From Thermoplasmata archaeon (GTDB lineage Archaea; Thermoplasmatota; Thermoplasmata; Lutacidiplasmatales; UBA184), in NCBI GenBank assembly GCA_035933635.1, contig DASYYY010000022.1, positions 130,417 through 194,416 of the forward strand: a stretch of 64,000 nucleotides of DNA, in the 5' to 3' direction. Of this stretch, positions 1 to 64,000 are shown piece after piece. Position 1 is the stretch's first letter, and every line of letters starts with the position of its first letter. Under the pieces are notes generated by a model. The model was given only the letters and a program-made list of their open reading frames with translations. It was not told where the DNA came from and ran no database searches. Made by a program: the position numbers and the translations under genes.

Positions 1-59
1 ACCCTGTGTGTTTATATGTCAGTGCAGGGTCGTACAAGTGGGAGGACTCCCACCCGGGG

Positions 60-1070
60 ATGGAGGCACGCGAGCGGACGATTGCCCGCGTGCGGGAGCT
101 CCTCGAGCGCGCCGGGTTCGTCGTATCGGATGCGCACGGCATCCGTCCGACCAGCTTCGACCTGATGGTCCGGCGCGATTCGCAACTTCTGATCCTGAAG
201 GTCCTGAAGAACATCGACGCTCTTGCGCCGGAAGAAGCCAACCGGCTTCGCGTTCTGGGCGAGCTGTTCCACGCGACCCCATTGATCCTGGGCGAAGCGT
301 CGGGTGCGACGATGCTCGAATCGGGAGTGGTCTACACGCGCTACGGCGTGCCGATCCTCACGGAGGAGAGCTTCGGGGAGTATCTCCTCCGGGGGGTCCC
401 CCCGTTCTTGTTCTCGAGCCCGGGCGGAGTATTCGCCCGAATCGACGGCTCCCGCCTCCGCGAGCTACGCGAGGCCCGGGGGCTCTCGCTCGGAGCCCTC
501 GCCGGCATCGCTGGCGTGACCCGGCGGACGATCCAGCTGTACGAGGACGGCGGGGGCGCCGAGATCTCCATCGTCGAGCGGATCGAGACCTATCTCCACG
601 ATACGGTCGTGCGGCCCGTCGAGGTCTTTCCGGTCCGTCCGGCTTCCCCGTCGAAGTCGGCCGACCCGGCGGAGCGCGAGTCGGAGTCGGCGCCCCCGCC
701 GCGCCCCCCGGCCCAGGTGCTCCCGACCGGCGACGTGCTGCGCGACGACGTCTTCCGTCAGCTCGACACGATGGGCTTCCGCGTGGTCGTTACGGTCCGG
801 TGCCCGTTCGATGCGTTCACCCACGCCGATGCACGTGGCGAGGAGGAGATCCTCCTCACGGGGGTCGGCTCGCTCCGGAGCGCGGCGAACCGTGCCGAGG
901 TGCTCCAGGGTCTCGCCCAAGTGATCGAGGGCCACTCGATGTTCGTCACCCGCGACAAGACGCACCGCGAGTCGATCGACGGGCTGCCGATCATCACCAT
1001 CCGCGAGCTGCACCGCCACCGCGACCCGGACGAGCTGGTCGAGCTCCTCCACGAGCGAGAAGGTCCGTGA
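60..1070 (+). CDS. archaeal HTH (XRE-type) transcriptional regulator, COG1395-like, with N- and C-terminal extra domains
   Basis: 354-aa frame. Central helix-turn-helix (RELREARGLSLGALAGIAGVTRRTIQLYEDG) flanked by about 140-aa N- and C-domains, the COG1395 architecture. First ATG at 60 inside the GTG-initiated track ORF 6..1070. Confidence 0.7.
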   Translation: MEARERTIARVRELLERAGFVVSDAHGIRPTSFDLMVRRDSQLLILKVLKNIDALAPEEANRLRVLGELFHATPLILGEASGATMLESGVVYTRYGVPILTEESFGEYLLRGVPPFLFSSPGGVFARIDGSRLRELREARGLSLGALAGIAGVTRRTIQLYEDGGGAEISIVERIETYLHDTVVRPVEVFPVRPASPSKSADPAERESESAPPPRPPAQVLPTGDVLRDDVFRQLDTMGFRVVVTVRCPFDAFTHADARGEEEILLTGVGSLRSAANRAEVLQGLAQVIEGHSMFVTRDKTHRESIDGLPIITIRELHRHRDPDELVELLHEREGP

Positions 1071-1708
1071 TCCGGGCGCGCCCCGACGGTGTTCGGGGGG
1101 TCGAGATCGTCGGCGTGGTCCGGGGGATCGCGCGGGAGGCGGTCGAGCTCTCCCGCGTGCTCGAGGAGACCTCCCCCGAGGTCGTCGCGCTCGCCCTCTC
1201 GACCGAGGAAGCGCAGAGTCTCACCGAGCACTTCGTCCAGCGGCCGACCGAGCCGTTCGTCCCCTTGCTCGGTAGCGAGACGGTGGAGATTCGTGAGCTG
1301 TCCCGCTACGGCGAGGTCCGGGTCCCGCATCCGGCGTTTCTCGAAGCGCTCGAGTGGGCCAAGCGCCGCAATCGGCGCATCGTGCCCGTCGACCCGAGCG
1401 AAGAACGGTACGCCGAGATGTTCGCTGAGGAGATCGGGTACTTTGAACTGGTGCGGCGCACCCTGCGGGAGAAGCGTCTTTTGCGCTCCCCCCCGAAGGC
1501 GCCGGACGCCGACGGATTCATCCTCGACTGGGACCGGATCCTCAATCGCGGGGGTGGCAGCCGAAGGCTCCAGCGGCGCCGTGAGGCGGCCGTCGCGGAG
1601 GCGTTGCGCTCCCTCGCGCCGCGAGCGCGGGGTATCAGCTGCGTGATCGACCGGGAGCGGGTCCCAGCGTTGCTCGCCGCCCTCGAAGCGCCTGTGTCGG
1701 CGAACTAG
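1067..1708 (+). CDS. hypothetical protein, TraB/PrgY-like fold possible (no GTxH motif)
   Basis: C-terminal 213 aa of track ORF 8..1708 has non-junk composition (VEIVGVVRGIAREAVELSRVLEETSPEVVALAL...). GTG start overlaps the upstream stop as GTGA. The 5' two-thirds of the track ORF is R/P-rich overprint of gene 60..1070. Confidence 0.5.
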   Translation: MIRARPDGVRGVEIVGVVRGIAREAVELSRVLEETSPEVVALALSTEEAQSLTEHFVQRPTEPFVPLLGSETVEIRELSRYGEVRVPHPAFLEALEWAKRRNRRIVPVDPSEERYAEMFAEEIGYFELVRRTLREKRLLRSPPKAPDADGFILDWDRILNRGGGSRRLQRRREAAVAEALRSLAPRARGISCVIDRERVPALLAALEAPVSAN

Positions 1709-2235
1709 GGCCGCGTCGCGGACTCGACCGCCGCGCGGGTCCCGCCGGCATCGAGCTGCGCGGCTCCGACGCCCAGCACATCGGGCCGGTAGGCCCATCC
1801 CCGGAGCAGCACCGAGTCGGGAACGATCCGGACCAAGCGCATCGGCAGACGCCCCTGGACCGTGCCGGATTCCGAGCGCGGCGAGGCGTGGTACCCGGCC
1901 AAGTGTCGGTAGTAGCGCGTGAGCAGCCGGGAGCCCCGGGCGTCGTCGAACGGTTCGACGGTGGCGTTCCCCCGGAGGCTCACGTGCTGCAGGAGCCCCT
2001 CCCGGGGACGGAAATCTACGACGGCGACGGCGACCCGGCCGTCCGAGGCCACGCGGCGCTGGAAGGTGTTGTACCCGTCCTCCACGATGGTCCACAGCGC
2101 GCCCTCCTCCCAGATGAACCAGGCCACGGAGGCACGCCCGCCCTCGGGAGAGAGCGTGGAGATGATGGCGAGTAGCGGGCGGGTCAGGAACTCATCGAGG
2201 TCGTACTCCCCTCCCTTCCCGCGGGTGATCCGCAT
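1705..2235 (-). CDS. pyridoxamine 5'-phosphate oxidase-family flavoprotein (PPOX class, probably F420-dependent)
   Basis: 176 aa. DEFLTRPLLAIISTLSPEGGRASVAWFIWEEGALW...VAVAVVDF matches the PNPOx-like split-barrel FMN/F420-binding family. Convergent 4-nt overlap with the upstream gene. Confidence 0.75.
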   Translation of the reverse strand: MRITRGKGGEYDLDEFLTRPLLAIISTLSPEGGRASVAWFIWEEGALWTIVEDGYNTFQRRVASDGRVAVAVVDFRPREGLLQHVSLRGNATVEPFDDARGSRLLTRYYRHLAGYHASPRSESGTVQGRLPMRLVRIVPDSVLLRGWAYRPDVLGVGAAQLDAGGTRAAVESATRP

Positions 2236-2254
2236 CGGCGGTATCCCCCGGCCC

Positions 2255-2797
2255 TCAGACCTCGCGGTCGAGGATCTCCTGGAGCTTGGTGCGCGCGGCC
2301 GCGCGGAAGGTCTCGAGGCTGCCCTCGTTGAGCAGCATCCCGTCGGCGAGCGTGAAGGCGTTGCCGATCCCCCACTTGAGCTCGCGGCGGTCCCGGTCGT
2401 ACATCTCCTGGAGGTTCGCGCCGTCGTCCCCCCGGCTCCGTTGCATCATCCGGTCGTGCCGGGTCTCGGGCGAGGCGAAGATCCCCAGGACGTAGAAATC
2501 CCCGAAGTTGTGCCGGAACACCGACAGCTCCGCGTCCGAGCGGCAGCCGTCGACGAGCATCTTGGTCTCCGTGAGCTTGGGGAGCGCCCGCTGGGCCCAG
2601 ATCCCCGGGCCGTGCTTGTCCCGCTCCTCGCTGGCGATCCGCGCGACGTTGGCGTTGGTCAGACCGAGCCCCCGACGGCGCGTCTCGTCGCGGACCAGGT
2701 CCCCCATCTTCAGCGTCGCCACCCCCATGCGGTGGGCGACCTCGATGAGCTCGTCCTTGCCGGAGCCCGGCATGCCGACGGTGACGATCAGTCTCAT
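2255..2797 (-). CDS. P-loop nucleotide kinase-like protein, archaeal UPF0200 family (adenylate/dephospho-CoA kinase-like)
   Basis: 180 aa. N-terminal Walker A MRLIVTVGMPGSGKDE. Typical small archaeal kinase-fold protein. Confidence 0.7.
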   Translation of the reverse strand: MRLIVTVGMPGSGKDELIEVAHRMGVATLKMGDLVRDETRRRGLGLTNANVARIASEERDKHGPGIWAQRALPKLTETKMLVDGCRSDAELSVFRHNFGDFYVLGIFASPETRHDRMMQRSRGDDGANLQEMYDRDRRELKWGIGNAFTLADGMLLNEGSLETFRAAARTKLQEILDREV

Positions 2798-3411
2798 GCC
2801 CGGTGGATCGGCTCGGGCCCGCCCGCGGACCCGGCGCCGGCGGCCGGCGCCACGAGCGCCCCTTCGGTCGCCTTCTGCAGTCGATCGGCGCGTTCCCGGT
2901 AGGTCTGGGCCTCGAGCGCCTCGACCCGGGCGTGCTCGAGGTACTCGTCGGACTTCACCTTGAGCTCCGCGGCCTTCTGCGTCTTGATCGCCGCCCGGTG
3001 CTCGAGCTTCTGGGCCTTGTCCTTGAGGTTGACGATCTTCTGTTGGAGCTTCTGGTTGCGGTAGTACATGGCGGTCACGTCGCTCCCGATGACGATGCCG
3101 CGGGTGCGCTCGTTCTGCGCCTGGATCTGACGGCTGTTCTGGTCGATCTGCTGCTGGAGTTCGGGTACTCGGCCGCGGACCGTCTCGGCCTTCTCACGAA
3201 GGACGGTCGCGACGTGACGCAGCTTCTCGATCTTCACGAGCACGCGGGCCTGCTTGGACGTCCAGCGGGAAGACAGGTGGTCGTGCTTCGCGGCGACCTC
3301 GCGCAGCTTGGTGATGTCGGCGTATTCCTGCCCCAGCCAACGACTTTCCCGAGCCGCCACGATGTGAGCGTGCGAGGGGGAGGGCGGGGGCGCCTCTCCG
3401 CCAGAAGACAT
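2794..3411 (-). CDS. coiled-coil protein (PspA/IM30- or Snf7-like, unresolved)
   Basis: 205 aa. Strongly heptad-like Q/K/E/R/L-rich sequence (LQQQIDQNSRQIQAQNERTRG...KLEHRAAIKTQKAAELKVK). ATGA overlap with the downstream kinase. TATA-like CCATATG element just upstream. Confidence 0.55.
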   Translation of the reverse strand: MSSGGEAPPPSPSHAHIVAARESRWLGQEYADITKLREVAAKHDHLSSRWTSKQARVLVKIEKLRHVATVLREKAETVRGRVPELQQQIDQNSRQIQAQNERTRGIVIGSDVTAMYYRNQKLQQKIVNLKDKAQKLEHRAAIKTQKAAELKVKSDEYLEHARVEALEAQTYRERADRLQKATEGALVAPAAGAGSAGGPEPIHRA

Positions 3412-3480
3412 GCTTTTTTGGATGCGGGGCCCGCCATATGACAGTTCCGTCGTCGGAGACGATCGGCGACCCGAGCGGAC

Positions 3481-4998
3481 TCACGCGCTGGCGAGCCGGC
3501 CGGGTCGAGGGGGCGCGGTCGTGCCCCGGAGCCGGTCCGCGAGGGCGGCGATGGGCAGGCGTTCTTGGGACTTCGAGTCCCGCTCGCGCAGGGTCACGGT
3601 GCCGAAGTTCGCGTGACCGGCCTCGATCGTCTCGCCATCGACCGTGATGCAGAAGGGAGTTCCGCCTTCGTCCATACGGGCATAGCGCTTCCCGATCGAG
3701 CCGGCAGCGTCGCTCACGGCCCGGATCCCGGCGGCGCGGAGCGTCTCGACCACACGAATCGCCTCGGCCGAATGTTCCTTCTTCAGGAGCGGGAACACCG
3801 CCACCGGTACCGGCGCGATGTAGGTCGGCAGCCGCCAGAGCGTCCGATCCTCCGTCGCGGAGATCCCCTGATCGGCGAGCGCCCAGAGGTTGCGGTCGAC
3901 GCCGAAGGTCAGCTCCAGGACATGGGGGACCAACCGACGCCCCTCGCCGCGGGCCACGCTCAGGTCCTTACCCGAGCCCGCCCCGTGGCGGGTCAGGTCG
4001 TAGTCGCCGCGGTAGTGGACCGCCCCGAGCTCCTTGTACCCACCGAGGCTCTCCAGCCGGACCTCGACGTCGAACTGGACCTTGTTGTAGAACGCCCGCT
4101 CCTCGTCGGATTTCTCCCACAGGCGGATCGACCCCGGCCGATAGCCCAGAACGTCCCGGTAGAAGCGGTGCGTCGCGGCGAGGTGAAAGACATAGAACTC
4201 CGGCAGCCCGCCGGAGCTGACGAGCTCGCGCGCCCGAACCCCGTGGATCTCGCCGTCTCCGGCGATGCGGGCCGCCGCGCGAACGACCGGCAGCTCGTCG
4301 TCGGCGACCTCCGCGAAGGGGACGGGGAACGCCTCCGGGTCGAAGAAGATCTGGAGCTCCGCCTGCGTGAAGACCCGCATCCGGAACAGCACCTGGCGGG
4401 GCGCGATCTCGTTGCGGTAGGCGTGGCCGATGACCGCGATACCGAGCGGGAGCGCCCTCCGCCCGACCTCCCACATGCGTGAGAAGGCGAGGTAGCTCGC
4501 TTGCGCCGTCTCCGGCTGGAGGTAGGCCTTCTCGCGCCCGGTGACGCCGAAGTCCAGGCCGAACATCAGGTTGAACGGACGGGGCACCTCCAGCTGCGTG
4601 CTCCCGCAGAACGGACACCGGGCCTGGTGCTCCTTCAGGAGCTCGCCGATCTGCGCCGGCGAAAGCCCGTCGACACCCTCCGGACGGGCGGACTCGAGAA
4701 CCGTCTCGGCGCGGAAAGCGTTGTGGCAGCTGCCGCAGGTGACCTCCGGGTCGGTGAAGTTCTCGAGGTGCCCGCTCGCTCGGACGACGGCCTCCGGGAG
4801 GATCTCGGCCGGTTCGATGAGGTAGTAGTCGTCGCTCAGTCCGAGGAACCAGCTCTGCCAAGCGGCCTCGATCCGGGCCTTGAGCGCGGCGCCGAGCGGA
4901 CCGTAGTCGTACAGGCCCTGGGCGCCGCCGTAGATCTCCGCCGAGGGCCACAGCACGCCGCGTCGCCGCAGGAGCGCGAACAGCTCGTCGCTTTTCAT
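3481..4998 (-). CDS. glyS: glycine--tRNA ligase (archaeal/eukaryal-type class II GlyRS)
   Basis: 505-aa portion of track ORF 3481..6174 starting MKSDELFALLRRRGVLWPSAEIYGG. Class II motifs and anticodon-binding domain (FDVEVRLESLGGYKELGAVHYRGDYDL, ITVDGETIE). The N-terminal 392 aa of the track ORF is R/G-rich read-through and is rejected. Confidence 0.93.
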   Translation of the reverse strand: MKSDELFALLRRRGVLWPSAEIYGGAQGLYDYGPLGAALKARIEAAWQSWFLGLSDDYYLIEPAEILPEAVVRASGHLENFTDPEVTCGSCHNAFRAETVLESARPEGVDGLSPAQIGELLKEHQARCPFCGSTQLEVPRPFNLMFGLDFGVTGREKAYLQPETAQASYLAFSRMWEVGRRALPLGIAVIGHAYRNEIAPRQVLFRMRVFTQAELQIFFDPEAFPVPFAEVADDELPVVRAAARIAGDGEIHGVRARELVSSGGLPEFYVFHLAATHRFYRDVLGYRPGSIRLWEKSDEERAFYNKVQFDVEVRLESLGGYKELGAVHYRGDYDLTRHGAGSGKDLSVARGEGRRLVPHVLELTFGVDRNLWALADQGISATEDRTLWRLPTYIAPVPVAVFPLLKKEHSAEAIRVVETLRAAGIRAVSDAAGSIGKRYARMDEGGTPFCITVDGETIEAGHANFGTVTLRERDSKSQERLPIAALADRLRGTTAPPRPGRLASA

Positions 4999-6143
4999 CG
5001 GCTCGGACCCCGTACTCCCCCGGTCGCCGAGCGGATGATGAGGTGATCGGCGGCCCGGGTCACGACCTGGTACTCCGGATCGTCGACGGGGAGGCGGAGC
5101 ACGAGCGGCGGGGCCGGGTTCCCCGCGTCGAGCCGGGATCGCTCGGGCTGCCCGAGCCACTTCCACGGTTCGAGGAACGCGGCGCGAACGAGGAACGACG
5201 GAGAGACCGGGCGCCGCAAGAGGCGTTGGCTCGCGTAGGCGAACTCCAGTTCCCGCAGCATCGAGGGTGCGCTGAACATCGCGTTGTCGGTCCCGAGGAG
5301 GACCCGTACCCCGGCGCGTTCGAACCGCCGGAAGTCCGGCACGTGCCCGAACAGCGCGTTGGAGCGCGGGCAGACGGCGACCGCGACGTTCTCCTCCGCC
5401 ACGGCCCGGAGGTCGGGCTCGGTGGCCCGGAACATGTGGATGAGGAGATCCGGCCGGGGTCGCAGGTACGCGTCGACCGGTTCGCGCACCACCTCGCTGG
5501 CGTGGAGGGCGTAGCGCTTGCCTCGCGTGCGGCAGGCCGAGGCGATGGCCGTCCGCGTGGGGAGGTCCTCCTCCCGCGCGGAGCTGAGCCCGACGCCATC
5601 GGCACGGGCGAGTAATCGATCGAGCTCGCCCCGTTCGAGCGGCCGTGCCAGTGGACGACCGAGCGCAATGACCTCGATGGGGAGTCCCTTGGCCGCGGCG
5701 CGGAGCGTCTCGATGCCGGGGAGACCCTCCTCGCGAAAGTCCACGACCGCACCCACGCCCTCGCGGACCATGCGACCGAGCGCCTCGCGGATGGCGGCAC
5801 GTTTGGCCGCCGGCGGCGTCGCGGACAGGACGCGAAACTTGACCCCGTGCGGGGGGGCGACGATCCTCGAAACCGGGCCCGCGGGCGGCTCGCGGCCGAA
5901 CGCGGCGTCGCCCAAATGGGTGTGCGAGTTCACCGGCGCCGGAAGCGCGATCCCGCGTACGCGCCGCTCGCGCCCCCGCGTCGAATCGGTCCCGATCGCC
6001 CCCCGTTCGACGATGCGTCCGCTCTTGATGCGGAGGTAGCCGGAGTGTGCGCCCTCCGAGTCCACGAGCGCGCCCTCGACGATCATTCGGGGCCGGTCGG
6101 GCGCCGCGCGATATCTCCCTTGCGCCGAAGGAAGCTTCGGCAT
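4995..6143 (-). CDS. metal-dependent amidohydrolase (chlorohydrolase/deaminase-like, SsnA/MtaD-related)
   Basis: 382 aa. HxH metal motif (VNSHTHLGDAAF) and amidohydrolase fold signatures. Real start may be the second Met (MIVEGALVD, near 6086). ATGA overlap with glyS. Confidence 0.8.
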   Translation of the reverse strand: MPKLPSAQGRYRAAPDRPRMIVEGALVDSEGAHSGYLRIKSGRIVERGAIGTDSTRGRERRVRGIALPAPVNSHTHLGDAAFGREPPAGPVSRIVAPPHGVKFRVLSATPPAAKRAAIREALGRMVREGVGAVVDFREEGLPGIETLRAAAKGLPIEVIALGRPLARPLERGELDRLLARADGVGLSSAREEDLPTRTAIASACRTRGKRYALHASEVVREPVDAYLRPRPDLLIHMFRATEPDLRAVAEENVAVAVCPRSNALFGHVPDFRRFERAGVRVLLGTDNAMFSAPSMLRELEFAYASQRLLRRPVSPSFLVRAAFLEPWKWLGQPERSRLDAGNPAPPLVLRLPVDDPEYQVVTRAADHLIIRSATGGVRGPSR

Positions 6144-6194
6144 TCGAGCGGGCGGGCTCGGGTAAGCCTATCACTTGGGTCTCCTCGGCCCCAC

Positions 6195-7100
6195 GTGGAT
6201 GATGCGGAGACTGCAGGTTCCCGGTCGCTCGACCTCCTTGTGGCCGGTCACATCAACATCGACCACTTCCTCACCGTCCGCGAGCTTCCCGGTGTCGACC
6301 GCACGGTGCCGCTCCTGGGCCAGCGCACGGAGCTCGGCGGGACCGCCGCCACCTTGGCACGCGTGGCGGCGCGCGCCGGGGTACGGACCGGGCTCGTCGC
6401 CCGCGTGGGAGAGGACTTCCCGGGGGAGTACCGCCGTCTGCTCACCGGCGAGGGCCTCGACCTGGCCGGAGTGGAGTCGGTCCCCGGGGCGCGGTCGCCG
6501 TGCTGCTTCATCATTCAGGACGAGCTCGAACGACAGGTGACGCTCATCGACCAAGGCGCGATGGGTGACACACGCGGCGCCGGAGCCCCCGACGGTCTCG
6601 TGGGCCGCGCCGACTGGCTGCACTTGGGAACGGGCGATCCGGCCTACCTCTTGCGGCTCCGCCAGGCGGCGCTCTCGCAGAAGGTGCACTTCGTGGTGGA
6701 CCCCGCGCAGGAGATCCATTACCGTTGGGATTCCCCGGCCTTTCGCCGCCTCCTCGAAGGGGCGGAGATTCTGTTCGGCAACGAGGCGGAGATCCAGCGG
6801 GCGCGTCGGCTCGTGGGAGCTTCCAGCGCGAGCGAACTGCTCCGCCACGTTCCGATGGTCGTTGTCACGCGCGCCTCGCGCGGTGCTCGGGCTCTTACCC
6901 GCGGGGGTATCGTCGAGGTCCCCGCCCGGCGCGTGGGACGGCTCAAGCAAGTCACCGGCGCGGGCGATGCGTTCCGGGGGGGGTTCTATGCAGCCTATCT
7001 ACGGGGCGAACCCTTGCGCGCGTCGTTGACCGCCGGAACGCACCGTGCGGCGAGTTGGATCCGTCACGGCGGGTTCGAGCCCGGGGCGCGGAAGAACTGA
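6195..7100 (+). CDS. PfkB-family carbohydrate/nucleoside kinase (ribokinase-like)
   Basis: C-terminal 301 aa of track ORF 5847..7100. LLVAGHINIDH N-terminus, NxxE and the TGAGDAF anion-hole motif near the C-terminus. GTG start inferred at 6195. Confidence 0.8.
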   Translation: MDDAETAGSRSLDLLVAGHINIDHFLTVRELPGVDRTVPLLGQRTELGGTAATLARVAARAGVRTGLVARVGEDFPGEYRRLLTGEGLDLAGVESVPGARSPCCFIIQDELERQVTLIDQGAMGDTRGAGAPDGLVGRADWLHLGTGDPAYLLRLRQAALSQKVHFVVDPAQEIHYRWDSPAFRRLLEGAEILFGNEAEIQRARRLVGASSASELLRHVPMVVVTRASRGARALTRGGIVEVPARRVGRLKQVTGAGDAFRGGFYAAYLRGEPLRASLTAGTHRAASWIRHGGFEPGARKN

Positions 7101-7103
7101 ACA

Positions 7104-8381
7104 ATGAAGATGCGCCCGTTCGGCCAACTACTCCCCGTCGAGACCGCGGTCGCCCGACTCCTGCGGGCAACCCACCCTGTCCGCGGCGTCGAGCACCTCC
7201 CGCTGGAGCTGGCCGCCGGTCGGGTCGCGGCGCGCGTCCACCGGGCGCGCACCAACGTGCCTCCGTTCGCCCGCGCGACGTGGGACGGTTACGCGCTGCG
7301 GTCGCGCGACACCCGCGGGGCTGCGCCGGAGAGCCCGCGGGGGTTGCGGATCGTCGGGGAGGTGTTCGCGGAACGGGCGCTCGAGCGGGCCCTCGGGCCG
7401 AACGAGACCGCCGCGATCGCTACCGGCGCGGCGCTCCCAAGGGGAGCGGATGCGGTGATCATCTTCGAGGAGGCTCCGGTCCGCGGCGACTGGCTGACGG
7501 TCCGTCGGTACGTGCGATTGGGGGAGCGGATCGCGCATCCCGGCGACGATTTCCCGCGCGGGGCCACGCTCGTCCGTCCGGGGGAGACGCTGACACCCGC
7601 GCGGTTGGGGGCGCTGGCGGCGAGCGGGCTGACCTCGACGACGGTCTTCCGAAGACCACGGGTAGCGATCATCCCCAACGGCAACGAGCTCGTCGAGCCC
7701 GGCCGACGGCTGCGCGGCGAGCAGATCTACGAATCGAACAATTTCGTGCTCTCGAGCTTCCTCCGCGCCGCCGGCGCGGAGCCGGAGCCGAATCCGCCGG
7801 TCATCGACGACCCCGCGAGGATCGAGCGGGCCATACGACGAAGTCTGGCCCGCAACGACGTGGTCGTCCTCACCGGCGGGAGCTCGGTGGGGGAGCGGGA
7901 CTTCCTGCCCCAGATCTTCCCGCGGGTCGGACGCCTGCTGTTCCATGGAATCGCGGTGCGCCCGGGCAAGCCCACGCTCGCCGCCTCCGTCGGCGACCGA
8001 CTGCTCCTCGGTCTACCGGGCCATCCGACCTCCTGCCTTTCGAACTGCTTCTGGATGCTCCTCCCGGTACTCCGCAAGCTTGGGCATTGCTCCGGACCTG
8101 GCACCGTTCGGACGACGGTCCGACTGGCCGAAGGCTACGAGATCGAACGCGGACACCTCGCGACGGTGGTGCCCTTCCGGGTCGCCGATGGCCGGGCGTG
8201 GCCCACGTTCAAGGGCTCCTCGGCGATTACCAGCCTGTCCTCCGCGAACGCCTACGCCCTGCTTCCCCCGGGACACGGAAGTCTTCGACGGGGCTCGGCC
8301 CTCGATGTCGAGCTGCTCCCCCCGCCGATCGGGGAGTCGCCCTACGGACCGAGCCCCTTACGCGCGGCCACGAAACGATAA
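7104..8381 (+). CDS. moeA: molybdopterin molybdenumtransferase MoeA
   Basis: 425 aa. MoeA N-domain, MoCF-binding domain (VVVLTGGSSVGERDF) and C-domain. Starts 3 nt after the kinase stop. Confidence 0.9.
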   Translation: MKMRPFGQLLPVETAVARLLRATHPVRGVEHLPLELAAGRVAARVHRARTNVPPFARATWDGYALRSRDTRGAAPESPRGLRIVGEVFAERALERALGPNETAAIATGAALPRGADAVIIFEEAPVRGDWLTVRRYVRLGERIAHPGDDFPRGATLVRPGETLTPARLGALAASGLTSTTVFRRPRVAIIPNGNELVEPGRRLRGEQIYESNNFVLSSFLRAAGAEPEPNPPVIDDPARIERAIRRSLARNDVVVLTGGSSVGERDFLPQIFPRVGRLLFHGIAVRPGKPTLAASVGDRLLLGLPGHPTSCLSNCFWMLLPVLRKLGHCSGPGTVRTTVRLAEGYEIERGHLATVVPFRVADGRAWPTFKGSSAITSLSSANAYALLPPGHGSLRRGSALDVELLPPPIGESPYGPSPLRAATKR

Positions 8382-8406
8382 GCATGGTCGAACGCTTGCA
8401 TCTCTC

Positions 8407-9429
8407 GTGCGCGACCGGTACGGTCGTGAGGTCTCCGACCTCCGCATCTCGCTGACCCAGCGGTGCAACCTGCGCTGCGTGTTCTGCCACATGGAGGGTC
8501 AGCCCGTCGCCCGGGAGGAGCTCACTGTCGCGGAGATCGCCCGCGTCGTCCGGGCGGGCACGCACGTAGGGATCGACCGGGTCAAGCTCACGGGGGGGGA
8601 GCCGACGCTCCGCACCGACCTTCCGGAGATCATCGCCGCGATCCGGCCGCACGTCCGCGAGATCTCCATGACCACGAACGCGCTCCTGCTCGACGGGCTC
8701 GCCCCGACCCTCCGCGCGGCGGGGCTCGACCGGGTCAACGTCAGCTTGCCCAGCCTCGACGCCTCGACCTACCACCGGTTGACCGGCGTCGACGGGGTCG
8801 ATCGGGTCCTTCGGGGGATCCGGGCCGCCGGCGAGGCCGGGTTGCGCCCCATCAAGCTCAACGTCGTCGCGCTCCACGGGGCGACCGACACCCCCGAGGC
8901 GGTCGACGCCCTCGTCCGGTTCGCCCAGGACGCCGGCGCCTGGCTCCAGGTCATCGAGTTCGAGCCCGTGCAGGGCCGTGTGGACCCGCGCATCTACCGC
9001 GCGCTCCATTCCGAGCTCGGTCGACTGACGGAGGAGGCGGCGGCCCAGGCGTTCGAGGTCACCCACAACCGGCTGCACGACCGACCCCGCTACACCTTCG
9101 ACTCCGGCGGGCGGCCCGCGACCGTCGAGGTGGTCCAGCCGGTCGCGAATCCCGACTTCTGCATGGCGTGCCACCGCCTCCGGCTCACCTCGAACGGGTT
9201 GCTCAAGGGCTGCCTGATGACCAACGAGGGCCTGATCGACCTGCGACCGGCCCTGCGCGCCGCCGACGGCCCCGCCGCGCAGGCGGAGTTGGTGGACGCC
9301 TTCGAGCGCGCGGTGCTTCGCCGCCGTCCGTTCTACGTCGGGCCGCAGACCCCCTCGCCCGCACCCGTCCCGGCCGGATTCGAGGAGTCGAGCGGTCCGT
9401 CGGGCGCGCACCTGCCGGTCATCTCCTGA
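8407..9429 (+). CDS. moaA: GTP 3',8-cyclase MoaA (radical SAM)
   Basis: Real part of track ORF 7945..9429. CNLRCVFCH radical-SAM cysteine triad, LRISLTQRC, C-terminal MoaA domain (CMACHRLRLTSNG). GTG start inferred at 8407, 25 nt after moeA. Confidence 0.9.
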   Translation: MRDRYGREVSDLRISLTQRCNLRCVFCHMEGQPVAREELTVAEIARVVRAGTHVGIDRVKLTGGEPTLRTDLPEIIAAIRPHVREISMTTNALLLDGLAPTLRAAGLDRVNVSLPSLDASTYHRLTGVDGVDRVLRGIRAAGEAGLRPIKLNVVALHGATDTPEAVDALVRFAQDAGAWLQVIEFEPVQGRVDPRIYRALHSELGRLTEEAAAQAFEVTHNRLHDRPRYTFDSGGRPATVEVVQPVANPDFCMACHRLRLTSNGLLKGCLMTNEGLIDLRPALRAADGPAAQAELVDAFERAVLRRRPFYVGPQTPSPAPVPAGFEESSGPSGAHLPVIS

Positions 9430-9463
9430 GGGTTCCGCGTTCGGCGATGGAGATCCCCCCACC

Positions 9464-10294
9464 GTGAGCCCGCCCGCCGTGGACGTCGCCCTCCTCCAGA
9501 TCGAGGGGACCAACAACGACACCGAGCTCTACCACGCCCTCGCGGGGGTCGGAGCCCGCCCGGAGATCGTCCACCTCAAGCAGTTCGAGGGGCGTGACGT
9601 GACCTCCGACGAGCGTCGTAGGTTATCCGACTACCAGGTGCTCCTGATCCCGGGCGGCTTCTCGGCGGGCGACTACGTCCGGGCCGGTGCGATCTTCGCC
9701 TCCCGGATCCGGAGCGCCATCGGACCGGAGCTCCAGGAGTTCGTCCGTTCCGGCCATTTCGTCGGGGGCATCTGCAACGGATTCCAGGTCCTGACCGAAC
9801 TCGGCCTCTTGCCCGGATACCCCGAGGGTCGGCTGGGCCCGCCGCAGGCGGCGTTGATGACCAATGACTCCGGCCGGTACGAGTGCCGGCCCACCTTCCT
9901 CCGGTGGGAGGGCGGGGCGTTCGCGCCGCTCTCCCACCTGCCGAAGGGGACGGTCCTGCTCACCCCCTCCGGGCACGCCGAGGGCAAGCTCGTACTTGCC
10001 GGCGATCCCGACGCGGGGGTTCGGGAGCTGGACTCCAACGGGCAGGTGCTGTTCCGTTGGGTCGACCCGAAGGGCCAGCTCGCCGGTTACCCGTGGAATC
10101 CCAACGGATCGCCGGGGAACGTGGCCGGCATCACGAACCGCGAGGGGAACGTCTTCGGCTGGATGCCCCACCCGGAGCGTGCCTTCTTCCGCGACCTCCA
10201 TCCCGATTGGACTCGCTCCGGCGGGCCGGACGGGTTCGGCGACGGCCAGCGGATTTTCGACGGCCTGATCCGGCACGTCGAGCGGCACGACTAG
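9464..10294 (+). CDS. purQ: phosphoribosylformylglycinamidine synthase subunit PurQ (archaeal long form)
   Basis: 276 aa. Class I glutamine amidotransferase triad (GICNGFQ ... MPHPER). Confidence 0.9.
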   Translation: MSPPAVDVALLQIEGTNNDTELYHALAGVGARPEIVHLKQFEGRDVTSDERRRLSDYQVLLIPGGFSAGDYVRAGAIFASRIRSAIGPELQEFVRSGHFVGGICNGFQVLTELGLLPGYPEGRLGPPQAALMTNDSGRYECRPTFLRWEGGAFAPLSHLPKGTVLLTPSGHAEGKLVLAGDPDAGVRELDSNGQVLFRWVDPKGQLAGYPWNPNGSPGNVAGITNREGNVFGWMPHPERAFFRDLHPDWTRSGGPDGFGDGQRIFDGLIRHVERHD

Positions 10295-10895
10295 CCCCGC
10301 GCGAGAACCGTACGACCTCCAGACGCTCCCCTTCGAGTTCACGTCGGGCGACCACCCGCCATCGCCCCCCTCTTCGCATCCATCCGTCGAGCAGACGCGA
10401 CCGCTCGGTTGGGTCCTGCAGCGTCGAGAAGAGCACGAACGCCGACCCGCGCGGGCGCAGGTGTGGGGAGAGCTCCGACAGCAGTCGTCTGGTGATCGTC
10501 AAGCCGGTGGCCCCGCCGTCCAGCGCGAGCCGATCCCCCGGCTCCGGGTCCACCAGTCCGACCGGTGTCGGGAGGTACGGTGGATTGCATAGGATCCGGT
10601 CGAACGCGCGGAGGCCGCGCGCGAGGTCGGTCCGTACGCAGTCGAGGTCGACCCGTCGCTTCCGGGCCAGCTCGCGTGCGGCCCGAAGTGCGTCGAGGTT
10701 CCGGTCCGTCGCCACGACGCGCGCCCCGGACGAGGCCGCCGCGACGGCGAGGATCCCACTCCCGGTGCCGATGTCGAGGACCCGGAGCCGTCGAGGTATC
10801 CGGGCGAAGGGCAGGAGCAGTTCGGAATCTTCGCGTGGAGCGTAGACCCCGGGGCGCCGCGGTTGCGGGCCGTTCGGGGTGCTCGTCCCTAGCAC
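10131..10895 (-). CDS. HemK/Mtq2-like protein (glutamine-N5) methyltransferase with unusual R-rich C-terminal tail
   Basis: 254 aa. SAM motif VLDIGTGSGILAV and NPPY substrate motif. The methyltransferase fold ends near EVVRFSRG (about 195 aa) but the frame stays open 60 more codons, antisense to the purQ 3' end. GTG start. Confidence 0.7.
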   Translation of the reverse strand: MLGTSTPNGPQPRRPGVYAPREDSELLLPFARIPRRLRVLDIGTGSGILAVAAASSGARVVATDRNLDALRAARELARKRRVDLDCVRTDLARGLRAFDRILCNPPYLPTPVGLVDPEPGDRLALDGGATGLTITRRLLSELSPHLRPRGSAFVLFSTLQDPTERSRLLDGWMRRGGRWRVVARRELEGERLEVVRFSRGASRAARRAGSGRRKSAGRRRTRPARRSESNRDGGRGRRHAPGGASSRRRSPRGS

Positions 10896-10916
10896 GCCCG
10901 CCCTCGCCGCCGCGAA

Positions 10917-10934
10917 GCTCTTATCGTTTCATTC
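10917..10934. promoter_or_regulatory. shared AT-rich bidirectional promoter element (CTCTTATCGTTTCATTCC)
   Basis: Sole AT-rich stretch between the divergent Mtq2-like (GTG at 10895) and THEP1 (GTG at 10964) genes. About 20-35 nt from each start. Confidence 0.4.
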
Positions 10935-10963
10935 CATCCGGATTTCTCGGGGATTCTTACACA

Positions 10964-11521
10964 GTGGCGCGTCGCGCAGCGGCTCCCGTGAAGATCGGCA
11001 TCACCGGGCTTCCGGGGTCGGGAAAGACGCAGACCCTGTTGCGCATCATCCAGCTCCTCGAACAGGAGGGGCTGCGGGTCGGCGGGATGATCACCGAGCC
11101 GATCGAAGAGAAGCACCACCGCTCGGGTTTCCAGATCACGAACTGGATCACCAAGGAGCACGAGGTGTTCGCCCACGAGACGCTGAAGTCGCGGGTCCGT
11201 TCGGGCCGCTACGGGGTCAACCTCTCGGCGCTCGAAGGGCTCGGCGTTCGCGCGCTCCAGATGGCCCGGGACGACGCCGACATCATCGTCATCGACGAGG
11301 TCGGCAAGATGGAGGTCGAGTGCGAGACGTTCACCCAGAGCGTCGTCGACACGCTCGATGCCAGCAAGTCGATCGTGATGACCCTCCACAAGAAGTCGCG
11401 CAATCCGCTGCTCCAGGACATCCGACGGAGGGACGAGCTACGCCTGCTCGAAGTGACGCCCGTCAACAAGAATCTCCTCGCGTTCAAGATCGTCAAGTTG
11501 CTGACGGGCCGGGCGCACTGA
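10964..11521 (+). CDS. nucleoside-triphosphatase THEP1 family (COG1618)
   Basis: Real C-terminal part of track ORF 10565..11521. Walker A KIGITGLPGSGKTQ, Walker B IIVIDEVGKME. GTG start at 10964 (or 10988), about 30 nt after an AT-rich TATA-like element. Confidence 0.8.
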   Translation: MARRAAAPVKIGITGLPGSGKTQTLLRIIQLLEQEGLRVGGMITEPIEEKHHRSGFQITNWITKEHEVFAHETLKSRVRSGRYGVNLSALEGLGVRALQMARDDADIIVIDEVGKMEVECETFTQSVVDTLDASKSIVMTLHKKSRNPLLQDIRRRDELRLLEVTPVNKNLLAFKIVKLLTGRAH

Positions 11522-11562
11522 ACGGAGTTCGCCGCGCCCGCGAAGGGGCCACCGAGCTCTGG

Positions 11563-12612
11563 TTGCCCCCCTCGCCCGGCGAACGGGGTCCGGCGCCGCG
11601 GCGCGCCGTGTTCTACAACCGGGCGATGGCGCTCGACCGCGACCTCGGGGTCGCCGTACTCTCCGCCTGGGGCTCGGGCCGCGGACGGCCAGGGCGGGGG
11701 TGGGAGATGTTGGCGGCTACCGGCGCACGCGGACTGCGGCTCCGCAATGAGACCGAGGCGCTCGGCGAACTGCACCTGACCGAGTGGAATCCGGAGGCAT
11801 CGGAGGTACTGCGGTCCAACGCGGCCGGACTTTCGCTCGCCGGTGTGTCGGTCGAGGCCGCGGACGCACGGAAAGTTCCCGCGGCCGCGCCGTACGACTA
11901 CGTCGATCTCGATCCGTTCGGTACTCCCGTGCCGTTCTTGGATGCGGCGCTCACCGCGCTCGCTCCGGAGGGACTCCTCGCCGTGACCGCGACCGACATG
12001 CCCGTGCTCGCGGGGGTCCAGCCGGGCGCGTGCAATCGCCGCTACGGTGCGGATCCCCTGCGCGGCCGCCTGGCTTCGGAGGCGGGGCTGCGCATTCTCC
12101 TGGCGCACGTGGTAGGGCGTGCGGCCGAGAAGGGGATCCAACTCCGCCCTGTGCTCTCTTACGTCCTGGACCATCACGTCAGAATGTACCTGCGGCGCCG
12201 GGAAGAGCCGGTCGCGCCACCGATCGAGCAGGTGCCCAGTCCCCGATGCGCCTCCCCCCCGCTCCCGGGCGGTGGACCGTACGGGCCCCTGTGGGTCGGA
12301 CCGCTCTTCGAGCAGGGGTTCGTCGCCCGTCTGCGGACCCCCACGAGCGCCGAATTGCCAGAGGCGCTCGACACACTGCTCCAACGGTTCCGGGGAGAGT
12401 CGCTCGTCGATGTGCCGTTCTACTACGAGCCCAATCGCCTGGCGCACGCGACCGCCGTTCCAGAACCTCCCGGTCTCGAAGCGTTGTTCCGTGAGATCTC
12501 CGCCCGCGGATTCCGCGTCGCCCGGTGCCACGTCCAGCCGAGCGCCTTCCGGACGGACGCGCCGTATCCGGAGTTGGAATCGATCGTCCGGCAGCTCGCC
12601 GGCGCCCGCTAA
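11563..12612 (+). CDS. trm1: tRNA (guanine26-N2)-dimethyltransferase Trm1
   Basis: Real part of track ORF 10879..12612. VFYNRAMALDRDL, DPFGTPVPFLDAAL and ATDMPVL Trm1 signatures. TTG start tentatively placed at 11563. Confidence 0.8.
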   Translation: MPPSPGERGPAPRRAVFYNRAMALDRDLGVAVLSAWGSGRGRPGRGWEMLAATGARGLRLRNETEALGELHLTEWNPEASEVLRSNAAGLSLAGVSVEAADARKVPAAAPYDYVDLDPFGTPVPFLDAALTALAPEGLLAVTATDMPVLAGVQPGACNRRYGADPLRGRLASEAGLRILLAHVVGRAAEKGIQLRPVLSYVLDHHVRMYLRRREEPVAPPIEQVPSPRCASPPLPGGGPYGPLWVGPLFEQGFVARLRTPTSAELPEALDTLLQRFRGESLVDVPFYYEPNRLAHATAVPEPPGLEALFREISARGFRVARCHVQPSAFRTDAPYPELESIVRQLAGAR

Positions 12613-15437
12613 TCCCAGAACGCTCGGGTCCGCGCGTACTTGCGCTCGGCCTTGAGGATCTCCGTGAGGAGCTCCTCGTCGCTGCGGTAGGGTCGCTGCA
12701 GGATCCGCCGGGCGGTGTCCGGCCCGATGCCCCGGCCCGCCAGGCAGAGCAGCGCCTTCTCGCCGTAGTGGGCGAGCAGCTCGGCCGAGGTGTACGCGGT
12801 GCGGATCAACGGCTCGAGCGAAGGGTTCGGTCTCCGGGCGCCGCGCTCGCCCTTCCACTTCTTCTTGGCATACCGTCCGATCCGGTCGATGTCCTCGGTG
12901 CGCCGGGGGGACAGGACGGCCGAAAGGGCGCCGTGGCAGATCTTGCAGGTGGCCCCCTTGTCCTTGGCGAACCGATCGGCGGTCACCGAGCGAGTGAAGC
13001 CGCACCGCAGGCAGACCAGCGTCAACGACTCGGCCCGGAGACGCTCGCCGACCGCCTTCAGCAACGTGGGCGGCGGGGTGTCCGGGACCTCACGCCAGCG
13101 GAGCCGCTCGACCGGGAGGTCGCTCAGCGGGTTCGGGGCGATGACCCTCAGGGCGATGGTACCGTCGCGCAGCCGGGTGAGCACCTCGGTGGCGTGGGCG
13201 AGGTCGAACCGGTCGTGGAGGGTCTTCTCCAGCGCCTCCTCCCCGAGCGGGGTGGTGCGGGAGGCTTCGATCAACGGCTCCAGGTCGCGGAGCGCCCTGG
13301 GGTCCGCCCCGACCGGCAACACTCCGAACTTGCGCGCCACCGTCAGGAACACGTAGCGGAATTCCGGGCTGGACGGCACGAGGTGCTCGACGAGGTGGCC
13401 GAGCCCCTCCGGCGGCAGGCGGATCGCCTCCATCAGCGTCTCTGGTGCGAGGGCCACGGGTAGCCCGAGCAGGATCCAGGTCGGCTCGGTGCCTAGGATC
13501 TCGACACGGCCTCCGGTGCGCGAGGTCAGCGATCCGGCGAGCGCCAGCGCGAGCGTGTCGTTGGTCTTGCTGCCGAAGCAGGCTCCGATGGCCACGATCC
13601 GACCGTGCAGGGTGACGGTGACGGTGCGGTCGTCGGCGACCTCTGCGACCCTCGCGGCCGCGCATCGGGCCGCGAGGCGTTCCCGGGCCGTCGGCAGCAG
13701 CGGGTACGGTCCGAGCTCTCCGGTCCGGCGAAGCCGTCCGATCTCCTGAGCGGCCTCGAACGGGACGGGCAGGTCCTCTCCCACCCAGCGCGGCTCCTGC
13801 CCGATCTCCGTGACCGATTCGACGAGGAGCTCGTCGTCGCGGAACTCGACGACCCGCCAGGTCCGGCCCCGCAGGAGAAAGATCAGGTCGGGCTCGGCGA
13901 GCACTTGGGTGATGACGAACCGTTCGTCCAACGTGCCGATCGGCCGACGCGTCGCGATGTCGCGTAAGCGGTAGGTCTTCTGGTCGGGGATCAGCGAGAG
14001 GGTCGAGTAGAACCGAGCCAGCGTGCCGCGGGTCGGACGCAGGGTCTCGCCCTCCCGGCGCAGATTACCGAGGGTCCCGAGGTACTCGACGAGCTCGTCC
14101 CACTCCTTGGCGCTGAGCCCGCCCGCGGCCAGCGCGCCCCGGAGCTCGTCGAAGAGCGGACGGACGTCCGCACTGCCCTGCGCCCGGAGGGCCGCCAGCA
14201 CCTGCTGGGCGAGGGCAAGCCGGTTGCGCGTCCTCCAGACGGTGGGCTCGATTTCGCCGGCGAGCGCGCGTCGGGCGAGCACCGCGCCCTCCTCGAGGTC
14301 CTCGTCGTCGAGGGCGAGGAGCACCCCGTGCACCGTCCGGTCGAGCCGATGGCCGGATCGGCCGGCGCGCTGGAGAAGGCGCCCGGCCTGGTGGGGGGAG
14401 CCGAACTGGACGACGAGGTCGACCGAGCCGATGTCGAGCCCGAGCTCGAGCGAGCTCGTGGCGACCAGGCCGCGGAGCTTCCCCTCCCGGAACTCCTGCT
14501 CGGTCTCCTCACGGACCGCCCGGGAGAGCGAGCCATGATGGACCGCGACGGGCAGGTCGGGGGCGAGTCGGGCGAGGCGCGCGCCGAGGCCCTCTGCGGT
14601 GGGGCGGGTGTTGACGAAGATCAACGTCGTGCGATGGCGACGGACCTCCTCCTCCGCGGCGAGGAGGGCGCGGAGGTACGGTTCGTCCGCCTTGAGCTCG
14701 GCACGGAGGGCGGGGTCGACCTTCTCGGTCCCCTCCGCACCGGTACGGACCTCGAGGACGATCGCCCGGGATTGGCGCGCCACCGCGTATCGGGGTGAAC
14801 GGGGCGGCGGTGCCAGGAACTGGGCGACCTCGGCGGGGTTCGATACGGTCGCCGAGAGGCCGATCCGCCGGATCCGCCGGCCGACGAAAGCGTCGAGCCG
14901 CTCGAGCGTGACCCCCAGCTGGGCGCCCCGGTCCGAGGGGAACAGCTCGTGCACCTCGTCGACGACAACGGCCCGCAGCCCCCGGAGTCCCTCCCGGAGA
15001 TTCTTGCCGACGAGGAGGATCTGGAGCGTCTCGGGCGTCGTGAGCAGAACATCGGGGGGTCGGCGCGACTGACGGGTGCGCTCCGCCGCCGGAGTGTCGC
15101 CGTGGCGCACGGCCGCGGTCAGCCCCGCGGCGCGCGCTAACTCGACGAACCGCACCTCGAGATCGCGGTTCAGCGCGCGCAAGGGGGTGACGTAGATCAG
15201 GAACGTCGGGGGGGTCGGGGCGTACAGCCTCTGGGAAAGCAGGGGAAGAAGCGCCGCCTCGGTCTTGCCGGTGCCCGTGGGCGCCACGAGCAGCGCATCG
15301 CCATCGCCCCCGGCCAGGAGCGGGAGCGCGAGCTTCTGGATCTCCGTCGGGGCGATGAAGCCCCGATCGGCGAGCGCCCTCAGGAGCTCCGGATGGACCC
15401 CCTCGAACAGCTCGGCGCGCAGTTCCGCCACGGCCAT
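12609..15437 (-). CDS. lhr: Lhr-like ATP-dependent DEAD/DEAH-box helicase (Lhr-Core)
   Basis: 943-aa portion of track ORF 12609..16163 starting MAVAELRAELFEGV. Motif I APTGTGKTEAA, motif II VVDEVHEL, C-terminal Lhr winged-helix domains and DUF1998-like Zn-Cys (CLRCGFT...CKICHG). The upstream 242 aa of the track ORF is R/P junk. Confidence 0.85.
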   Translation of the reverse strand: MAVAELRAELFEGVHPELLRALADRGFIAPTEIQKLALPLLAGGDGDALLVAPTGTGKTEAALLPLLSQRLYAPTPPTFLIYVTPLRALNRDLEVRFVELARAAGLTAAVRHGDTPAAERTRQSRRPPDVLLTTPETLQILLVGKNLREGLRGLRAVVVDEVHELFPSDRGAQLGVTLERLDAFVGRRIRRIGLSATVSNPAEVAQFLAPPPRSPRYAVARQSRAIVLEVRTGAEGTEKVDPALRAELKADEPYLRALLAAEEEVRRHRTTLIFVNTRPTAEGLGARLARLAPDLPVAVHHGSLSRAVREETEQEFREGKLRGLVATSSLELGLDIGSVDLVVQFGSPHQAGRLLQRAGRSGHRLDRTVHGVLLALDDEDLEEGAVLARRALAGEIEPTVWRTRNRLALAQQVLAALRAQGSADVRPLFDELRGALAAGGLSAKEWDELVEYLGTLGNLRREGETLRPTRGTLARFYSTLSLIPDQKTYRLRDIATRRPIGTLDERFVITQVLAEPDLIFLLRGRTWRVVEFRDDELLVESVTEIGQEPRWVGEDLPVPFEAAQEIGRLRRTGELGPYPLLPTARERLAARCAAARVAEVADDRTVTVTLHGRIVAIGACFGSKTNDTLALALAGSLTSRTGGRVEILGTEPTWILLGLPVALAPETLMEAIRLPPEGLGHLVEHLVPSSPEFRYVFLTVARKFGVLPVGADPRALRDLEPLIEASRTTPLGEEALEKTLHDRFDLAHATEVLTRLRDGTIALRVIAPNPLSDLPVERLRWREVPDTPPPTLLKAVGERLRAESLTLVCLRCGFTRSVTADRFAKDKGATCKICHGALSAVLSPRRTEDIDRIGRYAKKKWKGERGARRPNPSLEPLIRTAYTSAELLAHYGEKALLCLAGRGIGPDTARRILQRPYRSDEELLTEILKAERKYARTRAFWD

Positions 15438-15469
15438 TCGAGCCGGGTGCGACTCAAAACGCCCCCGGC

Positions 15470-15883
15470 TCAGACCGGAGCGACGCTGCCGGGCTCGAGA
15501 TCGAGCTTGCGCAGCCCGAGCGTCTCGTCCATGGTCCGGCCGAAGGTCCGCCCGGGGAAGGTCTCGACGTAGATCTCCGCGAGCACGCTGACCCTCCCTT
15601 TGAGGAGGTGGCCCCCGACGACATGGTGGTCGGGCCCGGCGAGGGCGCCGTGAAGGTGGAGCGAGGGCGCACCGTCGACCTCCGCGATGCTCCCGTGGAG
15701 CGCGACCAGCTCGTGGGGGACCTCGAGGACGTGGGGGACGTACTCGCGTCCGTTCCAGTAGGCCGCGGTCGTGGGGGCCAGCATCCCGATCCCCTCGACG
15801 ACGACTCCGGCCCGGACCCCATGTCGGCGGGCAAAGTCGGCGAGCCGGTCGAAGATCTCCTCCCCCGCATCGAGCCGTAGCAT
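15470..15883 (-). CDS. PPC/DUF296 domain protein (predicted DNA-binding, PD1-like)
   Basis: 137-aa C-terminal part of track ORF 15470..16561 (MLRLDAGEEIFDRLADFARRHGV...). Fits the PCC/DUF296 fold length and pattern. Lies immediately upstream of lhr on the same strand. Confidence 0.6.
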   Translation of the reverse strand: MLRLDAGEEIFDRLADFARRHGVRAGVVVEGIGMLAPTTAAYWNGREYVPHVLEVPHELVALHGSIAEVDGAPSLHLHGALAGPDHHVVGGHLLKGRVSVLAEIYVETFPGRTFGRTMDETLGLRKLDLEPGSVAPV

Positions 15884-15997
15884 CCAGCGCGTGCCCTCGT
15901 GTACTTCCTGCACGGGCGCACCAACTCCCCTCGGCGTAAGGAGCTTGGGGCACCCGTCCGGAAAACGGTAAGGTGCGGGTCCTCCTGCGCCGTCGCG

Positions 15998-16810
15998 ATG
16001 GAACTCCGACCGATCCACGGCCTCCCCGAGACTCCGCAGGCCGTGGTCGAACGCCTGCGGGCGGCGGGGCCGTCGATCGTGGCGCTGTCCGGGGGTGTGG
16101 ACTCGGGGGTCGTGGCCCTGTTGGCGCACCGCGCGCTCGGCACGGAGGCACGCGCGGTGACATTGACCGGACCTTCCCTCCCGGCCGAGGAGCGCGCGAT
16201 GGCGGGCGCGGTCGCCCGAGCGATCGGGATCGAACACGCCGAGATCCCGGTCGACCAGCTCTCCCGGGAGGAGTACCGATCGAATCCGGAGAATCGCTGC
16301 TACTTTTGTCGCCAGGTCGAGACCACCGCGATCCGCCGGCTCGCGGCCGGCGTGGGCATCACCGTACTGCTGGACGGGGTCCACCTCGACGACCTGGGCG
16401 ACATCCGACCCGGGCTGAAGGCCATGGACGAGGCCGGATTCCGCCATCCGCTGCTCGAGGCCGGTTGGCGCAAGTCCGACGTTCGGGAGTGCGCCCGCAG
16501 CGTGGGATTGCCGAATTGGGACCGCCCGTCCAACGCCTGCTTGGCGAGCCGAGTGCGCCACGGCGAGTCGATCAGCGCCGCGTTGCTCGCCGCGGTCGAC
16601 CGCGCGGAATCGGCGGTCCGGGGGTTCGGATTCCGCCGCGTGCGCGTCCGGGTCTCCGCCGGTGGCGCTCGAGTCGTCGTGGGGGCGGACGAGGTCGAAC
16701 GCCTGATCGCACCCCCCACCGCGCAGCGGGTGGTCGATTCTCTGCTCACGATCGGATTCTCGGAGGTCACCCTCGATCCCGCCGGCTACGCTCCCCGACC
16801 GGGAGGTTGA
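15998..16810 (+). CDS. PP-loop ATPase, LarE/TIGR00268 family (ATP-dependent sulfur transferase-like)
   Basis: Internal Met of track ORF 15899..16810. PP-loop SGGVDSGV, CYFCR motif, DLGDIRPG. Confidence 0.75.
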   Translation: MELRPIHGLPETPQAVVERLRAAGPSIVALSGGVDSGVVALLAHRALGTEARAVTLTGPSLPAEERAMAGAVARAIGIEHAEIPVDQLSREEYRSNPENRCYFCRQVETTAIRRLAAGVGITVLLDGVHLDDLGDIRPGLKAMDEAGFRHPLLEAGWRKSDVRECARSVGLPNWDRPSNACLASRVRHGESISAALLAAVDRAESAVRGFGFRRVRVRVSAGGARVVVGADEVERLIAPPTAQRVVDSLLTIGFSEVTLDPAGYAPRPGG

Positions 16811-16815
16811 GGGCC

Positions 16816-18897
16816 GTGCCGGTCAAACGGACGAAGGCACCTACCCCGCGGCCCGAGCCGCGGGAGGCCTCCGATCGGCGGGCGAGTTCGGGGCAGTTCC
16901 AGCTTGAGACCGAGCTCACTCCCCAGGGGGACCAGCCCAAGGCGATCGAGGAGCTCGCGCGGCGCATCCGGGGAGGGGAGCGGTACCAGACCCTCCTGGG
17001 GGTCACCGGTTCCGGCAAGACGTTCACGATGGCGGAGGTCGTCGAGCACCTCCAGCGACCCACCCTCGTGATCTCCCCGAACAAGACGCTGGCCGCGCAG
17101 CTGGTCAGCGAGTTCCGAGCCCTCTTCCCCCGGAACGCCGTCGAGTACTTCGTCAGCTACTACGACTACTACCAGCCCGAGGCCTATGTGCCCCAGATCG
17201 ATCTCTACGTCGAGAAGGACGCGCAGATCAACGAGGAGATCGACAAGCTGCGGCATCGTGCGACCCAGGCGCTGCTGACGCGCCGCGACGTCCTCGTCGT
17301 TGCGAGCGTCAGCTGCATCTTCGGCCTCGGATCTCCGACCGACTACCAGAGCGGGGTCGTCGATATCGAGCGGGGCGCGACACTCTCCCGCCAGGAGCTG
17401 CTGCACAAGCTCGTCCACAGCCACTACGCCCGCAACGACGTCGAGCTCCAGCGGGGCCGATTCCGAGTCCGCGGCGGCACCATCGACGTGATGAGCAGCG
17501 GGGAGACCGTCCATCGGATCGTGCTCGAGGGCGACCGCGTCGCCGAGCTTGCCGAGCTCGACCCGACGACGCGCGAGGAGATCCGACCGCTCGAGCGTCT
17601 GTCGATCTTCCCGGCGAGCCACTTCCTGACGATGGACGAGCGGCGCGAGGAGGTGCTCCGTGCGATCAACACCGAGAAGGAGGAGCGGGTCGCCGAGCTG
17701 ACCCGCCAGGGCCACGCGCTGGAGGCGCAGCGGCTCAAGAGCCGGACCGAGTACGACCTCGAGATGATCCGCGAGACCGGGACCTGTTCCGGGATCGAGA
17801 ACTACTCGCGGCACTTCACCGGACGCAAGCCCGGCGAGCCGCCGTACACGCTGCTCGACTTCTTTCCCAAGGACCTGCTCGTATTCCTGGACGAGTCGCA
17901 CGTGACGCTGCCCCAGCTCCAGGGGATGTACCGCGGCGACCTCAGCCGCAAGGACAACCTCGTCGAGTTCGGCTGGCGGCTTCCCTCGTGCCGCGACAAT
18001 CGGCCGCTCAAGTTCCCGGAGTTCCTGGCCCGGGTCCCCCAGCTCGTCTTCGTCAGCGCCACCCCCGCCAAGTTCGAGCGGGAGCACTCGAGCGCCATCG
18101 TCGAGCAGGTCATCCGGCCGACCGGCCTGGTCGACCCGCCGGTGGAGGTCCGACCGCTCGAAGGGCACATCGCCGACCTCGTCGGCGAGATCCGCACGGT
18201 CGTCGAGCGGGGCGAGCGGGCCCTCGTCACCACGCTGACCAAGCGCACCGCCGAGGACCTGGCCAACCACTTCGCCCAGCTGGGGATGAAGGTCCGCTAC
18301 CTCCATTCCGATGTCGAGACGATGAAGCGGGTCGAGATCCTTCGGGACCTCCGGCTCGGCCGGTTCGACGTGCTGGTCGGGATCAACCTGCTGCGGGAAG
18401 GGCTCGACCTGCCCGAGGTCAGCCTGGTCGCCGTCCTCGACGCGGACAAGGAGGGCTACCTTCGCAGCGAGAGCGCGCTCATCCAGACCGTTGGTCGCGC
18501 CTCCCGCAACGTCCGCGGCAAGGCCATCCTCTACGCCGACCGGACCACCGGCTCGATGGAGCGCGCGATGAGCGAGATGCGCCGCCGGCGCGAACTCCAG
18601 CTTGCCTTCAACGCCGAGCACGGCATCGTGCCCGAGACGATCCGCAAGGAGGTCCGCTCCATCCTGGCCGAGGGGACCGACGCCGAATCCGGCGACCTGT
18701 CGACCTCCGGTCTGGGCAAGAAGTGGAAGGAGCGGCTACCGATGCTCCTCGCCAATCTCGAGGAGGAGATGCGGATCGCCGCCGAGCAGCTGGACTTCGA
18801 GGAGGCGGCGCGGATCCGGGACCGGATCCGTGAGCTCGAGCTTCGGGCGGGCCTAGCGGGGAGCCGTACCCCCGAGCGTGCCGGAACGACGGCCTGA
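16816..18897 (+). CDS. uvrB: excinuclease ABC subunit B (UvrB)
   Basis: Real part of track ORF 15973..18897. GVTGSGKTFTMA Walker A, helicase motifs, beta-hairpin region YYDYYQPEAYV, C-terminal UvrB/UvrC interaction helix. GTG start 5 nt after the upstream stop. Confidence 0.93.
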   Translation: MPVKRTKAPTPRPEPREASDRRASSGQFQLETELTPQGDQPKAIEELARRIRGGERYQTLLGVTGSGKTFTMAEVVEHLQRPTLVISPNKTLAAQLVSEFRALFPRNAVEYFVSYYDYYQPEAYVPQIDLYVEKDAQINEEIDKLRHRATQALLTRRDVLVVASVSCIFGLGSPTDYQSGVVDIERGATLSRQELLHKLVHSHYARNDVELQRGRFRVRGGTIDVMSSGETVHRIVLEGDRVAELAELDPTTREEIRPLERLSIFPASHFLTMDERREEVLRAINTEKEERVAELTRQGHALEAQRLKSRTEYDLEMIRETGTCSGIENYSRHFTGRKPGEPPYTLLDFFPKDLLVFLDESHVTLPQLQGMYRGDLSRKDNLVEFGWRLPSCRDNRPLKFPEFLARVPQLVFVSATPAKFEREHSSAIVEQVIRPTGLVDPPVEVRPLEGHIADLVGEIRTVVERGERALVTTLTKRTAEDLANHFAQLGMKVRYLHSDVETMKRVEILRDLRLGRFDVLVGINLLREGLDLPEVSLVAVLDADKEGYLRSESALIQTVGRASRNVRGKAILYADRTTGSMERAMSEMRRRRELQLAFNAEHGIVPETIRKEVRSILAEGTDAESGDLSTSGLGKKWKERLPMLLANLEEEMRIAAEQLDFEEAARIRDRIRELELRAGLAGSRTPERAGTTA

Positions 18898-18929
18898 GGG
18901 GTCCCGGCGGCCAGGACGCCCCGGGATCG

Positions 18930-19898
18930 GTGCTGCGCCCCCTGTTCAGTTCGTTCGACCGGTCCGTTCGGTGTAGGGCGAGGATCGCGCGAGCGCCCTT
19001 TATCCGACGCCTTCCATCGCGGGCCGTGCCCCGAGCTCCGCCACCTCGCCCGTCGGCCGGGTTGCCCGAGCTCCGCCGCTCGGGGACGGTCACCGAGCTG
19101 CTGTTCCTCTACGAGTGTGTGACCGACCCGCCGGCCCGACTCCAGCCCATCGGGGAGCGGCTGGGCGTCACGGTCCAGGCCGCCAGCCAGGCGTACCGCC
19201 GGCTCCGAGCGAGCGGGCTGGTCGAGTTCCGCGACGGCCGCTACCGTGCGACGGTGACCGGGATCGACTGGCTCCACCGAGCGCTGGGAGGCTTCCGCGA
19301 CGACATCGAGGCGAGGCTCCGGCGGCTGCACGTGATCCGGAGCTCCCGGGCGGTCGCGCTCGGACCCCTCCGCAAGGGGGATCGGGTGGCGCTGGAGATG
19401 CAGGACGGCGTGCTCTCCGCCCGGCCCGGCCTTCGCGGGCGCTCGCTGGGTCGCGCCGCCGAGGACGCCGCGACCGGCGCACTGGTCGCGGTCGACCAGC
19501 TCGAGGGGATCGTTCCGATCCAGCGCGGTCGCATCCGCGTGCTCACGGTCGACCCGGGCCGGGTCGAGGAGGGCCCGCTCACCGCCGCGCTTCGGCGACA
19601 GCTCGACCACTCCGAACCCGGATTGCTCGCCGCGCAGGGGCTCGAGCCGTACCACCTCCTCCGTCGCGCCACCGACCGTCCCATCGCCCGCTTCGCGGTC
19701 GGCGCGACCGCCGCCGAGGCCGCCGAGCTCGGGGTCAGCTCGACGGTCGTGGTGCTGGCCGACGATCTGCCCCGGTTCCTCGAACAGTTCAGCGAACCGA
19801 ACCCCCCCGCGATCGACGTCCGTCCCCTCGGCGCCGGGCCGATGGCCCGTCGCTCAGGGGGTCGGAGCGGGTCGAGCGGCCGCGAGCGCGACCGTTAG
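18930..19898 (+). CDS. DtxR/MntR-family metal-dependent transcriptional regulator with SH3-like (FeoA) and extra C-terminal domain
   Basis: Winged-helix region TELLFLYECVTDPPARLQPIGERLGVTVQAASQAYRRLRASGLVEF...VTGIDWLHRAL matches the DtxR pattern, then a FeoA-like segment (ALGPLRKGDRVALEMQDGVLSAR). The first 44 codons are R/P-rich, so the true start may be the TTG near 19062. Confidence 0.6.
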   Translation: MLRPLFSSFDRSVRCRARIARAPFIRRLPSRAVPRAPPPRPSAGLPELRRSGTVTELLFLYECVTDPPARLQPIGERLGVTVQAASQAYRRLRASGLVEFRDGRYRATVTGIDWLHRALGGFRDDIEARLRRLHVIRSSRAVALGPLRKGDRVALEMQDGVLSARPGLRGRSLGRAAEDAATGALVAVDQLEGIVPIQRGRIRVLTVDPGRVEEGPLTAALRRQLDHSEPGLLAAQGLEPYHLLRRATDRPIARFAVGATAAEAAELGVSSTVVVLADDLPRFLEQFSEPNPPAIDVRPLGAGPMARRSGGRSGSSGRERDR

Positions 19899-21152
19899 AT
19901 CGTCCAAGGATACGATCCGCGCCCCCGCCCGGACGAGCGCCGCCCACTCCGAGCGCGCCGCACCGCCGGTGTAGTCACGGTCCGGTCCCGGAGGACCTCC
20001 GAGAAGGAACATCGGTGTGCGCCCGGCGAAGGGCCGCAAGTCCTCGAGGTTGACGAGGTTCGAGGGACCGACGGCGAACGGCGCCACGACGATGGCCTCG
20101 GCGAGGGTGAGAAGCCGGCGGTGCTCGGCGCGCGCGGCTTCGCCGACCGGCGCGAACGGAACTTCGGCCGCGAAGACGACCTCGAGCTCCTCGGCGACCT
20201 GCGCGTCGGAGTCCAACAGGTTCAGCGCACCCGCCGTCAGCCGGAAGCCGGACTCGGCGAGGCGGCGCAGGACCGGACCGGCCGCGCCACCCCCGCCGAC
20301 CACATGGACGGTCCCGGCGCGTTGCGAACCGGCGCTCCGTCGCCGGCTCGGCTCGGTGAGCATCGGAAGCAGGTAGGGCTGGCCGGTGGCGGGGTCCCGG
20401 CGGAGCTCGGCGGTGACGCCCCAGACCTCGCGCAGCAGCGATTCCGAGAGCACTTCGCGCGGCGGGCCATCATCGACGACCCGGCCCCGCGAAAGCACGG
20501 TCATCCGGTCCGCGAAACGGGCCGCGAGGTTCAGGTCGTGCATCGCCGCGATCACGGTCCCTCCCCGGTCCGCGACCAGCCGGCGGACCCGTGCCAACAG
20601 GTCGAGCTCGTGCCCAATGTCCAGGTAGGCCGTGGGCTCGTCGAGCAGGAGGACGGGCGCCTCCTGGACGAGCGCTCGAGCGAGTAGCGCCCGTTGCCGT
20701 TCGCCGCCGGAGAGCTCCAAGATCCCGGAGTCGGCCCGGTCGAGCAACCCGGCGTCGTCCAGGGCGGCCCGGGCCCGGCGCAGGTCCTGGGGACCCTCTA
20801 CCTCGAAGGGCTCCCAGTGGGCGTACCGCCCGAACAACACGTAATCGACGACGCGGAGATTGTCCCGGGGGAACTCCTCCTGCGGAACCCATGCGACACG
20901 CCGCGCGCGTTCGCGGGCGCCCATCTCCAGGCTCGGCCGGCCGAGCAGGCGGACCTGGCCCTCCGAGGGCCGCAAGAGTCCGAGCCCGGCCCGAAGCAGG
21001 GTGGTCTTGCCCGAACCGTTCGGTCCGGTGAGTGCGATGAACTCGCCGGATCGGGCCTCAAGGGAGACGTCGTGCAGCGCGACACGATCGCGGTAGCGCA
21101 CCGTCACGTGGTCGGCGTGGAACGTCGGTGCCGAGGGGATCGAGGCGCTCAT
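19854..21152 (-). CDS. ABC transporter ATP-binding protein (FecE/BtuD type) fused to about 170-aa C-terminal Rossmann-like domain
   Basis: 432 aa. Walker A GPNGSGKTT, signature LSGGERQR, Walker B LLLDEPT, H-loop. C-terminal extension with GxGxxG-like TVHVVGGGGAAGPVLRRL. Overlaps the convergent regulator by 45 nt. Confidence 0.88.
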   Translation of the reverse strand: MSASIPSAPTFHADHVTVRYRDRVALHDVSLEARSGEFIALTGPNGSGKTTLLRAGLGLLRPSEGQVRLLGRPSLEMGARERARRVAWVPQEEFPRDNLRVVDYVLFGRYAHWEPFEVEGPQDLRRARAALDDAGLLDRADSGILELSGGERQRALLARALVQEAPVLLLDEPTAYLDIGHELDLLARVRRLVADRGGTVIAAMHDLNLAARFADRMTVLSRGRVVDDGPPREVLSESLLREVWGVTAELRRDPATGQPYLLPMLTEPSRRRSAGSQRAGTVHVVGGGGAAGPVLRRLAESGFRLTAGALNLLDSDAQVAEELEVVFAAEVPFAPVGEAARAEHRRLLTLAEAIVVAPFAVGPSNLVNLEDLRPFAGRTPMFLLGGPPGPDRDYTGGAARSEWAALVRAGARIVSLDDLTVALAAARPAPTP

Positions 21153-22210
21153 ACGGCATCCCCCGCGCGTTGGAACCGGCGACGGTACAGCAGGTAGAGG
21201 AAGAACGGCGCGCCGGCGAACGACGTGAAGATCCCCACCGGCAGCACGCTCGCCGGGAACGCACCGACCGCGAGGTCGTTGGCGGCCAGGAGGAAGAAAC
21301 CTCCCACCAGCGCCGAGCCCGGCAGGACATACCGGTAGTCCGGCCCGATGAGCCGTCGGACGATGTGGGGGGAGACCAGTCCGACGAATCCGATGATCCC
21401 GGTGAAGGCGACGGCGGTGCCGGTGCCGAGGGAGGAGTACAGCAGGAGCCGGCGGCGCACCTTCTCGGACTCGACCCCCAGGCTGTGGGCTACGTCGGAA
21501 CCGAGCTGGAGGAGGTTGAGCTCGCGGGCGTAGAGTGAGAGCCCGACCCCGGCGATTAGCGCTCCGCCGAAGGCGATACCATCGCGGTTCCAGGTTGCCC
21601 CGCCGAGACCCCCGAGAAGCCAGAACGATACCTGGAGGCTACCCGTCGGGTTGTACAGGAGGAGGATCGAGAGGACCGCCGAAAGCATGCTCGCCAACGC
21701 CACGCCCGTCAAGAGCAGGGTCTCGACCGAGCTGCCGAGGACGCGGGCGGCGACCAGGATGGCTCCCCCGGTGAGCACCGCGCCGACGAACGCGAACAGC
21801 GGCAGGAACAAGTTGGCGTCGGCCAGCCCGACCTGGAAGACGAACAGTACCGCTGCGCCGAGAGTACCCCCGGCCGAAAGTCCGAGGAGGTACGGGTCGG
21901 CGAGTGGGTTGCGGAAGGTCCCTTGCAGGGTTCCCCCGGAGATCCCGAGGGCCGCACCGGCGATCAGTGCGAGGAGGATTGCCGGAAGCCGGCTGTCCCA
22001 GATGATCTCCACCCATGCGTTGCACAGGCGTGGCGAGGCGCTCGTTCCGGAACAGGGGTCCGGATACAGTACTCCACCCGTGAGCTGGTGCAGCAGGATC
22101 TGGAAGACCGCGTCCGCCGGGATCGGGACATTGCCGACCAGCGGGGACGTCACAAGGAGCCCGAGGGCCGCGCCCCCGAGCGCCAAGGCGCCGACCCGAC
22201 GCTGATTCAC
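21149..22210 (-). CDS. FecCD/BtuC-family ABC permease (iron-siderophore/cobalamin/heme type)
   Basis: 353 aa, about 9 predicted TM segments, FecCD family signatures. ATGA overlap with the ATPase gene. Confidence 0.88.
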   Translation of the reverse strand: MNQRRVGALALGGAALGLLVTSPLVGNVPIPADAVFQILLHQLTGGVLYPDPCSGTSASPRLCNAWVEIIWDSRLPAILLALIAGAALGISGGTLQGTFRNPLADPYLLGLSAGGTLGAAVLFVFQVGLADANLFLPLFAFVGAVLTGGAILVAARVLGSSVETLLLTGVALASMLSAVLSILLLYNPTGSLQVSFWLLGGLGGATWNRDGIAFGGALIAGVGLSLYARELNLLQLGSDVAHSLGVESEKVRRRLLLYSSLGTGTAVAFTGIIGFVGLVSPHIVRRLIGPDYRYVLPGSALVGGFFLLAANDLAVGAFPASVLPVGIFTSFAGAPFFLYLLYRRRFQRAGDAV

Positions 22211-22270
22211 GGGCGCTGCCCGAGGGTTGGGTCCTCCACGGGTCCCTCGAGCACGGCGCGCTGCCGAGTC

Positions 22271-23296
22271 CTACTTCGGACCCGGGTGCAGAATGGCGAG
22301 CAGGGTCGGAACGGTCACCAGGATCATGGTCGGACCCGGCTCGGTCAGGAGTTCGGATGCGATCGGGTAGAGGTGACCGGAGGAGACCGCACCGAACTGC
22401 GCCCAGTTCGGGCCCTGAGAGTACACCGTCAGATTCACCCCGAAGCCTGTGGCGTAGACGATCGCAGAGGGATCGGCCACGAGCACCTGCGAGCCGCTGA
22501 CCTCCGGATAGGCAAGGGTGGCGTTCGCCGCGACGCTCACCGCCGAGACCAGCTCGACGAGGGATTGGCCGAAGGTGCCCGGACCGTAGGTCCAGAAACC
22601 GAGGTTGTCCGCGTAGTAGGTGAGGAGCACAGAGGGGAAGGGGGTGCCGTTCGCCGAAAGGTTCGCCTGCAGCGCGGCCGCCCGACCGAGGACGGACTGA
22701 AGCTGGCCGACGAGCGTCGACGCCGCCGTCGCGACATGGAAGATCTGGGCGAGGAGCTGGATGTCGACGACGATCCCGCCGAGGGTGGACGGTTGGAGGA
22801 TCAGCACGGGGATGTGGTAGGTCGTGCTGATCTCCTCAACGGTGCTCGCGCTGACGATCGTTGAGGTCAGCACCAGGTCGGGGCTCGCGTTGAGCAACTG
22901 TTCGACGCTGAAACTCGGACCGGTCTGAACGCAGAGGTTGGACGAGAGGCTCCAGTTATGGATCTGGGCGGGGCTGTAGTCGGCCGAGAGCCCGCCCAGC
23001 GCCTGGGCGTAACAGTCCACTCCGACGATTCGCTCGCGGAGCCCCAAGCGGACCATCGAGTCGGTGATGCTGGGCGAAAGTACGACGACCCGAGAGGGAT
23101 CCGCCGGGACATTGACCGTGCGACCGGTGTCGTCGGTGACGGCGACCGTCCCGGGCGGAGCCGGGGTTGGACGGAGCTCGAAGTAGGCGGCGGTCGCGGC
23201 GACGGAGATCCCGGCGGCCACGAGGAGGGAGACGACCAGGACCGTGCGGGTCACTCCGGCGGGTCGGCGATCCGCGGATTCCGGATTCAAGCTCAT
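22271..23296 (-). CDS. ABC transporter substrate-binding protein (cluster A, BtuF/FhuD-like) with N-terminal membrane anchor/signal
   Basis: 341 aa. N-terminal hydrophobic segment VLVVSLLVAAGISVAATAAY, periplasmic binding protein fold (VVLSPSITDSMVRLGL). First gene of a binding protein-permease-ATPase operon. TATA-like TTTAATTTAA about 25 nt upstream. Confidence 0.85.
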   Translation of the reverse strand: MSLNPESADRRPAGVTRTVLVVSLLVAAGISVAATAAYFELRPTPAPPGTVAVTDDTGRTVNVPADPSRVVVLSPSITDSMVRLGLRERIVGVDCYAQALGGLSADYSPAQIHNWSLSSNLCVQTGPSFSVEQLLNASPDLVLTSTIVSASTVEEISTTYHIPVLILQPSTLGGIVVDIQLLAQIFHVATAASTLVGQLQSVLGRAAALQANLSANGTPFPSVLLTYYADNLGFWTYGPGTFGQSLVELVSAVSVAANATLAYPEVSGSQVLVADPSAIVYATGFGVNLTVYSQGPNWAQFGAVSSGHLYPIASELLTEPGPTMILVTVPTLLAILHPGPK

Positions 23297-23317
23297 TGGA
23301 TTTTCTTCAATCCACCT

Positions 23318-23326
23318 TTAATTTAA
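23318..23326 (-). promoter_or_regulatory. TATA-like box for the ABC uptake operon (leaderless start at 23296)
   Basis: AT-rich TTTAATTTAA in otherwise 68% GC DNA, 22-30 nt upstream of the start codon. Confidence 0.4.
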
Positions 23327-23375
23327 GGGTTCCTGCGTAGGCGCCTCCCGCGGGCCGCCGGTCCCGCCCGCAACA

Positions 23376-23385
23376 AAGGATATCT
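23376..23385 (+). promoter_or_regulatory. TATA-like box for tRNA-Trp
   Basis: AAAGGATATC, 26-35 nt upstream of tRNA position 1. Confidence 0.4.
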
Positions 23386-23410
23386 CTCCGGGCCCCTCGG
23401 CCGCGAGGGA

Positions 23411-23570
23411 GGGAGCATAGGCTAACTTGGCAGACCAGCGGGCTCCAGTCAGTGTCCCGGGTCGGGCCACTGTGGATTGGGTCTGCGGAGAGGCGCACGC
23501 CGCCTCGATGACGAGTGACTGGAGCGCGCGGAGAGACCCGCATATGGGGGTTCAAATCCCCCTGCTCCCA
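23411..23570 (+). tRNA. tRNA-Trp (anticodon CCA) interrupted by an 87-nt intron after position 37
   Basis: Hand-folded cloverleaf. Acceptor GGGAGCA/TGCTCCC (7 of 7 pairs), D arm GGCT..GACC, anticodon stem GCGGG/CCCGC with loop CTCCAG^A, T arm GGGGG-TTCAAAT-CCCCC, discriminator A. Intron 23449..23535. T-stretch follows immediately. Confidence 0.8.
23449..23535 (+). other. tRNA-Trp intron (87 nt, between positions 37 and 38), possibly harbouring a box C/D-like guide RNA
   Basis: Inferred from the cloverleaf. Contains GATGACGAGTGAC, weakly resembling C/D' boxes. BHB splice motif not verified. Confidence 0.55.
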
Positions 23571-23580
23571 TTTTCCTCTC
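23571..23580 (+). terminator. T-rich stretch after tRNA-Trp (archaeal oligo-T terminator)
   Basis: TTTTCCTCTC directly after the discriminator base. Confidence 0.4.
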
Positions 23581-23639
23581 CGCCAACCCGCTTGCCAGAG
23601 ATCGAGGATCCGAGAGGCCGCGATAATCGAGTCTGGTTT

Positions 23640-23658
23640 GGCCCGATGTAATCGGGCC
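23640..23658. other. perfect 8-bp hairpin (GGCCCGAT-GTA-ATCGGGCC)
   Basis: Exact inverted repeat downstream of tRNA-Trp and upstream of a small membrane ORF. Function unknown. Confidence 0.3.
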
Positions 23659-23734
23659 AGAGTCGGGTCCGACTTGGGCTCGAGTAGACCGTTCCGCGTT
23701 CCTCTTGAGCCGTGGTCAACTGGCGGGGGCCACG

Positions 23735-23986
23735 ATGGGTCCGGAGTTCGTCATCCCGCCGGAAAGGCTTCGTAGGGTCCGCCTCGTGATGGTCGCCGCT
23801 GCCGCCGTGCTTTTCGGCCTTGGTGGTTATGTCGTCGTAACCACCGCGTTCTGGTACCCCAACCGCTGGGCGACGAACGCGGTGCTGGCGGGGGTGACGG
23901 TGGCTTTGGGTGTCTGGGCGTTGGTCTCGCCAGCCGTCTGGCCTCGTCTGATACGGGCTGGTCGACCGCCTCAACGGCGCCAGTAG
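23735..23986 (+). CDS. small two-TM membrane protein (hypothetical)
   Basis: 83 aa from an internal Met of ORF 23705..23986. Two hydrophobic helices (VRLVMVAAAAVLFGLGGYVVV; AVLAGVTVALGVWALV). The opposite-strand ORFs here are R-rich junk. Confidence 0.35.
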   Translation: MGPEFVIPPERLRRVRLVMVAAAAVLFGLGGYVVVTTAFWYPNRWATNAVLAGVTVALGVWALVSPAVWPRLIRAGRPPQRRQ

Positions 23987-24121
23987 AAACTCGCGCGTGC
24001 GTGGTTGGCTCCCCTTGCTCCCACCTGCCTCTCCACGAGATTTGCCGGATTCGATCGTCGACGTTAGGATCTCTGCAGTGCGGGGGAAAGGGTTCGCGCG
24101 CCGAACCGGGCCGACCCCGGC

Positions 24122-24862
24122 CTACGACTTGCACTCGTTTTCGCCTTGGGTGCCGCTGTACGACCCCGTGTAGTTCGACCCGCCGCCGCCCGTCGCTCCG
24201 GACGTCAGATACGCCTTGAAGTTCTCGGGAGTGCCGGCGTGGTCGCTGTTTTGGTAGCTGCTCAGCTTGTTGTCGTCTACGGGCTTGACACCGATCGCGG
24301 CGTTCGAGTGCGTGAACTTCGTATACACGGCCGCCGCCCACTTCCAATTGAACGTGAGGCACTTGGAGGGCAGGAGGTGGACATCGCCGGATAGGTCTCC
24401 CGACCAGGTCACCTTCGAGCTGCCCGGAAGCCCCCCGGTCGGCACGTAGAAGGCGAACCCTGAGACGAAGACATCCCCCTTGTAACTCGCGGGCACGGTC
24501 GTCTTCCAGGTGAACGTCGTGGAGTCCCAGACGGTCGCGGCCGACGTAGCGGTCGTACTGAAATTGACCATCCCGCGCGGCACGTTCTTCGTGAACGTCG
24601 TACCGTTCGGCTCGGCAAAGGTCAGGGTCTGATTGGAGAACCAGACATGGGTCGTCGCGGTGGGCGAGGTGCCGACCCACTGGAGCACGCTCGCGAACCA
24701 GATCACGTCGCCGGCTGGGATGGTGGATGCGTTGAAGTTGGCCGTGATCGTTGTTTGGGCGGTCACTTCAGCACCGGCGAGGGGCACCAACAGGGCGCTC
24801 GCCAAGAGCAACGTGATCGCCGCAATCGCACCCGCAACCAGAGGGACTCTTTTCGCGTTCAT
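24122..24862 (-). CDS. secreted/membrane-anchored Thr/Ser-rich glycoprotein (hypothetical)
   Basis: Signal/anchor MNAKRVPLVAGAIAAITLLLASALLVPLAGA. Many N-x-S/T sequons, C-terminal Cys pair. TATA-like GTATTAAGTAA 28-38 nt upstream on the coding strand, so the start is the second Met, at 24862. Confidence 0.7.
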   Translation of the reverse strand: MNAKRVPLVAGAIAAITLLLASALLVPLAGAEVTAQTTITANFNASTIPAGDVIWFASVLQWVGTSPTATTHVWFSNQTLTFAEPNGTTFTKNVPRGMVNFSTTATSAATVWDSTTFTWKTTVPASYKGDVFVSGFAFYVPTGGLPGSSKVTWSGDLSGDVHLLPSKCLTFNWKWAAAVYTKFTHSNAAIGVKPVDDNKLSSYQNSDHAGTPENFKAYLTSGATGGGGSNYTGSYSGTQGENECKS

Positions 24863-25083
24863 GGGACCCGGCAGTCGTTGCACCGGCTGGAGTTACTTAA
24901 TACGCACTCATGCAGGGGTCACCGGCTGGAAAGTTCGGGGCGGATTCTCGGGCTCGCGTCACCAGGTCGGTGGGACCTCGGGATGTCGGGCCATCCGCCC
25001 CTGGCCCAACGGAACATTTCCCGACACGACTCGAAGACCGTGAGTCGAGTCCCCGAGGGTCGCACGTAGTCGAATCGGAGCAA

Positions 25084-25569
25084 CTAGGTGACCCAGATCC
25101 CGCCCGTGAATTCGTAGTCGCCTCCGATCGTGGGGACCTGAAGGAGCATCGAGACATTGACGACGCCTCCCCCGGGCAGGAGGTATGGCGGAGCCGGGAG
25201 GGCCCCTACCAGCCTCAGGGGGGGATCGACCGTCAGCCGAAGGAGAGTGTGGTTGACCGTGTCGGTGTTGGCAAACCGGACCCACCAGCTGAACGATCCC
25301 CCGGGGGGGAGGTTGATCGGCTCACAGGTGCAGTCGGCCTGGCTGAGGTAGTTGGTGTCGTTCCGGGCGTCGCCGATGTAGGTTGGGGTCAACTCGAAAT
25401 CGACCACCGAAACCGTCGAACCCGACGCCCAACCGGTCGATGGCGGGGGAACCGGGTTCGCGACATAGCTCGCGAGCACGGCCACGATAACGAGCGCCGC
25501 GCCGCAAGCACCTCCGACGGCGAGCAAGAGCCGCTTCCCACCGAGTCCTCGGCCCGGATGGAATCGCAT
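25084..25569 (-). CDS. small secreted/membrane protein, downstream partner of the pilin-like gene
   Basis: 161 aa. N-terminal hydrophobic segment LLLAVGGACGAALVIVAVLASYV. Starts 3 nt after the upstream gene stop (operon). Confidence 0.65.
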   Translation of the reverse strand: MRFHPGRGLGGKRLLLAVGGACGAALVIVAVLASYVANPVPPPSTGWASGSTVSVVDFELTPTYIGDARNDTNYLSQADCTCEPINLPPGGSFSWWVRFANTDTVNHTLLRLTVDPPLRLVGALPAPPYLLPGGGVVNVSMLLQVPTIGGDYEFTGGIWVT

Positions 25570-25572
25570 CGG

Positions 25573-26451
25573 CTACGTGGCCCCGGGGGAGAGCAGACCC
25601 ACCATCGACACTCGAAGGGCGAGCGCATCGGGCGGACCCAGGTACGCGACGGTTACCCCGCAGGCGCCGGCGACCAAGTAACAAGCGGGGTCCGGCACCC
25701 CGTGGTAATCATCGTCACATCCATTCAGGCCGTAAGAGCCGTTCGTGGCCGGGTTCGCGTTCGCGGCGTAGGAGGGTACCGGACAGGTTGATGGGAAAAG
25801 CTTCGAGTTGGATTGCACCGCGGAGTTCTGCCCGGCGTCGATCCAACACACGTCCAGCGTGGACGGAGCGAACCGGCAGGAAGGCGGTGTGAATCCTTCC
25901 GCGAAGATGACGAACCGATCCCCGGCTTGTAGACCGGTGGCACCCGGATCGATCGCTTGGAAGAACATGAATCGATTGAATGCGGCCCTCGGGGGCACAT
26001 AGCTCCCGCACGTACCGAGGGAGGGCACACCGCTCCCCGGCCCACCCCCGATCGTGCCGGTGCTGCCGGGGTTCCACTCCATCGCCGCCAGGGTCCCGGA
26101 AAGGTAGGTCGACCCGTCGCACGAGAAGTAGAGCTGTAACGACGACAGAGCGAGGTACGACGGCTGGAAGCTGGTCACGACGATCTCGATCGCCGTCAGC
26201 CCGTCACAGACCTGGGTGGCGTTGGCTCCCGAGCCCACGTTATGGCAGTCGGAGCCGTCGGCGTATGCCTCCGAAGGGACGGGGCTCTCCGTCTCGTACC
26301 ATATCTGAACCGGGGTCGACGGGAACTGGACGCGAAAGCCCCACAGGACCGTCCCCGCGACGATCGTCAACCCGACGAGGAGGATCCCCCCGATGATGGG
26401 GGACACCCCGCGCGTGGCGGGGCGGCGGAGACGTCGCACGCGCGCGACCAT
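25573..26451 (-). CDS. archaeal type IV pilin-like protein (class III signal peptide, Pilin_N-like)
   Basis: N-terminus MVARVRRLRRPATRGVSPIIGGILLVGLTIVAGTVLW fits the PibD/FlaK-processed RG-x-SP-[VI]IG motif plus hydrophobic helix. Cys-rich, sequon-rich globular part. TATA (TTTATAC) 27-33 nt upstream of the ATG at 26451. Confidence 0.7.
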   Translation of the reverse strand: MVARVRRLRRPATRGVSPIIGGILLVGLTIVAGTVLWGFRVQFPSTPVQIWYETESPVPSEAYADGSDCHNVGSGANATQVCDGLTAIEIVVTSFQPSYLALSSLQLYFSCDGSTYLSGTLAAMEWNPGSTGTIGGGPGSGVPSLGTCGSYVPPRAAFNRFMFFQAIDPGATGLQAGDRFVIFAEGFTPPSCRFAPSTLDVCWIDAGQNSAVQSNSKLFPSTCPVPSYAANANPATNGSYGLNGCDDDYHGVPDPACYLVAGACGVTVAYLGPPDALALRVSMVGLLSPGAT

Positions 26452-26477
26452 CGGCGATAAATGGGGGCTGATGCGCA

Positions 26478-26484
26478 TTTATAC
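26478..26484 (-). promoter_or_regulatory. TATA box (TTTATAC/GTATAAA) for the pilin-like operon
   Basis: Only AT-rich heptamer in the region, correctly spaced for a leaderless start at 26451. Confidence 0.45.
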
Positions 26485-26625
26485 TTACTCCACGACCGTC
26501 CGGCGAAAAGGGTCGGAACGGGGCACCTCCGCCCGGCGGTGGCGCACCGGCCACGGCCGCCGCCCGTTCGGCCGCCCGTGGACCCTTCTATGCAGCCAGT
26601 AACGGGCAACTTCTTGCGGGGGGGT

Positions 26626-26644
26626 TGTTGGGGGCTCCCCAACA
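26626..26644. other. strong GC hairpin (TGTTGGGG-GCT-CCCCAACA) in the 620-bp noncoding region
   Basis: 8-bp perfect stem with 3-nt loop. Lies between the decarboxylase (27079, minus) and the pilin-like gene. Possible terminator for the decarboxylase transcript. Confidence 0.3.
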
Positions 26645-27078
26645 GGGGGAACGAATCTGCCCGAGTGCGTAGAAGCGCATCGATTTGCCACCGGAGCGGA
26701 CCCGCCCGAAAGGCTCCACGCCATGCCCTGTGAGGGTGCGGTCGCTCGCCGAGGGGTGCGATCCGATACCGGAGAGGTTCGATTCTTCAATCTGTGCCGG
26801 CGTCACGCCGATATCTTCTGGGTGATGGGGTACATACCTGCGCCCGCCGCCCCCTAGGGCGTCGCGCGACGCCCTCGGAGTGGGGGGTCGCACGAGATTC
26901 CCACCGCGTCGCCCCGACAAGCGCCAACGAGGACGCCAACCCCTTCCCCGGTCCGGATTGCGCAGGGGGCCGTCGGCGCACCCCATATGGCGGGGCCCGC
27001 CGAGACAGGGGGGTGCTCAAGCCCGCGCGCCGACGGATGAACGTCCGCTACGACCCGCGTCCTCCGGCCCGTCGAGAC

Positions 27079-28329
27079 CTACGTGCGAACACCAAGAACG
27101 TGGTCGACCAGGGCCTGCGGGTCCGCCATCGGGTTGGCGACTACGCATCGGAGCCAGTGGAGCCCGCCGATCGGAACGGTCGAGAGGTAGGAACCTCGGA
27201 CCGCTGCGGCGACCCTGCGCGAGCCCATGTCCCGCCGTCGCCACAGGACGATACCCGCTGTCGGGGACCGCCAGAGCTCCAACTTCGGCGACGCACCGAC
27301 GAGGATTCCGAGTCGCTCCGAGATCGCCATGCAACGCTCAACGCGGGCGGCCAGACCGGATCGGCCCCAGGCCAGCAGCGTGGCGAGCAACGGACCGGCG
27401 GAACCGCCGTGTGAACCCAGCACGCCGACGTGGGGGGCGGAGAGGTAGGGGGCCTCGAACGAGAGCGCCCGATGCGCGGTGCGGGCGTCGCGGAACAGGA
27501 CCACGGCCGAGTCCTTGGGTTGGAACAACCACTTGTGACCGGAGAATCCGACCGAGTCGGCCCCCTCGATGCCCGTCAGTCGCGCTCGATACTGTTGCCC
27601 GAATCTCAACGGCCCCGCCCACGCCGCGTCCACATGGACCCACGCCGCCCGGGTCTCGAGTCGGAGGGGATCGATCGCACCCACCGCCGTGGTGCCCGCG
27701 GTCAGGACGAGCGCCGCGGAACGTAGGTTCGGGAGGGCGGCAGGATCGAGGCGTTGATCCGGCCCGACAGGGACCGCACGGAACTCCAAGCCCAAGATCC
27801 GGGCCGCCTTGCGCACGCTGAAATGTGCCGCCTCGGAGGCGACCACCCTGCGAATCCCCCGCAGCTCCCGCGCGGCCCAGAGGGCGGTCAGGTTCGCGAC
27901 GCTCGATCCCGGGACCATGTGCCCGCCGTCCATCCGGAAATAGGGAGCGAGCCATTCGACGACCCGGCGTTCGACCGGTCCGGCCGCGGGGGAGAGCTCC
28001 GGATGGAGCAAGTTCTGATTGAGCGCCGCCGTCCAGGCCTGGACGGCCCAGGTGATCCAGGGTGTGGGCGGGTCCATGTGGGCCAGCATGCCAGGATCAT
28101 CGAGCGGCAGGGCACCGCCGACCACGAGCGGCGCGAGCCTCTCGAGCGTCCTCTCCGGACCGAGCCCGCGTTCCGGGAGCTCGGAGGGGATCCACGCGGG
28201 GAGGCGCGGCGTCGCAGAGCGGGTTCGCAGCCGACGTCGCGGCAGCTGCTCGCCGAGGAGCTCGATGGCCCGGACGAGTCCGCGTTTGTCGAAGACGAAG
28301 TCGGGGTCCTGCACGGCGCGGCCGAGCAA
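27079..28329 (-). CDS. PLP-dependent group II amino-acid decarboxylase (MfnA-like tyrosine/aspartate decarboxylase)
   Basis: 416 aa. PLP-lysine motif SVGFSGHKWLFQPKDSAVVLF and group II decarboxylase fold. Confidence 0.85.
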   Translation of the reverse strand: MLGRAVQDPDFVFDKRGLVRAIELLGEQLPRRRLRTRSATPRLPAWIPSELPERGLGPERTLERLAPLVVGGALPLDDPGMLAHMDPPTPWITWAVQAWTAALNQNLLHPELSPAAGPVERRVVEWLAPYFRMDGGHMVPGSSVANLTALWAARELRGIRRVVASEAAHFSVRKAARILGLEFRAVPVGPDQRLDPAALPNLRSAALVLTAGTTAVGAIDPLRLETRAAWVHVDAAWAGPLRFGQQYRARLTGIEGADSVGFSGHKWLFQPKDSAVVLFRDARTAHRALSFEAPYLSAPHVGVLGSHGGSAGPLLATLLAWGRSGLAARVERCMAISERLGILVGASPKLELWRSPTAGIVLWRRRDMGSRRVAAAVRGSYLSTVPIGGLHWLRCVVANPMADPQALVDHVLGVRT

Positions 28330-28416
28330 CCCCCCCTCAAAACGGGACGCCGCCCCGACCGGGAGTCGGCCCCGGCACCGAGCTCCTTCGGCCCCGCGGG
28401 GGAGACTGCGACGCCG

Positions 28417-29640
28417 TCAGCGCGTGGCGGGAGTCGGGTAGGCGGTCGCCGCGCGATCCTCCGGAAGCTCTCCGGTGAACAGCTCCCGCGCCGTTGCCGT
28501 CGAACGGAACGCTGGGAAGGCGCGGAGGGCGGCGACGGAGCCGAGGGCCAGGATGACCACGGCGGAGATGAACAAAGAGTACCATCCGGGCGTGATCAGG
28601 CCGAGGCCCAAGGTGAGGGTCAGGATCACGGTCGCACTGGTCAGCCGGGTGTTCATCAGCACCGACACGGGCCCGGCCCGTTGCGGACCGAACAGCGCGC
28701 GCGCCGCCGGGTAGATCGCCGCCAACTTCAGGAGACTCGCGACGGCCACGATGGCGAGCAAAAGGACCAGGTTCGCCTCCACGAACCCGAGCTGGACCCT
28801 GAGACCCACCGCCAGGAAGTAGAGGGGGACGAAGATGGCGAACGCGATCTGACGGATGTTGGTCACGAACCGGTCGCGGGCGAACTCCGAGAAGATCAAT
28901 CCCATCAGGAAGACGAACAGGATCCCCGGGACCCCCACGAGCGAGGACAGCAGTGCGAGCACGGCGAGGGAGAAGAACAGCGATCGGGCACTCACGTTTG
29001 AGAAACCGACCCGCGAGGAGCTCGCGCCCACCGCCTTCGACAATCGCGGAAGGAAGATCGCCGCGAGCGCGAGCGCCGCCAACACCCCGAGGGTGAACAG
29101 GAACCCCGGGGTCGTCAGAAAGGTCGTCGAGGTGATCGTCAGGTCCTCGGTCAGGTTGACCGCGAGGGTGGCCGCAAGGATGAGCCGCCCGAACGGCAGC
29201 TCGGCCAGCTCGTACTGCTGGAGCGTCGTGTAGACGATCGAGATCGAAGTGTCCGCAAGCGCCGTCGCGCCGACGACGCAGACGATCAGAGGGGCGTGGG
29301 CGGCGTAGTAGAGCAGCAGGAAGAGCCCACCGAACGGGACGAGGAACCCACCGAGCCCGAGCGTGAAGGCCTCGCGGAGGTGGGCTCGAAGGAATCCGAA
29401 ATTCGTCTCGAGGCCCGCCAGGAAGACGATCAGCAGGCTGCCGAACGTCAGCAGCGAATCGGCGCCGGTCGGGATCGAAAAGGCGAACAGCGTGACGAGC
29501 CCGATACCGGCCAGGATCTCGAGTGCCGTGATGGGCAGTTTGGTCCATCGCGCCGCCAGCGCGGTGACCACCACTGTCCCGAAGACCACGACCAGGTCGA
29601 GATCGAGGGTGTTGAGGCCCGCCACGTCGGTGGATTCCAA
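28417..29640 (-). CDS. cation:proton antiporter (CPA family, NhaP/Kef-like)
   Basis: 407-aa real part of track ORF 28417..29925. About 11-12 TM helices typical of Na+/H+ exchangers. TTG start inferred (alternative GTG at 29625). N-terminal 95 aa of the track ORF is junk. Confidence 0.8.
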   Translation of the reverse strand: MESTDVAGLNTLDLDLVVVFGTVVVTALAARWTKLPITALEILAGIGLVTLFAFSIPTGADSLLTFGSLLIVFLAGLETNFGFLRAHLREAFTLGLGGFLVPFGGLFLLLYYAAHAPLIVCVVGATALADTSISIVYTTLQQYELAELPFGRLILAATLAVNLTEDLTITSTTFLTTPGFLFTLGVLAALALAAIFLPRLSKAVGASSSRVGFSNVSARSLFFSLAVLALLSSLVGVPGILFVFLMGLIFSEFARDRFVTNIRQIAFAIFVPLYFLAVGLRVQLGFVEANLVLLLAIVAVASLLKLAAIYPAARALFGPQRAGPVSVLMNTRLTSATVILTLTLGLGLITPGWYSLFISAVVILALGSVAALRAFPAFRSTATARELFTGELPEDRAATAYPTPATR

Positions 29641-30032
29641 CTTCCGCTGTATCTTTCTTGCCCCCGAGTCGGTTTCCGGGCATAGGAACGGTTCATCTCG
29701 GGTCGCGGCACCTCGGCACTCCGACCGGACGGAACAATCCGGGAATCCATGGTGAGGGACTCCTTCGGGTCGGACTCTCGATGGCCGACCGCCGACGAAT
29801 CGGTGGTGACCGCCGGGATCCCGCGCCTCGCCCCCCCGACCCGAGTACGATCCGCGCGGGGCGCCGGCGGAAAAGGGCAATCGACCCGCCGGTTCCGATG
29901 GGCGAACACGGGGTGCGCGCGGCAACGCGGCGCCCAGAAGGGTCGGGGCGTACGGCCTACCAGTGTCCGCCTACCCCTCTCTCGGCTCCGCCGGAACGCC
30001 CACGACGGAAAACCCCCCCTGGATTCGGGAGG

Positions 30033-30039
30033 TTTATGA
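30033..30039 (+). promoter_or_regulatory. TATA-like box for the giant surface protein gene
   Basis: GGTTTATGAA 25-31 nt upstream of the ATG at 30064. Confidence 0.4.
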
Positions 30040-30063
30040 ACGGGGTCTCAGTTCAACGCGGGC

Positions 30064-33000
30064 ATGCCGCCCAGGGGGTGGGCCGCACGCTCCACCCCGG
30101 AGACCCGGTGGGGCGGGTCCGCGCTATGGGTAGGGTCCTGCCTGCTACTCCTGTTGCTCTCTGGGCTCACGGTCGGATCGGGCCACCTCCCCGGGCCCGC
30201 AGCTCCCCGTTCGGGCCACGGGCCGGTCTCACGGCTCGCCCGGGAGCCCGGAGCAGCCCCCCTAGGGGGGCTCACCGGGACTTTCTTCGTCAACACAACC
30301 TCTGTGCAAACCGTTCCGGCGGCCAACCGTCCCTGCCTCAAATTCGGGACCCAGCGGTACTGCTTTGACGGCCAGACCTCGCCTTCCCTCCTCCGACTCC
30401 GGAACGGCGGGATCGCCGCCGTCTTCCAACTCTTCACCAACGAAACCAACCTGACTTGCGCCGGCGCGTCGAGCCAGACGGTCTCCCGGATCGGCATATC
30501 GTTCTCCACGGACGGTGGGATCACCTTCGGCTCCGCACGTCTCGTGGCGGGGAGCTCGGGCCGAGTCTGCCCGTACTTCCAGCAGATCGAGCCGGCGTTC
30601 ACCACCGATGGACCCGGCCACCTGGTGGGGGCCTACATTGGGGCGAACGCGACGGCCAGCTACCTCCTGCCGGGGGGGTCGCCGTACGCGGGAGCGATCG
30701 ACAACTACGGTGTGCGGCGCTCCGACGCGCTGATTTTCGTCCGGTCGACGAACGACGGTGCGACGTTCTCCGCAGGAACGATCCTCGTTGCGGGCGGCAA
30801 TCTCGCCCGACCCGCGGTCGTCGCCTCCGGAACGACGATCTACCTCGCCTACGAGGACATCGCCAACGGCACCACGCCCCTGCCCGGCAGCACCACGGTG
30901 GGCCACAACGCCTCCTACCCCGTGGCGATCCACCTGCTCGTCTCGACCGATGACGGGTCGAGCTGGCACGGCCCGTACCTGATGCCGGGGGAGAACTCCT
31001 CGGAGTCCAACAGCACCTTCTCGCCCTCGCTGGCGGTCAACGCCACCGGCGCGCTCGCCGTCGCCTACGCGACCGATCGTTCCTGCATCGCCTACTGCGC
31101 GGTGGTGTCGGACTCGGTCTACGGCGAGGACATCGTGACCTCGGTCTCCACGACGAACGGGACGGGCTGGTCGCCGTTGCGGACGGTGGCGCGCCAGGTC
31201 GCCGAGCCCGGCTACGACGGCTATTCCACCGCGCTCGGGGTGCCGTTCTACTACGTCTGGGAGCTCGTCCCGACCACCTCCGTCCAGTTCGGCCCCCTAC
31301 CCGGGGAGCTGTACGCCGCTTGGAACGGTGCGGTGAACCTGAGCACCCGGAACTACTGCTACTACTCGGCCTACCTGTGCGACTACGACGATTCCGAGGT
31401 GTTCGCGGCCGCCTCGGTCGACGACGGTGCGCACTGGGCGGTAGGTCCGGCGAGTCCCGGTGCGAAGTTCGCCACCGAGCAGGATCCCGGGGCGACCGAC
31501 CTGATGGCCTACTATGCGCCCACGCTCGGTGTGCATGGGGGCACGGTCTACCTCGCGTTCTCCGAGCGCAACGACACCTACTACCTGTGGAACAAGTGCG
31601 GGTACAACTTCCCGCTCACCGGGCGTTCCGCCGCCGGATCGTACTCGTCCTGGCTCGTGCAATCCCCCGACGGGGTGGCTTGGGGGTTCCCTCGACTGCT
31701 TTCGATCGAGTACGGCAGCGGTGGGACCGCCTACTACGAGTACCTCGGAACGGGCGGCGCCGTCTCGTTCGATGCCTCGGGGGCGCCCGTGGTCGCCGAA
31801 ACGGTGCCCCTGGGCGACGTCAGCTCGGCCGGGACCTACCTCGTCGAGACGAACCTGTCGATCGCGCGGCCCGAAACGGGCGGCCCGACGGTCAACCTCA
31901 CCGTCGCCGAGTCGGGAGTTCCGGACGGGGCGCGGTGGTCCGTGGTCGTGGACGGCAACCTCTTCAGCACCACCGGGCGGAACCTGACGATCGTCGGCGT
32001 CCCGCGGGGCGTCAGCGAGTTCGTCCAGCCCGCCGCGTCCGACCCGACCCTCGGCTTCCAGATCCTGCGGGTCGCGGAGGTGATGCCGGGGATCGTCAGC
32101 TACCGTTCCCCGCAGAACCTCTACGCCTTCACCGCCGTCACGCTCGCGGGTTTGGACCTGCGGATCGAGCCGCCGGACGTCCCGTACTTCGACTTCCTGC
32201 TCGACGACTCGAACACCACCTCCGGCGACATCCTGGCGAACTACTACCTGGAGACGATCACCATGGCCCTGTCCGGCCGGATCACCTATCTCCACGAGGG
32301 GTGCCCGGGAGTTTGGTACGTTCCCCTCGGTGCCTCGTTCACCGTCAACAGCGGAGCCTCCGGCAGCGGGGTCCTGTCCACCTTCTCCGACGACGTCAAC
32401 TCGCTCTGGACCGGTTCCGGCAACGGCAGCTACACCGGCTACGGCCCGAAGTTCCCGCTGACGATGGGCTCGGCCCTCAACGAGACCTTCACCATGCTGT
32501 CGACCTCGGCGAACTCCTCGGTGACCTTCTCGGCGACCGACCTGCCGAGCGGGTCGAACTTTTCGCTGACCTTGAACGGCACGCGCTACACCGCCGCTCC
32601 GGGGGAGAACCTCTCGATCGGGGGACTGGGGTGGGGCACCTTCTGGCTGACCGACGTCACCGCCCCGGGCAACCAAACCGGCTGGGGATACTTCGGCGCG
32701 TCCTCCGTGGGCAACCCCGTCGTAGTCCCGTACAATCCGGTCGTCAACCTGAGCTTCGCCTACGTCGATCTGGCCCGTCCGGCCGGGACGGTCCACCTGC
32801 ATGCGCTCAATCTCACCCCGGGCACCGTCTGGCAGCTCGCGTTCAACGGGACGGTCTACAGTTCCGCCACCGCGTGGATCAACCTCACCACTCGGCCGGG
32901 TGACTATCCGCTCACCGCCTACCCGGTGGTCTCCTCGGCCGGGGGGAACGCATCGTACGCTCCGGGCGAGCTGCCCGCCGAGCTCACGGTGCGGCCCGGA

Positions 33001-34482
33001 GGGACCTACCCCGTCAGCTACACCCCCGCCTACGGGGTCGAGTTCCTGGGGAGTATCGGCGGAAGCCTGTCCACCTCGGGTACCTCCTGGGAAGCCCCCG
33101 GCGCCCAACTCCGGGTCACCGCACATCCTGCGGACGGGTTCGCCTGGGGGGGATGGACCGGCACGGGTCCGGGGTCCTACTCAGGCAACGAACTCACCGC
33201 CAACGTCACCGCCGATGGGCCGATCGTCGAATCGGCGAGCTTCGTTCCCCTCCCGGCGAACCGGTACGACCTCGTGGTCAACGAGAGCGGCGTGCCGAAC
33301 GGCACCCTGTGGACCGTCTACCTGGACGGGATCGGGTACTCGAGCACGGGCAGCCAGCTCGTCGTCCCCGAGCTGTACTCCTGCCGGAGCGACCCCGTCG
33401 ACGGAACCTACGCCGTCACCGTCCCCTATGCCTATTCCAGTGCAACGGGAAACTTGACCCGCTACGTTCCCGGGCGATACCCGGACGCCGCGTGCGGGGG
33501 CGGCTCATTGACCCTGAGCTTCGCGACCGAGTTCCACCTGGAGCTGACCTCCAGCACGGGAGGCACCGTCTCGGCGTCGTCCGGGACCCAGTTCGGCACG
33601 GGATCGGGTTGGTTCACGGCCAACAGCTCCGTCGAGCTCGCCGCCTACCCGGACAACGGCTACCGCTTCCTGGGTTGGAACGGCACCGGCCTCGGAAGCT
33701 ACACCGGTACGGCCCGAGGTCCGGGGGTCGTCATGGGCGCGCCGATCGCCGAGGTGGCCTCCTTCGAGCGTGAGGTGCTCCCGGGCCCCGAGCTCGTCTG
33801 GGCGGTCTTCGCACCTCGGACGCCCTTCCCGGCCGGGACCTCGTGGACCCTGACGATCGGCACCACGAACTACTCCTCGACCGGGGCACCGATCAACGTC
33901 ACCGGACTCGTCGCCGGCCAGGCCTATCGGGTCGGGCTGTCCGATGCCCTCTCGCCGGATGGTCTGGTGCGGTATGTGCCGGTCACACCGCAGTTCCCGC
34001 TGCGCCCGCTGAAGAACGGCTCCGACCCGCTGGATTTCGTCGGTTCCGCGTGGGTGCGGGTGGCGGTGATCGGGCCGGGCTTGGCGACTCCGGCCCCCGG
34101 CTGGTACGGGCTCGGGAGCGCGGTGGTCCTCAACGCGACGCCGGGTCCATCGGCCGTCTTCTTGGGATGGGTCGGCTCCGGCCCGGGCAACTACACGGGA
34201 AACGATTCCGCGCCGACCGTCCACCCTTCCGGGGCGATCGAGGAGATCGCGGAGTTCCGGGCACTCTCGCCGCGAGTCGTCCCCGTGACGAGCCCGTGGA
34301 CCGATCCGCGGGTCGTGATCGGACTCGGCTCCGCCGGACTCGCCGCGGGGATCGGGGCCGGGGTCGTGCTCGCGCGGGGTCGCTTCGGACGGGGCGGCAC
34401 GGCCGGCGCCCGAGAGTCCCCGCCCGAGGCCGAATGGGACCGGGCGACGGGCGAACCGGAAGCCGAGGGGGGACCGCCGTGA
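30064..34482 (+). CDS. giant membrane-anchored surface glycoprotein: signal peptide, BNR/Asp-box propeller, multiple InlB-B-like repeats, C-terminal TM
   Basis: 1472 aa. Signal ALWVGSCLLLLLLSGLTVGSG. Five Asp boxes (STDGGITF, STNDGATF, STDDGSSW, SVDDGAHW, QSPDGVAW). Repeats carry the GY-F-GW-G-G-GSY-G signature (GFAWGGWTGTGPGSYSG, GYRFLGWNGTGLGSYTG, LGWVGSGPGNYTG). Many N-x-S/T sequons. C-terminal TM VVIGLGSAGLAAGIGAGVVLA plus short tail. Confidence 0.9.
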   Translation: MPPRGWAARSTPETRWGGSALWVGSCLLLLLLSGLTVGSGHLPGPAAPRSGHGPVSRLAREPGAAPLGGLTGTFFVNTTSVQTVPAANRPCLKFGTQRYCFDGQTSPSLLRLRNGGIAAVFQLFTNETNLTCAGASSQTVSRIGISFSTDGGITFGSARLVAGSSGRVCPYFQQIEPAFTTDGPGHLVGAYIGANATASYLLPGGSPYAGAIDNYGVRRSDALIFVRSTNDGATFSAGTILVAGGNLARPAVVASGTTIYLAYEDIANGTTPLPGSTTVGHNASYPVAIHLLVSTDDGSSWHGPYLMPGENSSESNSTFSPSLAVNATGALAVAYATDRSCIAYCAVVSDSVYGEDIVTSVSTTNGTGWSPLRTVARQVAEPGYDGYSTALGVPFYYVWELVPTTSVQFGPLPGELYAAWNGAVNLSTRNYCYYSAYLCDYDDSEVFAAASVDDGAHWAVGPASPGAKFATEQDPGATDLMAYYAPTLGVHGGTVYLAFSERNDTYYLWNKCGYNFPLTGRSAAGSYSSWLVQSPDGVAWGFPRLLSIEYGSGGTAYYEYLGTGGAVSFDASGAPVVAETVPLGDVSSAGTYLVETNLSIARPETGGPTVNLTVAESGVPDGARWSVVVDGNLFSTTGRNLTIVGVPRGVSEFVQPAASDPTLGFQILRVAEVMPGIVSYRSPQNLYAFTAVTLAGLDLRIEPPDVPYFDFLLDDSNTTSGDILANYYLETITMALSGRITYLHEGCPGVWYVPLGASFTVNSGASGSGVLSTFSDDVNSLWTGSGNGSYTGYGPKFPLTMGSALNETFTMLSTSANSSVTFSATDLPSGSNFSLTLNGTRYTAAPGENLSIGGLGWGTFWLTDVTAPGNQTGWGYFGASSVGNPVVVPYNPVVNLSFAYVDLARPAGTVHLHALNLTPGTVWQLAFNGTVYSSATAWINLTTRPGDYPLTAYPVVSSAGGNASYAPGELPAELTVRPGGTYPVSYTPAYGVEFLGSIGGSLSTSGTSWEAPGAQLRVTAHPADGFAWGGWTGTGPGSYSGNELTANVTADGPIVESASFVPLPANRYDLVVNESGVPNGTLWTVYLDGIGYSSTGSQLVVPELYSCRSDPVDGTYAVTVPYAYSSATGNLTRYVPGRYPDAACGGGSLTLSFATEFHLELTSSTGGTVSASSGTQFGTGSGWFTANSSVELAAYPDNGYRFLGWNGTGLGSYTGTARGPGVVMGAPIAEVASFEREVLPGPELVWAVFAPRTPFPAGTSWTLTIGTTNYSSTGAPINVTGLVAGQAYRVGLSDALSPDGLVRYVPVTPQFPLRPLKNGSDPLDFVGSAWVRVAVIGPGLATPAPGWYGLGSAVVLNATPGPSAVFLGWVGSGPGNYTGNDSAPTVHPSGAIEEIAEFRALSPRVVPVTSPWTDPRVVIGLGSAGLAAGIGAGVVLARGRFGRGGTAGARESPPEAEWDRATGEPEAEGGPP

Positions 34483-37400
34483 GCGACACCCCCGCCTCGC
34501 CCTCGGGTCGCAACCCCGCCCGCGGGTGGGCCGGCGCGGGGCTCCATCCGCTCACCCGCCGAACGCTGGTCGTGGCGGTCCTCGTCGCGCTCGCGCTTCC
34601 TGCCGTCCTCGCGATCTCGTCGGTGGGATGGCCGCCGGCTCCGCACGCGGGCTCGATCGTCCTGGTCCGGGGACTCCCGCACGCCTCGGAAGCAACCGCC
34701 ACCGGGGGGGCGATCGACTGGGGGCAGGCCCGTACCCCGACCACGGCGGCCGGCACCGCCCCGGGGGCGAGCTCCGGGCCCGGCCGGTTCTTCGACACCG
34801 TCCCGGTCCCGCTCCCGGGAACCGGGATCCAATCCTGCTACCGAACGGTGCCCCAATCGGGGAGTTGCGATCCGGTCAACGACACGATGGGCCCGCAGTT
34901 GAACCTGACCAGCCGGGGCCGGATCGGGCTCGTGTACACCGCCTTCACCAACGCCTCCTCGTGCGGCAAGGTGCATCGGCGCTACACCGAGACGCTGATC
35001 GGATTCACGACCTCGCGCGATGGGGTGACCTGGGCCGCGCCGCAGTACCTGGGCGGGACCCGGTGCGACACCGTGAACGCGGCCGCGTTCCCCTCGGCGT
35101 GGCAGCCCACGCTCACGTCCCTCGGCAACGGCACCTTCGTCCTGGCCTACGTCGCCTACAACCTGTCGAGCGGGTTCGCTCCGGACCTCTACGCCACCCG
35201 CGACTGCTCGACCTCGAGCTCCTGCATCTACGAGAGCAACGTCCTGACCTCGGAACTGGTCGTCGAAGAGAGCTACGACAACGGGTCGCACTGGACGACC
35301 CCGACGGTGCTCAACGGCTCGGCGTTCCCGAACGCGGTCCCCTTGGAAGGATGGCTCCCCTGGCATCCGTCGATCACCGCCTGGGGCCGGACGATCTACC
35401 TGTCGTGGTCGAACATCACCAGCGAGCCGGACATCGAGCGCTCGGCCGGCCAGGTCGTCGCGGGCGGCTCCGGCCAGGTCCACCTCGTCGTCTCGGCGGA
35501 CGGGGGGGCGACCTGGGGGTCGCCGTGGGACCTGCCCGTGCGCGACGGACCGAGGTCGTACTTCGCCACGAATCCCGATGTGCTGGCCCTTCCAAGCGGT
35601 GAGATCGAGCTGGCCTATGTCACCAATCTGACCTATGGGCCCGCGACCTGCTGTGCCGCCCGGTACACCTACACGACCTTCCATGTCGACGTGGTCGTGG
35701 CGACGGTGATCGCCAACGGCTCCCGGTTCAACGTCCGCACGGTCGCGGCCTCGGTCCCGATCTACGGCGGACCGGCCTCGCCGCACCCGCACTGGTACTA
35801 CGAGCTCGACCCGGCCCCCCAACTGGCCTACGGGGCCGCCTCGAACGAGGTGTTCGCCACGTGGTCGGCGCTCGTGCCCGGGCTCGCCTGCACCGTCGCC
35901 TCCAGCGCGCCGTCCGCCTGCCAGTTCGACTACAACGAGAGCCAAGTATTCGTCGCCCACGGCCCCGTGCTCGGACGGTCGTGGGCGGTGGCCGAGGTCG
36001 GACCGATCGCCAACGTCGGCAACGACACCGAGCTCGCGAACTTCGACCAGGGGGTCTCCCAGCACTTCCTGCCCTCCCTCGCCGTCGGGAGCTCCGGCAC
36101 CGTGGTCCTCCAGGCGCTCGTGGTCAACGATTCGGTGTGCGGGACCTACTTCGCGCCCTACCCCGTGGCCTCCACGGCCTGCGGAGCGCCGGTCGAGGTG
36201 ACGACCTCCAGCCGGGACAACGGGTCGACCTGGTCGGCACCGGTCGATCTCGCCTGGGAGCCGACCCTCTTCGCGGGCGACCTTCCCGACGGGATGTCGA
36301 GCGCGACGCTCGCCTACGGCGACCGCGTCGTCCTGGCCTGGACCCACGGCTCGTGCCCGGTGTGGAACTCGACGACGGTCCCCTACACCGACTGCGAGTG
36401 GGGATCGCATCCGATGCGCGCCTCGGCGCAGGTGGAGGTCTCGACGCCGTACCTCGGCGCCGGGGTGACCGTCACATTCCATGCCTCCGGCGTCCCCGCG
36501 GGCAAGAGCTGGGCGGTCGACCTGCTCGGCAACTACCGCGTCGGTCCTGGCGCGTCGCTGACGATCGGCGGGGTGCCCGCGAACGCGTGGATGGGCTGGG
36601 GCCTGTCGATGCCGTCGTTCGGATACGGCGCGCGGTTCACCGCCGCCGGCTCGATCCCCTCCCCCGAACAGTTCCGGAGCAGCACGACCGTCGACGAGAA
36701 CTTCTCGGTGAGCTATCTGCTGAACCTCGTCTCCGACCCGAGCTATCCGCAGGCACCGCCCGGCGCCGGGTGCACGATGGCGATCACGTGGGACGATCCC
36801 GAATGCGCCCACCTCGACTACAACCTCACGCCCGGCGTGGAGTCGGTCTGGTTGCCCCCGGCCACGGTCGTGCCGCTCGATGTCACGCCGAACCCCACCT
36901 ACTGCACCGGCGCCGCCTGCATCTTCTACGAGGCCAACCTCTCGTTCCTCTCCTGGACCGGTAGCGGGGCGGGGAGCGCGAACACCTCCTCCAACCGGAG
37001 CGCGCTCGTCCTGCAGGGGCCGGTCAACGAGACGGCGAACTTCGAGGTCCTCGGCTGGTGCTACTTCTTCTACTACAACACACCGCAGAACACCTGCGTC
37101 GCCTCCAACGCGTCGATCGACTTCGCCGAGCACGGGCTGCCGGCGGGCACCCCGTGGGGGGTGTCGACGTGGGGTCCGGCCGAGGCGGCCGGTCCTCCCG
37201 GAGCGAACTTCACGAACGGTCCGGCCCTGGCCGTGGGCGGGAACGTCACCCTCGGGGAGACCTACTACGCCCCGTGGTCCGTCGACGTCGGTGGGGCACG
37301 CTTCGTCGGTTCGGGCGTTCCGGAATCCCCCGTCGCCTTGCCCGGTCAGGCCGCGGTGACGGTCAATTACACCAGGGCCACCGGACCGACGAACGATACC

Positions 37401-39116
37401 CTCATCCTCCAGGAATCCGGCCTCGGGGTGGGTACCGCCTGGTCGCCGCTGCTGGATGGGGTGGCGCTCGGCGTGCGCGGCCCGACGGGCGTGTTCACGA
37501 TCGGCGCCGGGTCCCACACCTTCGGGGGCGAGCCGGTGTACCGGACGAACGGTACCGGATTCGAGGCGACGGCCGTGCACGTCGAGCCGCTCGTTCTGCC
37601 CGACGGAGGCTGGGTGAACGGCAGCGCTCCACTGTCCGTGGAGTTGAACACCTCGGCGTACGCCCAGGTGCTCTACTCTCCGACGGTGCAGCTTTCGGTG
37701 GCGGTGGCCGGCCTCGGGAGCGTCTCCGAGCCGCCGAGCAGCTGGTGGCTGGCCGGGAGCCGGGTCGAACTTCTGGCCGATCCGATGCCGGGCTACCACT
37801 TCGTCGGGTGGACCGGCTCCGGAGCGGGCTCGGTCACTGGCGGAAACCCCGAGGCCAACGTCACGCTCAACGCCCCGATCGTGGAGCTGGCGGCGTTCGC
37901 GCGCAACGCCGGGCCGCTCTACACGGTCGTGGTCGAGCCGCAGTTCCTACCGGCCGATGAGCCGTTCTCGGTAGAGTTCAATGGGACGCTCCTGACCGGT
38001 TCGGGCAATCTCTCGATCCCGAACGTGGTCCCGGGGAACTATTCGTTCGCCATGCCGGTCGATTACTCGAATCGTTCCACCCTCGAGCGTTTCGTGCCCG
38101 GAGCCGCCTCGGGCCCGTCGGTCGGGGGCTCCGGCGACGAGCTGACGGTGCAGGGCAATGGGACCGTGCTCGTCCCGTTCACCTCGCAGTACCTGGTCAC
38201 GCTCGCGGCCTCGGGGCCGGGCTCGATCGTCCCCGCCCCCGGGGCCTACTGGGAGGACTCCGGAGCGACCGTGGCGCTCCGCTCGCATCCGGCTCCGGGG
38301 TACGCGCTCGAAGCCTGGAACGGCTCCGGTCCGGGAGCCTATTCGGGAACCGGGACCGCTCCCTCCGTGAGGGTCGACGGACCGATCTCGGAGACGGCGC
38401 TGTTCCTCCTCGCTCCGGCGAGCGTGCCCGAGACCTACACCCTGACGATCCTCGAGGCCGGTTTACCGCCCGGTGCGGATTGGGGATTCTCCGTCGGCGA
38501 TTCGGGTGTCGCGGGCACCACCGCGAACCTGACACTGGGCGGGCTCAACGGCTCGTCGACGGTAGCTGTCGCGCCGGTGGTGGTCGGGCTGGGCGATCGC
38601 TTCGCCCCCGCCCCGGGCGGGTCGGCGGTGCTCCCGTTGGAGATCAGCACCGATCGGGTCGTCCAGGTCACTTTCGCCGAGCAGTTCCTGGTCCACGTCG
38701 ACGGCGGCGTCGGCGGCTCGGTCGCGCCCGGGAGCGGCTGGTTCGCGGCGGACAGTACCGTGACGATCACGGCCCGGCCGGTCGGCCCGGGCTACACGTT
38801 CGGCGGATGGGCCGGTAACGCCTATTCCGGCACGAACCCCGCCGTGCCGATCCACCTCGTCGGTCCGGTCAACGAGTCCGCGACCTTCACCGTGGCGTTC
38901 GCACGGGCCGGGCCGGGAAGTGCGAACGCCGGCTGGGCCGTGGCACTCGCGGTCGTGGGACTGCTCGGGGCGGCGGGGCTTGGTGCGGCGTGGGTGCTCG
39001 CCCGGCGCCGACGGGAGCCACCGGCCCTCTACGTCGAGGAGTACATCCCCGTCGCGTCGTGGAGCGGTGAGGGGGCGGCCGAAACGCTCAACGCCCCGCA
39101 CGACCGTCCCCCCTGA
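34479..39116 (+). CDS. second giant membrane-anchored surface glycoprotein (paralogous architecture: BNR propeller plus InlB-B-like repeats plus C-terminal TM)
   Basis: 1545-aa real part of track ORF 33843..39116. GTG start overlaps the upstream stop (GTGA). Signal/anchor LVVAVLVALALPAVLAISSVG. Asp boxes SRDGVTW, SYDNGSHW, SADGGATW, SRDNGSTW. Repeats GYHFVGWTGSGAGSVTG, GYALEAWNGSGPGAYSG, GYTFGGWAGNAYSG. C-terminal TM AVALAVVGLLGAAGLGAAWVLA. Confidence 0.9.
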   Translation: MSDTPASPSGRNPARGWAGAGLHPLTRRTLVVAVLVALALPAVLAISSVGWPPAPHAGSIVLVRGLPHASEATATGGAIDWGQARTPTTAAGTAPGASSGPGRFFDTVPVPLPGTGIQSCYRTVPQSGSCDPVNDTMGPQLNLTSRGRIGLVYTAFTNASSCGKVHRRYTETLIGFTTSRDGVTWAAPQYLGGTRCDTVNAAAFPSAWQPTLTSLGNGTFVLAYVAYNLSSGFAPDLYATRDCSTSSSCIYESNVLTSELVVEESYDNGSHWTTPTVLNGSAFPNAVPLEGWLPWHPSITAWGRTIYLSWSNITSEPDIERSAGQVVAGGSGQVHLVVSADGGATWGSPWDLPVRDGPRSYFATNPDVLALPSGEIELAYVTNLTYGPATCCAARYTYTTFHVDVVVATVIANGSRFNVRTVAASVPIYGGPASPHPHWYYELDPAPQLAYGAASNEVFATWSALVPGLACTVASSAPSACQFDYNESQVFVAHGPVLGRSWAVAEVGPIANVGNDTELANFDQGVSQHFLPSLAVGSSGTVVLQALVVNDSVCGTYFAPYPVASTACGAPVEVTTSSRDNGSTWSAPVDLAWEPTLFAGDLPDGMSSATLAYGDRVVLAWTHGSCPVWNSTTVPYTDCEWGSHPMRASAQVEVSTPYLGAGVTVTFHASGVPAGKSWAVDLLGNYRVGPGASLTIGGVPANAWMGWGLSMPSFGYGARFTAAGSIPSPEQFRSSTTVDENFSVSYLLNLVSDPSYPQAPPGAGCTMAITWDDPECAHLDYNLTPGVESVWLPPATVVPLDVTPNPTYCTGAACIFYEANLSFLSWTGSGAGSANTSSNRSALVLQGPVNETANFEVLGWCYFFYYNTPQNTCVASNASIDFAEHGLPAGTPWGVSTWGPAEAAGPPGANFTNGPALAVGGNVTLGETYYAPWSVDVGGARFVGSGVPESPVALPGQAAVTVNYTRATGPTNDTLILQESGLGVGTAWSPLLDGVALGVRGPTGVFTIGAGSHTFGGEPVYRTNGTGFEATAVHVEPLVLPDGGWVNGSAPLSVELNTSAYAQVLYSPTVQLSVAVAGLGSVSEPPSSWWLAGSRVELLADPMPGYHFVGWTGSGAGSVTGGNPEANVTLNAPIVELAAFARNAGPLYTVVVEPQFLPADEPFSVEFNGTLLTGSGNLSIPNVVPGNYSFAMPVDYSNRSTLERFVPGAASGPSVGGSGDELTVQGNGTVLVPFTSQYLVTLAASGPGSIVPAPGAYWEDSGATVALRSHPAPGYALEAWNGSGPGAYSGTGTAPSVRVDGPISETALFLLAPASVPETYTLTILEAGLPPGADWGFSVGDSGVAGTTANLTLGGLNGSSTVAVAPVVVGLGDRFAPAPGGSAVLPLEISTDRVVQVTFAEQFLVHVDGGVGGSVAPGSGWFAADSTVTITARPVGPGYTFGGWAGNAYSGTNPAVPIHLVGPVNESATFTVAFARAGPGSANAGWAVALAVVGLLGAAGLGAAWVLARRRREPPALYVEEYIPVASWSGEGAAETLNAPHDRPP

Positions 39117-39136
39117 GTCCCGTTCCGCCACGGGAC
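39117..39136 (+). terminator. hairpin directly after the giant-protein stop (GTCCCG-TTCCGCCA-CGGGAC)
   Basis: 6-bp GC stem beginning 1 nt after the TGA. Confidence 0.35.
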
Positions 39137-39211
39137 GACCGGATGACGACCACGGACCCCCCCGGGACCGAGCGCGTACCCCTGCCCTCGAGGGCACCAC
39201 GACGTATGGAT

Positions 39212-39220
39212 ACGTATATC
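39212..39220 (+). promoter_or_regulatory. TATA-like box (ACGTATATC) within an AT-rich TACGTATA-type motif
   Basis: 26-31 nt upstream of an in-frame ATG at 39245. A similar TATGTATACGTAC motif sits upstream of the 53266 gene. Confidence 0.4.
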
Positions 39221-39244
39221 TCGGTGGACGACCTGGGCTCCCCG

Positions 39245-39544
39245 ATGGGCGCCAAGAGCCTGCCGGGGCCCGAGGGTCGGTTACGGAACCTCTCGCGGCT
39301 GCTGCAGCGGTCGAACGAGGACCCGTCGCTGCTCCTGGCCCGCGAGTTCGCCGGGGAGGCTCGCCAGTTCCTGGCCCGGGGCCAGGACTCGGCCGCGGAA
39401 CGAAGTATCGCGGCGGCCCATCTGGCGCTTCGGCTCGGCAACCATTCCGTGAGCGGGGGCGCGGCGGCCGGCGCCGCGGACTCGAACGGCACCGACCCGA
39501 GCCCGCTCGACCCTCCGGCACCGCCGGTCCGCCGCTTCCGGTAG
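39245..39544 (+). CDS. small hypothetical protein (about 99 aa, leaderless)
   Basis: Internal Met of ORF 39143..39544 (MGAKSLPGPEGRLRNLSRLLQRSNEDPSLLLAREFAGEARQFL...). Non-junk composition. Correctly spaced TATA box. No homology recognised. Confidence 0.35.
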   Translation: MGAKSLPGPEGRLRNLSRLLQRSNEDPSLLLAREFAGEARQFLARGQDSAAERSIAAAHLALRLGNHSVSGGAAAGAADSNGTDPSPLDPPAPPVRRFR

Positions 39545-39637
39545 GTTCGTCCCGACCCCCGGCCCGGGGGCGGCCCCGCGCCGCGTCGCCACCGAGCGTT
39601 AAGGGAGGCCGAGTTTGACCCTCACCGGGTAGCGTTC

Positions 39638-41377
39638 GTGGCCGAGATCCCACCGGAGGACGTGATCTCCCCGGTGGACCGGGGGCTCACCCACGAGCGC
39701 CCGCTCGGGCTGAGCTCGAGCATCGTCTTCGTCATCGGCGTCGTCATCCAGGGCGTCGGATTCATCGGGAACTACTTCACCTCCCACCACATCGGCTACG
39801 AGCAGATCGGGCTGACGGCGCTCGGCGTCGCCGGCCTGTTCCTGACGATCTCCTCGACCGTCAACGGGATGGCCGACCTGCGGATCGGCTCGGCCTACAC
39901 CTACTTCATCGCCCGCGGACGCAAGCCCGAGGAGCTGACCGCCACCTACGCCGGGGTCCGGCTGAGCCTCGTGGTGCTCGTCAGCCTCGGCCTGTTCCTC
40001 TTGGCGCCGCTCTTCTACTTCACCCAGGGCGCGACGACCTGCTTGGCCGCCACGGGCTGCCAGTTGACGATCCCGTCCCGGACGGAGATCGAGATCTTCG
40101 GGGTGTTCATGATCGCCCCGCTGCTCTGGTCGCCCGGGACGATCTACAGCCAACTTTGGGTCGCGCGGGGCGACTCGGTGCGCAGCCAGTTCCCGCTGCT
40201 GGTGCAGTCGGCGGTCCAGACCATCGGGCTCGTCACCGTCGCGCTGCTCGGACCGCCCCCCATCGAAGCACTCTGGGGGCTCGCCTTCTCCTACCTGGCC
40301 GGGGGGGCGGCCTCGGCGATCTACTCGACGCCGGCCGTCGTGCGGCTCTGGCACGAGTTCAAGGTGCCCGAGGTCCGCAAGATGTTCGTCTACGCCTGGC
40401 CGCTGATGGGCGGCCTGGTCCTCGGTTATCTCTGGACCACCGCGCCGACGTTCTTCGTCGCGACGCTCTCCGGCGGGGCCGTCGCGGTCTTCCTGGCCGC
40501 GAACGGGTTCCGGGTGCTCCTATTGGGGCTCCCGACCGCGGTGGCGATGCCGCTGTTCCCCCACCTGACGAACCTCCATGTCCGCCGCGAGTACGAACAG
40601 TTGCGTCGTCGGACGTGGGCGGCCCTCCGGTACACCGCGATGATCGTGGTGCCGGCCTCAATCGCGATGGTCGTCTACCGTACTCCGCTGCTGAACGTGC
40701 TGTTCGTCGGGACCACCTACGCCGCCGGGGCGGTCCCTCTCGCGATCCTCGCCGTTTCCGCCATCCCGGCGGCGCTCAGCCAGATCATCCTCACCGCGCT
40801 CTCCTCCGTCGGCCGCCAGCGGCTCGACCTGTACCTGACGGGCGTCCAGGTCGCCGTGCTCCTCGGCGTAGCGTTCCTCGTCCTGCCCCCGTTCGCACCG
40901 CTCGGTAACGAGGGGCTCATGGGCGCGGCCATCGCCGTGCTCGCCTCTTCCCTCGCCTCGTTCGCGCTGAACGTCTACTTCGTCGAGCGGGCACTGGCCA
41001 TCCGGGTCCAGCCCCGGCCCATCGCGGCGATCGTGCTCAGCGCCGCGGCGAGCTTCTTCGTCGTCTCGCGGCTCAACGCCTACATCTCCCCGAGCCGGTT
41101 CTACATCCTGTTCCCGGCGATCCTGCTCGGGTTCGCGGCGTACTTCCTCGTGCTCGCCGCGACCGGCGAGCTGTCCAAACGGGACGTCGAGCGGCTCGCC
41201 CACTACGTGGGGCTGCCGCGCCGGGTCGGCTCGTTCTTCGCCCGATTCTGCTGGGCGGACGAGACCCGGGATGCGGGCGAGATGCTGGGCGAGGAGCACG
41301 CGGCCGAGAGCGACGAGCGGCTGGACGCCACACGTCTGAGCGAGACCGGCGACGGGGCGTTCCGTCGTCGGGGGTGA
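39638..41377 (+). CDS. polysaccharide/oligosaccharide flippase, Wzx/MATE-like (MOP superfamily)
   Basis: 579 aa. About 14 TM helices, polysaccharide biosynthesis protein family pattern, hydrophilic C-terminal tail. Confidence 0.8.
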   Translation: MAEIPPEDVISPVDRGLTHERPLGLSSSIVFVIGVVIQGVGFIGNYFTSHHIGYEQIGLTALGVAGLFLTISSTVNGMADLRIGSAYTYFIARGRKPEELTATYAGVRLSLVVLVSLGLFLLAPLFYFTQGATTCLAATGCQLTIPSRTEIEIFGVFMIAPLLWSPGTIYSQLWVARGDSVRSQFPLLVQSAVQTIGLVTVALLGPPPIEALWGLAFSYLAGGAASAIYSTPAVVRLWHEFKVPEVRKMFVYAWPLMGGLVLGYLWTTAPTFFVATLSGGAVAVFLAANGFRVLLLGLPTAVAMPLFPHLTNLHVRREYEQLRRRTWAALRYTAMIVVPASIAMVVYRTPLLNVLFVGTTYAAGAVPLAILAVSAIPAALSQIILTALSSVGRQRLDLYLTGVQVAVLLGVAFLVLPPFAPLGNEGLMGAAIAVLASSLASFALNVYFVERALAIRVQPRPIAAIVLSAAASFFVVSRLNAYISPSRFYILFPAILLGFAAYFLVLAATGELSKRDVERLAHYVGLPRRVGSFFARFCWADETRDAGEMLGEEHAAESDERLDATRLSETGDGAFRRRG

Positions 41378-41438
41378 GCCCCGGACGGTGCCCCCCGAGT
41401 CGGCGATTTAAATACGAGCGCCCGGGTGGTCGGCGTCC

Positions 41439-42368
41439 ATGCCGGCGGAAGCGCTCGTCGCCCGCGAGCTCACCAAGACCTACTCCATCCGGGGGGGTCC
41501 CCAGGTCCACGCCCTGCGGGGAGTCTCGCTCACCATCCACCCGGGCGAACGGTTCGCGCTCCTCGGTCGAAACGGCGCCGGGAAGACCACCTTCCTGCGC
41601 ATCGCTTCGACCCTCCTGGTTCCGACCTCCGGCACGGTGGAGGTGTTCGGGATCGACGCGATACGCCGCCCGGAGGAGGTTCGCCCCAACCTGGCCGTGG
41701 TGCCGCAGGAGGGCAAACCGTTCTTCCACTTGACCCCCCGCGAGCAGGTCTACGCCTATCTCAGCGCCCGCGGGTTCGACCGCGCGACCGCCCGGTCCCG
41801 GACCGAGGAGGCGCTCGGGCAGATGGGGCTCGGGGAGGTGGCCGACCGTCTCTCGACCACGCTCTCGGGCGGGCAACGCCAGCGGACGATGGTGGCGACG
41901 GTCATCGCCACGGAGGCGCCGCTCCTGTTCCTGGACGAGCCGACGATCGGGATGGACCCGTTCGCGCGCCGGGATGTCTGGGAGTCCTTCCGTCGCCTGA
42001 CCCGGAGGGGGTCGACGATCCTGCTCACCACCCACTACCTCGACGAAGCCGAGCACCTTTCCCAGCGGCTCGCCATCGTCGAGCGCGGCAAGGTGCTTCT
42101 CGAGGGGGACGCCGAGGGGCTCAAGCGGCAGGTCGGTGGGAGCCTCCGCGTCTCGATCACCGAGGGAGCGCGGGTGCGCGAGACGCTCGCGAGCTTCGGG
42201 GAGCTGATCGAGGACGGTGGGTCGGTCTCGGTGATCCTCGGTCCGGAGAAGGTCCCCGAGCTGCTGAACTTCGCGATGAAGGAGCATCTCAACGCGAGCG
42301 TCGGCCCCGTGACGCTCGAGGAAGCGTTCCTGCGGATCGTCGGGCACTCGATCAACGAGGAGTCGTAG
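41439..42368 (+). CDS. ABC-2 type exporter ATP-binding protein
   Basis: 309 aa. Walker A GRNGAGKTT, signature LSGGQRQR, Walker B LLFLDEPTIGMD, H-loop. Confidence 0.9.
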   Translation: MPAEALVARELTKTYSIRGGPQVHALRGVSLTIHPGERFALLGRNGAGKTTFLRIASTLLVPTSGTVEVFGIDAIRRPEEVRPNLAVVPQEGKPFFHLTPREQVYAYLSARGFDRATARSRTEEALGQMGLGEVADRLSTTLSGGQRQRTMVATVIATEAPLLFLDEPTIGMDPFARRDVWESFRRLTRRGSTILLTTHYLDEAEHLSQRLAIVERGKVLLEGDAEGLKRQVGGSLRVSITEGARVRETLASFGELIEDGGSVSVILGPEKVPELLNFAMKEHLNASVGPVTLEEAFLRIVGHSINEES

Positions 42369-42370
42369 CG

Positions 42371-43123
42371 ATGGCGCTCGCGCGCCCCCGATGGACAGGC
42401 ACCGGGGCGTTCACGCTGACGGAGTTCCGGGTCCAGCTGCACGAGGGGCTGGCCATCGTGACCTCGATGATCGTGCAGGTCGTGCTGCTGATCTTCGTCG
42501 ACATCCTGGACCGGCCGATCCTGCCCTACGCGCTGATCGGCGCGGTCGTCTACTCGCTGTTCATGCTGGGCCAGCGGGTCCAGAACGAGGCGGCGTACAT
42601 CCGGATCGACCACAAGCTCACCGAGCTCTACCACGCGAGCCCGCTCACCGCCGAGGGGTACTTCGTCGGGATGTCCGCCGGGGTGCTCCTCGCCTACCTC
42701 CCGCCGATCCTGGTGCTCGTCGTCGCGATGGAACTGATCGCCCCGCTCGGTCCGCTGGCCTCCGCCACACTCCTCGGGGCCGGGGCCGCCGTCTGGCTGT
42801 TCACCTCCTCGATGGGCTACGTCTTCAGCACCCTGTTCAAGGAGAACCGGGCCATCTGGCCGTACGCGAGCATCCTGACCAACCTGTTCGGGGTGCTCCC
42901 GCCGGTCTTCTACCCGATACGGTTCCTCCCCGGCTACTGGCACCCCATCGCGCTGGCGATCCCGACGAGCTCGGCCGCCGCCCTCGTCGAAGCGGCCCAG
43001 GGCGGTCTGGTCAGCCTCTCCGGCGGCGAGCTCCTGTTCGGTGCGATCGTCCTCGCGATCGAGGCGATCGCCGTGTTCGTCTTCGCCGTATACTGGGCCC
43101 GTAGGTCCGCCCGGGAGCGCTGA
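42371..43123 (+). CDS. ABC-2 family transporter permease
   Basis: 250-aa real part of track ORF 41426..43123 from MALARPRW. Six TM helices. ATG 3 nt after the ATPase stop. Confidence 0.8.
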   Translation: MALARPRWTGTGAFTLTEFRVQLHEGLAIVTSMIVQVVLLIFVDILDRPILPYALIGAVVYSLFMLGQRVQNEAAYIRIDHKLTELYHASPLTAEGYFVGMSAGVLLAYLPPILVLVVAMELIAPLGPLASATLLGAGAAVWLFTSSMGYVFSTLFKENRAIWPYASILTNLFGVLPPVFYPIRFLPGYWHPIALAIPTSSAAALVEAAQGGLVSLSGGELLFGAIVLAIEAIAVFVFAVYWARRSARER

Positions 43124-43126
43124 ACG

Positions 43127-43894
43127 ATGTCCGAGACCGTGGCGGCCCGAGGATCGACCTCCGGCGGCGCGGTGCTGCCGGCGTTCGGGCTGATCGGCTG
43201 GCGGTGGGTCAGTCGCAACCCGGCCGCCGCCATCGCCCCGATCCTGTTGCCGTTCATCTTCCTGTACTTCCTGCGGCTGATCTCGCCCCCGTCGTACTTC
43301 CCGCTCGAGGTCGTCGGGGCGATGCTGTTCACCACCCAGAACATCGGCAGCTGGGTGCTCGGCGACTCGGCCACCTGGAGGATCGAGATGCGGATGCAGG
43401 ACCTGTTCGTCGCCTCCCCGCTGAACAAGGTCCGCTACCTGTTCGGGATCGCGCTGTCGAACCTGATCCCGGCGGCACCGGCGTTGGCCGTACTGGCGGT
43501 GCTCTTGGCGATCACGGTTCCGGTCCCGGCGCTCGGCTGGCTCGCGCTCCTCGGCTGCATCCTGACCCTCTGGATACTGTTCAGTGCCATCGGGATCGCC
43601 GTGTCGAGCCGGGTGAAGAGCCAGCGGGAGATCTGGCCGGTCGGCAACCTGAGCTTCACCATCATCGGGATGCTGTCGCCGTTGTACTACCCGCTGACCG
43701 TGCTGCCGCCCTACTGGCAGGACGCGGCCCGGTTCCTTCCCACCACCTACGCCGCGCTCCTGGTGCAAGGATCCATGGGCCTGCCGGGGGCGGTCGCGTC
43801 GGACCTTCTCGTCGATGCCGGTCTGCTCGGGCTCTCGGCGCTGGTCGGTACGATCCTCGCGCTGCGGCTCTACCGGTGGCGCGAAGGCGACTGA
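43127..43894 (+). CDS. ABC-2 family transporter permease (second subunit)
   Basis: 255 aa, six TM helices. Starts 4 nt after the previous permease. Confidence 0.8.
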   Translation: MSETVAARGSTSGGAVLPAFGLIGWRWVSRNPAAAIAPILLPFIFLYFLRLISPPSYFPLEVVGAMLFTTQNIGSWVLGDSATWRIEMRMQDLFVASPLNKVRYLFGIALSNLIPAAPALAVLAVLLAITVPVPALGWLALLGCILTLWILFSAIGIAVSSRVKSQREIWPVGNLSFTIIGMLSPLYYPLTVLPPYWQDAARFLPTTYAALLVQGSMGLPGAVASDLLVDAGLLGLSALVGTILALRLYRWREGD

Positions 43895-43905
43895 CCGGTT
43901 TCCCT

Positions 43906-43933
43906 GCGGGGGTCAATATCAAGAGCCCCCCGG
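43906..43933 (+). terminator. weak GC stem-loop plus T-rich tract after the ABC-2 operon
   Basis: GCGGGGG-loop-CCCCCCGG followed by TTCTTCCC, 12 nt after the stop. Confidence 0.2.
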
Positions 43934-44064
43934 TTCTTCCCGGGTCCATCCGGTGCCGCTTGGGGACGAATACGAGCGTACGATCCGTCGGGAGACCCGC
44001 CGGGGACTACGCTGGGTCGGCCCACCGACTTGGGCGCCGGTAGCGAGTTAGGAATCCAGCTGCA

Positions 44065-44382
44065 ATGGGGAACGAAGAGTTCGACGAGATCCTGTCTGCC
44101 CTCGATCGAGAGAGCGCGCGCATCCGGGTCCGCGTCGAGCCGCGACGGTACAACAAGCCCGCCACGGTGATCTCCGGGTTCCCCCCCGGTGTCGACCTCG
44201 CCGAGACGACCCGCCAGCTCAAGAACCGACTCGCGACGGGAGGATCGGTGGTCGAGGGGGAGGTCTACCTCCAGGGTGACCACCGCGGACGGATCCGGGA
44301 CGAGCTCTCCCGGCTGGGGTTCGACGGCCAGACCATCGAGGTCTCCAACGTTCAGCTCCCCAAGCGCGGTCGGCGCGGGTAG
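44065..44382 (+). CDS. translation initiation factor aSUI1/eIF1
   Basis: 105 aa. SUI1 fold pattern IRVRVEPRRYNKPATVISGF...LKNRLATGGSV...YLQGDHRGRIRDELSRLGF. Confidence 0.88.
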   Translation: MGNEEFDEILSALDRESARIRVRVEPRRYNKPATVISGFPPGVDLAETTRQLKNRLATGGSVVEGEVYLQGDHRGRIRDELSRLGFDGQTIEVSNVQLPKRGRRG

Positions 44383-44522
44383 GCGGGGCCGGCGTTGCCG
44401 GGTCGCCGACGCGCCCGGGGGGACCGCCTCCGAGACGCGCGGATTCTGCGCCCCGCGGTGGGGGCCGCACATGTCGCCTGACCTATAATCGTCGATATGC
44501 GGGCCGGCGCCAGGAGCCCCAC

Positions 44523-45383
44523 ATGACCGAAGGATATGCCCACCCCGAGACGCTGGTGGAGAACGCCTGGCTCGCCGAGCATCTGAACGACCCCCACGTC
44601 CGGATCGCCGAGGTCGACTACGACCCGGTCGCCAACTACCAGCAGGGCCACCTGCCGGGGGCGGTGCTGTTCGACTGGCGGCAGGACATTAACGACGGGC
44701 TAAGGCGGGACATCCTGTCGGGCGAGCAGCTCACCCAGCTGTTCCGCCGCAGCGGCGTCGAGGCGAACACCACCCTCGTGCTCTACGGGGACTTCAACAA
44801 CTGGTTCGCCGCGTTCGCCTTCTGGGTGTTCAAGTACTACGGGTTCCAGGACGTCCGGCTGCTCAACGGCGGCCGCAAGAAGTGGGTCGCCGAGGACCGT
44901 CCTCTGACCAAGGACGCCCCCTCCCCCGCACCGACCCAGTTCACGGCCGGCCCTCCGAACGACGCGCTCCGCGCCTACTACGACGAGGTGCGCAAGGGGC
45001 TCGACCAGGTCCGCTCCGGCCAGCTCCGGCTCGTCGACGTCCGCGGCCCCAAGGAGTTCACCGGTGAGGTGACCGCGCCGCCGGAGTACCCGAACGAACA
45101 CGCCCAGCGTGGCGGTCACATCCCCGGAGCGGCGAACATCCCCTGGGGCCAGGCGGTCAACGACGATGGCACGTTCAGGACCCCGGCCGAGCTCAAGGCG
45201 CTCTACGGCGGCAAGGGGATCACCGGCCAGCAGCCGGTCATCACGTACTGCCGGATCGGCGAACGGTCCAGCCACACGTGGTTCGTCCTGAGCTATCTGC
45301 TCGGCTACCGCAACGTCCGCAACTACGACGGGTCCTGGACTGAGTGGGGCAACCAGATCCGAAGCCCGATCGAGAAGCCCTAA
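44523..45383 (+). CDS. thiosulfate/3-mercaptopyruvate sulfurtransferase (two-domain rhodanese)
   Basis: 286 aa. Two rhodanese domains, catalytic loop CRIGERSSH in the C-terminal domain. TATA-like CTATAAT about 35 nt upstream. Confidence 0.88.
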   Translation: MTEGYAHPETLVENAWLAEHLNDPHVRIAEVDYDPVANYQQGHLPGAVLFDWRQDINDGLRRDILSGEQLTQLFRRSGVEANTTLVLYGDFNNWFAAFAFWVFKYYGFQDVRLLNGGRKKWVAEDRPLTKDAPSPAPTQFTAGPPNDALRAYYDEVRKGLDQVRSGQLRLVDVRGPKEFTGEVTAPPEYPNEHAQRGGHIPGAANIPWGQAVNDDGTFRTPAELKALYGGKGITGQQPVITYCRIGERSSHTWFVLSYLLGYRNVRNYDGSWTEWGNQIRSPIEKP

Positions 45384-46132
45384 CGCCGCGACGCGGCCCC
45401 CGCCGCGTCGTTCGTGGCGGGGGCCTCCATCCGACCGGTCGCACCGCGCCGTCGCGGCACGGGGTTCGGTTCCTTGCGGACGAGGAACTCGTGGAGGTGA
45501 CCGTCGACCCGGTGGATGAGCAGCGTGTGACCGGTTCGGTCCGACCAGCGAACGAGCTCGATCGGGCTGGTCGGGTCGTCGGTGACGAGCAGGACGACCT
45601 CCCCGGAGGCCCGGCCCGCCAGCTCGTCGTCCAGGCGTGCGAGGGTCGCCGAGCACTCCGTACCGAGCTCAATGAGCTGGAGGTCGGGGAACGCCGCGTA
45701 GCACCGGATGTGGAGGGCGCGGATCCGCTCGCGAAGGCCCTCGACGATCTCCGGCGCCGACCGCAAGGCTCCCCCCGGTCGAACCGGAGTGGAAGGTCGA
45801 ACGCGGACGATCCAGCCACGGTCGTAGGGCGAGTCGTTGACCAACTTCGGTCGCGCCACGACGGTCGGATTCCGTTCCACTACGGTCGCCTCGATGGGGA
45901 GCCGGACCGGCCCGGTGAAGCGGACGCTCTCGACGGTGGCCACGCTCGTACCCGCGGCTTGACTTCCCTCGAGCTCGCGGAAGCTGAGGGACGTCAGGAC
46001 ACCGGCGAAGGCCACCTGGCTCGAGGTCAGGCCGAGAGTGCAGACCCCCGCGTCGTCAACGGCCGTGATCCACGTGCCCTGCTCGAGGTCGTAGAGCCGG
46101 TCCTCGGGGACCGGGCAGCCGTCGACCTCCAT
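45380..46132 (-). CDS. fusion protein: GcvH-like domain (lipoyl-Lys replaced by Arg) plus TusA-like sulfur-carrier domain
   Basis: 251-aa real part of ORF 45380..46285 from MEVDGCPVPEDRLYDLEQGTW. N-domain aligns to the glycine cleavage H-protein core (ATVESVRFTGPVRLPIEATVVERNPTVVARPKLVNDSPYDRGWIVRV versus [27 protein letters not shown]...EPYAGGWIFKI), with R at the lipoylation position. C-domain matches TusA (GTECSATL...GEVVLLVTDDPTSPIELVRWSDRTGHTLLIHRVDGHLHEFLVRK) with the Cys retained. ATGA overlap with the rhodanese gene end. Confidence 0.7.
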   Translation of the reverse strand: MEVDGCPVPEDRLYDLEQGTWITAVDDAGVCTLGLTSSQVAFAGVLTSLSFRELEGSQAAGTSVATVESVRFTGPVRLPIEATVVERNPTVVARPKLVNDSPYDRGWIVRVRPSTPVRPGGALRSAPEIVEGLRERIRALHIRCYAAFPDLQLIELGTECSATLARLDDELAGRASGEVVLLVTDDPTSPIELVRWSDRTGHTLLIHRVDGHLHEFLVRKEPNPVPRRRGATGRMEAPATNDAAGAASRR

Positions 46133-46442
46133 CGACGCCCCGAATCGACCGGTCCCGATGAGCGTGCCGGCCGCCCCGTGACTTCTTGGGCGGCCGAGGG
46201 TGTGCTCCCGCGTGGCGCATACGGCCGCCGGCCCCGCCCACCGCCCGAACGTATGCGTCTGCGGCCACTTCGCCACGACGCACATGGTCGTCGAGCCGGT
46301 GGCCGGCCCGTTCGTCGGGTCCTACGCCCTGGTACCTACCGGGGGATGTGCCCGATGCGGCGCGGCGTGCACCAAGTACGCGCCGAGGTAACGTTCGCTC
46401 CGATACCCGACCATTATGCCGAGTTCGGACAGATTCCGGACG

Positions 46443-48113
46443 ATGTGGTCGCGCGACGATCCCTCCCGGGACCACCGTGGAGGTTCGGTGGCGCTCGCCG
46501 GGATGGTCGTGGTGCTTCTCCTGTCGAGCGGGCCCGCGGCGACGGGCTCCGCTCCGGTCGCTCCGCCTCCTCCTCCGCATTCGGTGAGGGCCGAGGCGGT
46601 CCACAGTGCCGCCACCGGTTCGACCGGCGGGGCGGTCGCCGAGCTGCGGGTCGACGCGGCCGACCCGGCGATCGTCCCCTACTCGGGGGTCGAGTCGAAC
46701 CTGACGGCGTACTCGGCGCCGACGATGCCGGACAACTCCCAGCTGCAGATCGCCACGGCGGTCGTCCTCGGCAACTACGACGCGGTGTTCGGGATCTTCC
46801 TCAACAACACGATCGCCCCGGTGCCGTTCTTCGAGGTGTTCTCGAACTCCACCGACCAGGGCCTTCGGCTCGTGTACTGGCCGAGCTTCGCGCTCGACCC
46901 GTCGACGGGCTACCTGTTCGCCCTCGTTCGGACCGCAGGGACCGTCTGGGAGTTCACCCTCGACGGTCGGCCGTTGGGGGGCAACGCGACGACGGCCAGC
47001 TACGACTTCGGGCTCGCGGCGGGGACCTGGGCGCGCAGCGTCAGCCTGACCGAGATCGCGGCGTACGCGAGCACCCCCTTCGCCCCGCCCTCCGTGACCG
47101 CCACGCTCGCCTTCGCGGTCCTGCGGCCGAACGGCTGGTACCTTCCGCACAACGGCACCGCCAGCACCTCCGGAAGCATCGCCGGGCCGTGGGGGCTCGA
47201 GGGGATGACCCAGCACCCGACGCTCGCTCCCGGGGAGGTCGAGAGCGGGCCGACGATCGCCTCCCTCCCGAACGGCACGAACGTCTGGACCGGCGGGCCG
47301 GTACCGGTGCGCGTGACGCTCACGCTAGGGAGCGGGCTGCTCCCCGCGGCGGGATCGACGCCGCTCGCCATCACGGTGCTCAGCAGTTCGGGGCTGGCCA
47401 TCTCCATGGCGGCGGTCTACCTGACCGATTCGATGGGAGGGCTGTTCTTTCCCCCCGCGCTCGTCACCGGGCCCGAAGGCAACTCCTCGTCGACCTTCAT
47501 CGCCCCCAACGCCTCGGCCCGGGAGACTGACCAGATCCGGGCGAACTCCACGATCTTCGGATTCGCCGGCTCTGCGATCGCAGCGGTGGTCGTGACCGCT
47601 GCCGTGCAGGTCACCCTCGATGCACCCTCGTCGGTGCGGGTCGAGACCTCCGGGACCGTCACCGTGGACGTACGGGCGGTCGTGGCCAACGGCACGCCGC
47701 TCGCGGGGGTCCTCGTGACCTTCTCGGTCAGCGGGGCGGCGGGGATCGACCCCACCACGACCATCACCGACGGCTCGGGCGAGGCAACGACGGTGGTGCT
47801 CGCCCCCGGGGCGCCGGCCACGGTGACGCTGATCGCGACCGCGGTGAGCCCCGGTTACTGGGGGGCGACCCGGGTGACAGTGCAGGTGGTCGCCCCGGCC
47901 ACGGTCTGGTGGGGGAACGACATCCCGTATGTTGTGGGCGGCGCGTTGGCTATCCTGGTGCTCGTGGCGCTGGTGATGCTCTACCGGCGTGCGACCCGCA
48001 AGGAGCAGGAGCTTCCCCCGATGGGACGACTCCGGCTACCGAAGCCCGCCGCGCCGACGGAGCCGGGGGCGACCGAACCGGTCTCCGGACCGGGACCACC
48101 GGCTCACCCGTAA
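46443..48113 (+). CDS. type-I membrane-anchored surface glycoprotein (hypothetical), N-terminal signal/anchor and C-terminal TM
   Basis: About 557 aa from MWSRDD. N-terminal hydrophobic segment VALAGMVVVLLLSSGPAATG. Sequon-rich Thr/Ser/Ala-rich ectodomain. C-terminal TM IPYVVGGALAILVLVALVMLY plus Pro-rich tail. TATA-like CATTAT 27-32 nt upstream. Confidence 0.75.
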   Translation: MWSRDDPSRDHRGGSVALAGMVVVLLLSSGPAATGSAPVAPPPPPHSVRAEAVHSAATGSTGGAVAELRVDAADPAIVPYSGVESNLTAYSAPTMPDNSQLQIATAVVLGNYDAVFGIFLNNTIAPVPFFEVFSNSTDQGLRLVYWPSFALDPSTGYLFALVRTAGTVWEFTLDGRPLGGNATTASYDFGLAAGTWARSVSLTEIAAYASTPFAPPSVTATLAFAVLRPNGWYLPHNGTASTSGSIAGPWGLEGMTQHPTLAPGEVESGPTIASLPNGTNVWTGGPVPVRVTLTLGSGLLPAAGSTPLAITVLSSSGLAISMAAVYLTDSMGGLFFPPALVTGPEGNSSSTFIAPNASARETDQIRANSTIFGFAGSAIAAVVVTAAVQVTLDAPSSVRVETSGTVTVDVRAVVANGTPLAGVLVTFSVSGAAGIDPTTTITDGSGEATTVVLAPGAPATVTLIATAVSPGYWGATRVTVQVVAPATVWWGNDIPYVVGGALAILVLVALVMLYRRATRKEQELPPMGRLRLPKPAAPTEPGATEPVSGPGPPAHP

Positions 48114-48559
48114 GCTTCCTTGAGCAGGTAGTCCTTCAGGCGGTGGAGGCGGTCGTCCCAGAGCTGGAAGTGCCAGGACCGGGCCTCCTCCCACTGTGGT
48201 CCCGACACCCAACCTTGGTGCTCGAGCGTGACATCGATACCTTCCGGTGACTCCTGCAGGCGCACGTAGACGCTGGTGAGCGGCTCGGGCCGGTTCATCA
48301 GGGCGTCGAACTCGGACGGGCCGAACCAGGAGAAGCCGATGTCGAGCTCCGGGGTGATGCGGGTGACCTTTCCGGCACTGCGGAATGCGGGCGTGCCGGT
48401 CCATTCGAGCTCGTAGGCCCCGCCCACCACCGGCTCGATCCGTGCGTGGTCGCACATCCACTTCACCGCGCGGCCGCCATCGGTGAACGCGCCGTGGATC
48501 ATCGCGAGCGGCAGGGGTACCGTCACCTGGATGATGATCGGGTCGAGCTCCTCGAGCAT
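48104..48559 (-). CDS. SRPBCC-superfamily protein (AHSA1/START-like)
   Basis: 152-aa real part of ORF 48104..48766 from MLEELDPIIIQVTVPLPLAMIHGAFTDGG. Activator-of-Hsp90-ATPase-like/polyketide-cyclase-like pattern. Convergent 10-nt overlap with the preceding gene. Confidence 0.65.
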   Translation of the reverse strand: MLEELDPIIIQVTVPLPLAMIHGAFTDGGRAVKWMCDHARIEPVVGGAYELEWTGTPAFRSAGKVTRITPELDIGFSWFGPSEFDALMNRPEPLTSVYVRLQESPEGIDVTLEHQGWVSGPQWEEARSWHFQLWDDRLHRLKDYLLKEAYG

Positions 48560-48858
48560 GACGCCCCGCCCGCTCCCGTCACGGAGGAAAAGGTTTGGGT
48601 GTAACGACTCCTCCACTTCTCCTCGAGAACCGCCCGGCCCAGGGCGAGGCCTCCGCAACCCGGCCCGATCCGGAGGACCCGCTGCCCCGCACGGCTCGAG
48701 CGTTCCGGGGAGATCGGGTAAACCCCACCGAGACCCACCGAGGCCGAGGCTCGGATTCGCACGCACCGGTGCCTACCGGGTAGCTGCTTCGGCGGAGGTT
48801 CAAGCCGCATCCAACGGTACGTCGTAGGGAGCGATAGGTCGCCGGAACAGGATCGACC

Positions 48859-50907
48859 ATGTCCCGTTGGATCTGGGCGGCATTGGCCGTGTGTGTTACG
48901 GCGCTCATCGCAGTCCCGACCGTCCCCGGGATTGCTCCCGAAGGTTCGACCGTGCTCGGCCCGCCGCACGCGGGCCGGCCGGTCGCGCTCGACCCCGCAG
49001 CGTACGAGCTCGAAGCGGCTCGCGGTTCCCTCGGCAGCCGGGGAGGTCCGGGGGCCGCGGCCCACTGGAGCGAGGTCAGCCCCTCCCTCAACTTCACCCC
49101 CGGTGACCCTCCTCCGCTCATGGCCTACGATGCGGCGGACGGGTACGTGGTCCTGCTAGGTGGTTTCTGTGGCCAGCTCTCCTTCCTCCCGACGTGGACG
49201 TTCGGACACGGGAAGTGGACGGAGCTCCGCACGACCGGCCCTCCGGGAGATTACGGCTCGGCCATGGCGTACGATCCTCCCGATCGGGAGGTCGTCCTGT
49301 TCGGTCAATCCACCGCGTTCGGCGGCGGGGCGCCCGTGAACATCACGTGGGTCTTCCACGGCGGAAATTGGACGTCGCTCTCCCCAGGGATCACCCACGC
49401 TCCCTCCTCCCGCCTGGACGCCGCACTCAGCTACGACGCGGCCGACGGCTACCTGCTCCTGTACGGTGGTGGCCTCGGTGACACGTGGAAATTTTCCGGG
49501 GGTGTGTGGACCAAGCTTCTTCCCTTCAGGCCAACGGGCCCGGGCATCCGTAACGACGCGTTGATGGCGTACAACGCCGCCTTGGGCGAGGTGGTGCTCA
49601 TCGGGGGGACGGCACTGCACCAGAACAACAGGTCCATCACGTGGGCCTACCGCTCGGGCCGATGGAGCCCGCTCAGCGCCACCCCGCCTCCGTCGGTCAA
49701 CGCTCTGTCCTCGCACGCCGACTGCCTGGCGTACGACGCTCGGTTGGGGGTCCTCGTGATGGTCGAACCCGGAGGGGGGATCAACGAGACTCCCGCCCGG
49801 TCGTGGAAGTTCAACGGTTCTTGGACGAAGATGCTCCTGCCCCGCGAGCCTCGCTCGACCCTGATGTCGGTCTGCACGCCGGACCCCTCGGTGGCGGACC
49901 TCCTATTGCTCGGCACACCGACCTGGGCGCTCGTCGGCCGGAACTGGAGTCCGATCGGCGGGAGCCTGTATCCGGTCTCCGCGGACGGCTCGGTCATGAC
50001 CTACGACGGGCGGGACGCGGAGGTCGTGTTCTGGGGAGCGTTCTTCTCCCCCACCTCACCGGGTCTGTACGGCCAGACGTGGACCTACGCCCATCACGCC
50101 TGGACGTGGCTTCGCAACCTCACCGTCGGTCCCCCCGGGGCCTCCGCCGGGCCATCGATGACCTACGATGCGGGGGACGGCTATGTGCTGTTCTTCGCCG
50201 GAGAGCCGAACCAGACCTGGAGTTTCGCGGCGGGGCATTGGACCCAGCGGACCGGTCCCGTCGCCCCCTCTCCCCGGGCGTTGGCCGCCGTCGCCTACGA
50301 TGCCAGGGACGGTTTCGTCGTGCTCTTCGGAGGTACTCCGTGCAACATCAGCATCGGGCAGCACGGGTGCCCGGAATTCAACGAAACTTGGACCTACGTC
50401 CACGGCCACTGGTCACGGCTCGTCCCCGGCCATGGGACGTCGCCGCCCGGACGAGAAACGGCCGTCCTCGTCTACGACTCCGCGGATCGCTATCTCCTGC
50501 TCTTCGGAGGGACCGATTGTCGGCCGCCGTCGTGCTTCGGACTCAATGACAGCTGGCAATTCCACGGGGGCAACTGGTCGATCTTGCGGCCCGCCAGCGC
50601 GCCTCGACCGTTCGTGGCCGCCGCGTCCACCTACGACGCCCACATCGCCGCCGTGGTGGTCTTCGGCGGGTGCACCGCAACAAACGGCTACTACGGCCCC
50701 GCGTACTCCCGCGCCGCGTGGACCTTCTCCGGCGGCCACTGGACCCCGGTCAACAGCTCCTCCACCTACCTCCCGATCGGTCGGTGCAGCGGCTTGATGG
50801 CCTACGTCCCCGGATCCGGCGGAGATCTCTTCACGCAGGGGGGCCCGTACCCGTACGGGTTCGGGGGAGAGGGGTTCAACGATCTCTGGTGGCTCCGATT
50901 GAGCTGA
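48859..50907 (+). CDS. secreted Kelch-repeat / galactose-oxidase-like beta-propeller protein
   Basis: 682 aa. Signal peptide MSRWIWAALAVCVTALIAVPTVPG. Repeated Kelch-like blades (AMAYD..VVLFGG, WTF.GG.WT). Sequons. No C-terminal anchor. Confidence 0.8.
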   Translation: MSRWIWAALAVCVTALIAVPTVPGIAPEGSTVLGPPHAGRPVALDPAAYELEAARGSLGSRGGPGAAAHWSEVSPSLNFTPGDPPPLMAYDAADGYVVLLGGFCGQLSFLPTWTFGHGKWTELRTTGPPGDYGSAMAYDPPDREVVLFGQSTAFGGGAPVNITWVFHGGNWTSLSPGITHAPSSRLDAALSYDAADGYLLLYGGGLGDTWKFSGGVWTKLLPFRPTGPGIRNDALMAYNAALGEVVLIGGTALHQNNRSITWAYRSGRWSPLSATPPPSVNALSSHADCLAYDARLGVLVMVEPGGGINETPARSWKFNGSWTKMLLPREPRSTLMSVCTPDPSVADLLLLGTPTWALVGRNWSPIGGSLYPVSADGSVMTYDGRDAEVVFWGAFFSPTSPGLYGQTWTYAHHAWTWLRNLTVGPPGASAGPSMTYDAGDGYVLFFAGEPNQTWSFAAGHWTQRTGPVAPSPRALAAVAYDARDGFVVLFGGTPCNISIGQHGCPEFNETWTYVHGHWSRLVPGHGTSPPGRETAVLVYDSADRYLLLFGGTDCRPPSCFGLNDSWQFHGGNWSILRPASAPRPFVAAASTYDAHIAAVVVFGGCTATNGYYGPAYSRAAWTFSGGHWTPVNSSSTYLPIGRCSGLMAYVPGSGGDLFTQGGPYPYGFGGEGFNDLWWLRLS

Positions 50908-51020
50908 CCGTTTCGTGAAGCCCAAGACTCCCCCCCTCCGTCGGGGAGTCCCGAGAAGTGAGGCGGCCCACCGGCGACTCTCCCGGGCGGACCCGGTACA
51001 GGAACGCCGACCGGGTGCCG

Positions 51021-52109
51021 CTACCGGCCCTGGCCGGAGCCGAACCACTGGTGGAACCGCTCGGTGTTCGCGATCGTCCCGACCAGGATGACCGCGTCGC
51101 GGGGGGCGAGGCGGGTCTCGAACGGCGGGTTGACCATCGTCTCGTAATCCCCCGAGGCGCTGGGGTGAGCGTAGCCGATGAGGATGCAGCCCGTATTGGA
51201 CCGGACGATCGCGTCGGCCTCGGCGAAGGTCTTGCCGACGAGCGGGCCGGTCGGGCCGAGCTGGTACTCCTGGATGTCGGAGCGAACGTCGGCCGCGGTC
51301 AGGTCTTCGAGCGCGTGGGCGACATCGGGCTCGAACGCCGCGCTCGCGCAGAGCCGTCCGCCCATGTCCGACGGACTCGCGACGTAGGTCACGCCCGCCG
51401 CGCGAAGGGTCTCCCGTAGCTCGGGCCGCCCGACGGAGACGACGATGCGGACGCCGTTGGCGTTCGCCTTCAGGTTCAGGGCGGCGATCATGTTCGTGGC
51501 GTCGTCGGGCGTGCAGATGATCACGCTGTGCGCCTCCGGCGCGTTGGCGCGGCGCAGGATCTCGAGGTCGGCGGGGGAGCCGTAAGTGACGAACAGTCGG
51601 TCCTCGCCAGCCAGCGCGCGGATGTTCGGGACGTCCTCGGCCCGATCGGTGACGACGGCGACCTTCTGGTCCTGGACCAGGAGCTCCCGCACGGCCGCCC
51701 GGCCGACGGCCGAGTAACCGGCCACGACGATGTGCCCGCGCATCCGGGTGCCGTAGGTGCCCAGCGCGCGGTCCTGTGCCTGCTCCTGTACCGCGGTCGT
51801 GATGACGGTGATGAGGTAGGCGAGCAGAAAAACCTGCGTCGCGATGACCCCCGTGGTCAGCAACTTGGCCGCGTCGTTGGTCGGGACGACGTCACCGTAC
51901 CCCACCGTCCCGAGAGTGACGATCGACCAGTACAACGAATTGAACAGGGATACCTTACCACCCTCCAGCAGGAAGAACAGGACTCCGGCGCTGAGGTAGA
52001 CGCCGATGAACACGAAGAGGAATCGCCAGATGCGGCGCAGAACGTCCTCGAGGTAGCGGAGGGTTCCCCCCGGGGAGGAGGAACGGAGGCCCGACATGAA
52101 CCGGGTCAC
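51021..52109 (-). CDS. potassium channel with RCK/TrkA domains (MthK-like)
   Basis: 362 aa. Two TM helices flanking the selectivity filter TLGTVGYGD, then TrkA-N Rossmann domain (IVVAGYSAVGRAAV) and TrkA-C. Confidence 0.88.
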   Translation of the reverse strand: MTRFMSGLRSSSPGGTLRYLEDVLRRIWRFLFVFIGVYLSAGVLFFLLEGGKVSLFNSLYWSIVTLGTVGYGDVVPTNDAAKLLTTGVIATQVFLLAYLITVITTAVQEQAQDRALGTYGTRMRGHIVVAGYSAVGRAAVRELLVQDQKVAVVTDRAEDVPNIRALAGEDRLFVTYGSPADLEILRRANAPEAHSVIICTPDDATNMIAALNLKANANGVRIVVSVGRPELRETLRAAGVTYVASPSDMGGRLCASAAFEPDVAHALEDLTAADVRSDIQEYQLGPTGPLVGKTFAEADAIVRSNTGCILIGYAHPSASGDYETMVNPPFETRLAPRDAVILVGTIANTERFHQWFGSGQGR

Positions 52110-52193
52110 GGGTGCGGGCAGGCGGGGTCGCGAACTTAACAGTTGGAGGGGGCGCCCGCCAAGTGCGCGGCCCGACCCCGACGCCGGCTCCGG

Positions 52194-53132
52194 TCAGCTC
52201 GCCGGCAGGGGGGCCCCGATGCGGTTTGGGAGTCCGTCCGGGTGGGCGCCGGTCCGTGCGGGTCGAACCCGCGCGGCCGATCGGGGCGGCTCCGGCCCCT
52301 TGGCCCAGCTGTCCAGGAATCCGGCAACCAGGTCGACCGCCAGGTCGGGGGCATCGAGGCGTACGTAGGCGTTCCGAGGGGCGGTGGCACCGTTGGGCTC
52401 GGACGAGGCCCGGAAGAACATCCACCGACGATCGAGCACGAGCATCGGCGTGGTGAACAGCCGAGTATAGCGGATCGCCACGCCGACTCGGGCCAGACGG
52501 GTGAGGTCGGACTCGCGCGCAGGGTCATCGACCGGCGGGGGAACCAGCGCCCGGACCGACCCGGGCGGAAGTCGCTGTTGGAGCTTGGCGAGCTCCTGTT
52601 CGACCGCGGTGGAAGCCGAGCACCACGGTGACTCGCTTCCGGCGAGCCAGACCTCCGATCGCACCGTCCGGAGTTGGGTGAGGAGGGTTCCCAGGCACGC
52701 CGTGAGCGAGCCGGTGACGAACGCCCGGGAATCGTCCGGTGAGCTCGAGCGTTCGCTCTCGGATTCGTGGAGGCGCCGGAGCGGGAGCTCGACGCGCTCG
52801 GCCAGCGCGGTCGCCCGCCGACCATCGGCCAAGAGCTCATGGATGACCGCCGTGGGGTGTGCCGCGCGGAACACCATTCCGCTCGAACGCCGTTCCCTCA
52901 GGACCAGCCCGCGGGCCTCGAGCCGGTCCAGAGCGACGTAGACGGACTGGACGTTCGTCCGGGCGAGCCGGGCCAGCTGACGTGCGGGGGCGGCCGCCGG
53001 GTGGAGCATCAGCGCCTCGAGCAGGCGGCGATCGGTGGGCTGCAGGGAGCGGTTCAGGGCGAGCAGCTCGCGAAGGCTCGCGTCCATCTCCTCCGATCGG
53101 ATCGGGACACCGCCCTCGGAACTCTTCGTCAC
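52194..53132 (-). CDS. TrmB-family transcriptional regulator
   Basis: 312 aa. N-terminal TrmB winged helix (LEALMLHPAAAPARQLARLARTNVQSVYVALDRLEARGLV), C-terminal effector-like domain. TATA-like AAGTTTAA about 26-34 nt upstream on its strand. Confidence 0.75.
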   Translation of the reverse strand: MTKSSEGGVPIRSEEMDASLRELLALNRSLQPTDRRLLEALMLHPAAAPARQLARLARTNVQSVYVALDRLEARGLVLRERRSSGMVFRAAHPTAVIHELLADGRRATALAERVELPLRRLHESESERSSSPDDSRAFVTGSLTACLGTLLTQLRTVRSEVWLAGSESPWCSASTAVEQELAKLQQRLPPGSVRALVPPPVDDPARESDLTRLARVGVAIRYTRLFTTPMLVLDRRWMFFRASSEPNGATAPRNAYVRLDAPDLAVDLVAGFLDSWAKGPEPPRSAARVRPARTGAHPDGLPNRIGAPLPAS

Positions 53133-53188
53133 GCGGCCGGCGAAACAGAAGACCAGCAGTTAAACTTCGCGCCTGCGAAAACAGCGGC

Positions 53189-53200
53189 TATGTATACGTA
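53189..53200 (+). promoter_or_regulatory. TATA-like element (TATGTATACGTA) for the InlB-B-repeat protein gene
   Basis: AT-rich palindromic motif in the divergent TrmB/53266 intergenic region, about 70 nt upstream of the ATG. Confidence 0.4.
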
Positions 53201-53265
53201 CTTACTGCAAGTCTCGGCGTTCGGCGCACCCGGGTACGGTTTCGGCGTCCGCGCGCAGTCTGAAA

Positions 53266-55374
53266 ATGAACGAGAGCAAGTTCGGTCTGGGGTCGCGGCG
53301 CGGAAGTTGGCTGGTCGGCGGGACGGCGTTGATCGCCGCGACACTGTTCCTCCTGGGGAGCGCCGCGGCCGCGCACCCGGGTGCGCCGCCGCCCACGACC
53401 ACCTACTCGGTGTCGTTCGTCTCCCACGGCCTCGCCGCATCGTCGTCCTGGAGCGTCTACTTCAATGGCGTCACGTACTCGGGAACCAAGGCCACGATCA
53501 CGATCACCGGCGTCTCGGGGGGTAGCTACTACTTCTCGGCCGCCCAGGCCGTCGCGGGCTCGACGGGGATTCAATACTACGCCGGCTCGAACACCGGTTA
53601 CATCTCGGTCCCAGCGCAGCTCAGCCACTACATCGTCTACACCAAGGAGTACGCCGTGACGATCGGGGTCAACCCGACGGGCAGCGGCTACACCAACCCC
53701 GGCACGACCTACTTCGTCGCCGGAGAGACCTTCCCGCTCAGCGCGATCGCCTACACGGGCTACACGTTCTCCACGTGGGTCTCCTCGAGCAAGTCGCTGA
53801 TCCTCGGGTCAAAGACCGCCGCCTCGACCAACGTCACCATCGGTGCGCCGGGAACGCTCACGGCCAAGTTCAAGGCGGAGAAGTACCCGATCACCTACAC
53901 CGAGGTCGGTCTGCCGGCCGGTACCATTTGGTCGGTCACCTCCGGCGGGACGGCGTACGTCTCTTCGACGAGCACGATCAAGGCCGCGACCTCGGTCGTC
54001 GGCAACCTGTACTGGTCGGTCGCCCCGGTATCCTCCGGGACGACGGCGCAGTACGCCCCCTGGCCGGCCAGCGGCGGGATGTACGTGCCGAGCCAGACGA
54101 TGCAGACGATCTCCTTCGTCAAGCAGTACCAGGTCAGCGTCGTTGCCACCCCGAGCTCGACGGGCTCGACCTCGCCTTCGGGCACCGCGTTCTACACCGC
54201 GGGGACGAACCTGAGCGTCGTCGCCTACAGCACCTCGAGCTACCAGTTCTCCTCGTGGACGGCGGGCTCGACCAACCTGGGGATCGGGGGTAAGACCAAC
54301 TCCTCGACGAACGTCACGATCAAGGGACCGGGAACACTCACGGCGCACTTCTCCCCCGGCTCGTCGTGCACGACGTGCACGGTGACCATCTACGAGTCCG
54401 GCCTGCCCGCGAACGCGAACTGGGGCGTCGGCTACAACAACTCCTGGTACCCCTCGACGGTGACTCGGACGACCAACTCGCTCAAGTTCACCGGGTTGGG
54501 CAGCGGCTACTTCTACTGGTCGACCGCCAGCGCGGTGGCGAGCCCCTCGTCCACCTCCGGCGTGATCTACATCCCGTCCTCCACCGGGGGCTACATCTAC
54601 GTCCCGAGCCAGCTCGCCTACACCATCGTCTACACCCCCGAGTACTACGTCGGGATCATCACGAACCCCCAGTACGGCGCGGGCGGCGTCGGTCCGGCCT
54701 CGGGGTACTATCCGGCGGGCAGCGAGCTGCCCATCTGGAGCGGCGGCGGCAACGGCTGGGTCTTCTCCAAGTGGACCGCGAGCACCACCAAGCTCCCCTT
54801 TGCCAAGTCCAGTTCGCCGGCGACCACCGCCGTGGTCAACGGGCCGGGGACGATCGTGGCGAACTTCGTGCTCCCGACCACCACGGTCTCCTTCACGGAG
54901 TCGGGGCTGGCCAAGGGGACCCTCTGGTCGCTGACGTTCGACGGCGCGGTCTATGCCTCGAACACCTCGACGATCACGATCCACAGCGTCAGCTACGGCG
55001 GGCACTCGTGGTACCCGGACACTCCGTTCGATGCGACGACGACTACGCAGTGGGTCGCGCTGGCGTGGAACTACGGCGGCCTGAGCGGGACGCTCCAGGT
55101 GCCCTTCCAGAACGTCGAGAACATCGTCTTCGAGGAGGAGTTCAAGGTCAACTACTACACCGCCGGGACCAGCGGGGGCAGCATCTCGCCCTCCGGCCTG
55201 AACTGGTACCTCGCGGGCAGCATCGTCGCGCTGGACGCGATCAACGGGACGAGCGCGAACTTCACCAGCTGGAAGTCCTCGAGCTCCACCAACCTGGCGA
55301 TCGGATCGACGACGATGGCCGCCACCTACCTCGTCATCCAGGGGGCCGGCTCGGTCACCTGCACGTTCCACTAA
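53266..55374 (+). CDS. secreted InlB-B-repeat (Listeria/Bacteroides-type repeat) protein, Ser/Thr-rich
   Basis: 702 aa. Signal peptide LVGGTALIAATLFLLGSAAAA. At least 7 repeat units of the form GYTFSTW...TNVTI.GPGT.TA.F. Many N-x-S/T sequons. No TM anchor. Confidence 0.85.
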   Translation: MNESKFGLGSRRGSWLVGGTALIAATLFLLGSAAAAHPGAPPPTTTYSVSFVSHGLAASSSWSVYFNGVTYSGTKATITITGVSGGSYYFSAAQAVAGSTGIQYYAGSNTGYISVPAQLSHYIVYTKEYAVTIGVNPTGSGYTNPGTTYFVAGETFPLSAIAYTGYTFSTWVSSSKSLILGSKTAASTNVTIGAPGTLTAKFKAEKYPITYTEVGLPAGTIWSVTSGGTAYVSSTSTIKAATSVVGNLYWSVAPVSSGTTAQYAPWPASGGMYVPSQTMQTISFVKQYQVSVVATPSSTGSTSPSGTAFYTAGTNLSVVAYSTSSYQFSSWTAGSTNLGIGGKTNSSTNVTIKGPGTLTAHFSPGSSCTTCTVTIYESGLPANANWGVGYNNSWYPSTVTRTTNSLKFTGLGSGYFYWSTASAVASPSSTSGVIYIPSSTGGYIYVPSQLAYTIVYTPEYYVGIITNPQYGAGGVGPASGYYPAGSELPIWSGGGNGWVFSKWTASTTKLPFAKSSSPATTAVVNGPGTIVANFVLPTTTVSFTESGLAKGTLWSLTFDGAVYASNTSTITIHSVSYGGHSWYPDTPFDATTTTQWVALAWNYGGLSGTLQVPFQNVENIVFEEEFKVNYYTAGTSGGSISPSGLNWYLAGSIVALDAINGTSANFTSWKSSSSTNLAIGSTTMAATYLVIQGAGSVTCTFH

Positions 55375-55534
55375 GGGACCGAGAGGGAACGGCGGGCCCG
55401 CCTCCCTCCGCAGGGGGCGGGTCCGACCCGGTAGGGGCGATCGAGTGACCGGACGACCCGGCGACCACCTCGTGGAGCGCCGTCGGCGTCGACCGGCGGA
55501 CTAGCGATATCTGGCCGGTCTTGGTCCGACCCCG

Positions 55535-56560
55535 ATGCTTCGCCGGTCCACGCCGCGGTTCCAGAACCCGGATGGCTCGACCGTCCCGGGCAGCATCGCC
55601 TCGCTCCAGGCGGCGGAGATCGGGGGCGTTCGGCAATGGGTGCTCGTTCGAGGGCAGGACTCGACGCGGCCGTTGCTCCTCTTCCTCCACGGCGGTCCCG
55701 GGGAGGGGGCCATTCTCTACGCGCGTCAGGTCCAGGAGGAGCTGGAACGGGCATTCCTTGTGGCGAACTGGGACCAGCGCGGCGCCGGCCTCTCCTACGA
55801 TCCCCAGATCCCGCTGGAATCGATGACCGTCGACCGCCTCGTCGCGGATACGATCGAGGTTTCCCGGATGCTCTTGGAACAGTACGGACGCCGTAAGCTG
55901 CTCCTCGTCGGGCATTCGTGGGGGACGATCCTGGGGATCCTCGCCGCCCAGCGGGCTCCCGAGCTCTATCTCGCCTATGTCGGCGCCGGCCAGGTCGTCG
56001 ACGCCGAGGAGTCTGAGCGGCGGATGTACGCCTGGGCCGTCGCCGAGGCGCGAGGCCGCGCGATGGAGCGAGCGGTCCGCGAACTCGAGGCGATCGGGGC
56101 TCCGCCCTATGCGTCGGTCCGCGGGTTCCGCCTCGCGCGACGATGGGTGGCTCGTCTCGGCGGCGTCGCCCGACCCGGGGTCGAGCGCTCGATGGCGTGG
56201 AGATCGATCGCCCACCTTCGTGAGTATACGCTCGGCGACCTCGTGCGCTGGTCGCGCGGGGTGAGCTTCTCGGCGCGCACGCTCGTTCCGGAGGCCGGCT
56301 CGACCGACCTCCCCCGGCGGGTCACCGCGCTGAAGATCCCGACCTACTTCCTGTCGGGTCGTTCCGACCGCGTCTGCGACCCCTGGCTCGCGCGGGAGTA
56401 CCTCCGGGTGCTCGACGCGCCCCGAAAGGCCTGGGCATGGGTCGACGACGCCGCCCACCTGGTCCCGTTCGAGGAGCCCGCGGAGTTCGCCGGTGCGATG
56501 GCCCACTTCGAGGTCGAAGCGCGACTTCCCGACGCCCCCGCGTGGTCGGTCGCGGGCTGA
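55535..56560 (+). CDS. alpha/beta hydrolase (proline iminopeptidase/epoxide hydrolase-like)
   Basis: 341 aa. Oxyanion HGGPG, nucleophile elbow GHSWG, acid/His (VDDAAHLVPFEEP). Confidence 0.85.
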   Translation: MLRRSTPRFQNPDGSTVPGSIASLQAAEIGGVRQWVLVRGQDSTRPLLLFLHGGPGEGAILYARQVQEELERAFLVANWDQRGAGLSYDPQIPLESMTVDRLVADTIEVSRMLLEQYGRRKLLLVGHSWGTILGILAAQRAPELYLAYVGAGQVVDAEESERRMYAWAVAEARGRAMERAVRELEAIGAPPYASVRGFRLARRWVARLGGVARPGVERSMAWRSIAHLREYTLGDLVRWSRGVSFSARTLVPEAGSTDLPRRVTALKIPTYFLSGRSDRVCDPWLAREYLRVLDAPRKAWAWVDDAAHLVPFEEPAEFAGAMAHFEVEARLPDAPAWSVAG

Positions 56561-56660
56561 GCTCCCGGGCTCGGGGCGAACCGATCCACGGGTCGAAAAG
56601 GAAGGAAGAGGTTGGTCGGGCGGCCGCGCGCGAGGCGCTGCCGCCCGAGGGGCTGCCGGC

Positions 56661-57698
56661 CTAGGCGATGACCACGCTGCTGAGGTCCATCCCGTTGGAG
56701 GGTCCCGCCATGTTCCAGTTGATCGTGGACGACGCGGCGTTCCAGCCCTCGAGGTCGGCGAACGCATCGCCGAGCGCCTCGATGATCATCGCGTAGTGGT
56801 GGGCGCGGTTGAACGTCCCGTTGATGTAGAGCGGGAGCGCCATGCCGCCGACGAAGTTCATCGTCGTCGGCCCGAAGTGCGTGTAGTTCAAGCTGAAGGT
56901 GCCCGCGCTGTAGCTGTACCCCGAAGAGGACGACCAGGTCGTGTCGTTGTAGAACTCGTACCCGGACTCGTTGGTGGTGTAGGTCGAGTTGAACGCCAGC
57001 TGCTGGAAGCAGAACGTCGACGAGCAGATGCTCGCCAGGAAGTTGGACCCGTTCGTCAGGTCGGTGATGTACGCCTCGAAGAGCAGGACCTCGGCGAAGA
57101 TCTCCGACGTGCACACCGCCTCGACTCCGGAGTAGTTGTCCCAGTAGGCGAACGTCGAGCTGACGTAGCTGTAGTAGTTGGCGAACGGCTTCGCCGCCGG
57201 GCAGCTCGTGAACGAGTTCTTGCCTGTGACGTTCCACGCGAGGTTCCAGTTCGCCTTGACGTGGTGCGACCCGGTCGGGAGCGCGAGCGAAACGGCGACG
57301 GTCAGTTGCGGGCTCAGCCCGGCTTCGAAGTACTGCCCGACGCCGGCGAACGACTTGCCGCAGATATGGGCGGAGGCGGTGCCCGCCCCGAAGGAGCCCT
57401 TACCGGTGGCGAAGCTGAATCCCACCGGCTTGCTGTACGACGCCTTGGCGCACTGGCTGGCCTGCGTGCTCTGGTAGGCCGTGAACGCACCCTTGTAGGG
57501 CGCCACCTTGGTCACCGTCGGGGGGCCCACGGCGCCACTCGCCGCAGAGGCCAGCGTCAGGACCAGCACGGCGGTCCCCACTAGGCTCACGGTCCCCAGA
57601 CCGGTCCAGAAGCGCTTTCGGACGATTCGACCCATCCCTCTTCCCGCATCTTCCATGTTCGTGGTATCCCCCTCCGGACGGGCCGATCGAAGCGGCAC
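56661..57698 (-). CDS. secreted Cys-containing glycoprotein, paralog A (unknown family)
   Basis: 345 aa. Signal/anchor WTGLGTVSLVGTAVLVLTLASAASGA. Shares LPTGSH-V--NW-LAWN, YAYWDNY-G-EA-C and NGTFNRAH-YA blocks with the gene at 57915..58967. Conserved upstream TTAAACCTC motif. Confidence 0.75.
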   Translation of the reverse strand: MPLRSARPEGDTTNMEDAGRGMGRIVRKRFWTGLGTVSLVGTAVLVLTLASAASGAVGPPTVTKVAPYKGAFTAYQSTQASQCAKASYSKPVGFSFATGKGSFGAGTASAHICGKSFAGVGQYFEAGLSPQLTVAVSLALPTGSHHVKANWNLAWNVTGKNSFTSCPAAKPFANYYSYVSSTFAYWDNYSGVEAVCTSEIFAEVLLFEAYITDLTNGSNFLASICSSTFCFQQLAFNSTYTTNESGYEFYNDTTWSSSSGYSYSAGTFSLNYTHFGPTTMNFVGGMALPLYINGTFNRAHHYAMIIEALGDAFADLEGWNAASSTINWNMAGPSNGMDLSSVVIA

Positions 57699-57914
57699 GA
57701 CCGGGGAAAGCAGGCCGCGGGACGGGCTCCTACTCCTTAAACCTCAGTATACGCACGGGTCCGTACCGCCCTCGTCAGGCGGCCGAATCGAGAGCTGGCC
57801 CTAGCGTATCGCGGGCCTCGGGAGGCGGGCACCCCAAGGAACGACACGGGCGGGAAAACGAGGGAAGCGGTTGGTACGGGTCGCGAGGCCGCGACCCGCC
57901 GAGGGTGCTCGACC

Positions 57915-58967
57915 TTATGTGGTCACGATCGAGCTGAGGCTCAGCCCGTTGCCGAGGGTCTGGGTGTTGACGGCCACCTTCGCGGTGGCGGCGCCGTAGC
58001 CGGAGACGTCGGCGTAGGCGAACCCGTAGAAGTCCACCACGATCGCGTACTTGTGGGCGCGGTTGAACGTGCCGTTGAAGTACATCGTCCAGAGCTTCGA
58101 GGCGCTGCCCGAGAAGCTCGGCGCCGTCGAGAAGGTGTAGTTCTGGCTGAAGACACCATGGGTGCGGGTGTAGGCCGTCCCGTTCCAGGTGACGTAGCTG
58201 TAGAACTCCCAACCTGAGTCGTTCTCACGGTAGGCGTTGCTCGAGTTCAGCTGCACGAAGCAGTAGCTGGACGGGCAGCTGTTGGAGTAGGTCTGACCGC
58301 CCGCGGTCAGGTCCTGGATGTAGGCGGACTCGAGGTCGATGAAGAACTCGGCCTCGGCGTAGCAGATCGCCTCCTTTCCCGTGTAGTTGTCCCAGTACGC
58401 GTACGAGGGGCTCGTGTAACTGTACTCCTGCACGAACGACTTCGGCGCCGGGCAGGGCTTGGTGACCAGGTAGCTGCCCGACGTGTTCCACGCGAGCTTC
58501 CAGTTCGTCGCGACGCTGTGGCTGCCCGTCGGCAGGATGGTGGTGATCGCCATCTCGAGCGAGGGGTCGAGGTAGCCTTCGTTGTAGGACCCGATCTGGT
58601 CGACGCCCGGCCCGCAGGCCTTCGCCGAGGCGGTACCGACGCCCATGCCGCCGGTTCCCGTCTTCAGGTTGAAGTTGGGAGTCTTGACGTAGCCGGCATG
58701 GCCGCAGCCGGAGATCCCGGTGTACGCCCCGGGCTGGACCGCGCCATGGTAGGGCGCCTTGACGGTGACCGAGGGTGGCGCGACCGCGGCCGCCCCGCTC
58801 AAGGTCATGCTCAGGACGACCAGGATCGCCCCCAACGAGCCCACCAACCCCGCGCGGGCGAGCATCTGCTTTCGTTCCCAATGGCGGCTTACCTTCGCTC
58901 TCTCTTCCATGTGTTTGAGCTCCCCCCGTCGGGGATCGTGCGGCGGACCCCCGACGGGTCCAAGCAC
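57915..58967 (-). CDS. secreted Cys-containing glycoprotein, paralog B (unknown family)
   Basis: 350 aa. Anchor/signal LVGSLGAILVVLSMTLSGAAAVA. About 40% identical to paralog A by eye. TTAAACCTC promoter motif 23-31 nt upstream of the first Met. Confidence 0.75.
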   Translation of the reverse strand: MLGPVGGPPHDPRRGELKHMEERAKVSRHWERKQMLARAGLVGSLGAILVVLSMTLSGAAAVAPPSVTVKAPYHGAVQPGAYTGISGCGHAGYVKTPNFNLKTGTGGMGVGTASAKACGPGVDQIGSYNEGYLDPSLEMAITTILPTGSHSVATNWKLAWNTSGSYLVTKPCPAPKSFVQEYSYTSPSYAYWDNYTGKEAICYAEAEFFIDLESAYIQDLTAGGQTYSNSCPSSYCFVQLNSSNAYRENDSGWEFYSYVTWNGTAYTRTHGVFSQNYTFSTAPSFSGSASKLWTMYFNGTFNRAHKYAIVVDFYGFAYADVSGYGAATAKVAVNTQTLGNGLSLSSIVTT

Positions 58968-59283
58968 GGGCGCGTGCGATTGCTCCTAGTTAAACCTCCA
59001 TGAATGACGCTGACAACAAGCTCCGTCCCTGTCGAGCCTCACGCTCGCCCATCGTCGACCCGCCCGGCCGCCGGGACCCACGAGCCGGGCTTCGATACTC
59101 GAGTCCCGGCGGCGCTCCGCCGCTCTGTTCGGCTGAGGTCGTGGGGCGTACGGGCGATGGCCGTCCTCACGACTCGTCAGGGCGTTCCGTCACGAGGCTC
59201 GCACGACCTCTTGAACGATGGACCGGTGGGAACTCGGTACGAGGGGACCGGGAGGGAATCGTCCCGCGAGCTGCCCAAGGCGG

Positions 59284-59658
59284 CTACCGATTCGGAGTGT
59301 GTCGGCGATGACCCCGCTGCCAGATCCCGACCGCGGTGCCGCTGGGATCCTCGACGACCGCGACCAACAGCTCGCCGACGGGAAACGGCTCCCGCCGGAT
59401 CGTCCCGTGGGCCGCCACGGCGCGCGCAAGCGCCGCGTCGAGGCTACCGACGAAGACATAGGGCAGAACTCCGGCTCCGCCGGCGATCGGTCGGTTGTTC
59501 ACAAAATGGCCGATCACGTGTCCGGTGCCATCTTCGAAGGCCCAAGCGCCCGGCCGTTCGCCGATGGTCCAGCCGAAGACCTCGTGGTAGAACTGGGCGG
59601 ATCCGTGGGGATCGCTGCTCGGGATGTCGAGGTACGAGAGGCCCCCGCGTCGAAACAC
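59284..59658 (-). CDS. VOC-family (glyoxalase/bleomycin-resistance-like) protein
   Basis: GLSYLDIPSSDPHGSAQFYHEVFGW...GHFVNN...AVVEDPSGTAVGIWQ glyoxalase fold. GTG start at 59658 gives 124 aa. The track ORF continues to 59745 through an R-rich leader. Confidence 0.65.
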   Translation of the reverse strand: MFRRGGLSYLDIPSSDPHGSAQFYHEVFGWTIGERPGAWAFEDGTGHVIGHFVNNRPIAGGAGVLPYVFVGSLDAALARAVAAHGTIRREPFPVGELLVAVVEDPSGTAVGIWQRGHRRHTPNR

Positions 59659-59829
59659 CTTGGACGGGCCGCTCCGAGCGGGTCGACGAGCGACCGGCCC
59701 GGCCGACTTCGGAGCGGTTCGCCCGCCCGAACGTCGAGCCGCCATCCTACGGGCGACGGCCCGCCGAGTATTCGGCCGTTACTGCAACTCGCTGGCGATC
59801 CGACCGGGACGCGGTCGCACCGGGAGTAA

Positions 59830-59901
59830 ATGGACTGGTCGGGATTTGAACCCGAGGCCTCCGGTTTGCAAAACCGGCGATCTTCCGCTGATCTACCAGC
59901 C
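59830..59901 (-). tRNA. tRNA-Ala (anticodon TGC)
   Basis: Hand-folded 72-nt cloverleaf. Acceptor GGGCTGG/CCAGTCC with the G3:U70 alanine identity pair, D arm GATC/GATC, anticodon stem CCGGT/ACCGG with loop TTTGCAA, T arm TCGGG-TTCAAAT-CCCGA, discriminator A. CCA not encoded. TATA-like CGATATGAA about 25 nt upstream. Confidence 0.85.
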
Positions 59902-59926
59902 CTGGAGTGGACCCGGGTGGCCCCGT

Positions 59927-60682
59927 TCATATCGGTTCCGACCGACGGACCTCCTTCCGACCGGGGGAGCTGCGCCTGGCGACGGACGCCCACGTCTCGT
60001 CCAGCCGGGGGACGGTCGCGTACCGGGCCAGCTCTTCCGGGCGGATCCACGTCGACTCCGTATGCTCCCAGTCGAGCGTCACCGACGGGTCGCCGACGGT
60101 GAACCGGAAGGGGTGCACCCGGTAGACCCGGTCGCCATCGCGCGCGTAGAGTACGGCGCCCCGCTGCGCCAGACGGACCTGGTCGGCGGCGATGGAGGTC
60201 TCCTCCCGGATCTCAGTGAGCGCCTGGTCGAGCGGGTCGTCGCTCTCCAGGAAACCCGAGACCGCGGCCCATCGACCACGGAAGCTCCCGACCTTCTCCG
60301 ACCGGCGCAACAGGAGGATGCGTCCGTCCGTGCGCTCTAAGAAGCTCGTGACGACCCGGACCTCCCAGACACGGGGGAGCTCGAGCTCCCCGCGGTCGGC
60401 GTCGACCCGGACCTCGTCCCCGTCGTGGAGAAGCCCCTCCGGCACCCCGCCCACAACCGGGCCAGGACGTTCGGGATACTCGACTGCCGGAGCCTGAAGC
60501 AAGATGACCCCCCGCGCCGGCAGCTCGATCGCCTCGCTCTCGCGAGCGCGACCGGAGGGTGCGCAGAGCACCTCCTCCGACGCCTCGGGGGAGAGGCGTG
60601 CGGGCAGATCGACGGATTCCTCGGACCAACGGAGGCGGCCGGCGGCGAAGCCGATCTGTACCTTCGTCACGGGTAGGCGCAT
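59927..60682 (-). CDS. NUDIX hydrolase with N-terminal extra domain
   Basis: 251-aa real part of ORF 59927..60814 from MRLPVTKV. C-terminal Nudix box (GRWAAVSGFLESDDPLDQALTEIREETSI). N-terminal about 110-aa domain of unclear family. Confidence 0.7.
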   Translation of the reverse strand: MRLPVTKVQIGFAAGRLRWSEESVDLPARLSPEASEEVLCAPSGRARESEAIELPARGVILLQAPAVEYPERPGPVVGGVPEGLLHDGDEVRVDADRGELELPRVWEVRVVTSFLERTDGRILLLRRSEKVGSFRGRWAAVSGFLESDDPLDQALTEIREETSIAADQVRLAQRGAVLYARDGDRVYRVHPFRFTVGDPSVTLDWEHTESTWIRPEELARYATVPRLDETWASVARRSSPGRKEVRRSEPI

Positions 60683-60760
60683 CGTTCCCCGCACGCGTGG
60701 CGCGGGAATAGCGGAAACGGGCGAGGACAACCGCTTCAACGGCTCGCGGGTGGGGCGGGC

Positions 60761-61741
60761 GTGCGGCTCAGCGCGTTCACGATCGTCGATGCCCACCCCG
60801 AGTCGGAGCGGCACCGAGACCGGTTCGCCGAGGTTCTCGAACTCGCCGAGGTCTGTGATACCGCCGGGCTATCGACCCTATGGGTCGCCGAGCACCATTT
60901 CCACCCCGGAGGGGTATGCCCGTCACCCCCCGTCCTGCTGGCGGCGGCGGGGGCGCGGACGCGCCGGCTGCGGCTGGGCGTCCTCGTCAGCGTCCTGCCG
61001 TTCCATTCCCCGATCGAGCTCGCCGAGCAGTACGCCCTCCTCGATCGGCTCGTCGGTGGACGGCTCGAGGTCGGCGTCGGCAGCGGCTACATCCCGCTGG
61101 AGTTCGAAGGGTTCGGGATCGCCCCCGAATCCAAGCGGGAGCTGTTCGACCGGAATCTCGAGCGGCTGCTCGCCGGGCTGCGCGGCGAGCCGATCGCGCA
61201 CGGCTCCTCGGGCGAGATACGGCTCAACGTGCGCCCCGTGCAGGTGCCGCACCCGCCGATCCGCGTGGCGGTCCAACGGCGGGAAGCGCTACCCCATCTC
61301 GCCCGCCGTTCGCTCTCGATCGCCCTGATCCCCTACGCCACGGTGCCCGATCTCGCGGCCTTGGCCGAGGAGATCGGCGAGTACCGAGCGGCGTTGCCGC
61401 CGGGTGTGACGGCGGAGGTCTCCGTCGCGCTCCACCTCTACGCCGGAGCGGCGGTCGCCGAGGCGCGCGCCGCGCTCCAGCGGTACCTGGACGCGCGGCT
61501 CGCCACGCAGAGCACGAACTACCAGGCCCGGGTCCACGCCGACCCCCACGTCGCGACGGCGGCGGGGGTGGAGGCCACGGGGTTCGCGCTCCTGGGATCG
61601 GCCGCGACGGTCCGCGAGCGTCTGAGGGAGTTCGAGCGGGCCGGGGTCGACGAGGTGCTGGGGATCTTCGACTTCGGTGCGCTGGCCGCCGGGCTCGTCC
61701 ACCGATCGGTCGCGGCGCTCGCGGCGGAGTGGGGCGCCTGA
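60761..61741 (+). CDS. LLM-class (luciferase-like) flavin/F420-dependent oxidoreductase
   Basis: 326 aa. TIM-barrel LLM pattern (LSTLWVAEHHF..., GRLEVGVGSGY, RLREFERAGVDEV). GTG start. Confidence 0.8.
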   Translation: MRLSAFTIVDAHPESERHRDRFAEVLELAEVCDTAGLSTLWVAEHHFHPGGVCPSPPVLLAAAGARTRRLRLGVLVSVLPFHSPIELAEQYALLDRLVGGRLEVGVGSGYIPLEFEGFGIAPESKRELFDRNLERLLAGLRGEPIAHGSSGEIRLNVRPVQVPHPPIRVAVQRREALPHLARRSLSIALIPYATVPDLAALAEEIGEYRAALPPGVTAEVSVALHLYAGAAVAEARAALQRYLDARLATQSTNYQARVHADPHVATAAGVEATGFALLGSAATVRERLREFERAGVDEVLGIFDFGALAAGLVHRSVAALAAEWGA

Positions 61742-61766
61742 CGGCGCGGCGCCCCGATCGGGTTCC

Positions 61767-64000
61767 CTAGTGGCTGGGCGGGGTCGGCAGCGGTGGGCTG
61801 CCCGAGCTCGCCTCCCCGCTCGACGGAGAGCTCGGCGCGGAGCCTCCGCCCGAGGAGGGCGAGCTGGGTGAGGACGACGAGGTGCCGGTCGCCTCCACCG
61901 GGGACATCATGACCGTGCGCCGCCCGCCCCGCATCTTCAGGAGCAGGACGATGGCGACGACGATGATGAGCACCAGGAGGATGACCCAGCCGACGGTCAC
62001 GCCCGTGCCCGTCCCGAGCTCGTAGCCGAGCGCGGGCGGGGAGGACTCGACCGGGATCGACACGCTGCTGTAGCTGTAGCAGCCGCTCTCGCATCCGACG
62101 ACCGTCGCCTCGACGTAGACCAGCTGGGCCCCGTTCGAGTCCGACGAGGGGATCGTGAAGCTCAACGTGCCGCTCGTGGAGGTCGTCTCGACCTCCGACT
62201 TGCCCTGGTAGCCGAGGGTGGTGTCGGCGTAGGCGTCGACGATGAACGCCTTGCCCAAGACCGCGTTGCCGTGGGCGGAGATCGTGAAGGCGATCTGGAC
62301 GGTCTCGCCGGGCTGGTAGCTGCCGTCGTCGTAGTGCGAGGCGGTCTGCAGCGACGAACTGATCGAGATGCCGCTGATCTCCTCGAGCTCGACCTCCGAG
62401 GAGGTGATCACGCCGGCCGTCGAGGTCTGGGCCGCGACGGTGACGTAGAGGTAGCTCGGGGTGCCGACCTTGGGGATCGTGACCGAGAAGCTCGTGCCGC
62501 TGACCACGCCGGAGAACAGCGAGCCGCCGGTGCTGGCGGTGACGCTGCCGTAGAGCGTCGCGCCCGAGAAGACCTGCCCCTCGGTGGTGACGGAGATGGT
62601 GATCGAGTCACCGGGGTTGTAGCCGTACTCGCTCGCGGAGAGCAGGATGTACGGGGCGGTGACGACGGCGTAGGCCGTGCCCACCTGCGAGTTCGTCGCG
62701 TTGTGGGCGTAGACGTAGACGTCGAGGCCGCCGACGTAGCTCGCCGGGATCGGCCAGGTGAACGAGGCCGACGTGGCCGTCGTGTTGAGCGTCCCGACCC
62801 CGAGGATGGCGCCGGTGTTGTCGTTGTAGATGATGTAGCTGTCCACCTGCCAACCGGTCGCGGCGGCGGCGGTGGTGCCCCCGATCGTCCAGGTGGCGGT
62901 CAGGGTGTCGCCGCCGTAGTAGTTGGACGAGTCGAGCTTGACCGAGACCACGGCGATCCCCTGGCTCGCCGGCAGGACGTTGAAGTCACCGGTGAAGTTC
63001 GCCGAGTTGTGGACGTCGGCCGGGTCGGTGACGTTGATCACGATGGTGTTGGCCTTGGTCGTGGAGAAGACCGTGGAGTTGGCGATGAACAGGATGGCGA
63101 TGCCCCCGGTGGAGTTCGTCGTGCCCGTCAGCGGGGGGTTGCCCGGGACGGCGGGGACGATCGACCCGGCCGCCTCGAAGGTGAACCGGACGTTGAGCCC
63201 GGCCGCCGGGGCGGTCGTCGGGTAGGCCTGGCCGTTGGTGATCCCCTCGATGAGCTGCAGGTAGGCGATCTGCCCGGACTGGAAGGTCGATGTCGACCCG
63301 CAGGTCAGGCAGGCGGCGAGGCTGAGCGTCTGGGTGTAGAGCGTGCCTTCCTCGAGGTAGTAGTAGGTGTAGACCGACCACGTTCCACCGGCGCTGGTCT
63401 GATTGACCCAGAGCTGGAGCAGGACCTCGCGGACGGCCGGCACGCCGACGCCGAGCACATCGGTCGGCATCGTGAACTTGATCGAGCCCGCCCAGGTCGC
63501 CGGGAAGCTCGTCGAGGAGGTCGAGAAGACCGAGACGACCTTGCTCGCGGTGTTGGTGTAGGTCGCCGACGCCTCGACCGACTGGATCGAGGAGAACGGC
63601 GCGCCGTTGACCCGGGCCCGGACCAGGTAGGATACGTTGGCCGGGTGGCCGGGCAGGTAGACGTAGGCATCGGGGTTGAGGTAGGCGTCGTAGGTGTCGA
63701 CGCGGAACAGGAAGCTGTAGTTGCCCGCGGTCGAGCCGCGGATCGTCAGGTTCCACCAGCCGCCGTGGACGAGCGCGAAGGGGATCTCGTAGGAGCCGTT
63801 CCACTGGTAGCTGTAGTTGGTGTAGCCGCTGGAGGCGGAGAACGAGACGTTCCAGGTCATGGCGGGGTTCGCGACCCCGTCACGGCTGGAGTTGGGATCG
63901 ACCAGGGTCACTTGGGCGTACTTGTCGGTCGGGTCGTAGGCGTAGAAGAAGATGCGGCCGTTGGACAGGCCGGGGCCGAAGTCGGCGTCGTAGCCACCGT
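61767..64000 (-). CDS. large membrane-anchored surface glycoprotein (5'-partial: N-terminus lies beyond the window end)
   Basis: Frame stays open to the window edge (.GRIFFYAYDPTDKYAQVTLVDPNSS.). At least 744 aa, Thr/Ser/Gly-rich with many sequons. C-terminal TM GWVILLVLIIVVAIVLLL and Ser/Pro-rich cytoplasmic tail. Confidence 0.8.
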   Translation of the reverse strand, partial: GGYDADFGPGLSNGRIFFYAYDPTDKYAQVTLVDPNSSRDGVANPAMTWNVSFSASSGYTNYSYQWNGSYEIPFALVHGGWWNLTIRGSTAGNYSFLFRVDTYDAYLNPDAYVYLPGHPANVSYLVRARVNGAPFSSIQSVEASATYTNTASKVVSVFSTSSTSFPATWAGSIKFTMPTDVLGVGVPAVREVLLQLWVNQTSAGGTWSVYTYYYLEEGTLYTQTLSLAACLTCGSTSTFQSGQIAYLQLIEGITNGQAYPTTAPAAGLNVRFTFEAAGSIVPAVPGNPPLTGTTNSTGGIAILFIANSTVFSTTKANTIVINVTDPADVHNSANFTGDFNVLPASQGIAVVSVKLDSSNYYGGDTLTATWTIGGTTAAAATGWQVDSYIIYNDNTGAILGVGTLNTTATSASFTWPIPASYVGGLDVYVYAHNATNSQVGTAYAVVTAPYILLSASEYGYNPGDSITISVTTEGQVFSGATLYGSVTASTGGSLFSGVVSGTSFSVTIPKVGTPSYLYVTVAAQTSTAGVITSSEVELEEISGISISSSLQTASHYDDGSYQPGETVQIAFTISAHGNAVLGKAFIVDAYADTTLGYQGKSEVETTSTSGTLSFTIPSSDSNGAQLVYVEATVVGCESGCYSYSSVSIPVESSPPALGYELGTGTGVTVGWVILLVLIIVVAIVLLLKMRGGRRTVMMSPVEATGTSSSSPSSPSSGGGSAPSSPSSGEASSGSPPLPTPPSH

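Follow-up and report, generated by a model that had tools for sequence, protein, structure and literature searches.

The convergent gene pair described here, a two-domain rhodanese and a gene joining an LbpA-like to a TusA-like domain, probably constitutes a conserved archaeal persulfide relay that works independently of lipoate, in which sulfur would pass from the rhodanese to the cysteine of the TusA domain and then to a cysteine pair of the LbpA-like domain (probability about 0.6). The pair lies in a stretch of 64,000 nucleotides from a member of Lutacidiplasmatales, which was analysed as a whole and is referred to as the window. The loss of the lipoyl-lysine, while three cysteines remained unchanged, suggests from the sequence comparison a lipoate-free way of passing sulfur.

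The features are numbered from the first nucleotide of the window:
44523..45383, forward strand: two-domain rhodanese of the thiosulfate-sulfurtransferase type, 286 aa (two Pfam Rhodanese stretches)
45249..45269, forward strand: rhodanese active-site loop C243-R-I-G-E-R-S with the only cysteine of the protein (comparison of paired rhodaneses)
45380..46132, reverse strand: LbpA-like/TusA-like fusion gene, 250 aa plus stop (Pfam, orthologue alignment, AF2, Foldseek)
46133..46285, reverse strand: in-frame ORF extension upstream of the fusion start
46115..46117, reverse strand: Cys6, N-terminal LbpA-signature cysteine, motif G-C-x-x-P-E-D (family alignments)
45920..45922, reverse strand: Arg71 (codon CGC) at the hairpin tip, the lipoyl-lysine position of H-proteins and LbpA (alignment to ESVK)
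45701..45703, reverse strand: Cys144, C-terminal LbpA-signature cysteine at the domain junction, motif I-R-C-[WYF]-P (invariant)
45695..46132, reverse strand: GcvH-fold LbpA-like domain with its C-terminal helix, residues 1-146 (Pfam GCV_H, Foldseek, identity to LbpA)
45653..45655, reverse strand: Cys160, equivalent of TusA Cys19, motif G-x-E-C-S-A instead of C-P-x-P (alignment)
45470..45694, reverse strand: TusA-fold domain, residues 147-221 (Pfam TusA, Foldseek TM 0.87-0.90, ungapped BLASTP 2e-09)
45380..45469, reverse strand: C-terminal tail (orthologue alignment columns 222-250, AF2 pLDDT)

Gene calls and the rhodanese

The stop codons of the two genes overlap, with the fusion TAG at 45380-45382 on the reverse strand and the rhodanese TAA at 45381-45383, and Pfam recognises both fusion domains, which bears out the original prediction of a rhodanese converging on and overlapping a fusion of a GcvH-like domain, with lysine changed to arginine, and a TusA-like domain. 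The fusion start at 46132 (MEVDGC) is backed by the family alignment, where 119 of 121 sequences have M or V at position 1, and a mis-called start was therefore rejected. The family consensus starts with M/V-E-V-x-G-C and most homologues have 230-240 aa; judged by this, the upstream extension is probably not translated, and both the longer 301-aa ORF and the NCBI 298-aa call are probably over-extended.

Two stretches of the neighbouring 286-aa protein match Pfam Rhodanese (1.2e-33), indicating tandem rhodanese domains, and its catalytic loop is of the CRxGx[R/T] type (CRIGERS, within YCRIGERS), with the single Cys243. The YCRIGER[SA] loop and a single Cys were common to all five paired rhodaneses compared (5/5). 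The nearest solved structures are the T. thermophilus rhodanese 1UAR (E 1.3e-106, full length) and the mycobacterial CysA/SseA thiosulfate sulfurtransferases, while against the NCBIfam 3-MST model PRK11493 the protein scores 136 bits, short of the 250 required. We regard the gene product as a predicted rhodanese of the thiosulfate-sulfurtransferase type.

Domain architecture of the fusion protein

Structure modelling, which had been proposed as a check on the fusion, gave a two-domain AF2 model (pLDDT 93.3, pTM 0.83) in which Foldseek recognised the GcvH and TusA folds. The N-terminal domain matches GcvH 1onl with a TM of 0.88 and is spanned at residues 17-129 by Pfam GCV_H (PF01597; E 1.4e-20, 73.8 bits). 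The C-terminal domain matches E. coli TusA 3lvj_C / 3lvk_B (TM 0.87-0.90, rmsd 1.3-1.8; TM 0.87 and rmsd 1.3 for 3lvj_C), and Pfam TusA (PF01206) covers residues 157-220 with 31.8 bits, just above the gathering cut-off of 28.6. YeeD (8k1r_B) was also among the fold matches, and in the family alignment dozens of invariant residues stretch across both domains. The tail contains a basic P-V-P-R-R-R motif kept within Lutacidiplasmatales and then about 20 non-conserved residues reaching the rhodanese stop codon; here the pLDDT drops to 68 and then to 49.

The H-like domain, its lipoyl site and its cysteines

The GcvH fold and the GCV_H match agree with the earlier identification of the N-terminal domain as an H-protein core, but its nearest relative is LbpA rather than GcvH. 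The domain shares 37% identity over 143 aa (86.7 bits) with LbpA of an Etf-EMO-LbpA-LbpA-DsrE2 cluster, compared with 52-62 bits for true GcvH, and it does not reach the NCBIfam GcvH equivalogs TIGR00527 / PRK01202 (48 bits vs 115.85; 69.2 bits vs 117). The locus of the top stand-alone relative is an EtfBA-EMO(CCG)-LbpA-LbpA-DsrE2 cluster, and the best stand-alone relatives bear an N-terminal GC and a C-terminal C. Conserved cysteines near the N- and C-terminus, absent from GcvH, are the signature of LbpA, in which the lipoyl-lysine is strictly conserved (Cao et al. 2018, PMC6067878). Cys144 of the fusion has its counterpart in the C-terminal ...IRCFRC of stand-alone LbpA. On these sequence grounds, the domain is LbpA-like rather than GcvH-like.

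The suspected K-to-R change at the lipoylation site was upheld by phmmer alignments to the H-proteins of pea, Thermus and E. coli (three solved structures), which place R71 under the lipoyl-lysine of ESVK, and the hairpin of the window protein, predicted by AF2 as strands 63-69 and 73-77 around Arg71, contains no lysine. Site 71 is R in 121/121 close orthologues (the Lutacidiplasmatales clade), under strong overall conservation. Across the 172 family genes aligned, the residue is R in 116, K in 54, N in 1 and T in 1, V and S also occur among the 50%-identity representatives, and K/R swaps are seen between fusion proteins 90-98% identical. This variation indicates that lipoylation places no constraint on the site, and with K/R flips at up to 98% identity the fusion family as a whole appears to be lipoate-independent; the K-bearing members could still be lipoylated. 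The claimed loss of lipoylation thus stands for the window protein with its Arg, but it is no one-off. An origin of the K-to-R change solely from the 70% GC content was rejected, since R occurs in lineages with 32-46% GC and K in a lineage with 61-70% GC.

The cysteines behave differently from the lysine site. Cys6 is kept in 120/121 orthologues, and C6, C144 and C160 are present in 172/172 family genes aligned. One divergent member, P0170, has neither C6 nor C144, both missing together, and a stand-alone LbpA-like protein that has one of the two cysteines tends to have the other as well (odds ratio 12, p = 1e-4). As C6 and C144 are kept, and more strictly so than the lysine site, the H-like domain is probably not the mere docking scaffold that it had been suggested to be.

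The same residues bear on another explanation, by which the fusion assists, as an accessory, a conventional sHdr/LbpA sulfur-oxidation pathway whose genes lie elsewhere in the genome; the K members of the family would be lipoylated and the R members would be regulatory or inactive paralogues. The nearest stand-alone relatives are indeed LbpA from an sHdr-type cluster, and Lys is retained in 54/172 members, but the alternation of K and R at 90-98% identity would be unexpected if lipoylation were required, and all 121 close homologues have R despite their strong overall conservation. For Thermoplasmatota with type II sHdr, DsrE3B is given as the sole sulfur transferase (PMC11094781), which we also count against such an accessory role. 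We consider it highly improbable.

The TusA-like domain

In the ungapped 72-aa BLASTP alignment, C160 (ECSAT) lies under Cys19 of E. coli TusA (RCPEP), and the DDP motif is aligned too. This cysteine, in TusA the persulfide-carrying position at the start of helix 1, is invariant in all family members examined. Instead of C-P-x-P, the window protein has C-S-A-T, and a few distant members have CPGP; together with the Pfam score, this confirms the TusA-like domain with a conserved Cys and CSAT in place of CPxP that had been described. The score against the NCBIfam TusA equivalog PRK00299 is 16.5 bits (cut-off 78).

Distribution and the link to the rhodanese

The same continuous fusion ORF is present in at least 182 species-representative genomes from Lutacidiplasmatales, Nitrososphaeraceae, Bathyarchaeia, Aigarchaeota and other Thermoproteota. 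The fusion is therefore an archaeal family, not rare or new as sequence, and a sequencing error joining two genes, considered at the outset, was rejected. Its members have been auto-annotated by domain as 'sulfurtransferase TusA family protein' or 'glycine cleavage system H lipoate-binding protein/TusA-related sulfurtransferase'. We found no description of the fusion in the literature on GcvH/LbpA/TusA fusions, Thermoplasmata and Nitrososphaera, and the family has apparently never been studied. The proposal of a new persulfide carrier or adaptor needs correction as regards the sequence, which belongs to a large and already annotated archaeal family.

A rhodanese lies within 700 nt of the fusion in 150 of 160 informative loci, whereas about 10 of the 160, as well as lineages L175 and L176, are without an adjoining one. 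The adjacent rhodaneses are orthologous, with a CRIGER[SA] loop and 57-70% identity, the range also found between the window rhodanese and those adjoining distant fusion homologues, while the fusions themselves are only about 30-40% identical. The pair is convergent in 10 of 13 fusion clusters (clustered at 55% identity), and in Bathyarchaeia, Ca. Pelearchaeum and Ca. Caldarchaeum the rhodanese is co-directional and immediately upstream of the fusion. Because the genes are convergent here and in most lineages, they are not co-transcribed there, and adjacency is their sole link. The flanks of the pair vary by lineage and include AHSA1/SUI1, nuoI/nuoJ, TrmB/siroheme genes, HTH/AICARFT and aEF2/TFIIB.

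These data also decide whether the pairing could be mere inherited synteny, with the H-like domain a decaying remnant or the fusion an assembly or frameshift artefact. In Lutacidiplasmatales, AHSA1, SUI1 and an ABC transporter around the pair are conserved equally well, so this clade by itself proves nothing about the pairing, and a few database entries are split into GcvH-like and TusA-like pieces. Against this, the ORF is continuous in the at least 182 species genomes, residues are invariant in both domains, the model has a pTM of 0.83, and the adjacency of the rhodanese outlasts the change of every other neighbour and of gene orientation. The link between rhodanese and fusion is more than local synteny, and non-functional pairing or an artefact is effectively refuted.

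Other neighbours

Neither a Pfam sweep of about 45 ORFs nor tblastn found genes for glycine-cleavage T/P/L, sHdr, DsrE or lipoate ligase/synthase in the 64-kb window, and no GcvH/LbpA paralogues, cysteine desulfurase, LplA, Nuo or EMO were found across it. The absence of glycine-cleavage P/T/L genes from the vicinity, noted originally, thus extends to the entire window; the only lineage seen with a GCV_T-like gene near the fusion (1.2 kb) is L169, which is distant and has no rhodanese. The sHdr or lipoate ligase neighbours that had been envisaged did not materialise: sHdr or a dedicated lipoate ligase/synthase was found beside the fusion neither in the window nor in about 12 Pfam-annotated contexts, the one exception being a hot-spring Thermoproteota locus, where a gene for an LplA-like ligase lies 5.7 kb from the pair. 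That gene would fit the sHdr-accessory explanation, but the absence of sHdr, Lpl and LipS from the window and the other annotated contexts argues against it.

Sulfur genes do occur next to the pair elsewhere. In Bathyarchaeia, the operon has the order rhodanese-fusion-DsrE-TusA-cysteine desulfurase (Aminotran_5), with a JAB/MPN protease and thioredoxin upstream, and in another locus an ArsR-type HTH, Pyr_redox_2 (an SQR-like flavoprotein), TusA and DsrE2 are divergent from the fusion. Such neighbours, together with the adjacency of an orthologous rhodanese amid differing flanks, make a role in sulfur trafficking, as originally predicted for the pair, well founded. An ABC ATPase 42% identical to a neighbour in the window follows the distant fusion L176, which has no rhodanese beside it; this level of similarity is unspecific, and a functional link to the neighbouring ABC-2 transporter is not established.

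The Bathyarchaeia operon can also be taken to indicate that the module is a biosynthetic sulfur donor for MoaD/SAMP/ThiS-type thiocarboxylation, tRNA thiolation or Fe-S assembly, rather than serving energy metabolism or detoxification. The sulfur would come from cysteine desulfurase or thiosulfate, with IscS-TusA (E. coli) and Nfs1-Tum1-Uba4 (eukaryotes) as analogues, and Tum1 is a two-domain rhodanese. This explanation shares its chemistry with the relay model and departs from it only in where the sulfur comes from and where it goes. It is favoured by the tie of the pair to DsrE, TusA and the desulfurase, and by the occurrence of the family in Nitrososphaeraceae and Bathyarchaeia, which are not known as sulfur oxidisers. 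A MoaA gene is present in the window, though 36 kb from the pair, and TusA is listed with functions in Moco synthesis and the thiolation of tRNA (PMC11094781). However, the patchy spread, limited to certain archaeal lineages among the matches listed, would be odd for a housekeeping function, MoeB/UbaA, MoaD, ThiI and Nbp35/Suf are adjacent in none of the approximately 12 contexts examined, and Etf/FixC-like and SQR-like neighbours indicate redox or dissimilatory handling. A biosynthetic destination is on this evidence rather unlikely.

Flavoprotein neighbours raise the further idea that the fusion is a thiol-disulfide redox protein or binds metal or Fe-S, its cysteines, with or without His214, coordinating Zn or a cluster or shuttling electrons (e.g., Etf, quinone). 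In Ca. Caldarchaeum, etfB-etfA and a FixC-like flavoprotein precede the rhodanese and fusion, and a nuo operon of one hot-spring Thermoproteota lineage includes the fusion gene, which overlaps the nuoI end (nuoI-fusion / rhodanese / nuoJ). All three cysteines occur in each of the aligned family genes, and position 214 is histidine in about 22 of 27 divergent members. Yet this position varies (E, Q and Y also occur), CxxC or other cluster-binding spacing is absent, Cys160 sits exactly at the persulfide-carrying position of TusA, the nuo context is found in one lineage only, and the fusion is mainly paired with a sulfurtransferase rather than a redox enzyme, all of which makes this explanation quite improbable. 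A link to complex I was rejected, as the nuo order is limited to that single lineage.

Proposed mechanism and significance

According to the relay model, the rhodanese would place sulfane sulfur on Cys243, taken from thiosulfate (with release of sulfite) or another donor; this is the chemistry of the enzyme class and is predicted here. The persulfide would then move to Cys160 in the TusA-fold domain of the fusion, and the sulfur would be handed intramolecularly to Cys144 and Cys6 in the LbpA-like domain. Together these two cysteines would stand in for the lipoamide dithiol and either hold the sulfur for delivery to an acceptor or free it reductively, forming a disulfide. The hairpin residue, the lipoyl-lysine in GcvH and LbpA, would be kept merely basic (K or R), with no cofactor attached. 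With the hairpin residue no cofactor site and the cysteines kept, the fusion would be a lipoate-independent, all-cysteine relative of the sHdr couple of LbpA and TusA. Individual steps have parallels, since rhodanese swaps sulfur with TusA, TusA co-purifies with LbpA, DsrE and sHdr proteins (PMC11094781), and dihydrolipoate is an in vitro acceptor of rhodanese (PMC6067878).

The users of the module would be mostly aerobic archaea, with no sHdr genes at the loci examined. Lutacidiplasmatales are predicted to act on thiosulfate via TST plus SUOX (PMC9287336), and the sulfite by-product would suit their predicted sulfite oxidase. It is possible, if on balance doubtful, that the pair is a self-contained lipoate-free thiosulfate/sulfane-sulfur module of aerobic archaea, in which the Cys6/Cys144 dithiol replaces lipoamide and the fused TusA is the physiological acceptor of a classical rhodanese. 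This broader reading takes in soil ammonia oxidisers and Lutacidiplasmatales; if true, it would establish H-protein derivatives without a cofactor as a new class and reveal the function of the conserved cysteines of LbpA.

The family bears on two questions, namely what the physiological acceptor of classical two-domain rhodaneses is and what role the two conserved cysteines of LbpA play. It represents a natural experiment in which the lipoyl-lysine is dispensable and the cysteines are unchanging, with a candidate acceptor fused and tied to a single orthologous rhodanese in several archaeal lineages, so that three small soluble proteins or domains would suffice to test both questions directly. 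Because Lutacidiplasmatales and Nitrososphaeraceae, which are abundant in soil, possess the module, it may matter for their use or detoxification of thiosulfate and sulfane sulfur. Our results would also correct the routine mis-annotation of fusion genes as 'glycine cleavage system H protein'.

Comparison with known systems

The closest parallel is LbpA of sHdr sulfur oxidation, with which the fusion shares the GcvH fold, the cysteines in G-C-x-x-P-E-D and I-R-C, and 37% identity over 143 aa. LbpA operates with TusA, DsrE and rhodanese sulfur transferases, and the fusion is likewise placed beside such genes. Unlike LbpA, it has Arg at the lipoyl site in the window and K/R/N/T/V/S in the family, carries a covalently attached TusA domain, and is encoded without shdr, sLpl(AB) and LipS1/S2 at the loci seen. 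GcvH has the same fold and E-S-V-x hairpin context, but the fusion is without the lipoyl-lysine and has extra cysteines, and GcvT/P/L are absent from the window.

With TusA (E. coli TusA/YhhP and the proteins of sulfur oxidisers), the fusion shares the fold, the cysteine aligned with Cys19 and the DDP motif; it differs in having C-S-A-T for CPxP, in being a C-terminal domain instead of a free 80-aa protein, and in scoring far below the equivalog cut-off. Sulfur exchange by TusA is known with DsrE proteins as well as with rhodaneses (PMC11094781). In DsrE3A-TusA of Metallosphaera cuprina and in YeeD/TsuB of YeeE thiosulfate uptake, a TusA-fold cysteine similarly handles cytoplasmic thiosulfate or sulfane sulfur, but the partners there are DsrE3A and the YeeE membrane protein, and the H-protein-like domain is missing.

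In Nfs1-Tum1-Uba4 and IscS-TusA-TusBCDE, a cysteine desulfurase passes persulfide on to a two-domain rhodanese or TusA as intermediate carrier. The Bathyarchaeia operon with rhodanese, fusion, DsrE, TusA and desulfurase recalls these systems, whereas an E1-like or tRNA-thiolation enzyme is adjacent nowhere among the contexts examined. The window rhodanese itself resembles the CysA/SseA/1UAR thiosulfate sulfurtransferases in its full-length match, CRxGxR-type loop and single catalytic Cys. Mycobacterial cysA genes are paired with an unrelated small protein, SseC (DUF1416), while the archaeal rhodanese differs from this clade in being accompanied by a dedicated LbpA-TusA partner gene.

Results

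Architecture, family and host

The fusion and the rhodanese genes converge and overlap at their stop codons:

44523-45383 (+): two-domain rhodanese, 286 aa (Pfam, 1.2e-33)
45380-46132 (-): fusion gene, 250-aa product; its TAG stop overlaps the rhodanese TAA

Family members share the fusion start at 46132 (MEVDGC); the longer 301-aa ORF is extended upstream in a manner frequent in high-GC DNA. The protein matches GCV_H at residues 17-129 (Pfam, 1.4e-20) and TusA at residues 157-220 (31.8 bits, cut-off 28.6), and its confident AlphaFold2 model, built from 33 homologues (pLDDT 93.3, pTM 0.83), superposes on GcvH 1onl (TM 0.88) and on E. coli TusA 3lvj_C (TM 0.87, rmsd 1.3). When phmmer aligns the protein to H-proteins of pea, Thermus and E. 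coli, Arg71 falls under the lipoyl-lysine of ESVK, and an ungapped BLASTP alignment of 72 residues places Cys160 under E. coli TusA Cys19, with the DDP motifs also aligned. The original prediction of an H-like domain with arginine at the lipoylation site, fused to a TusA-like domain that keeps its cysteine, is thus borne out by profiles, predicted folds and aligned residues. The basic C-terminal tail, (E)-A-x-P-V-P-R-R-R (window 45380-45469), is kept throughout the Lutacidiplasmatales clade in the 121-sequence family alignment and absent in distant fusions; in the model it has pLDDT ~91 and isolated beta-bridges, and may pack against the protein body.

The fusion is a large family, not an oddity of one genome. 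A word-indexed search returned 626 relatives; the best 120 range from 55 to 100% identity, and almost all of them have both Pfam domains. The same fusion in related genomes, a suggested check, was found in at least 182 species when one genome per GTDB species was scanned; among the 80 loci listed, 79 are titled Thermoplasmata archaeon and one 'bacterium'. More distant full-length fusions (215-245 aa) emerged from an exhaustive profile search covering 1.84 billion cluster representatives; their source names are Thermoproteota, Bathyarchaeia, Nitrososphaeraceae, Aigarchaeota (Ca. Pelearchaeum, Ca. Caldarchaeum) and 'Methanobacteriota archaeon'. Two long proteins from this search may consist of several such sulfur-carrier domains in a row: one of 1391 aa has three matched stretches, the best covering the H-like part (profile positions 3-120), and one of 742 aa has six, the best covering the TusA-like part (157-213).

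An NCBI protein of a 'Thermoplasmata archaeon' MAG has exactly the sequence of the fusion (100% identity), and the nearest relatives belong to MAGs from acid soil and peat in the order Lutacidiplasmatales, UBA184 and AcS/SubAcS genomes among them. The window has about 70% GC; Lutacidiplasmatales have ~69% GC and are aerobic heterotrophs with predicted thiosulfate sulfurtransferase and sulfite oxidase (PMC9287336). Elsewhere the window carries a MoaA gene of molybdenum cofactor biosynthesis (Radical_SAM and Mob_synth_C, 7945-9429 (+)), listed with an arginine/proline-rich N-terminal extension of ~160 aa that is probably untranslated, and followed by GATase_5 and NTPase_1 genes. Very large secreted or surface proteins are strikingly dense (33843-39116, 46416-48113, 48859-50907, 53266-55374, 61767-63998); they abound in Ser, Thr and Asn-x-Ser/Thr motifs, reach 1757 aa in one case and contain Big_1, Kelch-like, InlB B-repeat and A2M bait-region domains. 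Several further surface-type proteins lack any Pfam match (56661-57698, 57915-58967, 24122-26478).

The H-like domain resembles LbpA

After the fusions, the top-scoring stand-alone proteins of the profile search are ~147 aa long and carry an N-terminal G-C-x-x-P-E-D, an ESGKWVGP hairpin and a C-terminal cysteine. The best of them is encoded in an EtfB-EtfA-(Fer4+CCG)-hyp-LbpA-LbpA-DsrE2 cluster, the gene set reported for type II sHdr loci (PMC11094781). It matches the window domain with 37% identity over 143 residues, both cysteines included (86.7 bits, versus 52-62 bits for genuine GcvH), and the H-like domain is accordingly LbpA-like by sequence. The TusA domain starts directly past the LbpA C-terminal cysteine (...IRC-FRC-end in LbpA, ...IRC-YAAFPD...GTEC in the fusion). 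This likeness would suit an accessory role in a conventional sHdr/LbpA pathway with its genes elsewhere, which we consider very improbable; the 64-kb window holds no sHdr, DsrE, lipoate ligase or synthase, or second H-like gene, nor any glycine-cleavage T, P or L gene, the last as first noted.

In the 121-sequence alignment R71, C144 and C160 never vary, and 120 sequences have C6. A larger alignment joined the window gene to 171 fusion loci; these came from scans of genomes and metagenomes and from contig look-ups, and some are redundant within one population (a 172nd locus, L089, is the stand-alone LbpA). All three cysteines are kept in 172/172 genes, and the former lysine site is arginine in 116 of them and lysine in 54, with N and T once each; V and S also occur among 50%-identity representatives. 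K and R variants can differ by 2.3% of residues (L131 versus L142), other such pairs are 94% and 90% identical, and the choice has no simple tie to GC content. Judged from these alignments, the site cannot be an obligatory lipoylation site, since lysine and arginine flip among near-identical proteins. The bias to a basic residue nevertheless suggests that it still matters, e.g., in binding an anion or partner.

C6 and C144 appear to work as a pair, as suggested by their joint loss in one divergent member (P0170) and their co-occurrence in stand-alone LbpA-like proteins (odds ratio 12, p = 1e-4). The idea that the H-domain serves only as a docking scaffold is therefore unlikely, both cysteines being invariant in 172 genes and apparently paired. 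A redox or metal-binding role of the fusion has a slim probability beside the sulfur relay with the rhodanese.

Linkage to the rhodanese

The neighbour is an ordinary CysA/1UAR-type rhodanese, matching T. thermophilus 1UAR (E 1e-106) and mycobacterial CysA/SseA thiosulfate sulfurtransferases full-length; its sole cysteine, Cys243, sits in the loop YCRIGERS. Lutacidiplasmatales alone prove no link to the fusion, because the whole neighbourhood (AHSA1, fusion, rhodanese, SUI1, ABC-2 transporter) is syntenic there. In other lineages the orthologous rhodanese stays adjacent while every flank differs:

nuoI / fusion -> <- rhodanese / nuoJ, hot-spring Thermoproteota lineage
TrmB / pair / DUF7839 and siroheme genes
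HTH / pair / AICARFT
aEF2 / pair / TFIIB, soil archaeon
convergent pairs, Nitrososphaeraceae
co-directional rhodanese -> fusion, Bathyarchaeia, Ca. Pelearchaeum and Ca. Caldarchaeum

A rhodanese lies within 700 nt in 150 of the 160 informative fusion loci. The paired rhodaneses are 57-70% identical and have the single-Cys CRIGER[SA] loop in common; the fusions themselves share only about 30-40%. The link is real, and it rests on conserved adjacency rather than co-transcription, as the genes are convergent in most lineages. A non-functional pairing or an artefact is effectively excluded by this count and by the presence of the fusion in at least 182 species.

Other neighbours point the same way. 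The Bathyarchaeia order is rhodanese-fusion-DsrE-TusA-cysteine desulfurase. A rhodanese-less fusion (ECPETL type, R variant; L175, 3608-6648) is divergent from DsrE2, TusA, Pyr_redox_2 and ArsR-type HTH genes. In Ca. Caldarchaeum (L174, 1093-6663) one strand carries, 2-62 nt apart, etfB-like and etfA genes, a 566-aa FixC/ETF-QO-like flavoprotein gene, the rhodanese and a K-variant fusion, a possible electron-transfer link recalling type II sHdr clusters with their Etf/EMO genes.

Further observations concern single loci. The Pyr_redox_2 gene of L175 is SQR-like or persulfide-reductase-like, and a eukaryote-type topoisomerase IB on that contig suggests a thaumarchaeal host. The low-GC (32-34%) hot-spring Thermoproteota lineage (L084-L086, L113, L117) has the pair inserted in a complex I operon (nuoA-B-C-D-H-I, fusion, rhodanese on the opposite strand, nuoJ-K-N), the fusion start overlapping the nuoI end by 4 nt (L084, fusion at 8001-8657), and an LplA-like ligase gene 5.7 kb downstream. 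One Lutacidiplasmatales locus only (L053, 10001-20475) has fusion and rhodanese apart, by an insert of ~8.9 kb. A K-variant lineage labelled 'Methanobacteriota archaeon' (L152, L169; 61-70% GC) mostly lacks an adjacent rhodanese; cupredoxin, ADH and a QueA-like gene lie near its fusion, and in L169 (fusion 5995-6657) a GCV_T-like aminomethyltransferase (594 aa) lies 1.2 kb upstream. The elongation factor 2 gene beside the soil pair (L099, 1978-5787 (-)) is interrupted by an intein bearing a LAGLIDADG endonuclease domain. A DUF7839 protein directly adjoins the rhodanese in L090 (7711-8559); its recurrence in the window (18930-19898 (+), ~25 kb from the pair) may be coincidence. In Lutacidiplasmatales the pair is two genes away from an ABC ATPase and ABC-2 membrane genes (window 41439-43894), and an ABC ATPase with an ABC-2 permease comes directly after a distant rhodanese-less fusion (L176, 6717-8391); we did not call a link, as the 42% identity between the ATPases is too unspecific.

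Discussion

Rhodaneses form a cysteine persulfide from thiosulfate and release sulfite. In TusA the aligned cysteine is the one that bears the persulfide; the protein trades sulfur with rhodaneses and with DsrE proteins and co-purifies with LbpA (PMC11094781), and dihydrolipoate can accept sulfur from rhodanese (PMC6067878). From fold, aligned residues, conservation pattern and gene linkage we infer that Cys243 passes sulfur to Cys160 of the fusion, with a probability of about 0.6 for a relay with the rhodanese. Cys160 could then hand it to the Cys144/Cys6 pair, standing in for the lipoamide dithiol, which would either present the sulfur to an acceptor or release it reductively, forming a disulfide; we rate this exact intramolecular route lower. 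Speculatively, the released sulfite could feed the predicted sulfite oxidase of Lutacidiplasmatales. A biosynthetic destination of the sulfur (Moco, thiolated tRNA or SAMP thiocarboxylation) is improbable, although the least so of the alternatives weighed here.

Database labels of the fusion proteins already name their domains; a full-text literature search found no published description of the fusion, the lysine loss or the rhodanese pairing. The fusion separates the LbpA cysteines from lipoate and could be the physiological partner of a classical rhodanese. Together the two would form a sulfur-transferase relay made from known folds. The fusion is not a GcvH, since it lacks the lysine, scores below both equivalog cut-offs and has no GCS genes with it in the window. 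By sequence it resembles LbpA, but it fails the defining lysine and sHdr context of LbpA, and its C-terminal half is TusA-family by fold and cysteine, yet lacks CPxP and stays below the equivalog score.
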